DNA of 64,000 bases. It comes from Octopus vulgaris. Lineage: Eukaryota. The stretch covers positions 81,344,001 to 81,408,000 of the forward strand of contig OX597821.1 of the NCBI GenBank assembly GCA_951406725.2, written 5' to 3'. The notes under the pieces were generated by a model. That model saw only the letters and a program-made list of their open reading frames with translations, was not told the DNA's origin and did no database searches. Positions 1 to 64,000 of the stretch are shown here, piece after piece; positions within the stretch are counted from its first letter, which is position 1, and every line of letters begins with the position of its first letter. The position numbers were made by a program, and so were the translations under genes.

Positions 1-394
1 AAAGCCTTGTGAGTGGATTTGGTAGACGGAAACTGAAGGAAGCCCATCGTATATATGTATATATATATATGTATGTGTGTATATATGTTTGTGTGTCTGT
101 GTTTGTCCCTCCAACATCACTTGACAACCGATGGTGGTGTGTTTACATCCCCATAGCTTAGTAGTTCGGCAAAAGAGACCGATAGAATAAGTACAAGGCT
201 TACAAAGAATAAGTCCTGGGGTAGATTTGCTTGACAATAATATCTTATTCCCACATGAAACTTCAAGACTTAAAAATGAAAATTTATTTTTCTATATATG
301 CAAAAATTTGAATGAAGATATTACAGGTCTGAGGTGTCACATCTGAACTCAAATCCCTCGTTGCAACAAAAACAAAATTGTTACAGTTACTTAC

Positions 395-491
395 ACATCT
401 TCTCCGGCAGGAAATACCAAAGAACGTAGTTGTCTGAAATGTTCAGCGAAATGTACACGGCAATAGAAACGAGATGAGGAATCAGAAAATT
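395..491 (-). CDS. PIKFYVE: PIKfyve exon: [31 protein letters not shown] (start of PIPK domain)
   Basis: tag| ... |gtaagt, 97 nt. Confidence 0.95.
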
Positions 492-2196
492 CTAGAAAAT
501 AGAAAATAAATTAAAGTTAAAATAATTAAGAAAAAAAAATGTTTTGTTAATTAAATCACAATCTTTTAGACTCATCTTTTTTCAAATTGGGTTCAAATTG
601 GATGAAATCAGAGAGACTGACTTGTCTGTCTAATGATATCAAGAGAAACAGATACCAGAAAACATTCTATTTACAGGAGTTATAAGGCAGTGATTATATT
701 ATTTTGCTCGTTATGTTACTCAGTAATAAATGCTCTTTTGAAGCATTGATTTATGAACAAAGGAAATATAACAGTAAAGACTCCAGGGTGGGTAGGTACC
801 ACTGACAATAAAGAAGCTAGGGGAAAATGAGAATGGAGAAAAAGATGAAATGCAGCAAAAATTATGAAGATAACGAAATAGCAAAAAGAAGAAGCAATAA
901 GAAAAAGAAGATGAAAACAAAAGATGATTTGAAAGATGGAAAAGGAAGAAAAGAATAAAGTAGGAGGAAATGTTGAATTAGAAACAAAATATGATGAAGG
1001 ACTTACGGATATCAATATGTGGGTTAATGGCCACCTTGCAGGGTTTGCTCTTCTCCCCATCAACAGGAATTGAACTACTTCCATCATTAACATCTGGAGG
1101 AAAATATTAGGGAATAATGATATGTACACATTTATTACAAGAACATTGATGTACAATGATTGTTTGTCTCAAGAATATAGGATATTGGAGTTCAAATTTT
1201 GCCCAGTCTCAACAGAATTAAAAACAGATTAGACAAGTAAAAAAGAAAATTGAACATGTCCAGGCCTGCATCCCACTCAACCACACATTTTATGACACAG
1301 TACAATCCCAGAGTGAAATACAATATTGACTAGTTACCAGTGGACCCATAGGTCACTTCCATACTCTTTTGATCAGTAACTTCTGTGCCACAGGTCTGCT
1401 TGAACAATAAGACCCATTCAACTGATGTTGATATGAGTCAGCAATATTGTATCACCCCTCACCTCAATCTTTTGTCATGTCATCTGGGACAAATCCAACA
1501 TCTTCAGATTTGACTATATCACATCTTCCTGTAACCATATTTGATCATCCTCTTCCACTGCCCATAGCCAGAATTAGTTTTCAACTGACACTCATAATCT
1601 ATCCACATCATACATTACCTTTGCCGGTGCAATCATCTCTCTTGCAGATTTCAGCTGATGTCTTTAATGCCCATATGCTCTCTCAGCTCACTTGCACACT
1701 GCTTTTAAGCAATTTCACATTACACATCCTATACATCAATTCATTTCTCTCAAATGCAGATAAAGATCTGCATTCAATACATGTCATACCTACATGTAGC
1801 ATCAAATCTCTTAAATAGATATGTTTCATTTAACAAATATAATGCTTCTTTTTTTCAATTTAAGAGACTTATATAACCAACTGCTTTTTTGAACATCCAA
1901 GGAAGCTGCAAGTTCTATTTAATATCAAATGGGGGAAAAATATAATATTTATATCAAAAAGGGTTTCATTTGTATCAAACTAATCTTTTGATTAAGTTCA
2001 GGAGTTTAATTTTTAATCACTCTTATCTTCATTTTTACCCCCTAAAAAATGTACAAGTCTATCAAAATAAGTAGTATGTTTATTAAGTTTCTATGTACAC
2101 ACACACACTCATATATATATTAGTAACAGTAGGTAGGGACACCATATATCATTTTGCAACCATTATATATTACCAAGTATATTACAAGTTTATAAG

Positions 2197-2247
<51 letters not shown>

Positions 2248-2512
2248 GAAGATTGAAAAGGAACACATAAGTTGATATATATGGAAAAAAAAGTCAAGAT
2301 AGAAAATATAGAAAATGCTAAATAATTTTATAAAAAACATTTGAAAAAGTCTCAATGACTGAAACCGGTACTGCAATGTTTTTTTATAAAATTATTTTAG
2401 CATTTTCTATCTTGACTTTTTTTTCCATACACACACATATATATATGTATCATCATCAGCAGCAGCAGCATGGAAAACAGACGTTAAACGATGATGATGA
2501 CGATGATGATAC

Positions 2513-2545
<33 letters not shown>

Positions 2546-5332
2546 ATCATCATTGCTTCTTCATATATATATATATGTATATAATGTAGAAAACTGAAAA
2601 AGACAAAGTGTAGAAATTGTGCTGGTAACACCATCTCAACAAACACCCAAAACTTTAGATTAGTAAGTGTAGCTACGTAGAATGTATATTTATTATTGCT
2701 CTGATTCTGTAAAAGTGAATATGCTTTCTGCATTTGTAGACGAGTGTATAATCACATATTGCATACGTGTGGGAAATGAAAATGTTTCAAGTTAATAATA
2801 ACTGTGGACAAATTACATCATGTCACTATGACATGATGTAATTAACAAATACATAATCAAAGCAAACATAAACAATGTCACACACATTGGCACAACTGTT
2901 CTATCACTAGCTACACATTATATTACATATACAGGACTGACATAAAATCACATCAATCTTAGCAGAATTTTTCCAATTAACCAAACATTGAGAAATGGCA
3001 AAAAAAAAACAAGAAGCTGCTGGAAAATTAAGAAAAATTTTTTTGTTAAAAACAGCTAATAATTGGACTTTCAAAAGTCTGAGGAAACTGTACAATATTA
3101 ATTTCAGTTGGTAATAATAATAAGAAAAAACACCAAAACACCATGAATAAAAGGCATGTACTATTGCAACTAGCTGAACTACGGGACAAGACAGATTAGT
3201 AAATGGCTTTATGAAAGAGCATACAATTCATAGAATGTTAACATGCAAAGCAAACACTAAGATTACAAAGCATACACGTGCAACAAACAGTGTATTCATC
3301 ATAATTCCATGCATTACAAGACAAACAACATCTTGTTTATTACAATCATAATATCAACTGCCACCACAAGCATTCTAGTGATATTTTTTGCTGGAAAAGT
3401 AAAATTCTCACCATCATCATCTTTATCATTAACATCATCCTCATCACCACTTTCATCATGCTGTTCTATTTCTTCCTTTGCAACTTAACCAAACTTATTT
3501 TGTGCCAACCATCTATTTCTTTGCCAACATGTCCTCCCACTCATCTCACCACATGTCTACTCTACACTAACATATTACAATGACTATATACTAATTAATC
3601 AAGGGTAACATTTTCATTCAACTGCTAATTGGTAATGATGACTTTGTCCTAATCGTTATAACATTGCTACTGAGAAACTGGTTTAAATTTGGCTTTTGGG
3701 CATTTGTACTTCCAAACTGGAAAGTGTACAAAAATGCCACTTCTATGACATTGGTTCATCTTGTCATTTTATGAGCCTGCAAAAATAATCCCTCTTGATG
3801 CTGTCTTTATTGAAATAAAGTAGCTTTCTAGAATTAAAGCATGTTATCTTCTTAATTCATCTAAACAAGGTTTGTTTCTAAGACTGAGTCATACCTCCAG
3901 TATTAGTCGTAATCTCCTATCATTCACAACTTTGAACCAACCAAATATGAACCAACAATATAGCCTCTACATGGTCAACTAGCTTATTAGAAACAGCAGT
4001 TAAACCTCTCTCAAATTACACACTGCTGTCTTAAAAAAAGGATACATTTCATAATGAAATGTGTCCTCATTATCATCATGTAATATCTGTTTTCTATGCT
4101 GGCATGGGTTAGATGGCTTGACAGGAACTGGCAAGGCCAGAGGCTGCACCTGGTTCCATGGTCTGCTTTGGCTTGGTTTCTACAGCTGGATGCCCTTCCT
4201 AATACCAATCATTTTATAGAGTATACTGGGTGCATTTTACATGGCACCAGCACCAGTGCTTTTTACATGGGATTCAGAGAATTTTACAAATTTCAAAATA
4301 AATGGTAATCTGATGGTGCAAGGTCAGGGCTATATGGTGGATGTAACTTCACTTCCCAATCAAGTTCCAATAATTTTTCACAAGTTAGCAAAGACATGTG
4401 TGGTCTAGCATTGTCATGGTGGAACACGATTCCTTTACGATTTGCCAATTCTGGCCGTTTTTCTTTGATTGCTTCCCCCAGTTTCATAGTTGTTGACAGT
4501 AAACATCTGAATTGATTGTTTGGTTCCTTGGAAGCAGCTCAAAATACACAACACCTTTGTAATCCCACCAAATTGACAGCATGATCTTTTTTTATACAAT
4601 TCAGCTTTCAATGTGGTTTGTACTGGTTCATTATGCTTGGACCATGATCGTTTTCGATTGATGTTATGGTAGACAATCCATTTTTCATCACCAGTGATGA
4701 TTCATTTCTTAAAACGGTCGATTTCATTGCGTTTGAGATACACATCACAAATAATGATTCACTGTGTTAAGTGAATCTCTTTCAATTTATATGGAACCCA
4801 AATATTGAGCTTCTTAACGAGTCCAATACATTTTAAGAGATTTCCAATTGTTGTGTGTGATACATTTAACCTCTCTGCAATCTCTCATACAGTTATATGA
4901 CAATCAGATTCAATTATGGCTTTGATTCGGTCATCATCAATTTCAGTAGGTCGATCAGAACGCTGGTCATCTTTGAGTGAAAAATCTCCAGAATGGAATT
5001 TTTCAAACCATTTCTGACCATGTACGTTCTGTTAAGCAATCACCACCAGAAACTTCACATATCTCTTTGTGAGCTTCAGCAGTTTTCTTGCCTTTACAGA
5101 AATAAAAACGCAAAATATGGTGAAAATGTTCATTTTTGCACTCCATGTTAAAATTGACACTGAACTAACAGCTGTAAACAAAAGTATGCACAATTTGCTT
5201 CTAAAGTAAGCTAACAGTAATGGCTATCAAATGTCAAAAGGTAAAAATCATAACATTGACAAAAGTCATTCAAAAATATCGTAACTCTATCTATTTGGGA
5301 AAAATGAAATTACTTTCTTGCCAACCAAATAC

Positions 5333-5408
<76 letters not shown>

Positions 5409-5596
5409 TCATTACCATTTAATGTCCACTTTTCATGGCATGGGCTAGACAGTTTGACATGGAACTGGCCAGCTGAAAGCTGTCCAAATTCCAATTGTCT
5501 GTTGTCACATGGTTTCTATGGCTGGATGCCGTTCCTAACACCAACCACTCAAACAGAGTGTGCTGGGTGCTTTTTATATGCCACCAGCATTTATAC

Positions 5597-5639
<43 letters not shown>

Positions 5640-8600
5640 CACACACTGTGTATATAAATACCCACCACAAGGTCAAGTCCATGTTGCAGGATGGTAGCTT
5701 GCATGCCTCAATGACCTTTGAGATCTATGCTAATGGAGTGCAAGTTCCTAGTGTTTCCCATGCTAGACAGCTCAAGGGATAGAGGCCCAACTAATAAGGA
5801 TTACCTCTTCTCAGACATAAAAATGGGTTTGTGTAGGGCCAGCTTCCCTATTTAGATAAAATCAAAGTTGGAAAAGCATCCATTGCAATTGAAAACCAAC
5901 AAGACCTGGGAGAAGAAGAGAGAAGGTAGCTCAGAGTCGAGAATAGTGGAGAATAGTAGTCATCAATGGCCTATGCTTCAGTGGGATGGAAGAGCTTAAA
6001 TAAGTATGTATATATATATCTTTTATTTTTTACTCATTTCAGTCATTTCCCTGTGGCCATACTGGGGCATCACCTCGAAGAATCTTTAGCTGAATGAATC
6101 AACTCTAGTACTTTTTTTAAAGTCTGGTACTTATTGTATCAGTCTAATTTCCCAAACTGCTAAGTTATGGGGATGTAAACAAACCAACATCAGTTGTCAA
6201 GCTGCAGTGGGACACACATACATTTATATATTACAATGGTCATCTTTCAGTTTTTTATCTACCAAATCCACTCACAAGAATTTGGTCAGACTGAGGCGAG
6301 TTACTTCAGACCGAGTTACTTCCCCAAGGTACCATGCAGTGGGACTGAACTTGGAACCATGTGGTCAGGAAGCAAACTTCTTACCACACAGCCACATTGG
6401 AATCTAAAAGATAAATTACAACATCTTTCCACAAGGAACCCAAAGTCAAAAGCATTCTTTCCAAACAGAGAATTGAACCTTGGCTGCTGCGGTGAGAGTG
6501 CAGAATCCTAACGACTAGATCATTTGGGACACCTGCATGTATATATAGTTTTCTAAATGGTTACATTTTATACAACTTTCTAAATCACATCAAATGGTGC
6601 TAAGTAGGAAATGAAACAAAAGTGATGGCAGAAAAATGACGTTTAGATGATGAATTATTAAAATTAATCAACTGTAGTTATTTGTGAGGAAATAGTCAAG
6701 ATAAAAGCATATTGTACACATCAGCAATCCTCCAGTGAGGGTGAATGACAGCCGTGCAGAAGTTCAAGATTGAAAATCAGGAACAACACAACTACAAGTA
6801 ACAAGTCCATACCCATTCCACTTTCTACACTGTCAGCATCCAGCTTTGGATTGTAGCGGACTATGTCTATGAGATCAAACTTGTGAGTCAGTTTGGGGCT
6901 TCTTTCTTTCGAAGTACTGCCACGTAGAAAGTCAAGTACCCCAGAATGTTTGGATCCTGTTTGAAAGAAGGTAGTTGACCAAAGCTTAGATTGAGTCAGG
7001 ATTAGCAAATCATTAACAAGAAATACTTTGTGTGTATGTAGGTGTATGTAAGTGTACACATATACACGTGCATTCATGCATGTGTGTGTTTGTGTGTGTG
7101 TGTATATGTGCATTTAATGCTTTGTGACCATATTTTTAGTGAAATGCATGACATACGCATTTTAATTAAATCTGAAAATAATCAAGAATTTGAAAGAATT
7201 TAATAAAAATGAGGTTTTTCATTAATCTGATGTTTGGAACAAATTGACAAAAAAATTCTCACAAATTTTTGATGGAATATCTTAAAATATGAATATTTTA
7301 AAAAGGGAAGGTTTGTATCATGGAACCAGAAGCAATTTCAGGTGGGTTGGTAACAAAAGCTTGAAATACATTGAAAAGAATATAAATGATATGGAGAGAA
7401 ATGTAGAAAAACAGGTCATGTTAACAAGGGGTAAGCAGATATACTGAGAAAGAACCTGAAAACTGAGTATTAGTATTTAATGAAAAAGGGTCTGTTATCT
7501 ATATTGTTCTCTTATGCACATCTGTTGCCATGCAGGAATATCTTACAGAAGATGAAAAATTATGATCAATGATTTAAAAGCAAATATGAAATTATATATA
7601 TACGAATAATGTTCAGTTGCAGGATTCTTCCCACCATGTTGCTTGGTGATCAAGTCATCTTGTATTTTCTGCCTTACCTGTTTATTTGTTTGAAATCACC
7701 TGAAGATGGCAAATTTTTGTCTTGATATCATCTAAGAATGTATCAAAAAATGCTGCCATAACAGCTGTTGTGAATTTTGAACCCCATTTCCCACTTGTGT
7801 TCTTCTTTTATGTATAAAAGACACAAACACAGACACATAACTTTCATCATCATTATTGTTGTTGTTGTTGCTTGTTCATTTCTAGGCTGAATAGATTTGA
7901 TTTGTAATCAAAGTTACAACTTCTTAGGAAGGTCAAAAGATCAAATTTCACTTTCACGTTTCATTTTTGCTTTGGTTTTTGGATGCCCTTTACAAAGTGT
8001 AATGGGTGCATTTTATCATGGCACCAGTTTGAGTGGGGATGTTTTACATTCTGTAAGATTAAAGAGTTTCCATTACTCTCTAAGCTGAAATCAAAGTGAC
8101 TGAGAAGGTGAATAAAAGAGAGAGTAATGACCAGGAGAGTGGGGGAAAGTTGTAGGCAGGGACAGAAAGAGAGTGTGGAGGATAATAATGGAGGTGGACG
8201 GTGGTAAGAGTGAGGGACGTCGATAACAAATGACCTGACACAGAAAGGGTTAGGGTGGAGCATATCTGTAGCTCAAATACAGTAACATTAAAGGAAAAAA
8301 TGATGCATTTAATCAGACTTGGAAAGAAATTCTGAGCTTTTACTACATGGTTGACGTGGTCAAAAAATTGTGAGAATAGGATAGTAGTTTTAGCAAGAAG
8401 AGAGAGGAGAAAAGGTCAAGGTAGATGAAGGAGTCAGTATCTTTACAGTGAACAGAGGTGAAAATGAGAGTTATAAATAAGTGACAGAGATATGGATGAG
8501 AGTAGCAGAAATATTGGAGCTGCTATAGATATATTCTAAAGAGAGGTAAAAATGAAAGGTCAAAAAAGATAAGAAAACAATAAGTTAATTTGTAGGGAGT

Positions 8601-11600
8601 AGAGTAATGCTGATATAATCATCACTGTAATGATCATGGAAGTCTAGGGTAAGATGAAGAAAACAGAGCACAGATCTGGGTCTCAATACAGCCCAAAAGA
8701 ATGTTAGTATCTGAGTTGCCACGGTTATACTGATAGTTTACTGATAGAATTTACTAGAGAAGTAAAAACAGTTGAAGGAAAGAATGAGTTCAGCTAAGCA
8801 GGGAAGGTGACACTGAGTTCAAGTGAAGAATAGTGTTTAAAGAAATGTTTAAGTGTTAAAAGTATATCATTAGGGGGGGACGACAGTGTATGAGGATTTT
8901 ACACCCATGGTGAACAGGTATGTGTAAGTCAATGACCAGGAAAAGAAATTCTGAAGGTTAAAGCCATTGCTGGTATCCTAGATATGTGATGGCAGGGTAG
9001 CAACAGGAAACGACATGAGTCTATCAAGCAGTTGACAGGACGATTAAAATGATAGGGTTTCTATAGCATAGAAGCACATGGCTTAGTGGTCAGGGTGCTG
9101 GACTCATGATTGTAAGATTGTGGTGTTGATTCATGGACCAGGTTATGCATTGTGTTCTTGAGCAAAACACTTCATTTCACGTTGCTCCCAGTCCACTCAG
9201 CAGGCAAGAATGAGTAATCCTGCAATGGACTGGCATCCCATCCAGATGGGGAATATATATGCCATGGAAATAGGAAACTGGCCCTATGAGTCTATATAAT
9301 TCGGGAAGGAACCTTACTTTACTTATTTTGTGTAGCATATGAAGAAAATAGCATATTTTAATATGTATAAAGAACCCCCTAATTTGGAAAAAGGTTTTTA
9401 GAAGGGATTATAATACTATTCATGTTTAAGAAACTCCCATATTTTTTAACCTAATTTTTGACAAAAAAAGGGTTTCTTATACACACATATGATAGAGTAT
9501 GAAAATAAGCGTTATGTTGATAATGAGGTCAGCAGCAGAGGAAGGAAAGGCAACAAGAGAGATTATTTCTTTAATAATATGAGATAGCAGTTGTTGGTTC
9601 TGAAGTGTGCAATTCTTAGGTAACCTCACCAGATGATTTGATTCTTTCTCATCTCTTTTATGATGTACTCTTCACTGCATGATCTCCTGACTTCTCCAAT
9701 CTTCCTCTTCCATGAGACCTATCCATTTAGAATGCTTGAAACTTATTTTAAAAAACTGACGTCTTTCATATGCACCAGATGCCCATACCAGTATTGTTGT
9801 CTTTCTTGCACACGCCATCAAATACCTCTTTATGTATTTCATACAAAATACTTTAAATAAAACAGTCTTCAGTACACTTAATGCTATGTGCATGTGTGCG
9901 TGCGTGTATACTTTTTTATTTATTTGTTGGTTAACAAAGTTACCAATGGTTTCATGTGAAGAGAAATCTCTTCACAATTATCAGACCTGGCACATAGGAA
10001 CATTGGTGCTCATCTCCATTTTGGATGAGAATATATGAAGCTACACAAGACTGTATGAGATTTGGGGATAAACAAATATACAGCTCATGGGAGGTCTTAA
10101 TCATTTTATGTGAGGACATTTGTGCACATGCATATCCATACAAAATATGTGCACACATAAACACTCACACACATAAGCGCATGTGTGTGTGTGTGTGTGT
10201 GCATGGATAGATAGATGGATAGACAGATACACACACCCACACCTGCATTATGCATTTTGTGTTTGAGTATGTGAACATTATTGTGGAGTTTTACAGATTT
10301 TGATACCAAACTTAGTCCATGGGGTTGTAAATTCTTAAATCGATGGGGTTTTGAATTCCTAAGTTTGTGTATATATGTATTTTTTCTGTGAATCATGTGA
10401 TGTCATGAATATGTGCAATGCATATATATATATATCTATGTAACGAGAAAATCCAGCATAAGTTTATGGGGGTTGGTGTGTGTCTTTTATGCACAATGTA
10501 TATATAATGAATATAATCAATGTGTAGAGAAGAACCTATCCAGGTTGAATGGGTGGTGAAGTGGGTGGGTAGTGGGAGTCAGGATCATGCTTGAAATTTT
10601 GATCTATGAATTGTTGCTTGTGTTTGCAGGTGGAGGCTTCCTCCCTCATCTTAATAAAGTTCACTGCTGATGTTATGATATTTACTTCTTTTGGTGATGC
10701 TGAGCTTGCATTTGCTGCCCCTTACTCTGTATTTGCTAGCCTTAGCTATAACACTCCAGTTTATGGGGGGGAAAGGGCTGCTCATGCCTCTCTCTTTAAG
10801 TGTCCATACCATATTGGCATAAGATGTTATATGTCTTTTGTTTTTATCTCTGAATGAAGCTAAATACTGCATATATCTCTCTTTGAAAGTGTTTCCCATC
10901 ATTCCAATACAAGTTTTTTGTTCTGTTCAAATCTGTAATGCTGGCCTTGTACACTAATTCTTTTTCCAAGTACAAATTGTTCAGAGGATAGCTGTCCAGA
11001 GATCTAAAATTACAGGATCTTTGGGGATGTTCTGAGTGTTGTTATTTTCATTGTGGTTGAAAATGATTGACTCTATATTGGGGAGGCAACTATCACTAAC
11101 TTTGTATTTCTATTGAAAATTATGTGGTACTTATGAGAGTATTGGAAGTGGTTATTTACAAGTTTCAAGAATTTTCTAGCTATGTTCGTGGCTACATTCC
11201 AACTACATGGGGGATTATACCATAAAATTTTCCTATGTCTACGTCTTCTTGGTCTATCTACATTAGGTAAAATATAAGCTATACTACTTTTTAAAGTTGG
11301 ACTTTTCTAATGCAGCATTGTAGTATGGAGTAGCCTTTTTGGAAGTAGATTTATCAGCATGTAGGTTGGAAACTCACCTACTAATGCTATTAACTGATTG
11401 TTTGTTAATTGATAACGCATAGTTACAGCCTATGTCCATATAGGATATATTTTCATTTGTTATATGGTAGGGTTTAAATCTGCCTGTACTAAGATTCATA
11501 TTAATGTTTAGGAAATTAACTTCTTTAAGATTAGTGTTAGTTGTAGTTCTTAAGTTTCAGTTGGTTAAATATTGTCCATAACCTTTTCCATATCTTACCC

Positions 11601-14600
11601 ATATTGTGCCCATTTTTGTTATATATATATAGCATAAGCTTTTCAATCCAGTGACATTTTAACTTAACTCTATTTAACATCAATTTTTCTATGGCAGAAA
11701 TGGATTAGACAGGTTGGTAAATCTTAACTTTTTTTAAATGGATACTCATCATTACATCAAGTAGTAGACATTGACACAACCAGTGCTGTAATGTGAAGAT
11801 ATGAATATTCTGTGTGTAGCAATGACTAGGTAGAAAGAATATATTTGACGGAATCTAATTAAGGTGGGTATTTGTACACATAACTGTCTAAGCTCTTTAA
11901 TATATTTCTGACATTGGTACAAAGACATAAATTTGCTGGGTAGGGGTAGAGTTGACTGAGGTGCTTCATACATAACTGACACAAGTTTTATCAACTCAGA
12001 ATGAATGGAAAGCAAAATACAACCTAAAGTAGTAAGACCAAACATCATATATATATATACATGTGTATGATGTAAATACTTCAACAGTGAACAAATATAT
12101 TTGTATAACAAATATCTAATAGTACATAGCTGGTAAGTATATTCAGCTGCATATCCACAAATTCCAGTACACAAGAAAATGCTATTAGTTTTACATGTGA
12201 GTGTTTGTGAAAGCACATGGCCTGGTGGTTAGGGTGTTGCATTTATGATTGCACGATCATGGCTTTGATTACCAGACCAAGTGGTGTGTTGTGTTTTGGA
12301 GCAAAACACTGCGTTTCACTTTGCTCCAGTCCACTCAGCTGTCAAAATCGGCAACTTTTAGATAGATTGGCATTGCATTCATGAGGAATGTTGGCTTGCT
12401 TGCCTAGCCAGTGGGGTAGCATCATTCAAAAAGCTACAACAATGCAAGAAAATGCAATGTGACCAGTGGTCTATAACGTCATCCAATAGTCTGGTCAGTA
12501 CAGTGGTGTGTGTGTGCGCGCGCATGTGTGTGTGTGTATAAGTTTTTGCAATTTTGCAATGACGAACTCCTAGGTACTTGCTTGACTGTATCCATGTTTT
12601 AGATCCGTTTAAAGATGGATGACGAGGCCTGTTCAATGGCGGCAAGCTGGCAGAAACGTAAGCACGCCGGGTGAAATGCTTAGCGGTATTTCGTATGTTG
12701 TTACGTTCTGAGCTCAAATTTCGCTGTGGTTGACTTTATCTTTCATCCTTTCGGGGTCAATAAAATAAGTACCAGTTACGCACTGGGGTCGATGCAATTG
12801 ACTTAATCCCTTTGTTTGTCCCCTCTGTGTTTAACCCCTTGTGAGCAATAAAGAAATAAAATATAACAACTATATAGCAAATGGGGCTTCACTTTGGCAA
12901 TAAAAAATTCAGTATAAACATTGTTTCAAGTGTGTTGTACAGGCTAAGATATAACATAAATGTATTCAAAGGGAACATTGGCTGTTTTGATAAAAATATC
13001 AATTAATAAAAATTATACAAATTTAAATGAATTATAAACCATAAAAATTATATAATACAAAATTAGAAAAAAAATAGATGAACTGATAATATTTCATCTA
13101 ATGAGCTATACAGAAATACAATCTTCATTATTACTGATACACTAACAACATGATGATCATAGAAGCTAAACTATTTAAGATAACAAAAGGTAGACATTGT
13201 GTTAGTATAGTGGTCTATGCTCTACTAAGATATAATAGTTACAGTCCAGTAAAATCAAAGTTATTAAAAAACAGTTACCTTGCTCAGGGTTAGAATTCAA
13301 ACCTACAGTAGAAGTCTTCAGTGGAAGATTCCTTGCATTTTCAGCCTTCAGATTTCTCCGTTGATGTTCTGGACTGAAGTTAAAATAAAATAGATTAATG
13401 CTAAATCTCAATTCAAGGTCTGGAGCTTCTTAAATGAAAACAAATATATTTTCTATAACTTCTGAATATGAACTGAATGTTGTTAAATGTATGGAGGTAC
13501 ATGGATTAATGGAGGTGCATGGCTTAAAGGATGCACATGGCTTAATGGAGGCACATGGTTTAGTAGTTGGACTCATGATCCTAAGATTGTGGTTTCAATT
13601 CCTGGACTGGGCGATGTGTTGTGTTTTTGAGCAAAACACTTCGTTTCTCATTGCTTCAGTCCACTCAGCTGGCAAAAGAGAGTAATCCTGAGACAGACTG
13701 GTGTCCCATCCAAGGAGGAATATATATGCCAGAGAAACCAGGAAACTGGCACTATGCTCCTTACAGAGTAATGTCAATCAATCGTAGTGTATTGTTGAAA
13801 CTTATTATTAGGTAATATATATTGTCTGGAAAATACTTCAAGTCTGTGGTTTGTTGTATAATATAAGTAATGGAAGAGTATAGTGTATCAAAATATTGAG
13901 TTATATTCAGATGAAAGATCTGGTTTGAATGTTTGCAACAGAGTAGACTCTGCAAAAGGCACCTAAGGGCCAGGTGGTGATGTTAAGCCAGATACAGATT
14001 AAGATTATCACCCAAACTGGAACTCACAACTGAAAGAATATTACACAGTGGCAAAGTCCTCTATACATATGAGGATCAAAGTATTATTGTCATTATCATT
14101 TAACATTTGTTTTCCATTTGGACAGTTTGACAACAGCCAGAGGACTGCACCAGACCCCACCGTCTGTTGTGACATGGCTTCTATGGCTGGATGCACTTTC
14201 TCATGCCAAAGTAATGAATTAAAAATCAATTAAAAGTACCACAGTAGAATATAAATCAATGTTTACTTGATAATAAAAAGTTTACATAATTATATTACAT
14301 GGCTATATTTCTAAGAATAGTAAGAACTAATTAAGCTTCTATGTAATATTCTTTGATTTTATTTACACAATAATTCAATTGATATACTCTCAAATCATTT
14401 TCAAGTGTAACAAATAGTTTTAATACACATATTTTATTAGTCACAGTAACTCATAGTATTTCAGACAAGGTACATTTCTGGATGTGAGAATATAACAAGT
14501 CAGATGAAAATTAAAATGACAACAGTAGCTCAAACAGTTGCTAATTTAATAAACACTAGCAAAAGCAATAATTAATTTTGAGTATCAATTTATTACTTAA

Positions 14601-17043
14601 GAGGAAATTATTTATTTCACAACTGGTTAAAAGCAGCAAAAATAATTTTCTTTTTATAATTAAAACAAAGGAATTATACTTCTTTGAGTCTACTTAATAA
14701 ATAAATAAATGCAAAAATAAAATAATTAACAATATTAAAAAGGTATAAAATAATGTGAGCATACCTGGGTTTGTGGTAAGACTATCTGTTAAGTATACTA
14801 CTAGTTTAACAAATTGTTAAATTGAAAATATACTACATTCACGCAAGCTAAATAAGCATATTATAGAATGTTACAAAGAAATACCATACATTGACTTATT
14901 TCTATAATGAACTTTGATGTAATTTCAAGCAATAATGCCAAAAAAATTTTTTTTTTCTTTTCATTAAGATCATATTTTATAGGTAATATATACAGTGACA
15001 GCAATAATAACTAACCAGCAGATGATATATGTATAGTTGATGCACATAAAGAGAACAGCAATCATAACTAAATAAAACTAAATATAATAGTTTGAACCTA
15101 CCTTGCAGAAGGTGAGTCTCTCTGTACAGAACCAAGTTGACTTTGAATTTCTTGGAGTCGACAATGATAATCCCGAGAGCTATAAGAAAAAGAAATAAAT
15201 GTTAGACTATTAATTTTAATATTGGCTTCAAATTTTGGCACAAGGCCAGTAATTTTGGTGGAGGGGGTATGTCAATTACATCAACCCCAGTGATCAACTG
15301 GTACATATTTTACCAATTTTAAGGCAGTGAGCTGGCAGAAACATTAACACACCGGGCAAAATGCCTAGAGGTATTTCGTCTGCCATTACGTTCTGAGTTC
15401 AGATACTGCCGAGGTTGACTTTGCCTTTCATCCTTTCGGGGCTGATTAAATAAGTATCAGTTAATCACTGGGGTCGATGTAATCAACTTAATCCCCTTGT
15501 CTGTCCTTGTTTGTCCCCTCTGTTTTTAGCCCCCTGTGGGCAATAAAGAAATAATTATTTTACCAACCCTGAAAGGATGAAAGGCAAAGCTGACCTCAGT
15601 AGAATTCAATTTCAGAATGTAAAGATGAATGAAATGCTGCTAATGATTCTGCCAGCTCATTACCTTACATATTACCTTACAATGTGTCAGTTATTTCACC
15701 TTTTCATCCTGTGAACATGCTTTGTTCCTTTACAAGAAAATACCTTTAATCATCATCATTTAATGAACTAGAAAAGGTGATGCTGTTTCATAAGTCTAAG
15801 ACAATCGCTGTGAGTTGATGTCTGTGTTTTCCCTGCTGGCATGGGTGGATGGTTTAACAGGAGCTGGCCAGCTTCCCAGGTTTTTGTTTGTCTATTTTAA
15901 CATGATTTCTATGGCTGGATCCCCTTCCTAATGTCAACCACTTTACAGAGTGTACTGGGTACTTTTTACGTGGCACCAGCATAGGTGCTTTTATATGGCA
16001 CTAAATCACAGAATAAAATTATAGCTACAAGTAAAAGAAATCAAGTGCTTGATCAATGAAAACCACAACCTACCATCTTAAAAAAGGAAATATACATCAG
16101 ATAATGGCAGTCTTAGATACACACAAAAAAAACAGACAGTATGTCATGGGTGGATGCACTTGATCATAAATTTGCTTGATTTGGGCTGACTAAGCACAAA
16201 ACAATAACAAAAAAACAATAAATGGTTTTATATCTCAGATATCATTAATAAAGAAGAACAACAATGAAGTGGGTCTTACCTGAGAGCATATGCAATGATG
16301 GAGCTTGGTTCTGTATCGTAGACAATAACAGGAATACGTTCACATTTAGCCAGCAGAGGATGTTCATGAGCTTCACTGAAATTAGAGAGGACAAGAAGAA
16401 ATATCACCAGGATCTCTTTTGAACAGACTCAAAATCCACAAAGAAATGTAACTAGGGATTCTTTGAATAGACTCTACATTATCTATTTGACTGGAATTAG
16501 ACAGTCTAGTCTCTTTCCTTTATCATTAAGTGGTTAGTCCTCCACATTACTTCAAAAGGGGCACAGGGCTAGTTTCAGGTTTCTCTATTGTATATCTTCC
16601 TCCCTGAACAGGACACTGGTCCCTCGCAGGATTACTCATTCTTACCAGCTGAGTGGATTAGAGCAACATGAAATGAAGTGTTTTGCTCAAGAACACGATG
16701 CATCACCTGGCCCAGGAATTGAAACCGCAATCTTATGATCATAAATCCAACACCCTAACCACCAAGCCACACGCCTCTACTTCATCATTAATTAAGTAGT
16801 AATATCTGCAGAGACACATAGTCAATGACACACGTTGTGCTGATTGATGTTATCTAACCTATATTTTGAATAACAATATTTAGTCATTAAGCAGCATAAA
16901 TTCACCACTGCTCTATTTTCACTCTCTGATCATGTAAGTCATCTATTCTACACTCTCAAAGCTATCATGGTATTCTAAACAAGAAAAGGAATAGGGGAAC
17001 TGTTGATATTGAAAAATAAGTAAACCAGTAATGTATAAGGGGA

Positions 17044-17075
<32 letters not shown>

Positions 17076-17236
17076 AAACAGGTTTCTTTCAGTTTTTGTC
17101 TAGCAAATCCACTCACATGGCTTTGGTTGACCTAAAGTTAGAATAAAAGACACTTGCCCAAGGTGCCACAAAGCAGGACTGAAACAGAAATCGTATGATT
17201 GGGAAGCAAACTTCTGGTCACATAACCATGTCTGCA

Positions 17237-17274
<38 letters not shown>

Positions 17275-20200
17275 TAAACAGTGTGGGATTATTAATCTGG
17301 GCAAATTTGCTCCAATAAAGGAAAACTATGTAATGACCATTATTTTTAGTTTGTTTTATATATACAATATATGCATACATACACACACACACATGCACAC
17401 ATACATATATACATGCTCATATATATACATACACACATGCACACACACACACATACACATACATACAGAGAGGGGGTCAGGCAGACAAGCAGGCAGAGAG
17501 CCATTATTTAGATATAACTCTCAAGCAGTTAATGCCTTAGGCAAGGTGATCATTGCTGATATTACAGTTAAAATTCTGCAGACTTCCCTACCAAATTCTG
17601 GCGATACACTCACTTTATCAATTATGGAACAGTTACATACTGTTATTTTTAAACTAAGACAAACCAAAGAAGAAAAGAATATATTATAAAGATATTCATA
17701 TCCATTACTCACAAAGGCATTCTCAAACTTGCCATGTTTCCAGTGGATGTACGGAACCCAGGTATTCGACTCAATACTGTCCGTTTCTTTTCTTGTTCTT
17801 CATTCCCAATATCATCAGTGTTATCTATTGGAATGGAGAGCAAAATTTTACAATTGCTGATGGCTTTGCTAGAGAACGTAACAATGATGTTTCTATTAAG
17901 CACAACATTTTGATGAAGAGACTAAATATGAGAAAATTAAGAATTGATATAGGTGAATGGAAGAGATAGAAGAATGTGCCAAGCATTATCCTAACATTTT
18001 ACTCAGACACAAAACAGCAAAAGAAACATAATAGAAAAACGGAGATGTACTCGCATAGCAAGTAATTTGATCTGAGATCGTGTGCTGAAACGAAAACAAT
18101 TGCAGCGTGGAAGGTGTTTATAAGCCATTTAAGACACGCACAAAAGCCGTTCGATTCACTTCAACATTTAAGTTTAACGGCTTTTGTGTGTTTCTTAAAT
18201 GGCTTATAAACACCTTCCATGCTGCAATTGTATAATAGAAAAAGTTTTCTGGTAATAATTACACATCAGAGCTCCTAATCTAAGCACCAAAACCTCCCAT
18301 CAAGTGTAATAAACCAGCCTAAAACAACACAAAGTAGCAAAGAAACTTTATTAAAGGCACATGATTTGTAGACAGTGAAAGAACTTCTCTTCAAACTCAT
18401 TTGGTTTACCAATACAACAGCCAAATATTTTTTCAAATAAAACTTTAAAACAAGACTCATAATCTTTGCAGGCTTTCCCAGTCTAATGAGATTGATGGAG
18501 TTGATGGCCATACAAAAAACAAGTATGGGGAAAGAGTTAAGTATCTGCTTCAAACGTTTGCATCAGAGTAAACACAACTAAAAAATGTTTCTAGAACTAA
18601 TCCCAACAGAGAAGTATTATGTTTAGAAAGCTGGTCAAACATGAACACTTTTGTCGTTTTATTTCTTTTGAAATAAACTGCTATTGTTTCTATTTATTTA
18701 GAAAATTTAGCAAAAAGGAAAAAAAATTAGTTAAAATAACTCATTACTAAAGTGGTGTTTTGGACATAACATGGAATTTTGCAGAAAGGTTTTAATTACG
18801 ATCATTTTAAAACATGATTTTCTATACTGTAGAACCAGGGCTGGTCTCAGACAGTTGGTATCATAAGGGCTAATAGTCCAGCAAATCTAACAGCCAAAAA
18901 TGTCACAATAGTTCAGTAGAATTTATGCCACACTGCTCTGTGAATTAAGTTTTTGGTTCACACTTTCTCATAATCAAACATAGTTTATGAAATAGTCAAC
19001 AGAGTTTATAAAATGAATATTATAGTCTTACATTGTAGTAAGAAAAGAAAAGAAAGCAGACCACAACTGGAGTATTGGACTTGTAAGTATTCTCATTTGT
19101 TACACATATGGTCTATACATCTGCCTGATTATATAACTGGATGGAATTACACAAAAAATTAAAATAAAAAACTAAATTTTAGAAAAGAGAAAGAAAAATG
19201 ACAAATAATGTCTCATTGATTTTGAAAGATAAGTTGAAGGAAAGAAAACAACTCACATTTCCTGTCCCTTATTACAACCCTCAGTTTACCATCTCTTTCA
19301 TCTCGAACATTTCCTGGTGAAGAAGACTCTTGACTTCCAAAAGGTACATCACTTTTAGGTGATGAATTTAGATTAGAATCTAAATTACCAACTAATAAAG
19401 TATCTTTGGTTGCTAGATGATAATGAAATGGATAAAACAATTGATCCATTAATATATTGAGAACAAAACAGTAACAATCACACAGTTAGATAAAGTCAAA
19501 ATGAAGAAAGTTGAAAAATACTTATAAACAAAGTATTTAATTCTTCTTGAAGATGTATGAACAACATATATGGAATGCAGTGGAAACTGTTATTAGTTGA
19601 GAAGGAAGGTTTAATGAATAGGGTGATGATAACATCATGAATGGTGATGTTAAATATCACTTGCTTATTTCATGGGCCCCAAATCATGTAAATTGTGAAA
19701 ACAGTCTAAGCATAAGAAAGAAAATGGGAAGATGTCCAAATACTGTAATCCCTCGACTGTCATGGGTGTTATGTTCCAATTTGCCCTGTGATAGGTGAAA
19801 ATCCGCAAAGTAGAAACAGTACTGTATATTTTTTCATTATTTTTATAATTTGTATGTATTTATTTTATTATAAATGCAAAACAACAACATGGAGGAATCA
19901 ACGTAAGCTTAAATAATAAACGGTGATAGGGGAACTGCGATATGGTGAGGGATTAGTGTACAAAATATTTGTTACAACTACAGAATCCCTATACTTTCCT
20001 ATGACTACATATAAACAGTGCATATAAGATAACTGGCTATTAGAAATAACTATTAGACTCCCAATTCAGTGTAGATTATGAAGAACTGGATTTGTACCTA
20101 TTCATATTTAGTTTCCCTTTGAAAATAGATGTACATGGCCTTTATTTGGCAGGTTAGAACTGACTAACTGATGCTAATTGTTATTTAACAGTTCACAAGG

Positions 20201-23200
20201 ATTCAGTGACCCATAAACACGAGTCTGTATATTTATTTAATAGAAATGATTTTAACCTGTCCAGTTTTACGTCACTGGATCATTTGGAAAAGCAGATTAT
20301 GCTTAGCAAATTGCACTGAATCGTAACTCAGACTTGACTTGCAAAAGGATGAACTGATAGAGTACTAGACTTCTAGCTGAAAGGCCAAAGGTTCATATAA
20401 TTAAACCCTTACATCCTCAGTCCTCAAGAGTAGAAAACATTGCAGAATTATTGGCAGATACACAACAACAAATGCATACAGTCATAATCTAGATAATGTA
20501 CTGAACTGCTTGGTGGCTGTTACTCTACTATTCAAAAAATCTTTGTTTGTTGTGTGTACCTCAGAATGGTTGTACAACAGCTGAAGTACATACACAAAAT
20601 AGAGGACCATCAATTATTCAGTGCAGGTGTATTTTCTAGCACTGAAGAGGAAACCCTGTTTTTCTCTATGTTAGGGAGATATGTCTGACAAGAAAACACA
20701 TTAGTGATATCCAAACCTATTATCTGTAAAACCTGTGAAGTTTTAGCTAAGTATTTAAGAACAATAACTCATTTATTCCCCAACACTAAGAATTGATTGG
20801 CTACTTTCACTTCACATATCCTCCTCAATCAATTTAAAGTAACTCTTTCATCAGGTATATGTCAGTCACCAACATTTCATCTCCATGCTAGCTAGTGTGG
20901 TTGTCTCCCTTGCATCCATTTGCCACTGTTTTTAATAATAATATAATAATGAAATTATTGTACACAGTGCTCAGGTGCACCACAACTTGTCAAGAGTGCG
21001 TATAAAGCATATGCAGTAATGTGCAAATGTCTGAAAAGTGAACAGTGTATGAGTCAGATACATGTTTGCGTGTGTATGGAGGGGAGAAAATCAGGTGTAG
21101 TGTTGGAAAATCTCAGGAAGCATGGAAGTTTTGAAGAATGCAGTTTTGCCCAGTCACTTTCGTAACTCATATGCATCCAAGCAATTCCACAATGTAGGAT
21201 CCTATGTGTAGTTATTTGATCTACTAGATATGGTAACCAAATCACTCTCAGACAACATCTTACAAGCTTGAAAAATAAAAATTGAAAACTTTTGCCCAAA
21301 GTACAGCATGTCTGTGAAACAAGCAGACAGGATGGTCCTGATTAGAATATTCCTGATCATAGCTCTCAGTCAGAGGCAATTTGGAGCTGAACAACAACCA
21401 ATTTTGCAAATAAACATTGTTCATCAAACAGATTCAACTCACCGTGTTCTTTAATTGTTACAGATATTCTGCCTTGTTTCATTACCATACACTATCACAA
21501 TCCCCACAGACATATGTTGTATAACTAGCTTTTCATTCAGAGATTACTTCATTGGAGGAATATCATTTAAGATTAGTGATTTTTGCTTTGCTTCAAATGA
21601 TTTTTTTTAAGGAAGAAAGCAGTCAGTCTAAAGGGACCTTCCAAGATTAGTAACATATGAGATGTCATCAACATCATCACTTAACATCCGTTTTATCATG
21701 CTTGCATAGATGAAGCAAAATTTATTGAAGCAGATTTTCTATGGTTGCCCTTTCTGTCACCAACCCATACCTGTTTCCAAGCAAGGTAAGATTTCCCCTT
21801 GGCTAGACATGTTTTTGAGAATATTGGAAATGAATGGCATTCATTTACAACAGCTATACTATGATAATACAAAGCAACAGAGACACATGCACACACAATG
21901 GGCTTCTTTCAGTTTTTGTCAACCAAATCCATGAGCAAAGCTTTGGTTGGCCCAGGGCTACAATAGAAGACACTTTCCTAAGATACTATGCAGGTGAGAC
22001 AGAACTAAAAACCATGTGGTTGGGAAGCAAACTTCTTAACCACACAACCATGCCTGCACCTACAAGAAATGTTAATTTGGTAAATGTTATAAGAGTAGTG
22101 GAGTGATATCAAAAGCATCCGACAGCTAGACAAAATATCTTGCAGTATTTGGTTATGTATATCTATATTCTGAATTCAAATCCTGCCTATATTGGTTTTG
22201 GTTGCCATCCTTATGTAGTTATTATTGTTTGCACTAAGTCAACCTTGTTTGAAAGAAAAACTATAAACAAAGGTATCACAGCCAAGATCATTATATCTTT
22301 CTTTCAGGGGAGGTCTCTGCTATATTTGTCTAGGTCAAGCAAATATGCAAAGAATCCCTAGTTAGAGTAGTCCTCTGATCTATAAAACAGGTAGAAGTAG
22401 TGTACTAAGACTGATTCAATTGTCTATATAACTTCAGTATAGATTTAAGGTCTTGTGTTATAGTTAGACATTGATGTGGTTAATGATATTTATAAAAAGT
22501 TGTAGGTTGGTAAAATATGCGAGGAATTAAAAGACAGAAAGGGAACTAAAGGTAGTTCTAAAGAGGAAAGTCAGTGTACCAGTTGATAAATAAATACTGA
22601 GGACAATAAACTGAATATAAATACAATTTATTGTAGGTGCAATAATGAAATCAACAAACTATACCTGATGTTCTGTCAGAAATATCTACTTCAGTGTTAA
22701 CAGAGATATCTTTATCATCTTGTGGAATTGGTAAAGGCGACGAAGATGCTGGAAAAACAAAAAGGCACCAACTATAAATAGGTGTACAGGAGGTATTTTT
22801 TAGAAAACATTTTACATCTGAAATATATGTTGAGTGATGAGACACGGAGCAACTTTATATAAAGCTATCGTTTAAGGGAGCCACTTGATCCAACAAGGAA
22901 ACCTCATGTGGTTCATAAGCAAGCTACTTACCACACCACCACTCCTACGTTCCGAGTTCAAATTCCGCCGAGGTCGACTTTGCCTTTCATCCTTTCGGGG
23001 TCGATAAATTAAGTACCAGTTACCCACTGGGGTCGATGTAATCGACTTAATCCCTTTGTCAGTCCTTGTTTGTCCCCTCTGTGTTTAGCCCCTTGTGGGT
23101 AGTAAAGAAATATATATACATAAAAAGAAACGAAGTGTACGTACTGGCTGATATAGTAGTACCACTGGAAGCCTGAGAATCAGCTGATTCCTCTTCAACG

Positions 23201-25730
23201 TAGATGTCAGGTGCTTCAACCTGTGGTGTGTGATGAGGACTGTTTGACAAAGTTGAATTGTAACTACCCTCTGCAAATGATTGGACAGATGCTGGATAAT
23301 TGTCCACCTGCAAGAAACATCAACCTCATATTATGCTGAACCTGCTTATGTTATTTAAACCACAGAAAGTAAACAAAACAACAGATAAATAAACAAACGT
23401 CAGTAGTATTTATACAATAAATGTTCCAATTAACTCTATACCAAAATATATCTCTAGAATTACACTAAAACAATGTTAGAGTTCTACCATTAACCCATTA
23501 GTATTTAAAAAAGCCATATCTGGACCAAATATTTAATCTGTTTTATGTTCAAACAGATCTAGCCTCTCACACCTACCATACAATGTTATTTTAAAAATAA
23601 ACAATCACAACATCAAAGTTTTGGAGATAATGCATGATTAATTAAAAACAATGTGAATAAATAAGCATTCCATTTGACGAAGTAATATGAATGTTAAAGG
23701 GCCAAGGAAGACTATACCAGTTTAGTAAGTTAATTAATTAGGGTTTATTCAGCTTCACAACAGTTAATATCCAAATATATTTTGTACATAGAATTATATA
23801 ATTTCATGATCTACAGTGTATTATGTAATTTTCTTAATAAGTATTATGGCTGTGTGCCAACCAACAGATTCTCACTTTTTATAGAAGGGATCAGTAGCCT
23901 TATTCAGAAGGTTCCTGTGCTATGAATATATTCCCCAGGAAAGAAGTCCCAGCCTGAGACATTTGTAGAAATGGATGAAGGTTTGATGCTTGAATAACAT
24001 GCTTCCCACATGGCCTTAGTTTCACTAAAATGTAATCCTATGTTAGCTATGTAATCCTATTTAGAAAAATGGATTAGCACTTTGGAAAGTGATAAGTGGT
24101 CACCATTTTTTCCGGTTTTCATTCTGCAAGAGAAGGGACATCTATAGCTGCTTGTTATAATGAGTTAGAAAAGTTAATAAGTAGAAATCTCCTGAAGCAA
24201 ATTTATTATTTAAGCCATTCAGTGAGACAGTCAGATCAAGATAATAGATTGTTTCTTGATGGCTTTCGCTGGGAGATATTACTAATGGAAAGGGAAGCAC
24301 TCTTCTAGTCCAAGAGACAAAAACTCTATCAGCACTCTTCTAGTCCAAGAGACAAAAACTCTATCAGCACTCTTCTAGTCCAAGAGACAAAAACTCTATC
24401 AGCACTCTAAATGTGAGTCTCAGGAACCTGCAGTGGTAGGTTCTTGTTTAATGCTGCTTTTTGTGTTCAGACATTCACAACTAAATCATTAAATATATTC
24501 TGATAAAATAGAAATGATGAACTAATAAAATAGTATATGTATCATTTTACTAGTTTCAGTCATTGTCTTTAAGAGTCTGGTCAGACACACTGACCCAAGT
24601 ACTTATTTTAGCACACTCAAAAGGAAGAAAAGCAAAGTCAACTTGTTGCATGGGATTTCAACTCAGAATATAAAGGGACGAAACCACAAAGCATTTTGTG
24701 AGATGCTATACCATTTCTGTCATCCAGCATCACATATAACTTATAGAGATTGTGGCATATACTGTTGGAATATGTTTTAACAGACAGATGTCTGGCTACA
24801 TTAGAAGAATAGTAGCAGTGCATTGAATCTACTAAGCTGCACATACACTCTTTTACTCTTTTACTTGTTTCAGTCATTTGACTGCAGCCATGCTGGAGCA
24901 CCACCTTTAGTCAAGCAAACTGACCCTAGGATTCACTCTTTGTAAGCCTAGTACTTATTCTATCAGTCTCTTTTGCCAAACTGCTAAGTTACAGGGATGT
25001 AAACACACCAGCATCGGTTGTCAAGCGATGTTGGGGGGACAAACACAGATGCACAAACACATACACACACATATACATATATACATATAAAGTTAATCCA
25101 AACAAGAAAGCACAAAAAAACACAACAAGGCGAGGACGTGGAACAAATATAGTATTATTGGACGCTCAGGAAAGAAGGAAAGAAGGAGGGTTTAACGTTT
25201 TGAGCGGAGCTCTTTGTCGGAAACATAGGAGAAGGAAAGATCCAGAGAAGGGAAGACGGAGGAAAAAATTTGCCAACATATATATATATATATACACACA
25301 TGTATACAACGGGCTTCTTTCAGTTTCCATCTAGCAAATCCACTCACAAGGCTTTGGTTGACCCAAGGCTATAGTACAAGACACTCTCCCAAGATGCCAT
25401 GCAGTGGGACTGAACCCAGAACCATGTGGTTCGTAAGCAAGCTACTTACCACACAGCCACTCCTATGCCTATATTATGCCTATATATTTATAAGACATTT
25501 ACAATCTATTTTTAAGACAGCATGTTTCTACAACATTTTGACATTTACAAAAGACAAGTACCAATGAGAAGTAGCCGTCAATTCTTTCCAAAACCACACC
25601 CTGCCATCTTAAAAACACACATATTGGATAATGTAGTTCAGATATGCTATTTTCTTGCAAAAAAAAAAAAAAGGACAAAATGGTTATGGCTTGATTAAAT
25701 TTGATCATACATCTGCTTAAGGTAGGTATT

Positions 25731-25810
<80 letters not shown>

Positions 25811-28800
25811 ATTGAGTCACGGTAATATAACTTGCCTACAGAAACAACATTATGGCTGTTTGAGAATTTGAACTGATGATATTCCAGTTATTAGTGGAGT
25901 TTTTTAGTTTACATATTTGAATCTCCATAATATTTTTATTACAGATTGATTTTATTAGATTTGTAAAATGGGATGAAATAACACTTACCACATCTAAAGA
26001 TGACTGATGTTCCTTCACAGCAGGGCTTTGTGTTTTGGACTTCTCTTTCTTTTGCACCAGAAAATCTTGAATTCTTCAAAGAAACAGTTTAAATTATTAT
26101 TTGTATCGTTAATTATAGCACTATTAATAACGTTAATGTATAGAACTGTGAAATATATTCAAGTTAAGCACTTGGGATATAAACTCCTACTAATGAAGTA
26201 AATATATTATTACAAAATCTAGACAAATCTGAATTCAAAGACAGGAGAGGTTATCAACTCTATGTTTGAACTTAAGGGTTCTAAGCAAGTAAAGAGTTTG
26301 TGAGCTAAATCAGAGAAATATACTCTTGCCAGGAATATATTCATTTCACAAACTGATTTGGATTAAACTTTATCATAAACTCATCATCCAAATGTTTGAG
26401 AGAAAAAATTGCTTTAGAGAGTTTGGGCTAAGACATGGCTCCTGTGCCGGTGGCACATAAAATGCACCGTACAAACATGGTCAATGCAAGTACCACCTGA
26501 CTGGTCCCATGCTGGCGGCACATAAAAAGCACCATTCGAGTGTGAGCATTGCCAGTGCTGCCTGACTGGCTCCCATTCTGCTGGCACGTAAAAGGCACTA
26601 TTTAAGCATGGCTGATGCCAGTACCGCCTGACTGGCCCACATGCCGGTGGCATGTAAAAAGCACCCACTACACTCTCAGAGTGGTTGGCATTAGGAAGGG
26701 AATCTAGCTGTAGAAACCTTGTCAGATCAGATTGGAGCCTGGAGCAGCCTTCTGGCTTGCTAGTCCTCAGTCAAACCGTCTGACCCATGCCAGCAGGGAA
26801 AGCAGACGTAAAACGATGATGATGATGGTGCTGACTGAGCAAGAACAGAGTTCACCTATTGGCCTTGTTGTTTTTGACTTTATGTTATATTTTTCTGCTG
26901 CACAATGTCAGTACTTATGCCATTTTGTAGGGTAGTGAGCTGGTAAAATTGTTATCATGCTGAGTGAAATGCTTAGTGGATATTTCATCAGTCTTTATGT
27001 TCTAAGTTCAAATTCCACTGAGACCGACTTTGTAGTTCATCCTTTCAGGGTCAAAAAAGTAAGTACTAGTTAAACACTGGGGACTATGTAACTGATTTAA
27101 CTATTCCTAGGTATGAGTATAAAAAAAGCTGCACCCCTCTGCCGACCTATGCTGAGTAGGCTCATCAAACCAGTATGATCTCAAGATCAAATACACAGTA
27201 TGCATATCAGACAATGGCTGGGTGGTAAGAATATGTTGAGGCTTTTGTCCTGCAGTGGGCTGAAAATGGGCAATCCAATCCAATCCACTGCCATTTCATA
27301 TACTTAAGAAAGCTGAATGAACTTAAGAAAATTCAAACAAATTCTTACTTTGCATTCCAGTTTACCACTGCTTCTGCAACCATCTGTGTTAAACTTGTCA
27401 GACTGTCTGCGATTTGATTGCTCAAGGAAAAACAAACTTCTGTCAAAGAGAAAACATAAAAAAGATTTTCATGAAATTGTTGTCACTGAAACCTACCCAA
27501 CAGCCACAGCTCTTTAGGTCATCTAAAGCTGCAAAGATGCAAACTAGCTGTCAATGTTGAGTTACTAGTCTTAAAAAGGTTACTCAGATTTTTAATAACT
27601 TTACTCATGCTACAAAACTGTAAAAGCACACACAAAAAAATGGCCTTACCTTCATTTTCAAATTTTCCCTCACTGTTTTTTTTACTCAATGACTCTAATA
27701 ACTGCAGTTTCTGGTGGATTTCATCAGCATGTTTATTCAGGGAAGCCCTCTCACTCTATAATTCATGACAGAAAAACAAAATCAATAATAATAGTGATTT
27801 ACGACAATAGTAAATATTTTTTGGAGGAGGGCGATAATTAATTTATAATTGACTTAATCTTATTCAATAACAGACTGGGCTTATTTTATCAAACTTTGAA
27901 GAAAGAAAAATAAAGTTAACCTTGGTGAAATTTGAACACAGAAAGTAAAGCAATGTAACTACCATATTCAATGGCATATAAGATGCACTTTTTTCTGAAA
28001 AGATACCTCAAAAAAAAAAAAAAAAAAAAAAAATCACCCTGCGTCATGTATGTGAAATTGGATTTAGATTTCATGCTTTAATGAACTCAAAACTTTTTTG
28101 TGTGAGTATGTGTATAATACATGCAATTAATTTTGATTATATTAATGTTGATGTGTTTCTCAGTTGTGGTTGTCTGTGTCTTTTTCTCATTGTTGTAGTA
28201 AAAAAAGTGTATTGTGCACAGGTCTTGATGACGTGGTGTACAGCTGTAGTGAATGGTGGACATTGTCATCATGTGGTGTGCAGTAGACAAAGGATGTATT
28301 TATGATTTAAATTATATTAAATAAATTAGTATTTAATTGTTAATACCAACAACTATAGCCAAGAGGCTTAGAAAATAATTCTTAGTAGATATAATAAAAA
28401 AATATATTGTGCACAAAAACAGACTGAATTTCATCATGGTCATGTGGTACATGGTTAAAGTAACTATGATTTATGTTTTAAATTATAAAAATTTAAAAAA
28501 TTAGTATTTAATTATTAATACTAGAGGTTATAACTAGGTGACTTGCAATATAATTTGTAGGTGATTAAAAAACTTTGCTGATATTTCCGTACTCTCACAA
28601 GTAATAATTAAAAATTAGGAAAAAATGTTTTTAATTACAATTGACCGTATCAAATTATTGTTTAGGCAACCTAATGCCTCCTTTGTTTTTCAACACATTA
28701 ACCACAAACACATGCACGAATAAACTAAAACAAAGTTCCATATACACAAGTAATGTTTTTTTTTAAATACATTAGAATGCACAAGTGCACAAGTATCTGA

Positions 28801-31800
28801 ATTGAATGCTGAGTCTACTAATGATATACCAACCCATTGGGATGGAGTTCCTTTTTCTATCAAGTTCTGACCCTGACGAAATGCTCAATTGACTATATTC
28901 AATATGAATCTTTGATTTAATTTTTCTAATTAGAATTAACTGATTGGACAGGGAAACAATTGTAGGTTCTGTGAGTTTGATATTGTTTGAAATTCGATTT
29001 GTTTCAATAAATTGATGTCTGTATGTCATTTTCACCATTTTCTTCTTTTTCTTTTATACACACACACACACATACATATACACTCACACACACTGACCTT
29101 GCCTGTGCTTGTGCCACATAAAAAGCACTCAGTCCACTCTGCTGTGTGGCTGATGTTAAGAATGGCATCCATCCATAAAAACCCTGCTAAAACAGACACA
29201 GAAGCACTTGTGCAGGTGCCACATAGAAAGCATACAGTACACTGTAAAGTGGTTGGCATTAGGAAGGGCATCAAGCTGTAGAAACCATGCTGAAACACAA
29301 TTGAGGTCTGGTGCAGCACTCTGGCTGACTCCAGTCAAACCATCCAACCCATACCAGCATGGAAAACAGACATTAAATGATGATGATGATAATGTGCTGC
29401 TGAAATTGGGATGCATATGATATGCCTATGTGATATTCATGCCATCAATTCTGTTAATATTCTACTGAGTAAAGCATCGAGCTGGCAGAAACGTTAGCAG
29501 ACCAGGTGAAATGCTCAGCGGTATTACATCTATCTACGTTCTGAATTCAAATTCCGCCAAGGTCGACTTTGCCCTTCATCCTTTCGGGGTCAATAAATTA
29601 AGTACCAGTTGACTGGCCTCCTCCTCAAAATTTTCAGGCCTTGTACCTAGAGTAGAAAAGACTATTCTACTGAGTCTATCACTTATTACTTTAAAAACAC
29701 TTACAAGAATGTTTATAATGCTTGTTTTTATACAGACATAATACTCAGTAATATTCATTTAGAAGATAAGAGAATTGGAAAGCTGACATTCATGGCTTTC
29801 CCACTTAGTAATATAAGGGAAATAGTGCTAAGTGGAATTCAAAAACAGGCTGGGAAGTCACGTCAACATACCAAAACCTCTACAGAAGAATAATAATATT
29901 TTCAAAGAAACTGCAAAAAATTTATTTCAAGTTAGATTTTTTTATAGTAAAATTATACAAAAGTAGAACAGAGTGGAAATATAAACAGAATTCACCTTCT
30001 GGAAAGCCAGATAGTCTGTGAGTATCTTTGACTGGTTCTGTTGTAAGGAGTAATCATTTTGCAGTTTGATAGTTTGCTCCCATATAGCATTGTATAAATC
30101 CATACCTCTGTAGAGAGACAGAAAACTGAATTAAAATAATCGTAAGATTAAAATATACTTTACAAATACAAATCATTCTATATTTGTGTGTGTTCATGTA
30201 TACATATGACCTTATTGTATGAAAACATTAGTGTGTTCAACAAATACTTACGGTGAACAATGAATGAAGCCCCCTCTCTCTCTCCCTATATGTGTGTGTG
30301 TGTGTATATATATATATGTAATACCGGTGAACACTGTTCTCACCATCTACACCGGATACGCCCTACTCCCTCCTCCTCCTCCCCCCTTCTCATATGCTTT
30401 CACTGTGAAAAGACAAGCTGCTAGCGCCACAGCTCATCAACTGCCCACTGATCTTACGCTTCCTCCTGACACTGCCTCAATCTGAATATCTCCTTCCAGT
30501 CCCCTCCGTAATATCCTACGTTTTTTTATTTCTTACGAACCTACACCAACCCTTCCTCCCATCGTTCCTCCTTACCCCAACCTTCCCCACTGGTGCTCCC
30601 CTATATTGACCGCACCCCCTCTACTATCACTACCCCTCTTTTCACTGGTAAAACCTTTCTCAGCTGGACTCCCCCCAACTCAACTCTAGAATATCTGTAT
30701 TTTTCCTCCTTACTACGCTACCTAATTACGTTACTCAGTGACGATAACGAATGTCCACTGCTAACACCAGCTCCTGTCCACGGCGTGGTCAGGTCGGAAG
30801 AGAGATCAAAAGAAAAATGCTACGAAAAGTATCACCACCACAACAACCCTCCTCTTCTCAGGCGCTGAATTCCCCCCTCCCCCCACATCTCCTTCCCAGT
30901 TTTCAGAGTTGGCACTATCAATGTTGGTACATTGACAGGCAAGTCTAGTGAGATTGTAGAGATGCTAGAGAGAAGACAGGTTGATGTATGCTGCATACAA
31001 GAGGTAAGATGGAGAGGTGCTTCGGCTAGGGTCCTCACGGGCAAGGCACTTAGGTACAAACTCTTCTGGCAAGGTAACGTGGAAGGTGTAGGCATTCTCC
31101 TTGCGGAGAAATGGGTGGATGAGGTCATAGAGGTTGTCAGGGTTTGCGATAGAGTGCTTAAGCTCAGGTTGGTCCTACAGAGTGGCACAGCTATGATTAT
31201 CTCCGCCTATGCCCCACAAGCGGGACTACCAAATGATCAGAAGGACAACTTTTATGATAACCTTCTGCAGGCTACTTCAAAGACTAGTAGCAAGGACCTC
31301 ATCTTTGTAGGTGGAGACTTTAATGGGCATGTTGGGCGGGAATCGGGTATCTTCACTGGGGTACATGGTGGCTATGGTATTGGCACCAGAAATGATGAGG
31401 GGAACTAGACTGCTGGAATTCTGTGATGCATGTAACCTTTCAATCTGCAACACTAACTTCAAGAAGCCAGTCTGCCACCTTATAACCTATCAGTCAAGAG
31501 ACTCCGCTAGCCAAATAGACTTCATCCTCACCAGACAGCGGGATGCAGGGTTGCTCTTGAATACAAAGACCCTCCCGGGTGAAGAATGTATCCCTCAGCA
31601 TAGACTAATCATCAGTGACTTTAAGCTTGAGGCCAGAAGGACTCCAAGAAACAAACCAATCCAGAAAAGAAGGATTTGGAGGCTAAAGAACCCTTCACAT
31701 GGTCAGAAATTTAGGGACATACTCATCAAGAAATTTGATGAGAGGGAGGAGGAGCTTCAGACGTCAGACATAGAAGGTAGCTGGGAATTCCTACGGGACA

Positions 31801-34287
31801 GCTTGCTGTGTGCCACAGACCGAGTCTGTGGATGGTGCAAAGTCCCTTCCAGACCTAGAATTACGTGGTGGTGGAATAGTGCAGTAGATAAAGCCATCTG
31901 TAAAAAGAGACGGGCCTGGAAAGCCTGGAAGGATGGGGGCAGCAGGGAACTGTACCAGATAGCCAAAAGGGAGGCTGGGCGGCAGGTATACATAGCCAAA
32001 GACGTAGCAGAAAAGAAGAAGTTTGCCAATGTCCAGCGACGCGAGGATCAAAGAGCTGAAGTATTTCGGATTGCCAGACAGTGTGTCAGAGAAAATAGTG
32101 ATGTTATAGGAGAGAAATGTGTCCGCATGGATGATGGGGCACTTGCATTTACTGCTAGTGAAAAGAAAGAGGCTTGGAGAAGCCATTATGAAAGACTGCT
32201 GAATGAGGAGAATGAATGGGAGGAGGAGAGCCTGCCAAATGTTGACCCAGTAGAGGGACCAGCTACCCGAATAGACAGCTCCCTTGTAGATAAGGCAATT
32301 AAGGATATGAAACCAGGCAAAGCCCCTGGCCTATCAGGAATCACTGCTGAGATGCTTAAAACAGCTGGCTATGTGGGCTATACCATAGTCACCCGCATTG
32401 TAAACCAGGTAGTTCACAATGGAGTCATACCCAATGACTGGTGCAGCAGCACCATAGTCAACTGCTACAAGGGTAAGGGTGATGCTCTAGATAGAAATAA
32501 CTACAGAGGTATCAAACTGTTGGACCAGGTGATGAAGGTCTCAGAGAAGGTCATAACCCATCTCATTAGGGAGAGAATTTGTTTAGATGAAATGCAGTTC
32601 GGTTTTGTACCAGGTAGAAGCACCACTGATGCTATATTCCTGGTCCGACAACTGCAGGAGAAGTACCTAGCTAAAGATAAACCCCTCTACATAGCTTTTG
32701 TAGACTTGGAGAAAGCCTTTGACAGGGTTCCCCGTTCCCTCATCTGGTGGTCGATGCGGAAACTGGAGATTGAAGAATGGCTAATAAGGGCTGTACAGGC
32801 TCTATACAGAGAGGCTGTCAGCAAGGTTAGGATTGGCAATGAATATAGTGAAGAATTCCGGGTAGAAGTAGGTGTGCACCAGGGCTCAGCCCTCAGTCCC
32901 CTTTTATTCATCATAGTCCTTCAGGCAATAACAGAGGAATTCAAAACGGGATGCCCCTGGGAGCTCCTCTATGCCGATGACCTAGCTCTCATAGCAGAAT
33001 CACTACCGGAACTAGAAGAGAAATTTCGGGTGTGGAAGCAAGGGTTGGAATCAAAAGGCCTTAGAATAAATGTAGCAAAGACCAAAGTATTAGTAAGCAG
33101 CAAGAGGTACTCAGCACACACCCCCTCGGGTAGGTGGCCCTGCTCAATCTGTAGGAAAGGTACAGGTAGAAACTCCATAAGATGCACCCAATGTAAGTTA
33201 TGGACACATAAGAGATGCAGCAACATTAAAGGGAAATTAACAGATAAGATAGCTTTCATGTGCGGCAGATGCACAGGGACAATAGACACAACAGACACTC
33301 AGAAAACAGATTCCATCACACTCCAGGGAGAGAAACTAGAAGTAGTTGATAGTTTCCGCTACCTGGGTGACCAAGTTAGTAGCGGAGGTGGATGCACAGA
33401 GTATCACCACTAGAATACGAATAGCCTGGGCAAAGTTCAGAAAGCTCCTACCCCTACTGGCAACAAAAGGTCTCTCCCTCAGAGCGAAAGGTAGATTGTA
33501 TGATGCATGTGTGCGAACTGCCATGCTTCACGGTAATGAAACATGGGCAGTGACTGCAGAGGACATGCGTAGACTTGAAAGAAATGAAGCTAGCATGATC
33601 CGCTGGATGTGTAGTGTCAGTGTGCACGCAAGACAGAGTGTAAGCATCCTAAGAGAAATGCTGGATATAAGAAGCATCAGATGTGGTGTGCAAGAGCGAC
33701 GCTTGCGATGGTATGGTCATGTGCTGCGGATGGATGAAGAGAGATGTGTGAAGAAGTGCCACTCCCAAACAGTTGAAGGTATCAGGGGGAGAGGTAGACC
33801 CAGGAAGACATGGGATGAGGTAGTCAAGCATGACCTCAGAGCATTGGGCCTCACTGAGGCAATGGCAAAAGACCGAGATCTCTGGAGTTTTGCTGTGACT
33901 GCAAAGACCCGGGCTGCTTTCTGCAGCAATTCCACATACCCCCTACCCATTCAAAGTACCCCGGATCCCCAAAGTACCCCAGATCCCCAAAGTACCCCGG
34001 ATCCCCAAAGTACCCCGGACCCAGTTGCCCCAGTGCCGCTGGCACGTTAAAAGCTCGAACCGATCGCGACCAATGCCGGACCCCCCGGCCCCTGTGCAGG
34101 TGGCACGTAAAAGCACCCAATCCACTCACGGAGTGGTTGGCGTTAGGAAGGGCATCCAGCCGTAGAAACTCTGCCAAATCAGACTGGAGCCTGGAGCGGC
34201 CCCTGGCTTTCCAGACCCCGGTCAAACCGTCCAACCCGTGCTAGCGCGGAAAACGGACGTTAAACGATGATGATGATGATGATGATG

Positions 34288-34349
<62 letters not shown>

Positions 34350-37300
34350 TATATACACATATATATATACACACACACATATATATGAGAGAAACCACTA
34401 TGTGGACACCCATATGCTAGAAATAGATCCGCTATGTAATCGTGGTGAGACCGTAGCAGACCTATTTCTAGCATATGGGTGTCCACATAGTGGTTTCCCT
34501 CTAATATATATATAATACAGTTTTACTGAACCTTCAGTTTTTTTATGCTAGACCACTGGTGTGAAATCGATGTTAATTAAATTAATATCTAATTTCTCAC
34601 CCTTATTTTAAATTTAAAATTAAATTAATAAGTTCTCTAACCGGCAAAGGCCGCTGTAGTAAAATATTATCTGCAGCATCAATTTTTCCGGTAATTTAGT
34701 GCGCCAAAAGGAGGACATTTAAAATAGTAGCCACAAGTGTAATGGGTAGGACTGTTTTACAAGTCTGACTCTGTGTGGACGTCTTAGTATGCAGTCCTAC
34801 AAATTATAGTGACCTTGGATGGTCGTACTGATGATCTACGGATAATTACATAAGTAAGATTGCATAATTTGTTGATAGTGAATAATATGTATATGAATAA
34901 TCCATATTTTTATTGCTTTTTCTTTTGTCTTGCTCGATTACGTTTTGGTTGGTTTGCTAAATTTTACTTGAGAACATTTCTTGGTGGTGAGACCGTAGTG
35001 GATCTATTTCTAGCATATGGGTGTCCACATTGTGGTTTCCCTCTAATATATATATATAATACAGTTTTACTGAACCTTCAGTTTTTTTATGCTAGACCAC
35101 TGGTGTGAAATCGATGTTAATTAAATTAATAACTAATTTCTCACCCTTATCTTAAATTTAAAATTATATATATATATATATCCTTTATCTTTTACTTGTT
35201 TCAGTCATTAGACTGCAGCCATGCTGGGGCACAGCCTACAAGAATTTTTGCCAAATTGATAAGCCTTTACTTATTCTATTGGTCTTTTCTACTGAAACGC
35301 TAAGTTATGGGGATATAAACACACCAACACCAAATGTCGAGCAGTGGTAGTGGATAAATATGACACACACACGCAAGCATAGATATATGTGTATAGTATT
35401 TTTACACAGGTTGAATAAGCCTACCCACCCATCTACCTTTTTTACTGGCTCATAAGCTAAATATTAATGTGAGTGGTTGAAAATGTTACTATTAGCAACA
35501 TGCAAAAAAAACTTTATGAGAAACTCACAAAGAAACAATAACCTGTAACTTACTTGTGACTAAGACTGACAGCTCTTCTGTTAAGTTCTGCAGGAAAACA
35601 AGGCTGATGATGATATTCAACAACAATAGAGGGCAGAGCAACCTCACAAAGTGAAACGGTGCTGTATCTGAAACAGAGGAAACCAATATAACAATGTTAG
35701 ATTAGTGTGATTTTATTTAGTATAGTGTTGTATATATGACGGGGTGCTGAAAAATTCCTGGCTTTAAGGGTATCACAAAGGGCTTGGTTGGAGGTCCCAG
35801 CCTTCTTAGTTCTTTTATAGAGCTTAGAAAAACTGAAGGACCGCTGCAATAAGTATATGAATTTGAGAGGGTATTTTCTTTTACCCAAAGCCAGGAATTT
35901 TTCAGTACCTACTTGTAGATTTGTAAATTTTTCAGTTAATATGTACTCACTTGAAATATGCTACAATGTCCTTGTATCCAAAATATTGACAGTGGTCATG
36001 ATGTAAAGAATGATTGCAAGGTTCAGCACTAACTCGCCTTTTGTACATACTTCCATGAAATCTCAATTCTAAGTATTTAGAGAAAGACATGTTCCAAGTG
36101 TCCATTGTCATACGCCCTAATGGGGTAACCTGAAAGAATGAAGTCATAGTGAGAGTGCAAAGTTGACTACATGGTCTCTATTGCACAGAAAAAGAATGTA
36201 TTTATTCTGGGAAGGTTAGGTACTGCACTTAATTCATTAAATACACATCCGATTTGACTACAATCTCATTACATGTATTTCCTAGAAGTGGTACAATATC
36301 ATTTTTGTATATATTTTTATATTCATACAGCAAGCCTGGCCAGTGCCAGAGACCTGAAACTAGCAAAAGAGTATATAGAAGTAATCTCCATATTAACATT
36401 CACTGATCACTTTCATTGGTGCCATAACAGCTTATGCTTTGGTGAACTCATTCATTTCCATAATTACAATCCAAACACAGAAACTACTAGTGAATGGAGT
36501 GAGAAAAATGGATTCTAAAATATTATTAGCTTTTGTTGTTATTTAACTCTAGGTTAGTCATGGTTGAGCAAATCAATGACAAAAGGTATATCCCAGCAAG
36601 ACAGTCTTCCCTTTAGTGTTCTAGGAGTACATTAATGAATGCTTTTTTTCCCTTTTAAAACAGGAGCGCTTCCTTCTCTTTTAAGACAGTAGTACTCTCT
36701 CCTGTCTACTTTCAGTATTTCGCCACATCTAGAATCCCCAACAAATCTAAGGGGGATTCTAGATCATCATCATTGTTTAACGTCCATCTTCCATGCATGC
36801 ATGGGTAGGACAGATGTGGTGAAATACTGAGAGTAGACAAGAGAAAGAAAGTCAGAGACATCAAGTGAGTCTACCTTACTTAATGGTACTAACATAATGA
36901 TAAATGAAATAATGAACCAGTGAGTGTAGAGTTTTGGTAAAATGTTACCGGTAAGGTGGGAGAATAGTTCCTTGGAGATGATCTAAAATAAAAAAGGGGT
37001 GGTAAGATGTATGATGTACATCCAAGTTATATAAAGTATTTTAGACCTGGAAAGTCAACTATGAATACATCTGTTCAAACAACTTCTATAGAGATATTTA
37101 AATATGATGAAATGATCTATCTTATTACAGATGATATTCTTAATGGAGTATGTCTGTGTAGTTAAAAAAGAAAAGGTATAAGAAGTCACAGTGCATTACC
37201 TGTTTGCATTTGCGACACCGACTCCACATGAAAATATTCTTTTCAGCTCCAGGAATGATGCGGTCAAGCTTGCGAAGATCCACTGTGATACAACTATTCT

Positions 37301-40300
37301 CATGTACAAAGCGTCTCACGTGATCGACCATTGGAGTGTCACAGGACTTTGATGGGCAAACATAAGACTCTCTAAACAAAAAGAAAAAAAAAGAAATGTT
37401 TAATTGATGGAAACATCCATAACAACTTTTACAATAAACATTTCTAGAGTGCAAACATCCTTATTTTAAATTTAGCTTAATCTCTTGCTTTTTCCATCAT
37501 CACCATAACTGCTATCCTCATTATCTTTGTTGGTACCATCCGCAGTGTCATTGCTGTCATGATTCCAAACATTCTCAATGTCATAATCACCATCTTCACA
37601 CTCATTGTTATAATTATTAGGGTCTTTATCATCATCACAACAATCATCACCATGACCTTCATCATCATCATCATTGTTGCAGTGGTGGTAGGGAGCAGTT
37701 GTCCTGTTGCCATTCATATAACTTTCTATCAAACCTATTATATGCCTAATGTACAATAGTTTCCCTAATGTGTTTTGAGAGGTGGGGGAGGGGCATTTAT
37801 TTAGAATTCCATAAATTATTTGATATTTTTCTGCTTTAGAAATTCTTTAAAAAATATTCAAAGACATGGCTATGTGGTTGAGAAGCCTGCTTTCCAGCTA
37901 TGAGGTCTTGCTTTCAAGAAGACACTTGCCCAAACATTTTTCGAAAATTTTCACGGAAAATTTTATCCAAAAATTTTCACCAACAATTTTTCCAAAATTT
38001 TCACCGAAAATTTTACCCAAAAATTTATCGAAAATTTCAACCAAAAATTTTTCGAAAATTTTCACCGAAAATTTTACCAAAAAATTTTCCCAAAATTTTC
38101 ACCGAAAATTTTACCCAAAAATTTTTCCAAAATTTTCACAGAAAATTTTCACCAAAAATTTTTCGAAAATTTTCCCTAAGAATTTTTCGAAAATTTCAAC
38201 CAAAAATTTTTCAAAAATTTTCACCGAAACTTTTCCCAAAAATTTTTCGAAAATTTTCACCGAAAATTCAACCCAAAAATTTTCACCAAAAATTTTTCCA
38301 GAATTTTCACCGAAAATTTTACCCAAAAATTTTTCTAAAATTTTCACCGAAAATTTTACCCAAAAATTTTTCAAAAATTTTCACCAACAATTTTTCGAAA
38401 ATTTTCACAGAAAATTTTACCATAAGAGTTTGCAAAAATTTTCCCCAAAAATTTTTCGAAAATTTTCGACAAAAATTATTCGAAAATTTTCCCCGAAAAT
38501 TTTACTCAAAAAAAAATTTTCCCCCAAAACTTTACCCAAAAGTATTCACCAACAATTTTTCGAAAATTTTCGCCAAAAATTTTTCGAAGATTTTATCCCG
38601 ACAAAGATCAAAGAGCGTGCCGACAAATATCAAAGATGGTCCCCAAAGAGATCAAAGAGGAGTGTTGACAGAGATCAAAGTGGGTGCCGACAGAGATCAA
38701 AGACGGTGCCGACAGAGATCAAAGAAGGCGCCGACAGAGGTCAAAGAGCCTGCCGACAGAGATCAAAGTGCGTGCCGAAAGAGATCAAATAGGGTGCCGA
38801 CAGAGATCAAATAGGGTGCCGACAGAGATCAAAGACGGTACCGACAGAGATCAAAGAGCGTGCCGACAGAGATCAAAGAGGTTCCTGAAAGAGATCAAAG
38901 AGAAGTGTTGACAGAGGTCAAAGAGCCTGCCGACAGAGATCAAATGCCGAAAGATATCAAAGAGGGTGTCGACAGAGAACAGAGATGGTGCCGACAGAGA
39001 TCAAAGAGGGTGCCGACAGAGATCAAAGAAGGTGCCGACAGAGATCAAAGTAGGTGCCAAAAGAGTTCAAAGAGGGTGCTGACAGAGATCAAAGAACAGT
39101 GCCGACAGAGATCAAAGACGGTCCGGAAAGAGATCATAGAGGGTGCCGACTAAGATCAAAGAGCGTGCCGACAGAGATCAAAGAGGGTGCCGACAGAGAT
39201 CAAGGAGGGTGCCGACAGAGATCAAAGTGCGTGCCGAAAGAGATCAAATAGGGTGCCGACAGAGATCAAATTGGGTGCCGATAGAGATCAAAGACGGTAC
39301 CGACAGAGATCAAAGAGCGTGCCGACAGAGATCAAAGAGGTTCCTGAAAGAGATCAAAGATGGTGCCGACAGAGACCAAAGAGGGTGTCGACAGAGATCA
39401 AAGAGTGCCGACAGAGATCAAAGAGAGTGCCGACAGAGATCAAAGAGCATGCCGAAAGAGATCAAAGAGGGTGCTGACATAGATCAAAGACGGTGCCGAA
39501 AGAGATCAAAGAAGGTGCCGACAGAGATCAAAGATGGTGCCGACAGAGATCAAAGAGCGTGCCGACAGAAATCAAAGACGGTGCCGAAAGAGATCAAAGT
39601 GAGTGCCGACTGAGATCAAAGACGGTGCCGAAAGAGTACAAAGAGGGTGCTGACAGAGATCAAAGAGGGTGCCGACAGATATCAAAGAGGGTGCCGACAG
39701 AGATCAAAGTGGGCGCCGACAGAAATCAAAGAGGGCGCCGACAGAGGTCAAAGAGCCTACCGACAGAGATCAAAGAGCATGCCGAAAGAGATCAAAGAGG
39801 GTGCCGACAGAGATCAAAGAGGGTGCCGACAGAGATCAAAGAGGGTGCCGACAGAGATCAAAGAGGATGCCGACAGTGATCAAAGAGCGAGCCGACAGAA
39901 ATTAAAGAGGAGTGTCGACAGAGATCAAAGAGGGTGCCGACAGAGATCAAAGAGAGTGCCGACAGAGATCAAAGAGCATGCCGGAAGAGATCAAAGAGGG
40001 TGCTGACATAGATCAAAACGGTGCCGACAGAGATCAAAGAAGGTGCCGACAGAGATCAAAGATGGTGCCGACAGAGATCAAAGAGCGTGCCGACAGAAAT
40101 CAAAGACGGTGCCGAAAGAGATCAAAGTGAGTGCCGACTGAGATCAAAGACGGTGCCGAAAGAGTACAAAGAGGGTGCTGACAGAGATCAAAGAGGGTGC
40201 CGACAGATATCAAAGAGGGTGCCGACAGAGATCAAAGTGGGCGCTGACTGAAATCAAAGAGGGCGCCGACAGAGGTCAAAGAGCCTACCGACAGAGATCA

Positions 40301-43300
40301 AAGAGCATGCCGAAAGAGATCAAAGAGGGTGCCGACAGAGATCAAAGAGGGTGCCGACAGAGATCAAAGAGGGTGCCGACAGAGATCAAAGAGGATGCCG
40401 ACAGTGATCAAAGAGCGAGCCGACAGAAATTAAAGAGGAGTGTCGACAGAGATCAAAGAGGGTGCCGACAGAGATCAAAGAAGGTGCCAACAGAGATCAA
40501 AGTCGGTGCCGAAAGAGTTCAAAGAGGGTGCTGACAGAGATCAAAGAAGAGTGCCGACAGAGATCAAATAGGGTGCCGACAGAGATCAAAGACGGTACCG
40601 ACAGAGATCAAAGAGCGTGTCGACAGAGATCAAAGAGGTTCCTGAAAGATATCAAAGATGGTGCCGACAAAGACCAAAGAGGGTGTCGACAGAGATCAAA
40701 GAAGGTGCCGACAGAGATCAAAGAGAGTGCCGACAGAGATCAAAGAGCATGCCGAAAGAGATCAAAGAGGGTGCTGACATAGATCAAAGAGGGTGCCGAC
40801 AGATATCAAAGAGGGTGCCGACAGAGATCAAAGAGGGCGCGGACAGAAATCAAAGAGGGCGCCGACAGAGGTCAAAGAGCCTACCGACAGAGATCAAAGA
40901 GCATGCCGAAAGAGATCAAAGAGGGTGCCGACAGAGATCAAAGAGGGTGCCGACAGAGATCAAAGAGGGTGCCGACAGAGATCAAAGAGGATGCCGACAG
41001 AGATCAAAGAGGATGCCGACAGTGATCAAAGAGCGAGCCGACATAAATTAAAGACGAGTGTCGACAGAGATCATAGAAGGTGTCGACTAAGATCAAAGAG
41101 CGTGCCGACAGAGATCAAAGAGCGTGCCGACAGAGATCAAAGACGGTGCCGAAAGAGATCAAAGTGAGTGCCGACTGAGATCAAAGACGGTGCCGAAAGA
41201 GTACAAAGAGGGTGCTGACAGAGATCAAAGAGGGTGCCGACAGATATCAAAGAGGGTGCCGATAGAGATCAAAGAGGGTACCGACAGAGATCAAAGAGGG
41301 CGCCGACATAGGTCAAATAGCCTGCCGACAGAGATCAAACAACATGCCGAAAGAGACCAAAGAGGGTATCGACAGAGATCAAAGAGGGTGCCGACAGAGA
41401 TCAAAGAGCATGCCGAAAGAGATCAAAGCTGGTGCCGACAGAGATCAAAGAAGGTACCGACATAGATCAAGGAAGGTGCCGACAGAGATCAAAGAGCATG
41501 CCGACATAGATCAAAGACGATGCCGAAAGAGATCAAAGAGCGAGCCGACAAAAATTAAAGATGAGTGCCGACCGAGATCAAAGAGGGTGTCGACTAAGAT
41601 CAAAGAGCGTGCCGACAGAGATCAAAGATGGGACCGGCAGCGATCAAAGAGGGTGCCGACAGAGATCAAAGACGGTGCCGACAGAGATCAAAGACGGTGC
41701 CGACAGAGATCAAAGAGGGTGCCGACTAAGATCAAAGAGCGTGCCGACAGAGATCAAAGAGCATGCCGACAGAAATCAAAGAGGGTGCCGACAGAGATCA
41801 CAATATTTTTCGAAAATTTTTGCCGAAAATTTTACCCAAAAATTTTTCGAAAATTTTCACTGATAATTTTACCCAAAAATTTTCACCAACAATTTTTCGA
41901 AAATTTTCTTTTGAAAGACATCATAGTATATACATTATAGTTATAATCATAGTATATATACTTTCTCACACAACAATTACAATATATTTATTTTAAATCA
42001 TTTATTTATTTCAAATCGTTCATCTTTCTTCCCCCTCTCTCTCACTCACATTACTTTGGGTGCGAAAGAGTTTTGTTTTTATTTTACGCCGAGTAAAATG
42101 TGTTTTGTTGACAATCCATCTATTTAACAACAAAGAAACAAAGAGGTGAGTAGCAACTTGTCAGTGAATTACACAATATAAATGGGTACAATTTCCGGGG
42201 CTTCCACCACACCCACTCCGATTCACGGACCACAAAAGGGTTTTGTTGCAGATTAGTAGTTGATTCCACGCAAAAAAAAAAACGATTATTTTTCTTAGTG
42301 AAAATCGTGCGAGTGTTAATCTACAAATTTAACATTTTTCCATTCATTTCTGTTTATGAACATGTATGCATGCACAAAACATGCAATAGGTGTACGTACA
42401 TACATGTGTGTTCGTGTCTGTTGCCCATATATATTTATATTATATTATATTATATTATATATTATATATATATAATATATATATAATATAACCAATTTCA
42501 ACAGATTTTGCCCAAATTTGACGTCGATATTACTTAGTTTGGTTTGAAATAAAGAACTTGATTAGCTTAATAATCGTAACTTAATCCCAGGCAAGGCCGG
42601 GTTATACTGCTAGTATGTGTACATATTACATGTACATCTATATATATATATATATATCTACACATAAAATGCAAAATACAAAGTTATATCTTGATATCGC
42701 TAGTGATAACAATACTCAAAATATATAACAGACTGGAATTGTTAGCCCGTCTCTTGTAATTTCGATCAATTGTATCTTGTCCTTCCTCTTGTATAGAAGT
42801 GTAGCTACAATCCAGCCTACCTCTACTTCTGGTGTGTGTGTGTGTGTGTGGGGGGGCATTAAAAATTTTTTTCCGGGACGTCCTACATCCCAGATATAAA
42901 GGTAAAAATAAAATAATTCCACTTTGCAAGTTCAAGTCGAGTACTCCCTTGCACGCTCCTTTGACTCGAACCTTGTTTCTATTGTGGTGAATTTACCGCC
43001 TCTGATTAGATATCTTTCATAGTCGCACCAAGACACTTTCGATGGTGCTTTCCTCCATGTGTTCAAATCTTCTTTTTTCTCTACATTGTATACTTTATAG
43101 ACAACAAGTGACGCGCCATTCTTCGTTGCGGTGACCCTCGCGTAAGTCTCCATGACTGAGGGTCAACGCTCCTTCTATAAAAAGTAATGACACGCAGCGA
43201 CAAGCATCTCGCGCGATTCGATCCTGTTTCGTCTCTTTCTACAATTTTTCACTTTTTTTCACTCTTTCACAAAAATAACGTCTGACTCTGACAGCATAAT

Positions 43301-46300
43301 ATCAGGTACTCAGTAGAAGCATCTTTCGAGAAAACAGACATTACATACAGCCAAACTTCATATAGATACTTAATGCTAGCTAATTAGCAAATAATCTAAT
43401 GTAAAAGCCGTGCACACGTCCATCTGGACTATTCCATTTCTGCACGCTAATTTTATTTTTTATTTATTCCCATTCATGTGAAACCACTGATTCAAGTTCA
43501 AGTCATGGATGCAATTTTATACCAATTGCTATTTTTACTTTTTTTTATGTTACGATTATATTATACTTTAGTTTGATTTTAATTATTACTTACTACATAT
43601 AATTCAATTGTTATTATTATTTTATTGCTAAATTGAAAGTATCTGACATAAAATAGAGAAATGTTTTTGTTTCACTTTTAACACATAATACTGAAATAGT
43701 GGAGAAGATATGATATTGCTATGGGCTCGCTCTAGGTAAGAAATTGAACATTTTTTTTGCCCATGAAACTACATGGACCCTAAGTAAGGCATGTGTAAAA
43801 TTTGAATGAAATCGGTTGTGTAGTTCTCAAGTTTTAGGGAATCGTAGTGGAGAAGATATGATATTGTTGTGGGCTCACCCTAGGTAAAAAGTTGAACCTT
43901 GGGCAAGTGTCTTCTACTATAGCCCAGGGCTGATCAAAGCCTTGTGAGTAGATCTGGTAGATAAAAACTATGAGATACCTACTGTATATATAACATACAT
44001 ATGTGTGTGTGGGGGGTCATGTTTGTTCCCCACTACCACTTGAAAACTGGTGTTGGTTTGTTTATGACCCTGTATCTAAGCAGTTCAGGCTTATAAAAAA
44101 AAAGTACTAGGGTGATTTGTTTGACTAAACACTCAAACATGAAAAAGATAAAAGATAAAAAGATAACCCTTCTGTAGTTGAGATAATAAATATCAGTAAT
44201 ATACTGGTTCATTCTTCAGTGAACACTTGACCTTGTGTTAAGTATGAAATAAATAATTTATCACATACATTTATGATAAATAAAGTATCTAACTGTCTGG
44301 CATTTGTTGTTTAGCCCCAGGCCAACTTGGATTCATGATCAAAAAGTATCCTGGTTATGACCAGTGTATTTTTTGTTTTGTAGTTTTTCTACGGTGTATC
44401 TAGGATAGCATTATCTTCCGTGTGCCTTCTTTCAAGATAGTTGGATGTGACCTGAAGGAGATTCAGCAACTATTCATGTAAGTGAGGCAACCATGGATAA
44501 GCTCCCTTTTTGGCTCAGTAGACGCCTCCAGTGTCAGAGAGTTATCCTAATTAGCCTTGAGAAGAAATACTGAGAATTGGCATTCCCCAAAACCATGAAA
44601 GTAACAGGAAAATCCATATAAAACAAAATTAAATTAACTACACCTGAGAATAGAAACAACTTCTGACATTAAATATTGAAGAAGCTTCTTTTCTACTGCA
44701 CAATGACTATCATAAATAAGACAAGAAAATATTAAAATACTAACTCACCTGAAGCAAAATCGCTCAAGAAAACCTCCAAGAGTCACATCATTCTTGCCGT
44801 AAAATTCCATTGTCACAATCCTAAATTTCAAAATAAGAAATCACAATGAAATCATTTGCAGTACTGAGTCTCTGAAAACAAATTTCAGCAGTGCAGACAT
44901 GTATAAATATTTGATATTTTTCTGCTTTACAAATTCTTTAAAAAATATTCACAGACATGGCTATGTGGTTGAGAAGCCTGCTTCCCAACCATGAGGTCTT
45001 GCTTTCAAGAAGACACTTGCCCAAAGTTCAATTATGTGGCACCTTGGGCAAGTGTTTTCTACTATAGCCCAGGGCTGATCAAAGTCTTGTGAGTAGATCT
45101 GGTAGATAGAAACTATGAGATGCCTACTGTATATATGTATGTATGTATGTGTGTAGCATTGTGTTAACATCATGTAAATGAGTATCGTACAAGTGATACT
45201 GTTCATTTCCAATCCCTGCTTTGAAGCAGGTGAGTGTCGGCAACAGGAAGGGCATCTGGCCATAGAAAACCTGCCTCATCAAATTCAATGAAACCTAGGC
45301 ACATCAACACGTAAAATGCTAGAAATGGCTATTTCACATGAAGATAAACAACAATAAAGGTATAAAGTATGGGTAGGACATTGCAGATGTGTAAGTACCA
45401 AATTCAATTTAAACCATAGATCTGACTCTGTGGGTGGTTCCAGGTGTGGTGTAAGTGTAAAAAAGTTCTCTAACACTATGCTATTTATGTTCTCTCAGTA
45501 CGTGGAATCCTGACTTTTTTTTTACCCTCTCTCCATCTTTTTTCTTTCTCCATTTTCTTTTTCCTCTCACCACTTTCTGTCAAAGAGTGTAGTCTTGAAA
45601 TGTCAAAGACTTTTCCATTTTTCCCAGCATCAAACTAATACACCTGCTTGCTATTCCTTCACCTGTCTCTGTCTTTCATTTTCTGTACATTTAAAATATA
45701 TACACTAGTATCCAAAAGTTCAAGCTCACCTACAAAAATTTGGTTTGAAGTGGAACTTTTAGTTCAATGTCATTGATTTAGATAATCTTTTTGCATAAAA
45801 ATATGGAATAACAGATTGTATAAAATTTAGGGTTTATTCAATATGGAATAACACTATTTAGTTTTATATGCAAATAATCAGATTTCTTGATAGCAAGCTT
45901 ATTTGGGAATGTGGTCAAAAGCATTTTAGCAACATTGTAATACATTTGGATCATTTCCACTCCTTATGTGCTGGCGGTTGAGATAACATCATTTAATGAC
46001 TGTGTTAAATGTGTTATTGTTTCTTTCAGGTTCAGTTATTTAAAATAAGTAAAATTAGTGAAATTCCTAAAAATCAACCTAAATAGGGGCAAAACCAGTA
46101 ATTTATTATTACATAATGAAGGCTATAGTTTTTAAGATCAAGTTTCCTACACTGCCATCCACTCCACCATTGTAAGGTATAATGAAACAGGATAAAATAA
46201 TGACAGGGCTGAGTCAGGTCATCCAAAAGTCACTTCTAAATCACAGGATAAGTCCAGCAGAATTACCAGTCTTCGAAATAGGCACCTGACAGCAAATGAA

Positions 46301-47263
46301 ATCACAGCACAAATATATGAAGCTGGTAAAGCCAATGTCTCCCCTACAACCATGAGGCAAAGACACATTGCTGCTGGTCTAAATGGTTGTTGCACTACCA
46401 GAAAACCACTGCTTCAACCTATGAATAAATGTAAGCAATTCATATGGGCCAAACAACACCAAACTTGGACTGTTGGTCAATGGAAATGAGTCCTCTACTA
46501 GAATAATGAATCAAAGTTTGAAATCTTCGGATCCCAGCGTAGAGTTTATGTGAGGTGAAGAATTGGTGAACAGCTGATTCCTGAGTGTATAGTTCCGACT
46601 GCAAAGCACGGTGAGGGAAGTGTGATGATCAGGGTGTGTTTTGCAGGGAATAGTGTTGAGGACATTCATTGAGTAACAAGAATATTAAACCAAAATTGGT
46701 ATCACTCTATCCTCCAGTGTCATGCCATTCCATCTGGGACGAGGCTGATCAGTAATAATTTCGTGCTGATGCAAGATAACAATCCTAAACAGACTTCTAA
46801 GCTATGCAAAAACTATTTACAGCAGAAAATGGGTGGAAAAAGTTTACTGTAATGGAATGACCAACCCAATCCTCCGATTGCAATCCCATTGAAATTGTGT
46901 GGGATGAATTGGACTGCAGAGTCAAAAAGCAACAACCAAGTAGTGCAGGAACCCTCTGGACACTCTTACAAGAGGAGTGGTAAAATATTACCAGTGAATA
47001 TTTGCTTTCATTGCTTGAAAGAATGCCCAGAATATGCTCCGCAGTGATCAAGGCCAAAGGCGGATATTTCAATGAGTCTAAGATTCAGAGTTTTCCTCAG
47101 ATTTTTCACAGTTTTGCTGAGTTGCTGAGTTAATTGTCATCCATTGAATGTAACTATACATTAATATTTCACCAGGATCTCTCACTTATTTCCATTTTAT
47201 AGATGTTTTTGCAAAATAAGTTGTGGTGTTGGTGGTGCTGGTGTTGCACCTGCTTTTAGACTG

Positions 47264-47305
<42 letters not shown>

Positions 47306-50300
47306 ATTTGTCCGTATGCAACAAAGTTAACAAAGCATAATACAACCTGAAAGAACAAAGAATGAAACAACTTGAAGTACTGAAAGAAAAAAAAAATAAA
47401 TGCAACAATATTTTAACCTCTGACTCAGTTGTAAGTAATATAAAATGATAACATTTACCAAGGATTAACACATGGATTAGGAGCATTTGAGGAGTTGCTG
47501 GAGAAACTGCTGAACAAAACAGACAGATGTTGGTGGCTATAAAGATCTAAACAGTCACGCTGAAAACAGAGAATGAAAACAGAAACTTAGATTGGTGTAG
47601 CAAACAAATCAATAAATATTGTATTATAGGGATTAATTGGATAAAGTTAATACTGTCAATGTTCAGAGTTAATGGTTGAGCTAAGGAACAAACATGTTCA
47701 GGTGTGATGGCACTCAAAGAGGAAGGATTAGGGTGGCACTTGCTGTTGGGTCTAGACAGTTAGTAACACATACGAAAGATTGAGGGAAAGGATGAAAAGT
47801 GAAGAGGGAGGCTGGACGCTGTGTGTGTGTGTGTGTGTGTGTATGTGTGTGTGAGAGAGAGAGAGTCTTTGTTTGTTTGTAGTCTCATAGTAAAAATATT
47901 GTGCATTGATTGTAAATAAAATCACCGTTCACACAAAAATGGTATCATTTCTTTGCAACCTTCCATGAAAACATGTTCGGTCATTGAGATATCTGTTCAT
48001 GATTGAAGGACTAGGAGAAGTATTAACTTGAAAACAGATGATAGTTGGTGACGGTAAGAACATCCAGCTGTAGAAAATCTACCACATTGTATTCTACCTG
48101 ACTCATGCGTGTATGGTAACGAGGATGTTACAGGTACAGCACCAATGACACAGCAATCCATAGCTAAATGTATAACCTGTCTGCATTAAACGTACACACT
48201 ATTGTTGCCAGTTCTTAGACATACTGTAGCCAATGGTTTTCATAGCCAGTCATTTCCTTAACTTACTTGTATTCAATATCTCTCCAAGTTATCATTCTCT
48301 ATCAGATCGATTATGCCTTCATTTTGCTCTATTCACTGTAGATCTTTACATTTGCAGCAAATACCTCAGATAGCACCTGCTATACAGAAATTAATAACTG
48401 TAACCCAAAGAAGTAAAGCTGTGGTTGAGCTCACACAAGAACTACCATCTAGTCACCAAAGTGACTTTTACCAAATTACCTACAACTCATATACACAAGG
48501 CTTTTCAGAGCCAAGTGTCCACTAATGGACCCTTCTTAATATCAATCATCACTACTAGTGAGGTTATCATGCAGCCTGCAAGACGAAGATCCTTTTTGAC
48601 TGAGTTGGGATGCAGTAGAGAGGGAGATGATTTTATGCTATGGGATTAGGAGTTAAAATATGAAAGAAGGGGCCAAAATAGAACACACACACACACAATC
48701 ACTATCACCATCATTTAACATCTGTTTCCTATACTGACATAGGTTGAATGGTTTTCTAGGACTGTACCAAGCTCTATTATCTGCTTTGGCATGGTTTCTG
48801 TTGGTGGATGCTCTTTCTAATGCCAGCCATTTTACAGAGTGTACTGGGAGATTTTTTTGCATGGCACCAACACCCAATACACTTTGCAAGACAAAGATCC
48901 CTTGACTGGAAAGACCCCTCGGTATATATAACTCCCCACCAAAACAACAATGTTATATTATTCATATGATTCTCATATTCTCCTCAACATTCATTCCTTT
49001 CACATTATTTATGACATTCCTCTCTTCTGTATGCATCATTTGCATATTTGCTTCATTTGCATATTAGTTTTGTGATGTCCGAATCTAAGCTGCATGATAT
49101 GCACTATTTATAATGGTTAGAGTAACATGTCACAGCTACATTGATTTATCAACTAGAAGAGAATCCAAATTGAACCATTGTTAAAAGTATTCCTGAAGTT
49201 TTATTTATCATGGACAGAATCTACAAACAACAACACAGTTTTCATCCATTTTTTTCAGCATCACATATCACATTTCTCACACATCATTCATAAAGTCTGG
49301 CTTATATATTATATCTCCAACATTTATCTACAGTGCTACCACTGTGATTAAATTAGTCTGGTAGCCTACCTTCAATACTAATAGTATCACCAAGGTAATA
49401 TAACTTATTTACTATTTCCCATGAAACATCTGCTTACTAGACAGCCTTCAGCAGATCAATAAAATTCATACCATGAAATATCTTTTATAAACAATTTATA
49501 AAATCTATAAACAAATCTATAAAATCCATAACTCACCTTCTGATCATAATAGAATGATACATAGTTAATATCATTTTTTATTTCTCCATTGCTTGTCTTT
49601 TTAGCCACCTCCTTGCATTCATCATGATAGCAGCTCCCAGACTGGGTTGTTTTAATACGTCCACCTCGAGCACGAAAATCAGACAGAATGTCCTACAAAT
49701 AAAATAGATGAATTTCTTTCTTTTAAATTTGACTCAATGAAACAAGATCTTGTTGGCTCAAATTAGAAAAACTGGAAATTTCATTCATGCATAACCCAGA
49801 TAGAAATATAGATGATGATGATGATTATGAAGATGGTGGTAGTAATGGCGATGATGATGATGATGACAATGATAACAGCAATGACAATAATGGTGGTAGT
49901 GTCAGCAGTGGTGGTGGTGTCATAATGGTGAGATGGTAATGAAAAAAACAATAATTAGGTTTGTGATGCAGATGAAGAGCTAAATATGATGAAAATTGGC
50001 CTCGATTTTCAAAGAACACCACATTCTTCTACACAACCTACGCCACTTGGTAGCTGGGGTTCATGTCATGAGAAGTTAGAAGAATCAAAATAATGAACTT
50101 ATCATAATCATCTTTTAATGTCCATTTTCCATGCTGGCATATCTTGGACAGTTTGACAGGGGCTGTTGAGCTAAAGGACTTCATTAAGATCCAATGTCTG
50201 ATTTGGCATAGTATCTATGACTGGATGCCTTTCCTAATGCCAACCATTTCACAGAGTATGCTTTTTACATGGCATCAGCACAGCTAAGGTCATTAAGTTA

Positions 50301-53300
50301 CTCACAAGACATGACCCCTTAACTGAGAGAGTGGGGGTGTAATATTGGCTTTATGCCAAGTTATAAGAAGTTAAAGTATGATAGAGGGACAGGCGTATTA
50401 CAGTAGAAGAAATACATGGCTATGTCGTGTAATCTACACGTGTTGACTGAGCCAGTGAGAGCCCCTATGTGATTGCTTGATCTGCTACAAATTGCAAACA
50501 AATCTTTTACAGATAACATCCTACCTTTCTTCAAGAAAACAGATGCAATGGATATAGAGGCAGAAAATGGTCATGTCTAGAATAATTTTGATCATAGTTC
50601 TTCCTGGTCAGGCTTGATATAAGATTAAGCAACAACTACACATCTTGATAAATAAAAGTGTTTGTGGTTAGTGAGAGCACAAGTCAAGAGGAACCATGGT
50701 TTGATCACATACTGCCTTAAATCTATTTTTCTATTCTTACATAAATTCTATCTCTACAGTCTACAATATAAGTACAGCTCAGTCACCAAGCAAATATACT
50801 AGATTACACATCTTCAATGATTTGAAAAGAAATATTGCCCCAGTTTTCACATTTGAAATTATTTTGAAAGAACATGGCAAAAATACTGATTGCAGAAATT
50901 TTTTCTAAGTAAATTACTGTGATACTTTGTTGAAATTAAGCTGCTTTAATTCAACACACTTCAGTGAACATTCTAGTGCATTTACTTGATGATTCTCTCA
51001 TCACTAGCTCAACAAGTATAGTGAAGTCAATGATTTTCTGTTGAGGTCATAATAAGACTGGAACATGTTCAAAGTTCTCTCTCTTGATGAAAATAATTAA
51101 AATAAAATTAGTCAATGACTAACAGTGATTTTTTTCTTTTTCACATAACTTTTAACTTAATTATATAGAGAGATATAGTGGCAGTAGTATCCATTAGATA
51201 CAATAGCTTGTAAAATACATAATATATTGTAATCAGTCTTCCCTTGGAATTGAATACTGTTTTAAGATACTTGTCTGCACTTACATAATACCTCTCTCTT
51301 TTCCTCTCAATACACACGCACACAGTACTTTTCTCTCAGGTACAGAAATATTTATTTGCTTATCATAATAATGTCAAATACCTACCTGTACAGATGGGTC
51401 TTTCACTGGTTTTTCAAGTTTCCACATGATAAAAGGATGTGCCTCCGTAATTTCTACATTTTTCTTGTTACTGATACGTGATACAACATCGGTATCAAAA
51501 TATTTTGGTCGATTGTCAATGTTCTTTTCACTTAAAGCTGGAGAGAAGTACATTTCATCAGGGAAATACTTCCGCAAAGTTGACTTCAAGCCATTAGTAG
51601 TCTCTAAATATGGTGGATCAATTTTTATGTAAGGTGAGACAGAAAGAACTAAATCTTCCAGTGCTTTTCGAATTTTCTGCTGTTGAGCGACCTTCTGCTC
51701 TTGAAGTGCAACAGAACTGTGAAATATGGAGTCATCCTTCGTTGTGAGATAGTTGTGTAAAGGATCAGAAAAATCAGTGAGTTCTTCTATGCCAGGTTGT
51801 TTTCGACTGTTGCTCATGACATCTTTGCATAGTTTATTGTCACTGCTTTGACTGACTTCTGTTGAAATGTCTAGTGACGGATCATCTTCTTTACTAGATT
51901 CAATGTCCTTCTCTGAAGGTTCACTATCAACTACGTCTGTATCACCAACTTCTTCAACAAGCTGAAGAGACAAAGTCATTGAACTGGCTGTTTTAAAAGC
52001 ATCTCTCCTACATTGGTTATTAAATACATGTCCCCTGTTATCTATCACATCTTTCTGTTCACTATTTACATCTTGTTGAGAGTCTCTCAATTCAGAATTA
52101 ACATCTGATATGTCAGTGTCTAAATTAAGACCTATTTCATCCCCAGAGGGTGGAGGAAGGCCAAATTCGTCCATAATAAATGAAACTTCAAGTTGAGAAT
52201 GATATGCTGCATAAGTCATAAACTGCATTATTTTTTTCACCTGAAATTAAAATAGAAAATGTAAGTAAATAGGTGCAGGCATGGTTATAGGTGTAGGTAT
52301 AGCTATAGGTGAAGTCATGGGTTTGTGCTAAGGTTTACATCTCAACCACATGCTTTCTGATTCAGTCCCACTGCATGGCACCTTGGGTAAGTGCATTTCA
52401 CTACAGCCTCGGGCTGACCAAAACCTTGTGAGTGGATTTAGTCGATGGAAACCCTAGTGGTTAGGGTGCTGCACTCATGCATGGTTGTTAGGTCGTGGTT
52501 TCAATTTCTGGTCCGAGTGTTGCATTGTGTTCTGGAGCAAAACACTTCATCTCACTTTGCTCACTGTGACACCTGACATATGGTACACAGTGCACCTGTC
52601 CAGGCAGCATTTATTTGATGGAAGGAGGGAGCTTATGTACAACACTTACATTTGATCACTAGAAACAAATCATTTGTGCTGGTCATTCAGCAGAAGCTAA
52701 ACACTCACATATCGTCTTCAATGGGAAAGTCCATTGTATGCATGAGCACAACTTTTTCCTTCTCTCTGTCTAATTTTCATATGATGATGATGATGATGTG
52801 TGTGTGTGCATCAGTGAAAGATATATACAGTGGCAAGAAACTCCTGCTAAATTGATGCATGGAACAAAAATAACTTGTGGTATTTACTGCACCATGATTG
52901 CAAACATTTTCCTTCTACCCTTACCATAATAGACAAACAGTGAATTTGTGATTGGTTCATTAGAAACCAATAGGCAACAGAAAGTGTACAATGTAAACTA
53001 AAAAGAAATATAATGAAAATAAACATAACGATTTTCAGATCAATACAATCATCTAATCAAGACAATCATATAATACATTGTATTAGAAAAAGGATAGACA
53101 AGGATTCAAGCAGACACCATCATGGCTGTCTAATTAAGAAGCTTGCTTTGCAACTAAGGGGTTTCTGGTTCAGTCTCACTGCACAACACATTTGCCAAAT
53201 GTCTTCTACTTTTTTTCCCCCACCTTTCTTTATTCTGGTTATTTGGCTTTCAGGAATGCCAAAAGTAACCAGAAAATATTTAGTTAAAAATATATACTCT

Positions 53301-56300
53301 GTTATACTGAAGGAAGATGATAAGAAAGATTTTCATATCAATGTTTACTTACTCTTTTCAGTTCACTGTTATGAGACCCTCTCAAAGTTACTGTACAAGC
53401 AAGGTGTTTGGCACAATCATCAAAGTATAACAGTGTCTTGGTGTGACCTTCAAAGGTACATTAAAATATTTATTAGGCATATTATATATATTTACACACA
53501 CAGAGACATACACAGTCATGCCTATATTTATATATAAACATATGTACATGCAATCTATTTTAAACATATATATACATATTAAAGGAAATAGAGAAATACA
53601 ATTGATATAGTAAGAATTTATTTACATTATAATATGATTATACTATAAAAAGATATAATATAATATAACAAATAATTAAAACAAATATATTTCCTACAAT
53701 TTGTTTTGACTTATATCCACTAGTGAATTTATAAAAATTCACATTTATGAATATGAGGGTAATATTTGTCTAAAAAATAGACAAAATTTCATGCAAGCGC
53801 TGCTAAATCATAAAATAGACTGATTTAAAATATACCTGTGTTTACAAGCATGAGTGTTAATAATTTAAAAATAAATTAAATGAACAAAACAATATCTATA
53901 TATGTATATATATGATTGATTGATTGATTGATTGATTCTAGTTTCAGCTTATGAGCTGTGGCCATGCTGGGGCACCGCCATATAAATATATATATGTATA
54001 AATATATATGTATACAGTAGCGAACAAAAAGTTTCTTTTTTGATGTTAAAATTTGATATATTTCATTCACACAGAAGTTATATCTATTATCAGCAATTTT
54101 ATACCATCTAGGATGACTAAGTATTTGACATTTAATGTACAATTTCATACTATCCTTTAACTTTCATATAAACTTACTTTAACTAGTACTGTTCAATCTA
54201 TCCCTGTTTCTAAAGTATGTTCATGATTTGCAATTCGTTTTTTAATAAAATTTTCAATTGATCCTATGTAAAAATAATTTTTCCCGTTAAATTCAACTCT
54301 ACACCTATATACAAGGTTATTTTGCGTACAAAAATTATTGAAATAACATTTATCCTTAAATCTACAATCACAAGTTCTAGCAACATAATTTTCAGTAATA
54401 GAATTATTATTATTTTTATCATCATAAAAATGTCTAATTTTTTGTTATTAATTGAAGAGATAATTCTAAACATTAGTTTAACATCAATGTATTTAGTAGA
54501 AACTTTTGAATTACTGAATTGTTGATTAAAAGTGTTTTTTTAATGAATTTAGTGTCTGAATAAAATATATCCTTGTTTATTTCTTCAAAATAGTATATAG
54601 AAATTTTAAATAAAATATATTTCCTACTCCACCATAAATTCTTAACATATGTTTTATTATATAATAAAAATGGTCAGTGATTATTTTTAGATTAAAATAT
54701 CTTTAGATTAATATTATCAAAGATGCACAAGAACATTTTATGAATGTTGTAATTGTTTTGTTTATTTGATTTATTTTAAAATGATTGATGCTCATGCTTG
54801 TAAACACAGGTATATTTTAAATCAGTCTATTTTATGATTTAGCAGTCCCTGCATGAAATTTTACCCCTGAGGGGATTCATATGCATGAATGTGAATTTTT
54901 ATAAATTCACTAGTGGATATAAGTGAAAATAAATTGTAGGAAATATATTTATTTCGATTATTTGTTATATTATATCATATTATATTATATCTTTTTATAG
55001 TATAATTATATTATATGTAAATGAATTTTTAATATATCAATTGTTTTTCTCTATTTCCTTAAATATTTATATATTGAAATTATACAATTTTTAAGTTCGG
55101 ATTTTTTCTCTAATATATTGTCATACCTAACTGAAGAACCAATGAAAATTAGATGTTTTACATCCCTTTGAAGGAAATGAATTTTTTCATTGGATTGACT
55201 ATTAATAATTATATATATATATACATATATTGTGTACATGCATAATTCATTAAATATATGATGTGTGTAAGTTCTACAGCACAACAGCTTGGGCAGGTGG
55301 CTTCTACAGTTTGATCAAAGCCTTTTGATTGAATTTGGTAGATGGAAACTGAAAGAAGCCCATCTTGTACCTCTGTGTATTATTGAGAGTTTATAAATTG
55401 ATGATCCGTCATATGTGTACTTTATTATATTAACACAAGATGACACATGAAAGAAGTGGTAGAGTAATGAACTTAATGCCAAAGAGCATTTAGTTCCATC
55501 TCTTTTATCAATGATATAGTGTAGAAAAATATCAATTGACTTAGCTCTTCATTTCCATATTTCTGGTCATGCACTAAAGTTAGAAACCAACATTGAAATA
55601 TCATAGATATAAGTACATACAGCTAGATTGAAACTATCTGAATGTTTCAAACTGAAAATACTTAGAAGAATTACATTAATGTTACATTTACCATTTGGAA
55701 GCTGGAAGTTTTTCACTTTAAATGAATTGCAAAACCCTAATTTTGGTTTATTTACCAGTCCATCAATAGAACGAACTATTTCTGCCTGAGTACATCTTGA
55801 TAATCTTTGCATTACACTCTGAAAAAGAATTAAAGTATTTTTTCTCAAAAGTTTACACATTTAATGCTGTATGAGAGTACAATCCCCCCCCCTGGCAAGA
55901 ATGGACTGGACCACTACATATAAATAGAAGTGGTCTGAGTAAGTGAAGTAGTCTGTGCTAGTTCCACAGTTTGTGTGTTGATAGTTCAAAATTTACAGTT
56001 CAAGTTAGCATGTTGGATTGTTGTTTCTTAAAAGATTGTTGCTATGTTACATGTGGTTACTGCCGTTTGTTTTGATTATATTGTTATTACACTGTTGCAT
56101 TGTATTTGTTTATTCATAAGGATATAACATTTAACATCAAATATAATGCACCATCGAACTTATGTATTTCAGTGGGTATCTTTTTTTTTTTTGGTGTTAC
56201 TCCAAAGAAGTGAACAGTACTTGGTCTCAAAAGTCACCACAAAAGTTAGGGATGAGCTGCTGGATAAAGTTAGTGTGATTTGGGAAAGGAATTAGAGAAA

Positions 56301-59300
56301 AATGCCATTTCAGAAATCAGAACTGGACTAAGAGATTCTGAATTTTTTAAAAATTGAACCCTGAGGTTGAACAACCTTGTCATATATGAAAATAAATGCA
56401 AACTGACTTGACAACAACTTATCCCACCATATAATCAAACAGTGTACAACAGAATGCATATAGTACAATAACAAATCAGATAAAAATACAGCATACCAGA
56501 TGAGCAAGATATCTGAATCACCTTCCAATATTTAATTGGTTACACGTCAACAAACATGGTATCAAAGTCATGAAAATATTAATAATCAAGATGCCTTAGT
56601 GTAGTCCATATGAATAACATTCTTCTATATCCATTATTTCTTCAATATAATCATTCTTTAGGAGTGAATATACTTTTCTTAATAGAGAAGGAAGGTTCTG
56701 TTGTTTGATAAGGAACCTTTACTGAGAATCCATTCTTTCTCTGTAGATTAAAGCTGCAAACAAATCCACAGAGTGGACACTTAAGAACCCTTATAATATT
56801 GTTTATGTCTTTTTTAACCGCCACATCTCCCATTATTGAATTTGAAGCTGACCATATTTCTATGAAACTAATTATAAGATTTTAAAACTATCTCTATCAT
56901 TTTATCAACAACTTCAGAAAATCTGTGGAGACACGTGGCTTAGTGGTTATGGTGTTGGACTCATGATCAGAAGATTGTGGTTTCGATTACCCCGATTACT
57001 TAGCCAGGCGATGATTTGTGTTCTTGAGCAAAACGCTTTATTTTGTGTTGCTCCAGTCCACTCAGCTGGGAAAAATGAGTTATCCTGTAACAGACAAGCA
57101 TCCCATTCTGGTGGGGAATTTATGTCATGAAAACCAGGAAACTGGCCAGTATGAGTTGGCATGATTCAAGCAGTTACCTTTCCACATACTACCTTTGAGA
57201 AAATCTGCCTTCAAGCATTGGTTGTTAATTATAATTCCTAGTCAGTACTAACAACCCATCTCTTCTGCACCATTGTATTATCATTGCTGTGTCACTTAAT
57301 TCAATACAAGTTTCTACAAATATTAAAATTACTAAAAGTTTTTAATTTGTGTAAAAATTTAATTTAAAAAAAAAATTGTGGCTGTGATGTTAAGGTAGTG
57401 AGCTAGAACAAGAGGCACAGTAAATGTAAGGTTTAGGTACTGGATACTAATGCAGATCTTATTACTGTTATTTTCCTGTATCCCTGACTTAACCCTTTCA
57501 TTGCTGTATTTATTTTGAGATGCTCTGTGTTTCTTTCAATTACTTTAAATATAAGAAAGAATTTAGTAAAATAACTTAGTTATCATTCAGCTAGTGTTAG
57601 GAACATAAATTGTGACTAAGGTTTGGTGGAAGATTTTAATTCAAAACTTATGAAAACAAGTGATTTGTACTCAGAGCCAGAGCCGGTTTCAGCCAGGTTG
57701 GTAATGAAAGGGTTAAAGTACTTAAATCTGACAGAATAAAAATACAGGTCTCATTTTCTATTTCAATTGGACAGGTTAGTTGTAGGGAGTACATCCTAAT
57801 GTAAAATTAGTCTCCTGGTATTATTTTTCTTTAATGATTTGGTCTGAAGAAAGGGTTTGTCACAATATGAGATTGGAGAGATAAATGCAACTGATGTTTT
57901 TAAGCAACTACAAATCAATGACTGTAGAAAAATATAGATAGAGAGGAAATTCAAGAGAGGACAATGTGAGGAGAAAGAAAACCTGAGTATAGTGGTTTGG
58001 GTGAGGTCAATAACACGAGTAAGTAGAGTTTGGGTGATGAGTGAACAAGAGATAAATGAGATAATTGGCTTTGGGTAGAGGTGACCCATGACCAGCCATC
58101 TTTGAGAAGAATAGGCCACAGTAATAGCAGTAGAAAATCCAGATGCCTGCATGCCAAAGATCAAAATACTGGCGAGTGACTCCATATGAACTGGATAGTG
58201 TTTTCTTGGATGCCATTTAGGATATTGATGTACGTAGCAGCAGCACTGTCCCAGGTGTAGGAGTTGTATTCCATTGTAGATTTCACTTGAGCTTCATTGA
58301 GAGTTAGCAACAGTTGGGAGCTTAAGTATTTTCTGGTCCTAAAGAGGAAAACCAGTGTTTAACATGCAGTTTTGCTACATTGTGGATGAGAGATCACTCA
58401 GAAAGAGCATTAGTGATTGTGAGACTTAGCATTTGTCATAATTTGGAGAGATTTAGTTGTGTGTTGTCTATAACTTAGTGGTACTATTTGTAAGTGGTGA
58501 CAAAAGTGTTTTGTTGATATGTGAAGGGAGGATATCTTTGTGTCTTTGAAGGAGATAAAATTAATGTGACCCCAAGGCTGGACAATGTTTTGAGATTTCT
58601 GTTCTAGCCTGTACATGCAAGCATGGAAAAATGACTATAAAATAGAAACAAAAAAGAAAAACCAACATCCAGTGCATAGTTAATGTAGCTGACACAAGTC
58701 CAAGTTGGTCCCTTATCTCTACCCTCTGGTTTGGTGTGGTTCTTAAGTTGTCTTTCAGTAGTTTTTAAGTGCATGAGAGCCATCATTTCAATGGAAACCA
58801 ACAACTAAAATTCTTGAAATACATGAATCTAAATGTGTACTTACAGTTTTGGTATTGAAAATTAGAATGATACCAGCTTCTAAGAGAAACTCTTGTGCAA
58901 GTCGACATACTGATTTCTCCACCACAACGACATCTGGTTTCAAAGCACACACTTTCGCAACACTATTTTTTAAAAACTCTCTTTCCTAAAAATATAAAAT
59001 GCAATTTAATTCACAATTACAAAAGTGAATTTGGTATCTAAAAAAGGCACATCATAATGTGTTTGTGCCTATGTATTAATTATACAAACATTTCTTATCA
59101 AATATTAATTAAAGCATACAAAGGGTGTTCATTAAAGATTTTCCCTGACCCACTTCTAGTTATTGCAGGAAAAAGAACTTGAACAGGTAAAATTATACAC
59201 GTCTCTACATATCACATTGTAAATAGCCGCTTTCCACTAGTTTCTGTTGGTCTTTTATGGCTGCTGAAGTGGACTAAGGTGTCATAATGGAGGCAGCTGA

Positions 59301-60899
59301 ATGCAGATCACTGATCAGGTTCTTATATTTGTACACCAAAAGAGATTTTCAATGAGCTGAAAGAAGTTTATGGTGATGATGCACCACCATACAACGTAGT
59401 CTAACACTGGCGTTGCTTGTTCAAATGTGGTTGGACATCGGTGGAGACTGCTCCTATTCCTGGACAACCAAATTCTGCTATTGATGACAACACCATCCAT
59501 AAAGTGGAAGCTGCCATTTTGGAGGATTGACACATAACTATTTGGCAACTAGCCCAAGAAATGAAGATAAGTGTAGGGTCCATAGAAAAAAATCATTCAT
59601 GACCATTTGCACATGCAGAAGTTGTCTGCATGATGGATTCCCAAGATGCTCACACCTTTTCAGAAGCAGGAATGAGTTAATTGCTCCTAGGCTCTTTTGG
59701 CAATGTGCCAAGAAAATGAGGAGAACTTTTACAGCAGACTTTATCACACAGGATGAAACATGGGGCCATCACTATGATCCTGAGACTAAAGTCCAGTCAA
59801 AGCAATGTTAAGCTTGGTTAGTAATAAATCAAAAACTATGACGTGCATATGTATGTATGTATGGATGGATGGATGGATGGATGCATGTATGTATCATAGC
59901 TTTTTTTTATGAAATAAGTGTAGAACTTCATAATTTATTGTTTGATGGTATTGTTTTGGTGGCACGTAAAAAGCACCATCCGTCCGTGGCCGTTTTCCAG
60001 CTCCGTCTGGCACCTGTGCGGGTGGCACGTAAAAAGCACCCACTACACTCACGGAGTGGCTGGCGTTAGGAAGGGCATCCAGCCGTAGAAACACTACCAG
60101 ATCAGACTGGGCCTGATGCAGCCTTCTGGCTTCACAGACCCCAGTTGAACCGTCCAACCCATGCTAGCATGGAAAGCAGACGCTAAATGATGATGATGAT
60201 GATGAATATGAATTCTGTACTGATCAAATTTGCTGAAACAGCCTCCAGAACTAATATTCTAATTATTTTTGTTTGCTTGTTTCTTTCTTTCTTCTTTTAT
60301 TTCTATTTTTTAAATGTATATGAGAGGGGAATTGAAATTTGAAGCTCACCTTTCGAAAAGATGCCTCAGTAAGATAACTTTTACAAATAATTAAATGATC
60401 AGATGACAACAGATGTAGAAATGAACATTTTGAACTACTACGGGTATTGTTATTGTTGATGTTCTTTCAAATGTGGTGGTGAGTGTGTGCACATATATAT
60501 CTTTATCTTTTACTTCTTTCAGTCATTAGATTACAGCCATGCTGGGGCACCACCTTGAAGAATTTTTAGGTGAATGTATCCCCCCACCCATCCAGTGCTT
60601 ACTTTTTATAAGCCTGGTACTTATTCTATCAGTCTCTTTTGCTAAACCACTAAGTTATAGGGATGTAAACACACCAGCACTGGTTGTCAAGCAGTGGTGG
60701 GGGACAAACATAGATACACATATATATATGCATATATATGATTGGCTTCTTTCAGTTTCTGTCTACCAAATCCACTCACAAGGCTTTGATCAGCCTGAGG
60801 CTATAGTAGAAGACTATAGTCCAAGGTGCCTCACATTGGGGCTGAACCCAGAACCATGTGATTGGGAAACAACCTTCTTACCACACAGTCACATCTGCA

Positions 60900-60938
<39 letters not shown>

Positions 60939-63567
60939 TCATCATCATCATCATCATCATCATCGTTTAACGTCCGCTTTCCATGCTAGCATGGGTTGGG
61001 CGGTTCAACTGGGGTCTGGGGAGCCCGAAGGCTGCACCAGGCCAGTCAGATCTGGCAGTGTTTCTACAGCTGGATGCCCTTCCTAACGCCAACCACTCCG
61101 AGAGTGTAGTGGGTGTTATTATGTGCCACCGACACAGGTGCCAGATGAGGCTGGCGAACGGCCACGCTCGGATGGTGTTTTTATGTGCCACCGACACTGG
61201 TGCCAGACGAGGCTGGCAGACGGCCACGCTCGGATGGTGTTTTTATGTGCCACCGACACAGGTGCCAGACTGGGAATTTTAATCTGGTTTAACACTTTTA
61301 TTACCATACTTCTACTGAAATATACTGCCTTTGCTTCAATTAAACCTGAAAATGATGAAGAATTTAAAATAATTTTGTCATTATTAAGCTGGTGCTTGAA
61401 ACAGATTAACATGAAATTTTGATGGAAATTTTAAGCTGGTTCACTGTAAAACAGAAAGTTTGCACCATCTCAGACAGGTTGGTATCAAAAGGATTAAAAC
61501 TACGACACCCTTGCTGGAAGTAGCACAAACACACAGACAGCATAGGCAGCATCAATGCTTTAACATCCAATCACCAGAAATAGTTTGGATAGGCCCATTA
61601 CATAGCATGTCACAATTCATGTTGGTCATTTATTAAATCTTCTGCATAGTCCACCATCCTGACGTTTGAATTCTTCATACTCTTCTTTGACTTCTTCAAT
61701 TTATTTCACTTCAATGAGTAGCCACCACCTACAGTACACAACACATTTTCACCCAGTGTTCAGTTTCCATTCACATCACAGGTTGATGTTAGCAAGGTTG
61801 TTTCTCCTGCACACTTCAGCCACCCGCTCAGTTCACTCTCAATCTCTGACAAAGGTAATCATTAAGAATCAAACCAAACTTCATGAGGATTAACATGGTG
61901 CTTAAAAGTGTAATTTGTTCTGCATTGGACAGCCAAAGCATGGTCCGCTCTAAACAAACCAGACGTCTAGAAATCAACCCTGTCAGACAACCTTAAGAGG
62001 AATCTTTTTTCTGTACATCAGTAGAGTCAGTCATTTTATGTGGAGCAACAGCCTGAATGTTTATCAAAAAACTGGAATCCAAGCTAGATGGAACTTACAC
62101 CGGAATGGTAAGAGCAGTCTTAGACGTGTCTTGGAGATTTGCCTGTTACCACCACTATGACAGAAAGGTGCTTGCACTTTGTAGGACATTGCTGGCATGC
62201 TAAACAAGAGCTGGCAAGTGACCTACTGCTATGGATGCCAAAGCATGGCCATACTTGAGCAGGTCATGTGAACATAGTGCATGTAGATCAACTCATCAGA
62301 GACACCAGATACTTGCCTGATGACTTCCCTCAACTAATGCAGAACCAAGATGGATGGTGTGTTAGAATTTAAAATGTCTGAGCAAGCTCAACCAGATGAT
62401 GATAATCATGATGAACATGACACATTCATAGAGAATAAAATTATAAAAATTACCTGAAGTATTAAGGGTTCCAGAGAAGAAAATTTGTTCTCAACTCGTT
62501 GATAATCAATGGCACCTTTCAACAAGAGAATTTTTGGCTTTGAGACAGTTGTCTGCATTTTCTTGTGAGCAACATTTTTGCTACAAACGACCCCATGGAT
62601 GACAGCAGTCTGATTTCTCTGACCTCCAGAAATCTAAGAAGATAATATTTGGAATTATAAACTAGAAAAACTATGCATATGCATGGATATGTATGTGTGT
62701 GTGCTTTTACAAACTAATATATAGCAACCAATTGGTAAATTGCAAACACTTTTTTGATCTGAGTCTGAGCAACATCTTAATCCCCAAAATAAAAAAAGTG
62801 AAAAAAAAATTTTCCCAAAACCTTCAAAAGATGGTCAAGACCAGAATAATAATTAAAACTTGCATCATGATAGAAACCTTGTAGCCAATTCAAACACAAT
62901 CACTTACAACCATTACATGATATGAAGACAAAGAGACAACTACACACACACACACACACACACATTATGCATATTTACATACATATATGTTTGGCGATGT
63001 AAACAAGAAAAACAGATTTCGAAACATGAGTATATATGTTTTTTTTTACTAATAATCAGAAGTTACAGAGGGGCTCAAGGGTTGAGAGTTTCATACTTGA
63101 AACCCTTGGCACTTGAATTACTCTGTAACTTTGGCCAACTATTAATAAGAAGAAAAACATATATACGAACATACATTTCTACATACATATATATCATCAT
63201 CATATTTCTATCTATGAGATCCACTCACAAGGCTTTGCTCAGTCAGGAGCTATAGTAAAAGACTAGAGCCAAAACTGGTTAGGAAGCAACACCTGCATCT
63301 ATATGTAAGTTATTTTACATGAACACTTACTAGTTGTTACTATACACTGAACATCATGAAATTTATAAGCTAAGTAAAATAACTACCTTTTTTATTTGTA
63401 CATATTTCCGTATATCCATGTCATCTCCTTCATTACGTACATCAGGACTTACAAACTGGCTGACTTTGTGGGCTGTTTGCATGATGGTGCCTTCCCAGGA
63501 GAGTGGTAAGCCTTCTTGATTGAGCAACTGGCGCACCAAGTTTGACAGATGTTCCTTATGAACTTTT
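395..63567 (-). CDS. PIKFYVE: PIKfyve/Fab1 1-phosphatidylinositol-3-phosphate 5-kinase, partial multi-exon gene (26 coding exons in window; continues beyond both ends)
   Basis: Spliced translation gives PIKfyve motifs: [133 protein letters not shown]. All introns are GT-AG and phases match. Confidence 0.97.
1007..1093 (-). CDS. PIKFYVE: PIKfyve exon: (D)[28 protein letters not shown](Q)
   Basis: cag| ... |gtaagt, 87 nt; resembles the vertebrate NPHVELQ motif. Confidence 0.9.
3412..3483 (-). CDS. Candidate acidic cassette exon of PIKfyve: (V)[23 protein letters not shown]
   Basis: aag| ... |gtgaga, 72 nt, phase 1-1, open frame that fits between exons 6813 and 1093; weak polypyrimidine tract. 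Confidence 0.35.
4288..5330 (-). mobile_element. Degenerate mariner (Tc1/mariner) transposon
   Basis: HHDNARPH and [16 protein letters not shown] motifs; mariner-type TIR at about 5305-5330; 3' end lost. Confidence 0.9.
6458..6529 (-). pseudogene. tRNA-Glu(CTC) pseudogene
   Basis: TCCCAAATGATCTAGTCGTTAGGATTCTGCACTCTCACCGCAGCAGCCAAGGTTCAATTCTCTGTTTGGAAA aligns to eukaryotic tRNA-Glu-CTC; one mismatch each in acceptor, anticodon and T stems; TTTT 6 nt downstream. Confidence 0.8.
6813..6956 (-). CDS. PIKFYVE: PIKfyve exon: (G)[21 protein letters not shown]...VESGM
   Basis: cag| ... |gtatgg, 144 nt, phase 1-1. Confidence 0.83.
8050..9050 (-). mobile_element. Highly degenerate Penelope-like RT fragment
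   Basis: Remnants [34 protein letters not shown] resemble PLE RT motifs (LPSYIKDT, MDVKSLYT, LAELVL..N.F.F). Confidence 0.65.
9071..9320 (+). mobile_element. tRNA-derived SINE family C (TGGCTTAGTGG head; GAGCAAAACACTT...ATGGACTGGCATCCCATCCAG body)
   Basis: Copies at 12212-12345(+), 13547-13760(+), 16560-16780(-), 52455-52560(+), 56927-57180(+). Confidence 0.8.
10560..11750 (-). mobile_element. Penelope-like element fragment (RT thumb plus GIY-YIG)
   Basis: [60 protein letters not shown] motifs. Confidence 0.85.
12638..12857 (+). mobile_element. tRNA-derived SINE family B (GAGCTGGCAGAA...GAGTTCAAAT...CTTTCATCCTTTCGGGG)
   Basis: Pol III A/B-box-like motifs; copies at 15322-15553(+), 22946-23110(+), 26930-27100(+), 29474-29665(+), 15222-15665(-, interrupted). 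Confidence 0.85.
13279..13373 (-). CDS. PIKFYVE: PIKfyve exon (linker): [17 protein letters not shown]...NPEQ
   Basis: cag| ... |gtaact, 95 nt, phase 2-1 bridges its neighbours. Confidence 0.75.
15102..15179 (-). CDS. PIKFYVE: PIKfyve exon: [25 protein letters not shown]
   Basis: tag| ... |gtaggt, 78 nt, phase 2-2. Confidence 0.88.
16280..16375 (-). CDS. PIKFYVE: PIKfyve exon: [31 protein letters not shown](S)
   Basis: cag| ... |gtaaga, 96 nt; [11 protein letters not shown] is a Fab1 hallmark. Confidence 0.95.
17713..17824 (-). CDS. PIKFYVE: PIKfyve exon: [22 protein letters not shown]...LRMP(F)
   Basis: tag| ... |gtgagt, 112 nt, phase 1-2. Confidence 0.85.
18096..18231. repeat. 56-bp-arm inverted repeat (hairpin)
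   Basis: 18096-18151 is complementary to 18176-18231 with few mismatches. Confidence 0.9.
19257..19412 (-). CDS. PIKFYVE: PIKfyve exon (linker): [19 protein letters not shown]...; two in-frame donors (19290 or 19257)
   Basis: tag| acceptor; donors |gtaaac (123 nt) or |gtgagt (156 nt), both phase 1. Confidence 0.72.
19743..19958. mobile_element. pogo/Tigger-like MITE
   Basis: TA|CTGTAATCCCTCG ... GAGGGATTAGTG|TA terminal inverted repeats. Confidence 0.65.
20933..21150 (-). mobile_element. LINE (CR1-like) 3' end with (ATT)n tail
   Basis: [12 protein letters not shown] terminus followed by 3' UTR and an AAT-rich tail. Confidence 0.5.
22665..22748 (-). CDS. PIKFYVE: PIKfyve exon (linker): [16 protein letters not shown]...DRTS
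   Basis: cag| ... |gtatag, 84 nt, phase 1-1. Confidence 0.75.
23145..23307 (-). CDS. PIKFYVE: PIKfyve exon (low-complexity linker): [14 protein letters not shown]...TTISA
   Basis: cag| ... |gtacgt, 163 nt, phase 0-1. Confidence 0.8.
24296..24408 (+). repeat. Perfect 35-bp tandem repeat x3.2
   Basis: AGCACTCTTCTAGTCCAAGAGACAAAAACTCTATC x3 identical. Confidence 0.95.
24850..25470 (-). mobile_element. tRNA-derived SINE family A (internal (TA/CA)n, AAAAGAGT tail)
   Basis: Same family at 1-236(+), 6019-6400(-), 17080-17240(-), 21890-22060(-), 35183-35360(-), 43897-44160(+), 44954-45130(+), 52275-52452(+), 60500-60900(-). Confidence 0.85.
25090..25277 (-). mobile_element. PLE 3'-end fragment with decayed hammerhead, inserted in the (TA)n of a SINE
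   Basis: Minus strand 25190-25226: gttt CCGACAA agagc-tcc-gctc AAAA cgt t aaac, matching a minimal type-I hammerhead with core mutations. Confidence 0.6.
25731..25806 (+). repeat. (GT)n(AG)n compound microsatellite
   Basis: Seen directly; one of many (TA)n, (CA)n and (GAT)n tracts in the window. Confidence 0.95.
25989..26073 (-). CDS. PIKFYVE: PIKfyve exon: [17 protein letters not shown]...SLDV
   Basis: aag| ... |gtaagt, 85 nt, phase 2-0. Confidence 0.82.
26436..26828 (+). mobile_element. 5'-truncated RTE 3' UTR copy with 4 tandem GGTGGCACGTAAAAAGCACC-type motifs
   Basis: Homologous to 34030-34287, ends in (GAT)n. Confidence 0.85.
27349..27439 (-). CDS. PIKFYVE: PIKfyve exon: (E)[29 protein letters not shown](K)
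   Basis: cag| ... |gtaaga, 91 nt, phase 1-2; conserved WN motif. Confidence 0.87.
27650..27755 (-). CDS. PIKFYVE: PIKfyve exon: [20 protein letters not shown]...FENE
   Basis: tag| ... |gtaagg, 106 nt, phase 0-1. Confidence 0.85.
29996..30107 (-). CDS. PIKFYVE: PIKfyve exon: [16 protein letters not shown]...LAFQK
   Basis: cag| ... |gtgaat, 112 nt, phase 2-0. Confidence 0.87.
30751..34050 (+). pseudogene. RTE ORF (APE-RT-PHD) split by about 3 frameshifts
   Basis: ORFs 30751-30948, 30932-31408, 31311-33413 and 33346-34050 join via indels in a C-run (about 30870), a G-run (about 31400) and a GA repeat (about 33398). Confidence 0.85.
33952..34022 (+). repeat. 18-bp tandem repeat x4 (CAAAGTACCCCGGATCCC) at the RTE ORF end
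   Basis: Seen directly; translates as QSTPDP x4. Confidence 0.9.
34388..35166. mobile_element. PLE-type pseudo-LTR unit (direct about 180-bp repeats plus inverted segment)
   Basis: 34443-34624 repeats at 34985-35166; perfect 36-bp inverted repeat 34391-34426/34462-34497; flanked by (TA)n. Confidence 0.6.
35554..35667 (-). CDS. PIKFYVE: PIKfyve exon: [16 protein letters not shown]...LSH(K)
   Basis: cag| ... |gtaagt, 114 nt, phase 2-2. Confidence 0.9.
35737..35915. mobile_element. Mariner-derived MITE
   Basis: TIRs ctgaaaaattcctggcttt / aaagccaggaatttttcag, TA flanks. Confidence 0.75.
35951..36129 (-). CDS. PIKFYVE: PIKfyve exon: [24 protein letters not shown]...VAYF(K)
   Basis: cag| ... 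|gtgagt, 179 nt. Confidence 0.95.
37200..37371 (-). CDS. PIKFYVE: PIKfyve exon: [23 protein letters not shown]...WSRCRKCKQ
   Basis: tag| ... |gtaatg, 172 nt. Confidence 0.95.
37935..38590 (+). repeat. AT-rich minisatellite of 12-13-bp AAAATTTT subunits (resumes at 41802-41910)
   Basis: e.g. CGAAAATTTTCAC CGAAAATTTTACC CAAAAATTTTT. Confidence 0.95.
38598..41800 (+). repeat. 22-bp satellite array, about 145 units, consensus GCCGACAGAGATCAAAGAGGGT
   Basis: Seen directly; higher-order block repeats with a 528-bp period. Confidence 0.97.
42716..43153 (-). pseudogene. Orphan intronless 145-codon reading frame with one internal TGA
   Basis: ORFs 42932-43153 and 42716-42922 are in the same frame, separated by TGA ACT TGC AAA; CpG-rich. 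Confidence 0.4.
43640..43895 (-). mobile_element. Helitron/HINE-like subterminal segment with internal duplication
   Basis: Minus strand AACCGATTTCATTCAAATTT motif of the kind seen in non-autonomous Helitron 5' regions; about 50-bp segment at 43698 repeated at 43847. Confidence 0.4.
44749..44820 (-). CDS. PIKFYVE: PIKfyve exon: [23 protein letters not shown](R)
   Basis: tag| ... |gtgagt, 72 nt, phase 2-2. Confidence 0.95.
45703..47268 (+). mobile_element. Degenerate Tc1-like transposon
   Basis: [51 protein letters not shown]; TA|CACTAGTATCCAAAAG left TIR and decayed right TIR. Confidence 0.9.
47459..47559 (-). CDS. PIKFYVE: PIKfyve exon: [33 protein letters not shown](W)
   Basis: cag| ... 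|gtaaat, 101 nt, phase 0-2. Confidence 0.94.
49537..49692 (-). CDS. PIKFYVE: PIKfyve exon: [14 protein letters not shown]...YYDQK
   Basis: tag| ... |gtgagt, 156 nt. Confidence 0.93.
51386..52240 (-). CDS. PIKFYVE: PIKfyve large exon: [26 protein letters not shown]...KDPSVQ
   Basis: cag| ... |gtaggt, 855 nt; contained in ORF 51374-52240; LSVSPY motif. Confidence 0.95.
53353..53447 (-). CDS. PIKFYVE: PIKfyve exon: (G)[31 protein letters not shown]
   Basis: aag| ... |gtaagt, 95 nt, phase 1-0; matches the KTLMFFEGC..LGCT..LRG motif. Confidence 0.92.
53578..55065 (-). mobile_element. Penelope-like element: GIY-YIG remnant between about 310-bp inverted pseudo-LTRs
   Basis: 53578-53893 is the inverted copy of 54752-55065; the internal minus strand reads [41 protein letters not shown]. 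Confidence 0.8.
55692..55818 (-). CDS. PIKFYVE: PIKfyve exon: [21 protein letters not shown]...FQLPN
   Basis: cag| ... |gtaaat, 127 nt, phase 0-1. Confidence 0.93.
57493..57712. mobile_element. piggyBac-like MITE
   Basis: TTAA|CCCTTTCATT ... AATGAAAGGG|TTAA; decayed relatives at about 7190-7360, 18640-18870, 23490-23700, 61270-61497. Confidence 0.8.
57900..58600 (-). mobile_element. Degenerate CR1/L2-group LINE C-terminal fragment
   Basis: [37 protein letters not shown] resembles the LYKAQVRP.MEY..W..LD.IQ motif. Confidence 0.55.
58845..58985 (-). CDS. PIKFYVE: PIKfyve exon: [26 protein letters not shown]...FNTKT
   Basis: tag| ... |gtaagt, 141 nt. Confidence 0.95.
59119..59810 (+). mobile_element. 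Degenerate mariner transposon, 5' half
   Basis: Left TIR after TA; remnants [34 protein letters not shown]. Confidence 0.85.
59958..60205 (+). mobile_element. 5'-truncated RTE 3' UTR copy
   Basis: Homologous to 34090-34287; (GAT)n tail. Confidence 0.85.
60936..61270 (-). mobile_element. 5'-truncated RTE 3' UTR copy with about 61-bp internal tandem units
   Basis: Reverse complement of the RTE 3' end; (CAT)n on plus strand. Older copies at about 4075-4270(-), 5407-5590(-), 15815-16000(-), 29100-29390(+), 48705-48870(-), 50105-50280(-). Confidence 0.85.
61860..62415 (+). mobile_element. Degenerate RTE-like LINE 3' fragment
   Basis: [32 protein letters not shown] remnants, GAT-rich tail. Confidence 0.55.
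62454..62633 (-). CDS. PIKFYVE: PIKfyve exon: [26 protein letters not shown]...SLEPLILQ
   Basis: tag| ... |gtaatt, 180 nt, phase 0-0. Confidence 0.95.
63387..63567 (-). CDS. PIKFYVE: PIKfyve exon: [15 protein letters not shown]...[13 protein letters not shown]
   Basis: cag| acceptor, |gtagtt donor, 181 nt, start of CCT-like domain. Confidence 0.93.
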
Positions 63568-64000
63568 CTGGATATAATAAAAGAACCAGCTTATCAATAT
63601 ATTCCTGTGAATGTCAGTTCAAGTACAGTCAAACCTAAATATATACAAATACAGACATACATATACATGGTGGCTGTCTTCTACTCCTCATGCAGAGTCT
63701 GACCACCTACTGTACCTACACCTTAGATCCATCATGGTGTCTGATGTGGTTTTTTAAGATACTAACATAGATTGCATATTCTGATTTGGACCACCAAGAG
63801 CTACAGTTAAGTTTTGATCTTTGTAGATCTTAAAATACACATACATACATGCATGCATATATACATACATATGCAAATACATGCATACACATACATACAT
63901 TGTTCAGTCATCTAACATCTGTTTTTACATTTATAATTTTCTGCAAACAGGTTTTAATCTATACAGAGCTTTACATACAGCATTTTTTTCAGAAATAAAC

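Follow-up and report, generated by a model that had tools for sequence, protein, structure and literature searches.

The RTE-type LINEs of Octopus vulgaris carry in their 3′ tail a motif that is real, selected, and lineage-restricted; both of its mutually crossing stems (S1 and S2) are conserved, whereas the base between them is not. The terminal copy holds its position, is conserved across subfamilies, and keeps its complementarity, and S2 has been lost in copies lying upstream of it. We regard it as an evenly balanced question whether this last 26-nt unit is a conserved cis-element, folded as one compact H-type pseudoknot, at which the reverse transcriptase (RT) binds its own RNA. The unit would fold as a single knot of 5+4 or 4+5 pairs without an L2, and in our model an A-rich L3 of 6 to 7 nt would run along the minor groove of S1. 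Knot, downstream block, and terminal hairpin could together form a putative binding site through which the RT picks its own RNA, protein binding being suggested by the precedent of R2 elements. The upstream copies would be by-products of repeated tandem duplication (~25, 62-66, and 100 nt), free to decay.

The motif was followed from a 64,000-nt stretch of contig OX597821.1 (the window), where it lies in the tail of a family A element whose reading frame is in three broken pieces (Table 1). The tail consists, in order, of one or more units, a short hairpin, a 37-nt conserved block, a variable middle hairpin, a terminal hairpin, and (GAT)n. RTE-type LINEs are defined by a single ORF with an AP endonuclease and an RT (PMC8501958; here and below, papers are cited for the portions of their text available to us). 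Six long copies have frames of 1,095-1,143 aa with Pfam matches to both domains, and (GAT)n, a short tandem repeat, ends 30 of 30 aligned copies; we class the element as an RTE-type LINE, a label that rests on architecture. RT frames are linked to families A and B. Family A is the youngest, at 1.2% divergence, with frames of >1,000 aa in 29 of 150 copies among the matches listed, and the short copies of the 59952/60015 type are 5′-truncated RTE elements, with an RT frame upstream in two other loci (L079 and L084). Identity with RTE-2_OV, whose 3′ UTR is described as mostly microsatellite, is unestablished from the portion of the supplements searched. The RT region includes a PHD-like zinc finger (frame residues 611-654 of 31311-33413) that scores below the curated cut-off of PF00628. 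An 18-bp repeat extends the end of the ORF (33952-34050, and likewise in loci L282-L289), and in the youngest copies the frame is shifted by a 1-nt deletion, with a new stop arising from a G-to-A change in unit 1.

Table 1. Coordinates of the element, its tail, and related copies in the window
Feature	Position	Strand	Remarks
Near-full-length RTE-type LINE, family A	30320..34288	+	96% over a 4.0-kb alignment to locus L284
AP-type endonuclease piece	30869..31408	+	PF03372, E=8e-8
Reverse transcriptase piece with PHD-like insert	31311..33413	+	PF00078, E=1e-29; PF00628, E=1e-4
C-terminal frame	33346..34050	+	Runs through the 18-bp repeat (33952-34019) to TAA 34048-34050 inside unit 1
Upstream unit	34032..34057	+	S1 arms present, outer pair mismatched here; S2 not formable in register; contains stop codon
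Predicted spacer hairpin, GCCGG/CCGGC	34075..34089	+	GCCAG/CTGGC in other families
Terminal unit, candidate H-type pseudoknot	34093..34117	+	
Parts of the terminal unit	S1 34093-97/34103-07; L1 34098; S2 34099-102/34114-17; L3 34108-13	+	
Predicted hairpin, CCACTC/GAGTGG	34122..34136	+	
Conserved block	34133..34169	+	GTGGTTGG...GGCATCC...AGAAAC
Predicted 3′-terminal hairpin	34228..34259	+	Followed by (GAT)n tail, 34266-34288
Truncated copy, family C	26436..26834	+	Four units, 66-nt period
Old copy	29102..29394	+	~100-nt units (motif and block), GTGCCAC register
Truncated copy, family B	59952..60213	+	Two units
Truncated copy, subfamily D	60943..61266	-	Three units, 62-nt period
Old copy, subfamily F	4064..4270	-	25-nt unit period
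Old truncated copy	5405..5591	-	One unit
Old copy	15906..16000	-	Overlapping short-period units, motif region only

This tail is abundant. An adjoining 16-mer has 92,446 exact matches in the 2.8-Gb genome that carries the superfamily, and a second tail 16-mer has 66,211; a profile of the tail finds 97 matches in 1.0 Mb of evenly spaced genomic stretches versus none in reversed sequence, and 110 in 1.2 Mb of the genome. Related tails are also present in contigs of four runs, which are silent on expression and structure, and the viral contigs searched gave no matches. The original prediction, made from the letters of the window, was right that the motif recurs, with eight matches (≤3 mismatches) in the window versus none in 100 shuffles; fuzzy search of the window recovered every copy it had cited, the unit period is 61-66 nt, and the GTGCCAC register shift is found in older subfamilies. 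Its wording of the motif needs amending for the unit at 34093-34117, which has four A's, not five, and thus an L3 of 6 nt, not 7. It also had older copies keeping both stems, but in the copy at 29104 the outer S2 pair is a T-T mismatch, and in the subfamily to which the 4229-4254 copy belongs S1 is only 3 bp long.

Because mutations in dead copies are neutral, we compared subfamily consensuses. Clustering 245 terminal copies on the tail downstream of the motif gave 12 clusters, and six coherent ones (19-60 copies each) together with subfamily D supplied seven consensuses; the five copies of subfamily D had been selected on motif positions 1-5 and 11-15, which leaves position 22 as its one independent position. 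The six clusters left out have 1-11 copies, and those four of them that exceed a single copy differ from their consensus by 14-24%; cluster 5 has A at position 11 and cluster 12 has C at position 3, bases that would count against invariance if real. When changes are counted per region and CpG transitions ignored, the inner stem pairs show none in 12 columns (Poisson P 0.0003-0.001), the mid-tail shows 40 in 59, and the linker next to the motif 9 in 16, with the caveat that most targeted copies were found with motif-containing queries. The single column of L1 has three changes, the six of L3 have one, and the outer and junction positions have eight in seven columns. The block (3 changes in 38 columns) and the terminal hairpin (5 in 38) are also conserved, and the five columns 5′ of the motif show four changes among six consensuses. 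A unit finder, which also favours intact motifs, returned 771 units, 106 of them in a random 1 Mb versus two in reversed sequence, and in an unbiased sample the 3′ strand of S2 is present in 57 of 63 terminal matches. Judged from these consensuses, an invariance whose boundaries match the proposed H-type fold is purifying selection. It is improbable, in our view, that the motif is functionless, inherited passively in a block-captured tail and duplicated by slippage: it is conserved like the block and the terminal hairpin, whereas neighbouring columns change at 0.56-0.68 per column. Such an origin would nonetheless suit the absence of the motif beside the same block in distant elements (it is missing at the matching position in all six distant loci sharing the block) and the appearance of some compact pseudoknot in 11-15% of shuffles.

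The pattern of change at the edges of the stems bears on the fold itself. We took two crossing stems of 5+4 or 4+5 pairs with no L2 as the nine-pair form. Junction base 11 is either G or C, and each gives nine pairs with L2=0 in clusters 1, 2, 4, and 11; the consensuses of cluster 6 (subfamily E), with U-U at the outer S2 pair, and of cluster 10 (subfamily F), with a 3-bp S1, do not form it. Where the junction is C, position 5 is freed, and it fails to pair in 12.7% of 181 units versus 2.3% of 389 units with a G junction, a contrast driven by one subfamily. A G junction frees position 22, which is T in subfamily D; among copies this position shows no contrast (non-G in 10.8% versus 9.9% of units). 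The outer S1 pair is C-G, U-G, U-A, or A-U according to class, with A-U in the first units of subfamily E versus U-A in its later units, and two further classes place A opposite G or A at the outer pair. L1 does take C, A, G, and T among the subfamily consensuses, as originally claimed, although much of the T seen at copy level is CpG decay. The motif's loop sizes satisfy the minimum loop lengths that DotKnot sets (accessible text of PMC2853144). A compact nine-pair knot with an A-rich L3 arises in 1-6 of 300 shuffles, and any compact nine-pair pseudoknot in 33-45 of 300.

The claim that the pseudoknots are supported by variation across copies did not survive control for CpG decay. The inner pairs are invariant, with no compensatory change in any of them among the seven consensuses; double CpG decays in 169 units divide into 39 that preserve a pair and 39 that do not, and the pair-count covariation score is equalled in 80 of 500 shuffles of 13 distinct sequences, which is not significant. 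We therefore reject copy-level covariation, which is CpG decay on the evidence of that even split, and copy age is the most likely reason for an excess of A-U at pair 2-14 (odds ratio 5.6). Spacer and terminal hairpins make weak positive controls, because their double changes are themselves at CpG sites. Support from variation is limited to the junction swap that keeps nine pairs and one outer A-U/U-A swap. The stems are thus mostly kept in the sense of sequence invariance, not of compensation, and the compact H-type fold draws on the limits of conservation, the variability of L1, and the junction swap, not on variation among copies. There is a wider caution here, in that apparent covariation among dead transposon copies was fully accounted for by CpG decay.

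Energy estimates that assume an initiation penalty of 7-9.6 kcal/mol and a weight for coaxial stacking, with neither a tertiary bonus nor upstream units, place the knot at -1.9 to +5.4 kcal/mol relative to the best nested fold overall. The range is -1.9 to +3.1 kcal/mol in A, B, C, and F (+0.5 to +3.1 in A, the youngest family) and +2.6 to +5.4 kcal/mol in E and the old cluster O under these penalties, and the estimated stability of the pseudoknot would be only on par with that of nested folds. The 5′ half of the motif is near-palindromic, and mutual pairing of neighbouring units is predicted. It is possible, if rather unlikely, that an RTE or host protein reads the unit as a conserved sequence or as a simple hairpin (S1 or S2, depending on the subfamily), with the crossing complementarity following from internal GTGC/GCAC repeats. 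Nested models give P(S1)=0.99 in family C and P(S2)=0.66-0.72 in B and O, the motif stems show no covariation, and the invariant inner columns and conserved A-run would fit sequence-specific reading. This reading leaves unexplained, however, why hypervariability is confined to L1, why conservation ends at the helix ends, and why position 5 changes mainly once freed by the junction swap. A single pseudoknot in the terminal unit is plausible, unproven, and at about even odds.

The original prediction had tandem pseudoknots at 34030..34120, and extended this to functional arrays of two to four. Neither claim fits the upstream units. In family A the upstream unit (34032-34057) reads GCTG versus CTCG, leaving no S2 in register; the change G11A is also found in 9 of 25 loci, and 8 of 8 long family A copies have the end of their ORF within this unit, six of them at the TGA made by G11A. 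Of the non-terminal matches in the unbiased sample, 58 of 100 retain the 3′ strand of S2; the 42 misses include chance and reverse-strand matches, and about 12 upstream units of C type share one subfamily-level loss. The array claim is unsupported because upstream units have lost S2 in at least two subfamilies, the youngest included. Since family A has one intact unit only and its upstream unit has lost S2, one unit appears sufficient, and the extra tandem copies of the motif look dispensable. We accordingly give little credence to an array of two to four pseudoknots that would serve RT recognition or RNA stability through multivalency, and the degenerate first units of family B also speak against it. 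That family does have about 3-6 units, mostly intact, and the duplications, which come in three unit sizes, all share the motif: ~25 nt in subfamily F (motif alone), 62-66 nt in A, B, C, and D (motif and spacer hairpin), and ~100 nt in E (motif and block). Some tail units have expanded into minisatellites, with a 101-nt unit repeated about 25 times and a 25-nt unit in long runs (C8:6001841-6004566, C7:14391800-14393894, and locus L225).

Luteoviral frameshift pseudoknots, to which the motif had been likened, have a 2-nt L1 with a protonated C and a 1-nt interhelix loop, whereas the RTE motif has one variable base as its L1 and no interhelix loop. In contrast to those knots, which sit in coding sequence downstream of a slippery site, the terminal unit lies outside the coding sequence in families A and B and has no fixed relation to a reading frame; the ORF stops in unit 1 in family A versus well over 100 nt 5′ of the first unit in family B. 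With a non-coding terminal unit at a family-dependent distance from the stop, recoding is unlikely. The likeness holds only for a compact H-type fold with a 4-5-bp S1 and an A-rich loop crossing S1, but the luteoviral S2 has 3 bp and that of the RTE motif 4-5 bp (PMC3835772, in part). CPK-1 pseudoknots resemble the motif in their L1 of 1-2 nt, lack of an interhelix loop, and coaxial stems, and differ in an S2 of 6-7 bp as against 4-5 bp (same portion of PMC3835772). The preQ1-I aptamer, the other proposed relative, shares the H-type fold and an A-rich L3 against the S1 minor groove, but according to the available text of PMC7641330 it needs a ligand-reading L2 with a specificity C; the RTE motif has no ligand pocket, because it has neither an L2 loop nor a specificity base. 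Searching Rfam gave no match to the motif at gathering thresholds or at E up to 10, and no known RNA family or ribozyme, apart from tRNA, in the window or in five distant loci. Nor does a description of the motif occur in the full-text literature we could search (including the available parts of PMC4758252, PMC4824008, and PMC9115989, and exclusive of Repbase, subscription journals, and some supplements).

The best precedent is the 3′ UTR pseudoknot of A-clade R2. There, in the accessible portion of PMC12180492, protein domains clamp the pseudoknot and compensatory mutation rescues activity, and a pseudoknot-hinge-stem arrangement also appears in that of PMC12222951. Both elements are non-LTR retrotransposons with a 3′ UTR pseudoknot, in the RTE element a candidate one, 5′ of a terminal stem, for which a role in helping the RT protein recognise its template is proposed, and this analogy makes template recognition the main candidate, and most likely, role of the motif. 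The R2 knot, located in the last 65 nt, is known from cryo-EM and from rescue by compensatory mutation (PMC12180492, same portion); unlike it, the RTE knot is predicted only, has its 3′ end ~150 nt from the tail, is part of an RTE-type element with an AP endonuclease, and has been duplicated in tandem. In the literature found, R2 elements are the only ones with a structurally shown 3′ UTR pseudoknot, and if the RTE fold holds, recognition of the template through a pseudoknot in the tail would also be found in an AP-endonuclease LINE, one present in this genome in roughly 10^5 copies. The young family with intact frames makes the fold directly testable. More speculatively, and with considerable doubt, RTE-type LINEs may have independently evolved an R2-like 3′ UTR pseudoknot that serves template recognition, a minimal 26-nt coaxial form whose junction base can hand a pair from S1 to S2, grafted before a former 5′-UTR domain and open to tandem amplification that would tune RT binding.

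RT stalling at the motif was looked for in the 5′ ends of copies. Out of 172 copies we kept 38 clean 5′ ends, two duplicates among them; the other 134 were set aside because of low identity, an element-like flank, position at a locus edge, or similar. None of the 38 falls at the 3′ base of the motif, and the division between motif and spacer is 6:14 (p=0.37), with no motif-end excess either after correction by eye of about three mislabelled motif ends. Genome-wide, 229 of 33,149 (TA)-flanked ends lie in the 3′ half of the motif versus 550 of 46,094 just downstream, a comparison in which the subfamily mixes differ. RT stalling at the motif is thus unsupported by 5′ ends, in the sample or genome-wide. 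Separately, 5′ ends cluster at ~34126-34144, just 5′ of AGGAAGGG, with 10 of the 38 clean ends there and none in the next ~78 nt; genome-wide the cluster is 1.7-fold above the 3′ half of the motif. A single cleavage site at the block is rejected, because the ends spread over ~14 nt.

The block has a history of its own. It stands directly 5′ of a homologous endonuclease frame (48% identity, E=8e-41) in a related LINE, L161, and it occurs inside a tRNA-headed SINE-like repeat (L162-L165); at the 5′ ends of eight family A copies it is absent. Besides the copy in Table 1, it is found at L161 569-598 and in L162-L166, the SINE-like repeat being from other organisms. It has no Rfam match, its core word turned up in the literature only in two unrelated papers, and it did not match the named SINE domains in the sources at hand, including part of the MetaSINE paper. 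Bipartite tails derived from RTE elements were described by Kojima 2018 (PMC5786205, in part), and the tail here likewise joins a block, 5′-UTR-located in L161, to an RTE-type 3′ terminal hairpin; unlike those tails, the composite here is the 3′ UTR of an autonomous element. In the supplement text of PMC5786205 that was available the block was not found, and it was not matched to a named domain. The places of the block in L161 and in the SINE-like repeat, and its absence from the family A 5′ ends, suggest, on one 5′-located example, a captured bipartite tail of the kind described there. About 95 nt 5′ of the block, the 5′ UTR of L161 has another possible pseudoknot (7-bp S1, 4-bp S2); relaxed pseudoknot criteria also match other loci. 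The contigs holding L161-L165 are filed as bacterial MAGs and contain animal-type retroelement sequence, probably through contamination.

Elsewhere in the window, a 22-bp satellite of ~146 copies (38598-41800) has repeats of A/T runs on its flanks, the whole spanning 37929-41907. A tRNA-like Rfam match at 6458-6529 on the minus strand, which ARAGORN does not call, is possibly the head of a SINE, and a 290-aa open frame at 51374-52246 on the minus strand, of ordinary composition and with no Pfam match, is possibly a host exon.

Follow-up and report, generated by a model that had tools for sequence, protein, structure and literature searches.

Short SINE-like copies in a 64-kb window of Octopus vulgaris tend loosely to start near a tandem pseudoknot unit and are probably bipartite LINE derivatives

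Results

Gene context and the near-full-length element

The window, by which we mean the entire 64-kb stretch of DNA analyzed here, is AT-rich animal DNA. An exon-like 290-aa frame at 51374-52246(-) matches phosphatidylinositol 3-phosphate 5-kinase over its N-terminal 32 residues (E=8e-6), and the repeats described below probably lie within introns of the gene encoding this kinase. Between two blocks of a different, AT-rich satellite (12/24/37 nt), about 146 copies of a 22-nt satellite occupy 38598-41800, and the whole tract extends over 37930-41907.

The largest transposable element is a near-full-length non-LTR element (Table 1) with the Pfam domains Exo_endo_phos, RVT_1 and PHD, a coding frame split into three pieces that overlap, a flanking 20-nt microsatellite duplication and 356 nt between its ORF-end motif and its tail. 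We take it to be an RTE element, following the label given in the original prediction; its homologs carry no clade name, and the RTE-clade features present are the endonuclease with reverse transcriptase (RT) and the microsatellite tail. Its 3' UTR consists of a cassette of pseudoknot units, a core and a tail. The core and the knot are absent from the 5' region of this same element, and the cassette was likely acquired by capture. Just upstream of the first knot, at 33952-34019, stand four 18-nt repeats, each an A-run followed by a C-run, which resemble the start motif of the L032/L042 relatives discussed below; the resemblance is weak and may be due to chance.

Table 1. Coordinates of the near-full-length element, its 3' cassette and the short copies in the window
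Feature	Position	Strand	Composition and start
Near-full-length non-LTR element	30320..34287	+	endonuclease, RT, PHD finger; (GAT)n end
Cassette as 3' UTR of the full-length element	34027..34287	+	two knot units, core 34137, tail 34227
Short copy	59958..60205	+	partial knot unit (start +5), spacer, full unit, core, 3' tail, (GAT)n
Short copy	60945..61270	-	three knot units, core at 61092, tail; start -11
Short copy	26436..26830	+	four units, 66-nt period; start -8
Older short copy	4064..4270	-	abutting 26-nt units; start +9
Older short copy	15815..16003	-	abutting 25-nt units; start +4 to +6
Older short copy	5404..5590	-	one unit; start +1; microsatellite on both sides
Decayed copy	7860..8029	-	start about +3; 3' end approximate
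Older copy	29093..29394	+	start about -12; 105-nt duplication, giving knot and core twice
Older copy, counter-example	48704..48914	-	runs ~40 nt upstream of S1
Older copy, counter-example	50099..50330	-	runs ~49 nt upstream of S1
Counter-example copy	14083..14210	-	begins at core, downstream of knot

A family of short copies without coding sequence

An nhmmer census of the 64-kb window yielded 11 short copies of the pseudoknot family. The five copies cited in the original prediction were a selection, to which the census added six (5590-, 8027-, 29095, 48874-, 50281- and 14210-). Left out of the final count were coordinates 2466, 36763 and 58607, which have a tail only and are of uncertain family, and 21765, 45233 and 48044, where the core follows another upstream part and the knot is lacking. 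In the copy at 59958..60205, S1 of the full unit lies at 60016 and the hairpin core at 60060, and the 5' end could extend by microhomology to about 59952-59954. The copy at 60945..61270(-) has a unit period of 62 nt, with S1 at 61259, 61197 and 61135, and its 3' end falls inside the (TA)n stretch that terminates another repeat. Copies 48874(-) and 50281(-), which run furthest upstream, have 28 nt of additional upstream sequence in common (0/500 shuffles as high, p=0.002).

When 25 of the 120 homologous proteins were searched with tblastn, no ORF sequence was detected in the short copies, the only matches in the window lying at 30803-33897. Nor did the copies carry a tRNA, 5S or 7SL head: the sole Rfam match in the window is an unattached tRNA at 6458-6529, which bears out the proposal that this is a SINE-like family without a Pol III head. 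A tree of 10 window copies contained no strongly supported fork.

Insertions near 30320, 5590, 2466 and 60945 lie in or against TA/TG/CA microsatellites, which suggests a target preference for such sequence. The same core, without a knot, also occurs in composite repeats at 45030-45300(+), 21670-21960(-) and probably 48044-48088(+), in which it is preceded by a CORE-like motif (observed at 45042); the repeat at 21670-21960 has the tail as well. Because the core is found in two or three composite repeats and in relatives of the family, core plus tail behaves like an exchangeable cassette.

The pseudoknot unit

The repeated unit is a predicted 25-nt H-type pseudoknot with a stem 1 (S1) of 3-4 bp, a loop of 1-2 nt, a stem 2 of 4-5 bp and an A-rich last loop of 7-8 nt, the stems totaling 8-9 bp. 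The motif on which the original prediction was built is real, as 16 matches with three or fewer mismatches occur in the window where 0.07 were expected. Of the cells in an alignment of 18 units (11 from the window and 7 from other animals), 87.5% are paired and 12 carry double changes, and the covariation score exceeds 500/500 shuffles and all slid controls. This covariation supports the modeled two-stem fold but falls short of proof, since the sequences are related and the structure was derived from the same sequences. At columns 5, 11 and 22 of alignment A3, a switch between G and C where the stems meet shifts one pair from one stem to the other, giving C-G at 5-11 in 7 units and C-G at 11-22 in 4 units.

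Single-strand folding, which cannot model knots, gave no significant z-score in 7/7 sequences. The 25-nt knot matched no Rfam family, no ribozyme appeared among the 17 Rfam matches in 59900-61400 at E up to 10, and pattern scans and a protein scan of a viral collection returned no match.

Position of the 5' ends

Each 5' end was expressed as an offset from the first S1 base of the 5'-most unit. The ten knot-bearing copies gave offsets of -12, -11, -8, +1, +3, +5, +4 to +6, +9, -40 and -49, placing 8/10 in a start zone from -12 to +9 of S1, a cluster that spans 22 nt. The five ends originally cited lie as described (26436 at -8, 61270(-) at -11, 59958 at +5, 4270(-) at +9 and 16000(-) at +4 to +6). 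The wider claim, that copies start at or just upstream of a knot, holds for these eight copies but fails for the two at -40 and -49 and for 14210(-), which starts downstream of it.

How strongly this clustering departs from chance depends on the zone and on the region considered. The zone of the original prediction, inside a knot or at most 12 nt upstream of one, makes up 32% of the length copied and holds 8/11 ends (p=0.007); restricted to the array region, it holds 8/10 ends against 62% (p=0.20). An earlier count that included 2466 and 36763 gave 7/12 ends (p=0.02), and 7/9 in the array alone (p=0.25). The window from -12 to +9, chosen post hoc, holds 8/10 ends against 35% (p=0.0045), and 5/5 copies with a known upstream unit, a post hoc and pre-selected set, end within it against 36% (p=0.006). 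In the subfamily with a 25-26-nt period, to which 4270 and 16000 belong, the units abut, so that any end counts as lying inside a motif.

No clean target-site duplication (TSD) was seen at the five cited ends, and none was convincing at 17 related loci. The full-length element also stops matching the short copies ~6 nt before S1, at 34027, and some of the ends may therefore be edges of homology. We aligned reads and contigs to 60964-61300 at 85% likeness, without taking contig depth as copy number. The largest clusters of loose contig ends at the knot, at 61097 (459 contigs) and 61115 (584), continue as family sequence and not as unique flanks; among the positions listed, none with loose ends lay near an S1 start, where smaller clusters are possible. 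Contig depth is zero beyond 61276, which indicates that the flank of the 61270(-) copy is not shared family sequence. Two DNA runs with a common species label, X22 and X23, yielded 26 and 35 raw reads, well below what the repeat density would predict for the ~1.9 billion letters in each. Together, these data show a loose tendency, in small numbers, of the ends to cluster near the 5' half of the pseudoknot.

The module in related retrotransposons

Scanning with the 22-nt core, which is the sequence that follows the last knot, covered 120 of about 130 metagenome loci and 12 genome loci. At 15/132 loci (about 9 families by our grouping) the core precedes, in the same orientation, an endonuclease/RT ORF or the N-terminal part of one. 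The order seen in the window, ORF end followed by core and tail, occurred in 0/132 loci, many of which have only 300 nt of flank.

L012, L111 and the L005 group have the same pseudoknot 5' of the core. In L012 the knot is 42 nt ahead of the core, with the endonuclease at +279; an upstream-only alignment as good as that of L012 arose in 5/1000 shuffles, and one as good as the downstream-only alignment of L121 in 0/1000. A structure descriptor applied to the 70 nt before the core recovered a knot in 7/100 distinct loci versus 5/1290 shuffles, six of the seven being of the window type. Among the 120 homologous proteins, two (P0003 and P0017) have an N-terminal read-through that translates the module, with scores of 57 and 47 where controls reach 38-42 (0/300 shuffles each).

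The tail is likewise found at the other end of coding relatives. In L121 it lies directly 3' of the ORF and aligns to the tail of the short copies (0/300 shuffles), and it is translated at the C-terminus of 12/120 homologs, in 11 of them 11-15 residues past a D/N-R-x-x-W motif, a much shorter distance than the 356 nt in the element of the window. Core plus tail within 113 nt was present at 15/132 loci, and the L005 group, with one and the same knot, includes both forms: core leading to an ORF start (L005, L065, L097, L109) and core leading to the tail (L064, L091). As judged from these alignments, the short copies combine a 5' part like a LINE 5' UTR with a 3' part like the extreme LINE tail, and they hold no coding remnant.

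Closer inspection of 5' ends in these relatives gives a sharper picture than in the window. In the L005 group, which comes from one metagenome assembly of another organism and is a set biased by exact-pattern retrieval and assembly, 8/11 informative knot-bearing copies share a start ~124 nt upstream of S1; the others start at -77, -30 and +21 (L097, inside stem 2), and 0/11 start within the 12 nt before S1. This informative set excludes L022, where the knot is deleted, and L073, which ends with its contig. L032 and L093, which bear an ORF, have the same start motif as the L042 group, where the short copies begin at about -31 to -36 (seven) or at the core (three).

Rfam was run on 20/132 loci. 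In L062, a twister-P1 match (L062:1518-1596 (-), E=2.9e-7, 45.8 bits against a gathering score of 67.2, which it does not reach) sits immediately 5' of the core, and RT sequence is present further 3'. Conserved motifs stand at or near the 5' ends of the L005 group (about -170..-105 from the core) and the L032/L042 group (-39..0), and at -50..0 in L020, L045, L126 and L001. None of these had an Rfam hit among the loci scanned, and an HDV-like label considered for the motif of the last four loci was dropped for the same reason; the motifs are candidates for new 5'-end-forming RNAs. Several records (L121-L126, L129-L132) are titled as bacterial or archaeal MAGs yet carry this animal-type retrotransposon (ORF pieces in L121), likely as eukaryotic contamination.

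Weighing the explanations for the short copies

The original prediction regarded the copies as 3' UTRs cut down at the knots, either where RT stalls or where XRN1 halts. That view of their build is doubtful, given that knot and hairpin form a 5'-UTR module in relatives and that the copies hold no ORF sequence. The match to the 5' UTR of related retrotransposons instead suggests head-plus-tail mini-elements, and we hold, with modest confidence, that the short copies are bipartite non-autonomous elements whose RNA begins near the tandem head unit. The bipartite build alone would account for a SINE-like family that has no Pol III head.

The proposed course of events would run as follows. Internal deletion of an ancestral element would have joined the 5' module to the tail, and the knot unit would then have been amplified in tandem, with periods of 25-26, 62 and 66 nt. 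Each unit would be a likely start point, most likely as an internal Pol II start and possibly through cleavage, while small losses of 5' bases at insertion, together with homology edges, would blur the ends. The lineage of the full-length element would have taken up the cassette as a new 3' end. Several observations weigh against this reading. The two youngest copies are 85-86% identical to the cassette that the full-length element carries 3' of its ORF, so that sister LINEs could be the source. Two window copies run on to -40 and -49, start points in relatives vary by no more than a few nucleotides where the window ends span 22 nt, and the sample is small (n=11) with the best end window chosen post hoc. 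In the L005 group, moreover, a sharply defined 5' end lies ~124 nt before the knot, which is thus not the start there.

A rather unlikely alternative invokes no special mechanism, the copies being smooth 5' truncations of elements with the cassette as 3' UTR and the clustering a product of motif density and homology edges. The array-only test of the original zone (p=0.20), the apparent "start" of the full-length element itself at about -6 against the short copies, the continuation of both loose-end clusters as family sequence and the want of TSDs all sit well with it. It is opposed by the copies with a known upstream unit, although their agreement is post hoc and pre-selected, by the fact that no copy reaches the ORF and by the unshared flank past 61276, and it leaves the 5'-UTR place of the module elsewhere unexplained.

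Pausing of RT at a structure, be it the knot or the spacer hairpin, with the cDNA joined there, is unlikely. Coming from the tail, RT would encounter stem 2 before stem 1, and stalled ends are expected near +20..+34; 0/11 window ends lie there, and 16/20 units were copied through, so the stalling variant of the original prediction is not supported. The knot was also passed in 10/11 knot-bearing L005-group copies, leaving L097, which ends at +21, as the one such copy that fits, and the stems are short at 8-9 bp in total. In the window, if the copies that end at +1 (5590) and +3 (8027) came from an abutting array, those ends would fall on the 3' edge of the knot before them.

We give a similarly small probability to the knot unit being an RNA 5'-end-forming element, that is, a new small self-processing or exonuclease-blocking fold. 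On this same doubtful reading, the unit would fill the slot that a twister ribozyme occupies in relatives.

The XRN1 route, in which the exonuclease halts at 3'-UTR knots and leaves a ladder of stable 3' fragments to be retrotransposed, is quite improbable: the tandem knots and the ladder of 1-4 unit copies do resemble tandem xrRNAs, the knot covaries (among related sequences), three copies start 8-12 nt before S1 and a function in 5' protection would be in keeping with where relatives have the module, near their 5' ends, but only 1/10 ends, taking genomic copies as a proxy for RNA ends, falls in -8..-3, 5/8 clustered ends lie inside the knot, no knot-bearing L005-group copy (0/11) starts in the 12 nt before S1, and the unit is modeled as a 25-nt two-stem knot without an Rfam match, where a ring around the 5' end is described as defining for xrRNAs (PMC7668246). 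The 22-nt spread and the ends inside the knot make a poor fit to XRN1 halting, which in mosquito-borne flavivirus xrRNAs is precise to 1-2 nt and occurs 5-6 nt before P1 (PMC5760640).

Discussion

The bipartite reading places the short copies beside several known systems. Bipartite non-autonomous RTE elements usually keep the 5' end of the parent, and Pol II is presumed to transcribe them (PMC5786205). Like Bov-A, RTESINE1/2, WALLSI3 and RTE-N2_Lch from that work, the window copies join a 5'-UTR piece to a 3' tail with a microsatellite end and have neither an ORF nor a Pol III head; unlike those elements, their head is a tandem pseudoknot unit with ragged starts, and the window also contains an autonomous-type element with the whole cassette as its 3' UTR. 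In mouse L1, clustered ends in the tandem 5' monomers reflect start sites (PMC6454616). The variable number of tandem 5' units and the ends at unit phase recall these L1Md arrays, whereas the window units are 25-66 nt long and have a predicted RNA fold, and a role in starting transcription would hold for them by analogy.

Ribozymes are known from the same position in RTE elements, with twister variants leading Perere-3 (PMC8501958) and HDV-like ribozymes leading others (PMC6765202). The twister-P1 match in L062, which takes up the place just 5' of this core, parallels these descriptions, while the knot unit of the window matches no ribozyme family. Flavivirus and polerovirus xrRNAs, whose defining trait is a ring around the 5' end, share with the window tandem 3'-UTR pseudoknots and a ladder of 3'-coterminal products (PMC5760640, PMC7668246); in contrast to them, the window ends lie at no fixed distance, half of them inside the fold, and the fold is much smaller and predicted only.

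Many SINE families are unclassified (PMC13282606), and the pseudoknot family may already be present in other repeat libraries. The 22-nt core was not found in the supplement of that paper, as represented by one short file without the consensus library, nor in the supplement of PMC5786205. Judged by titles, searches of mostly open-access literature brought up neither the module nor a natural xrRNA in a retrotransposon.

Collectively, these observations move a headless short-repeat family, present in 11 copies in 64 kb, from the category of truncation debris to that of bipartite LINE derivatives that probably arose by a known route. Two twists are added to this route, namely the tandem pseudoknot head and a LINE 3' UTR that has apparently captured a cassette of 5' module plus tail. 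The family thereby presents a small covarying RNA fold at a place where relatives carry a ribozyme. Were the less probable reading of the knot as a 5'-end-forming element true, the fold, captured in the 3' UTR and multiplied there, would cause the LINE RNA to shed a ladder of tail-bearing short RNAs, and the LINE would continually make its own SINE-like family without Pol III. Should the fold indeed make or protect the 5' ends of RNAs, cells would have in it a counterpart to the formation of subgenomic RNAs by viruses.
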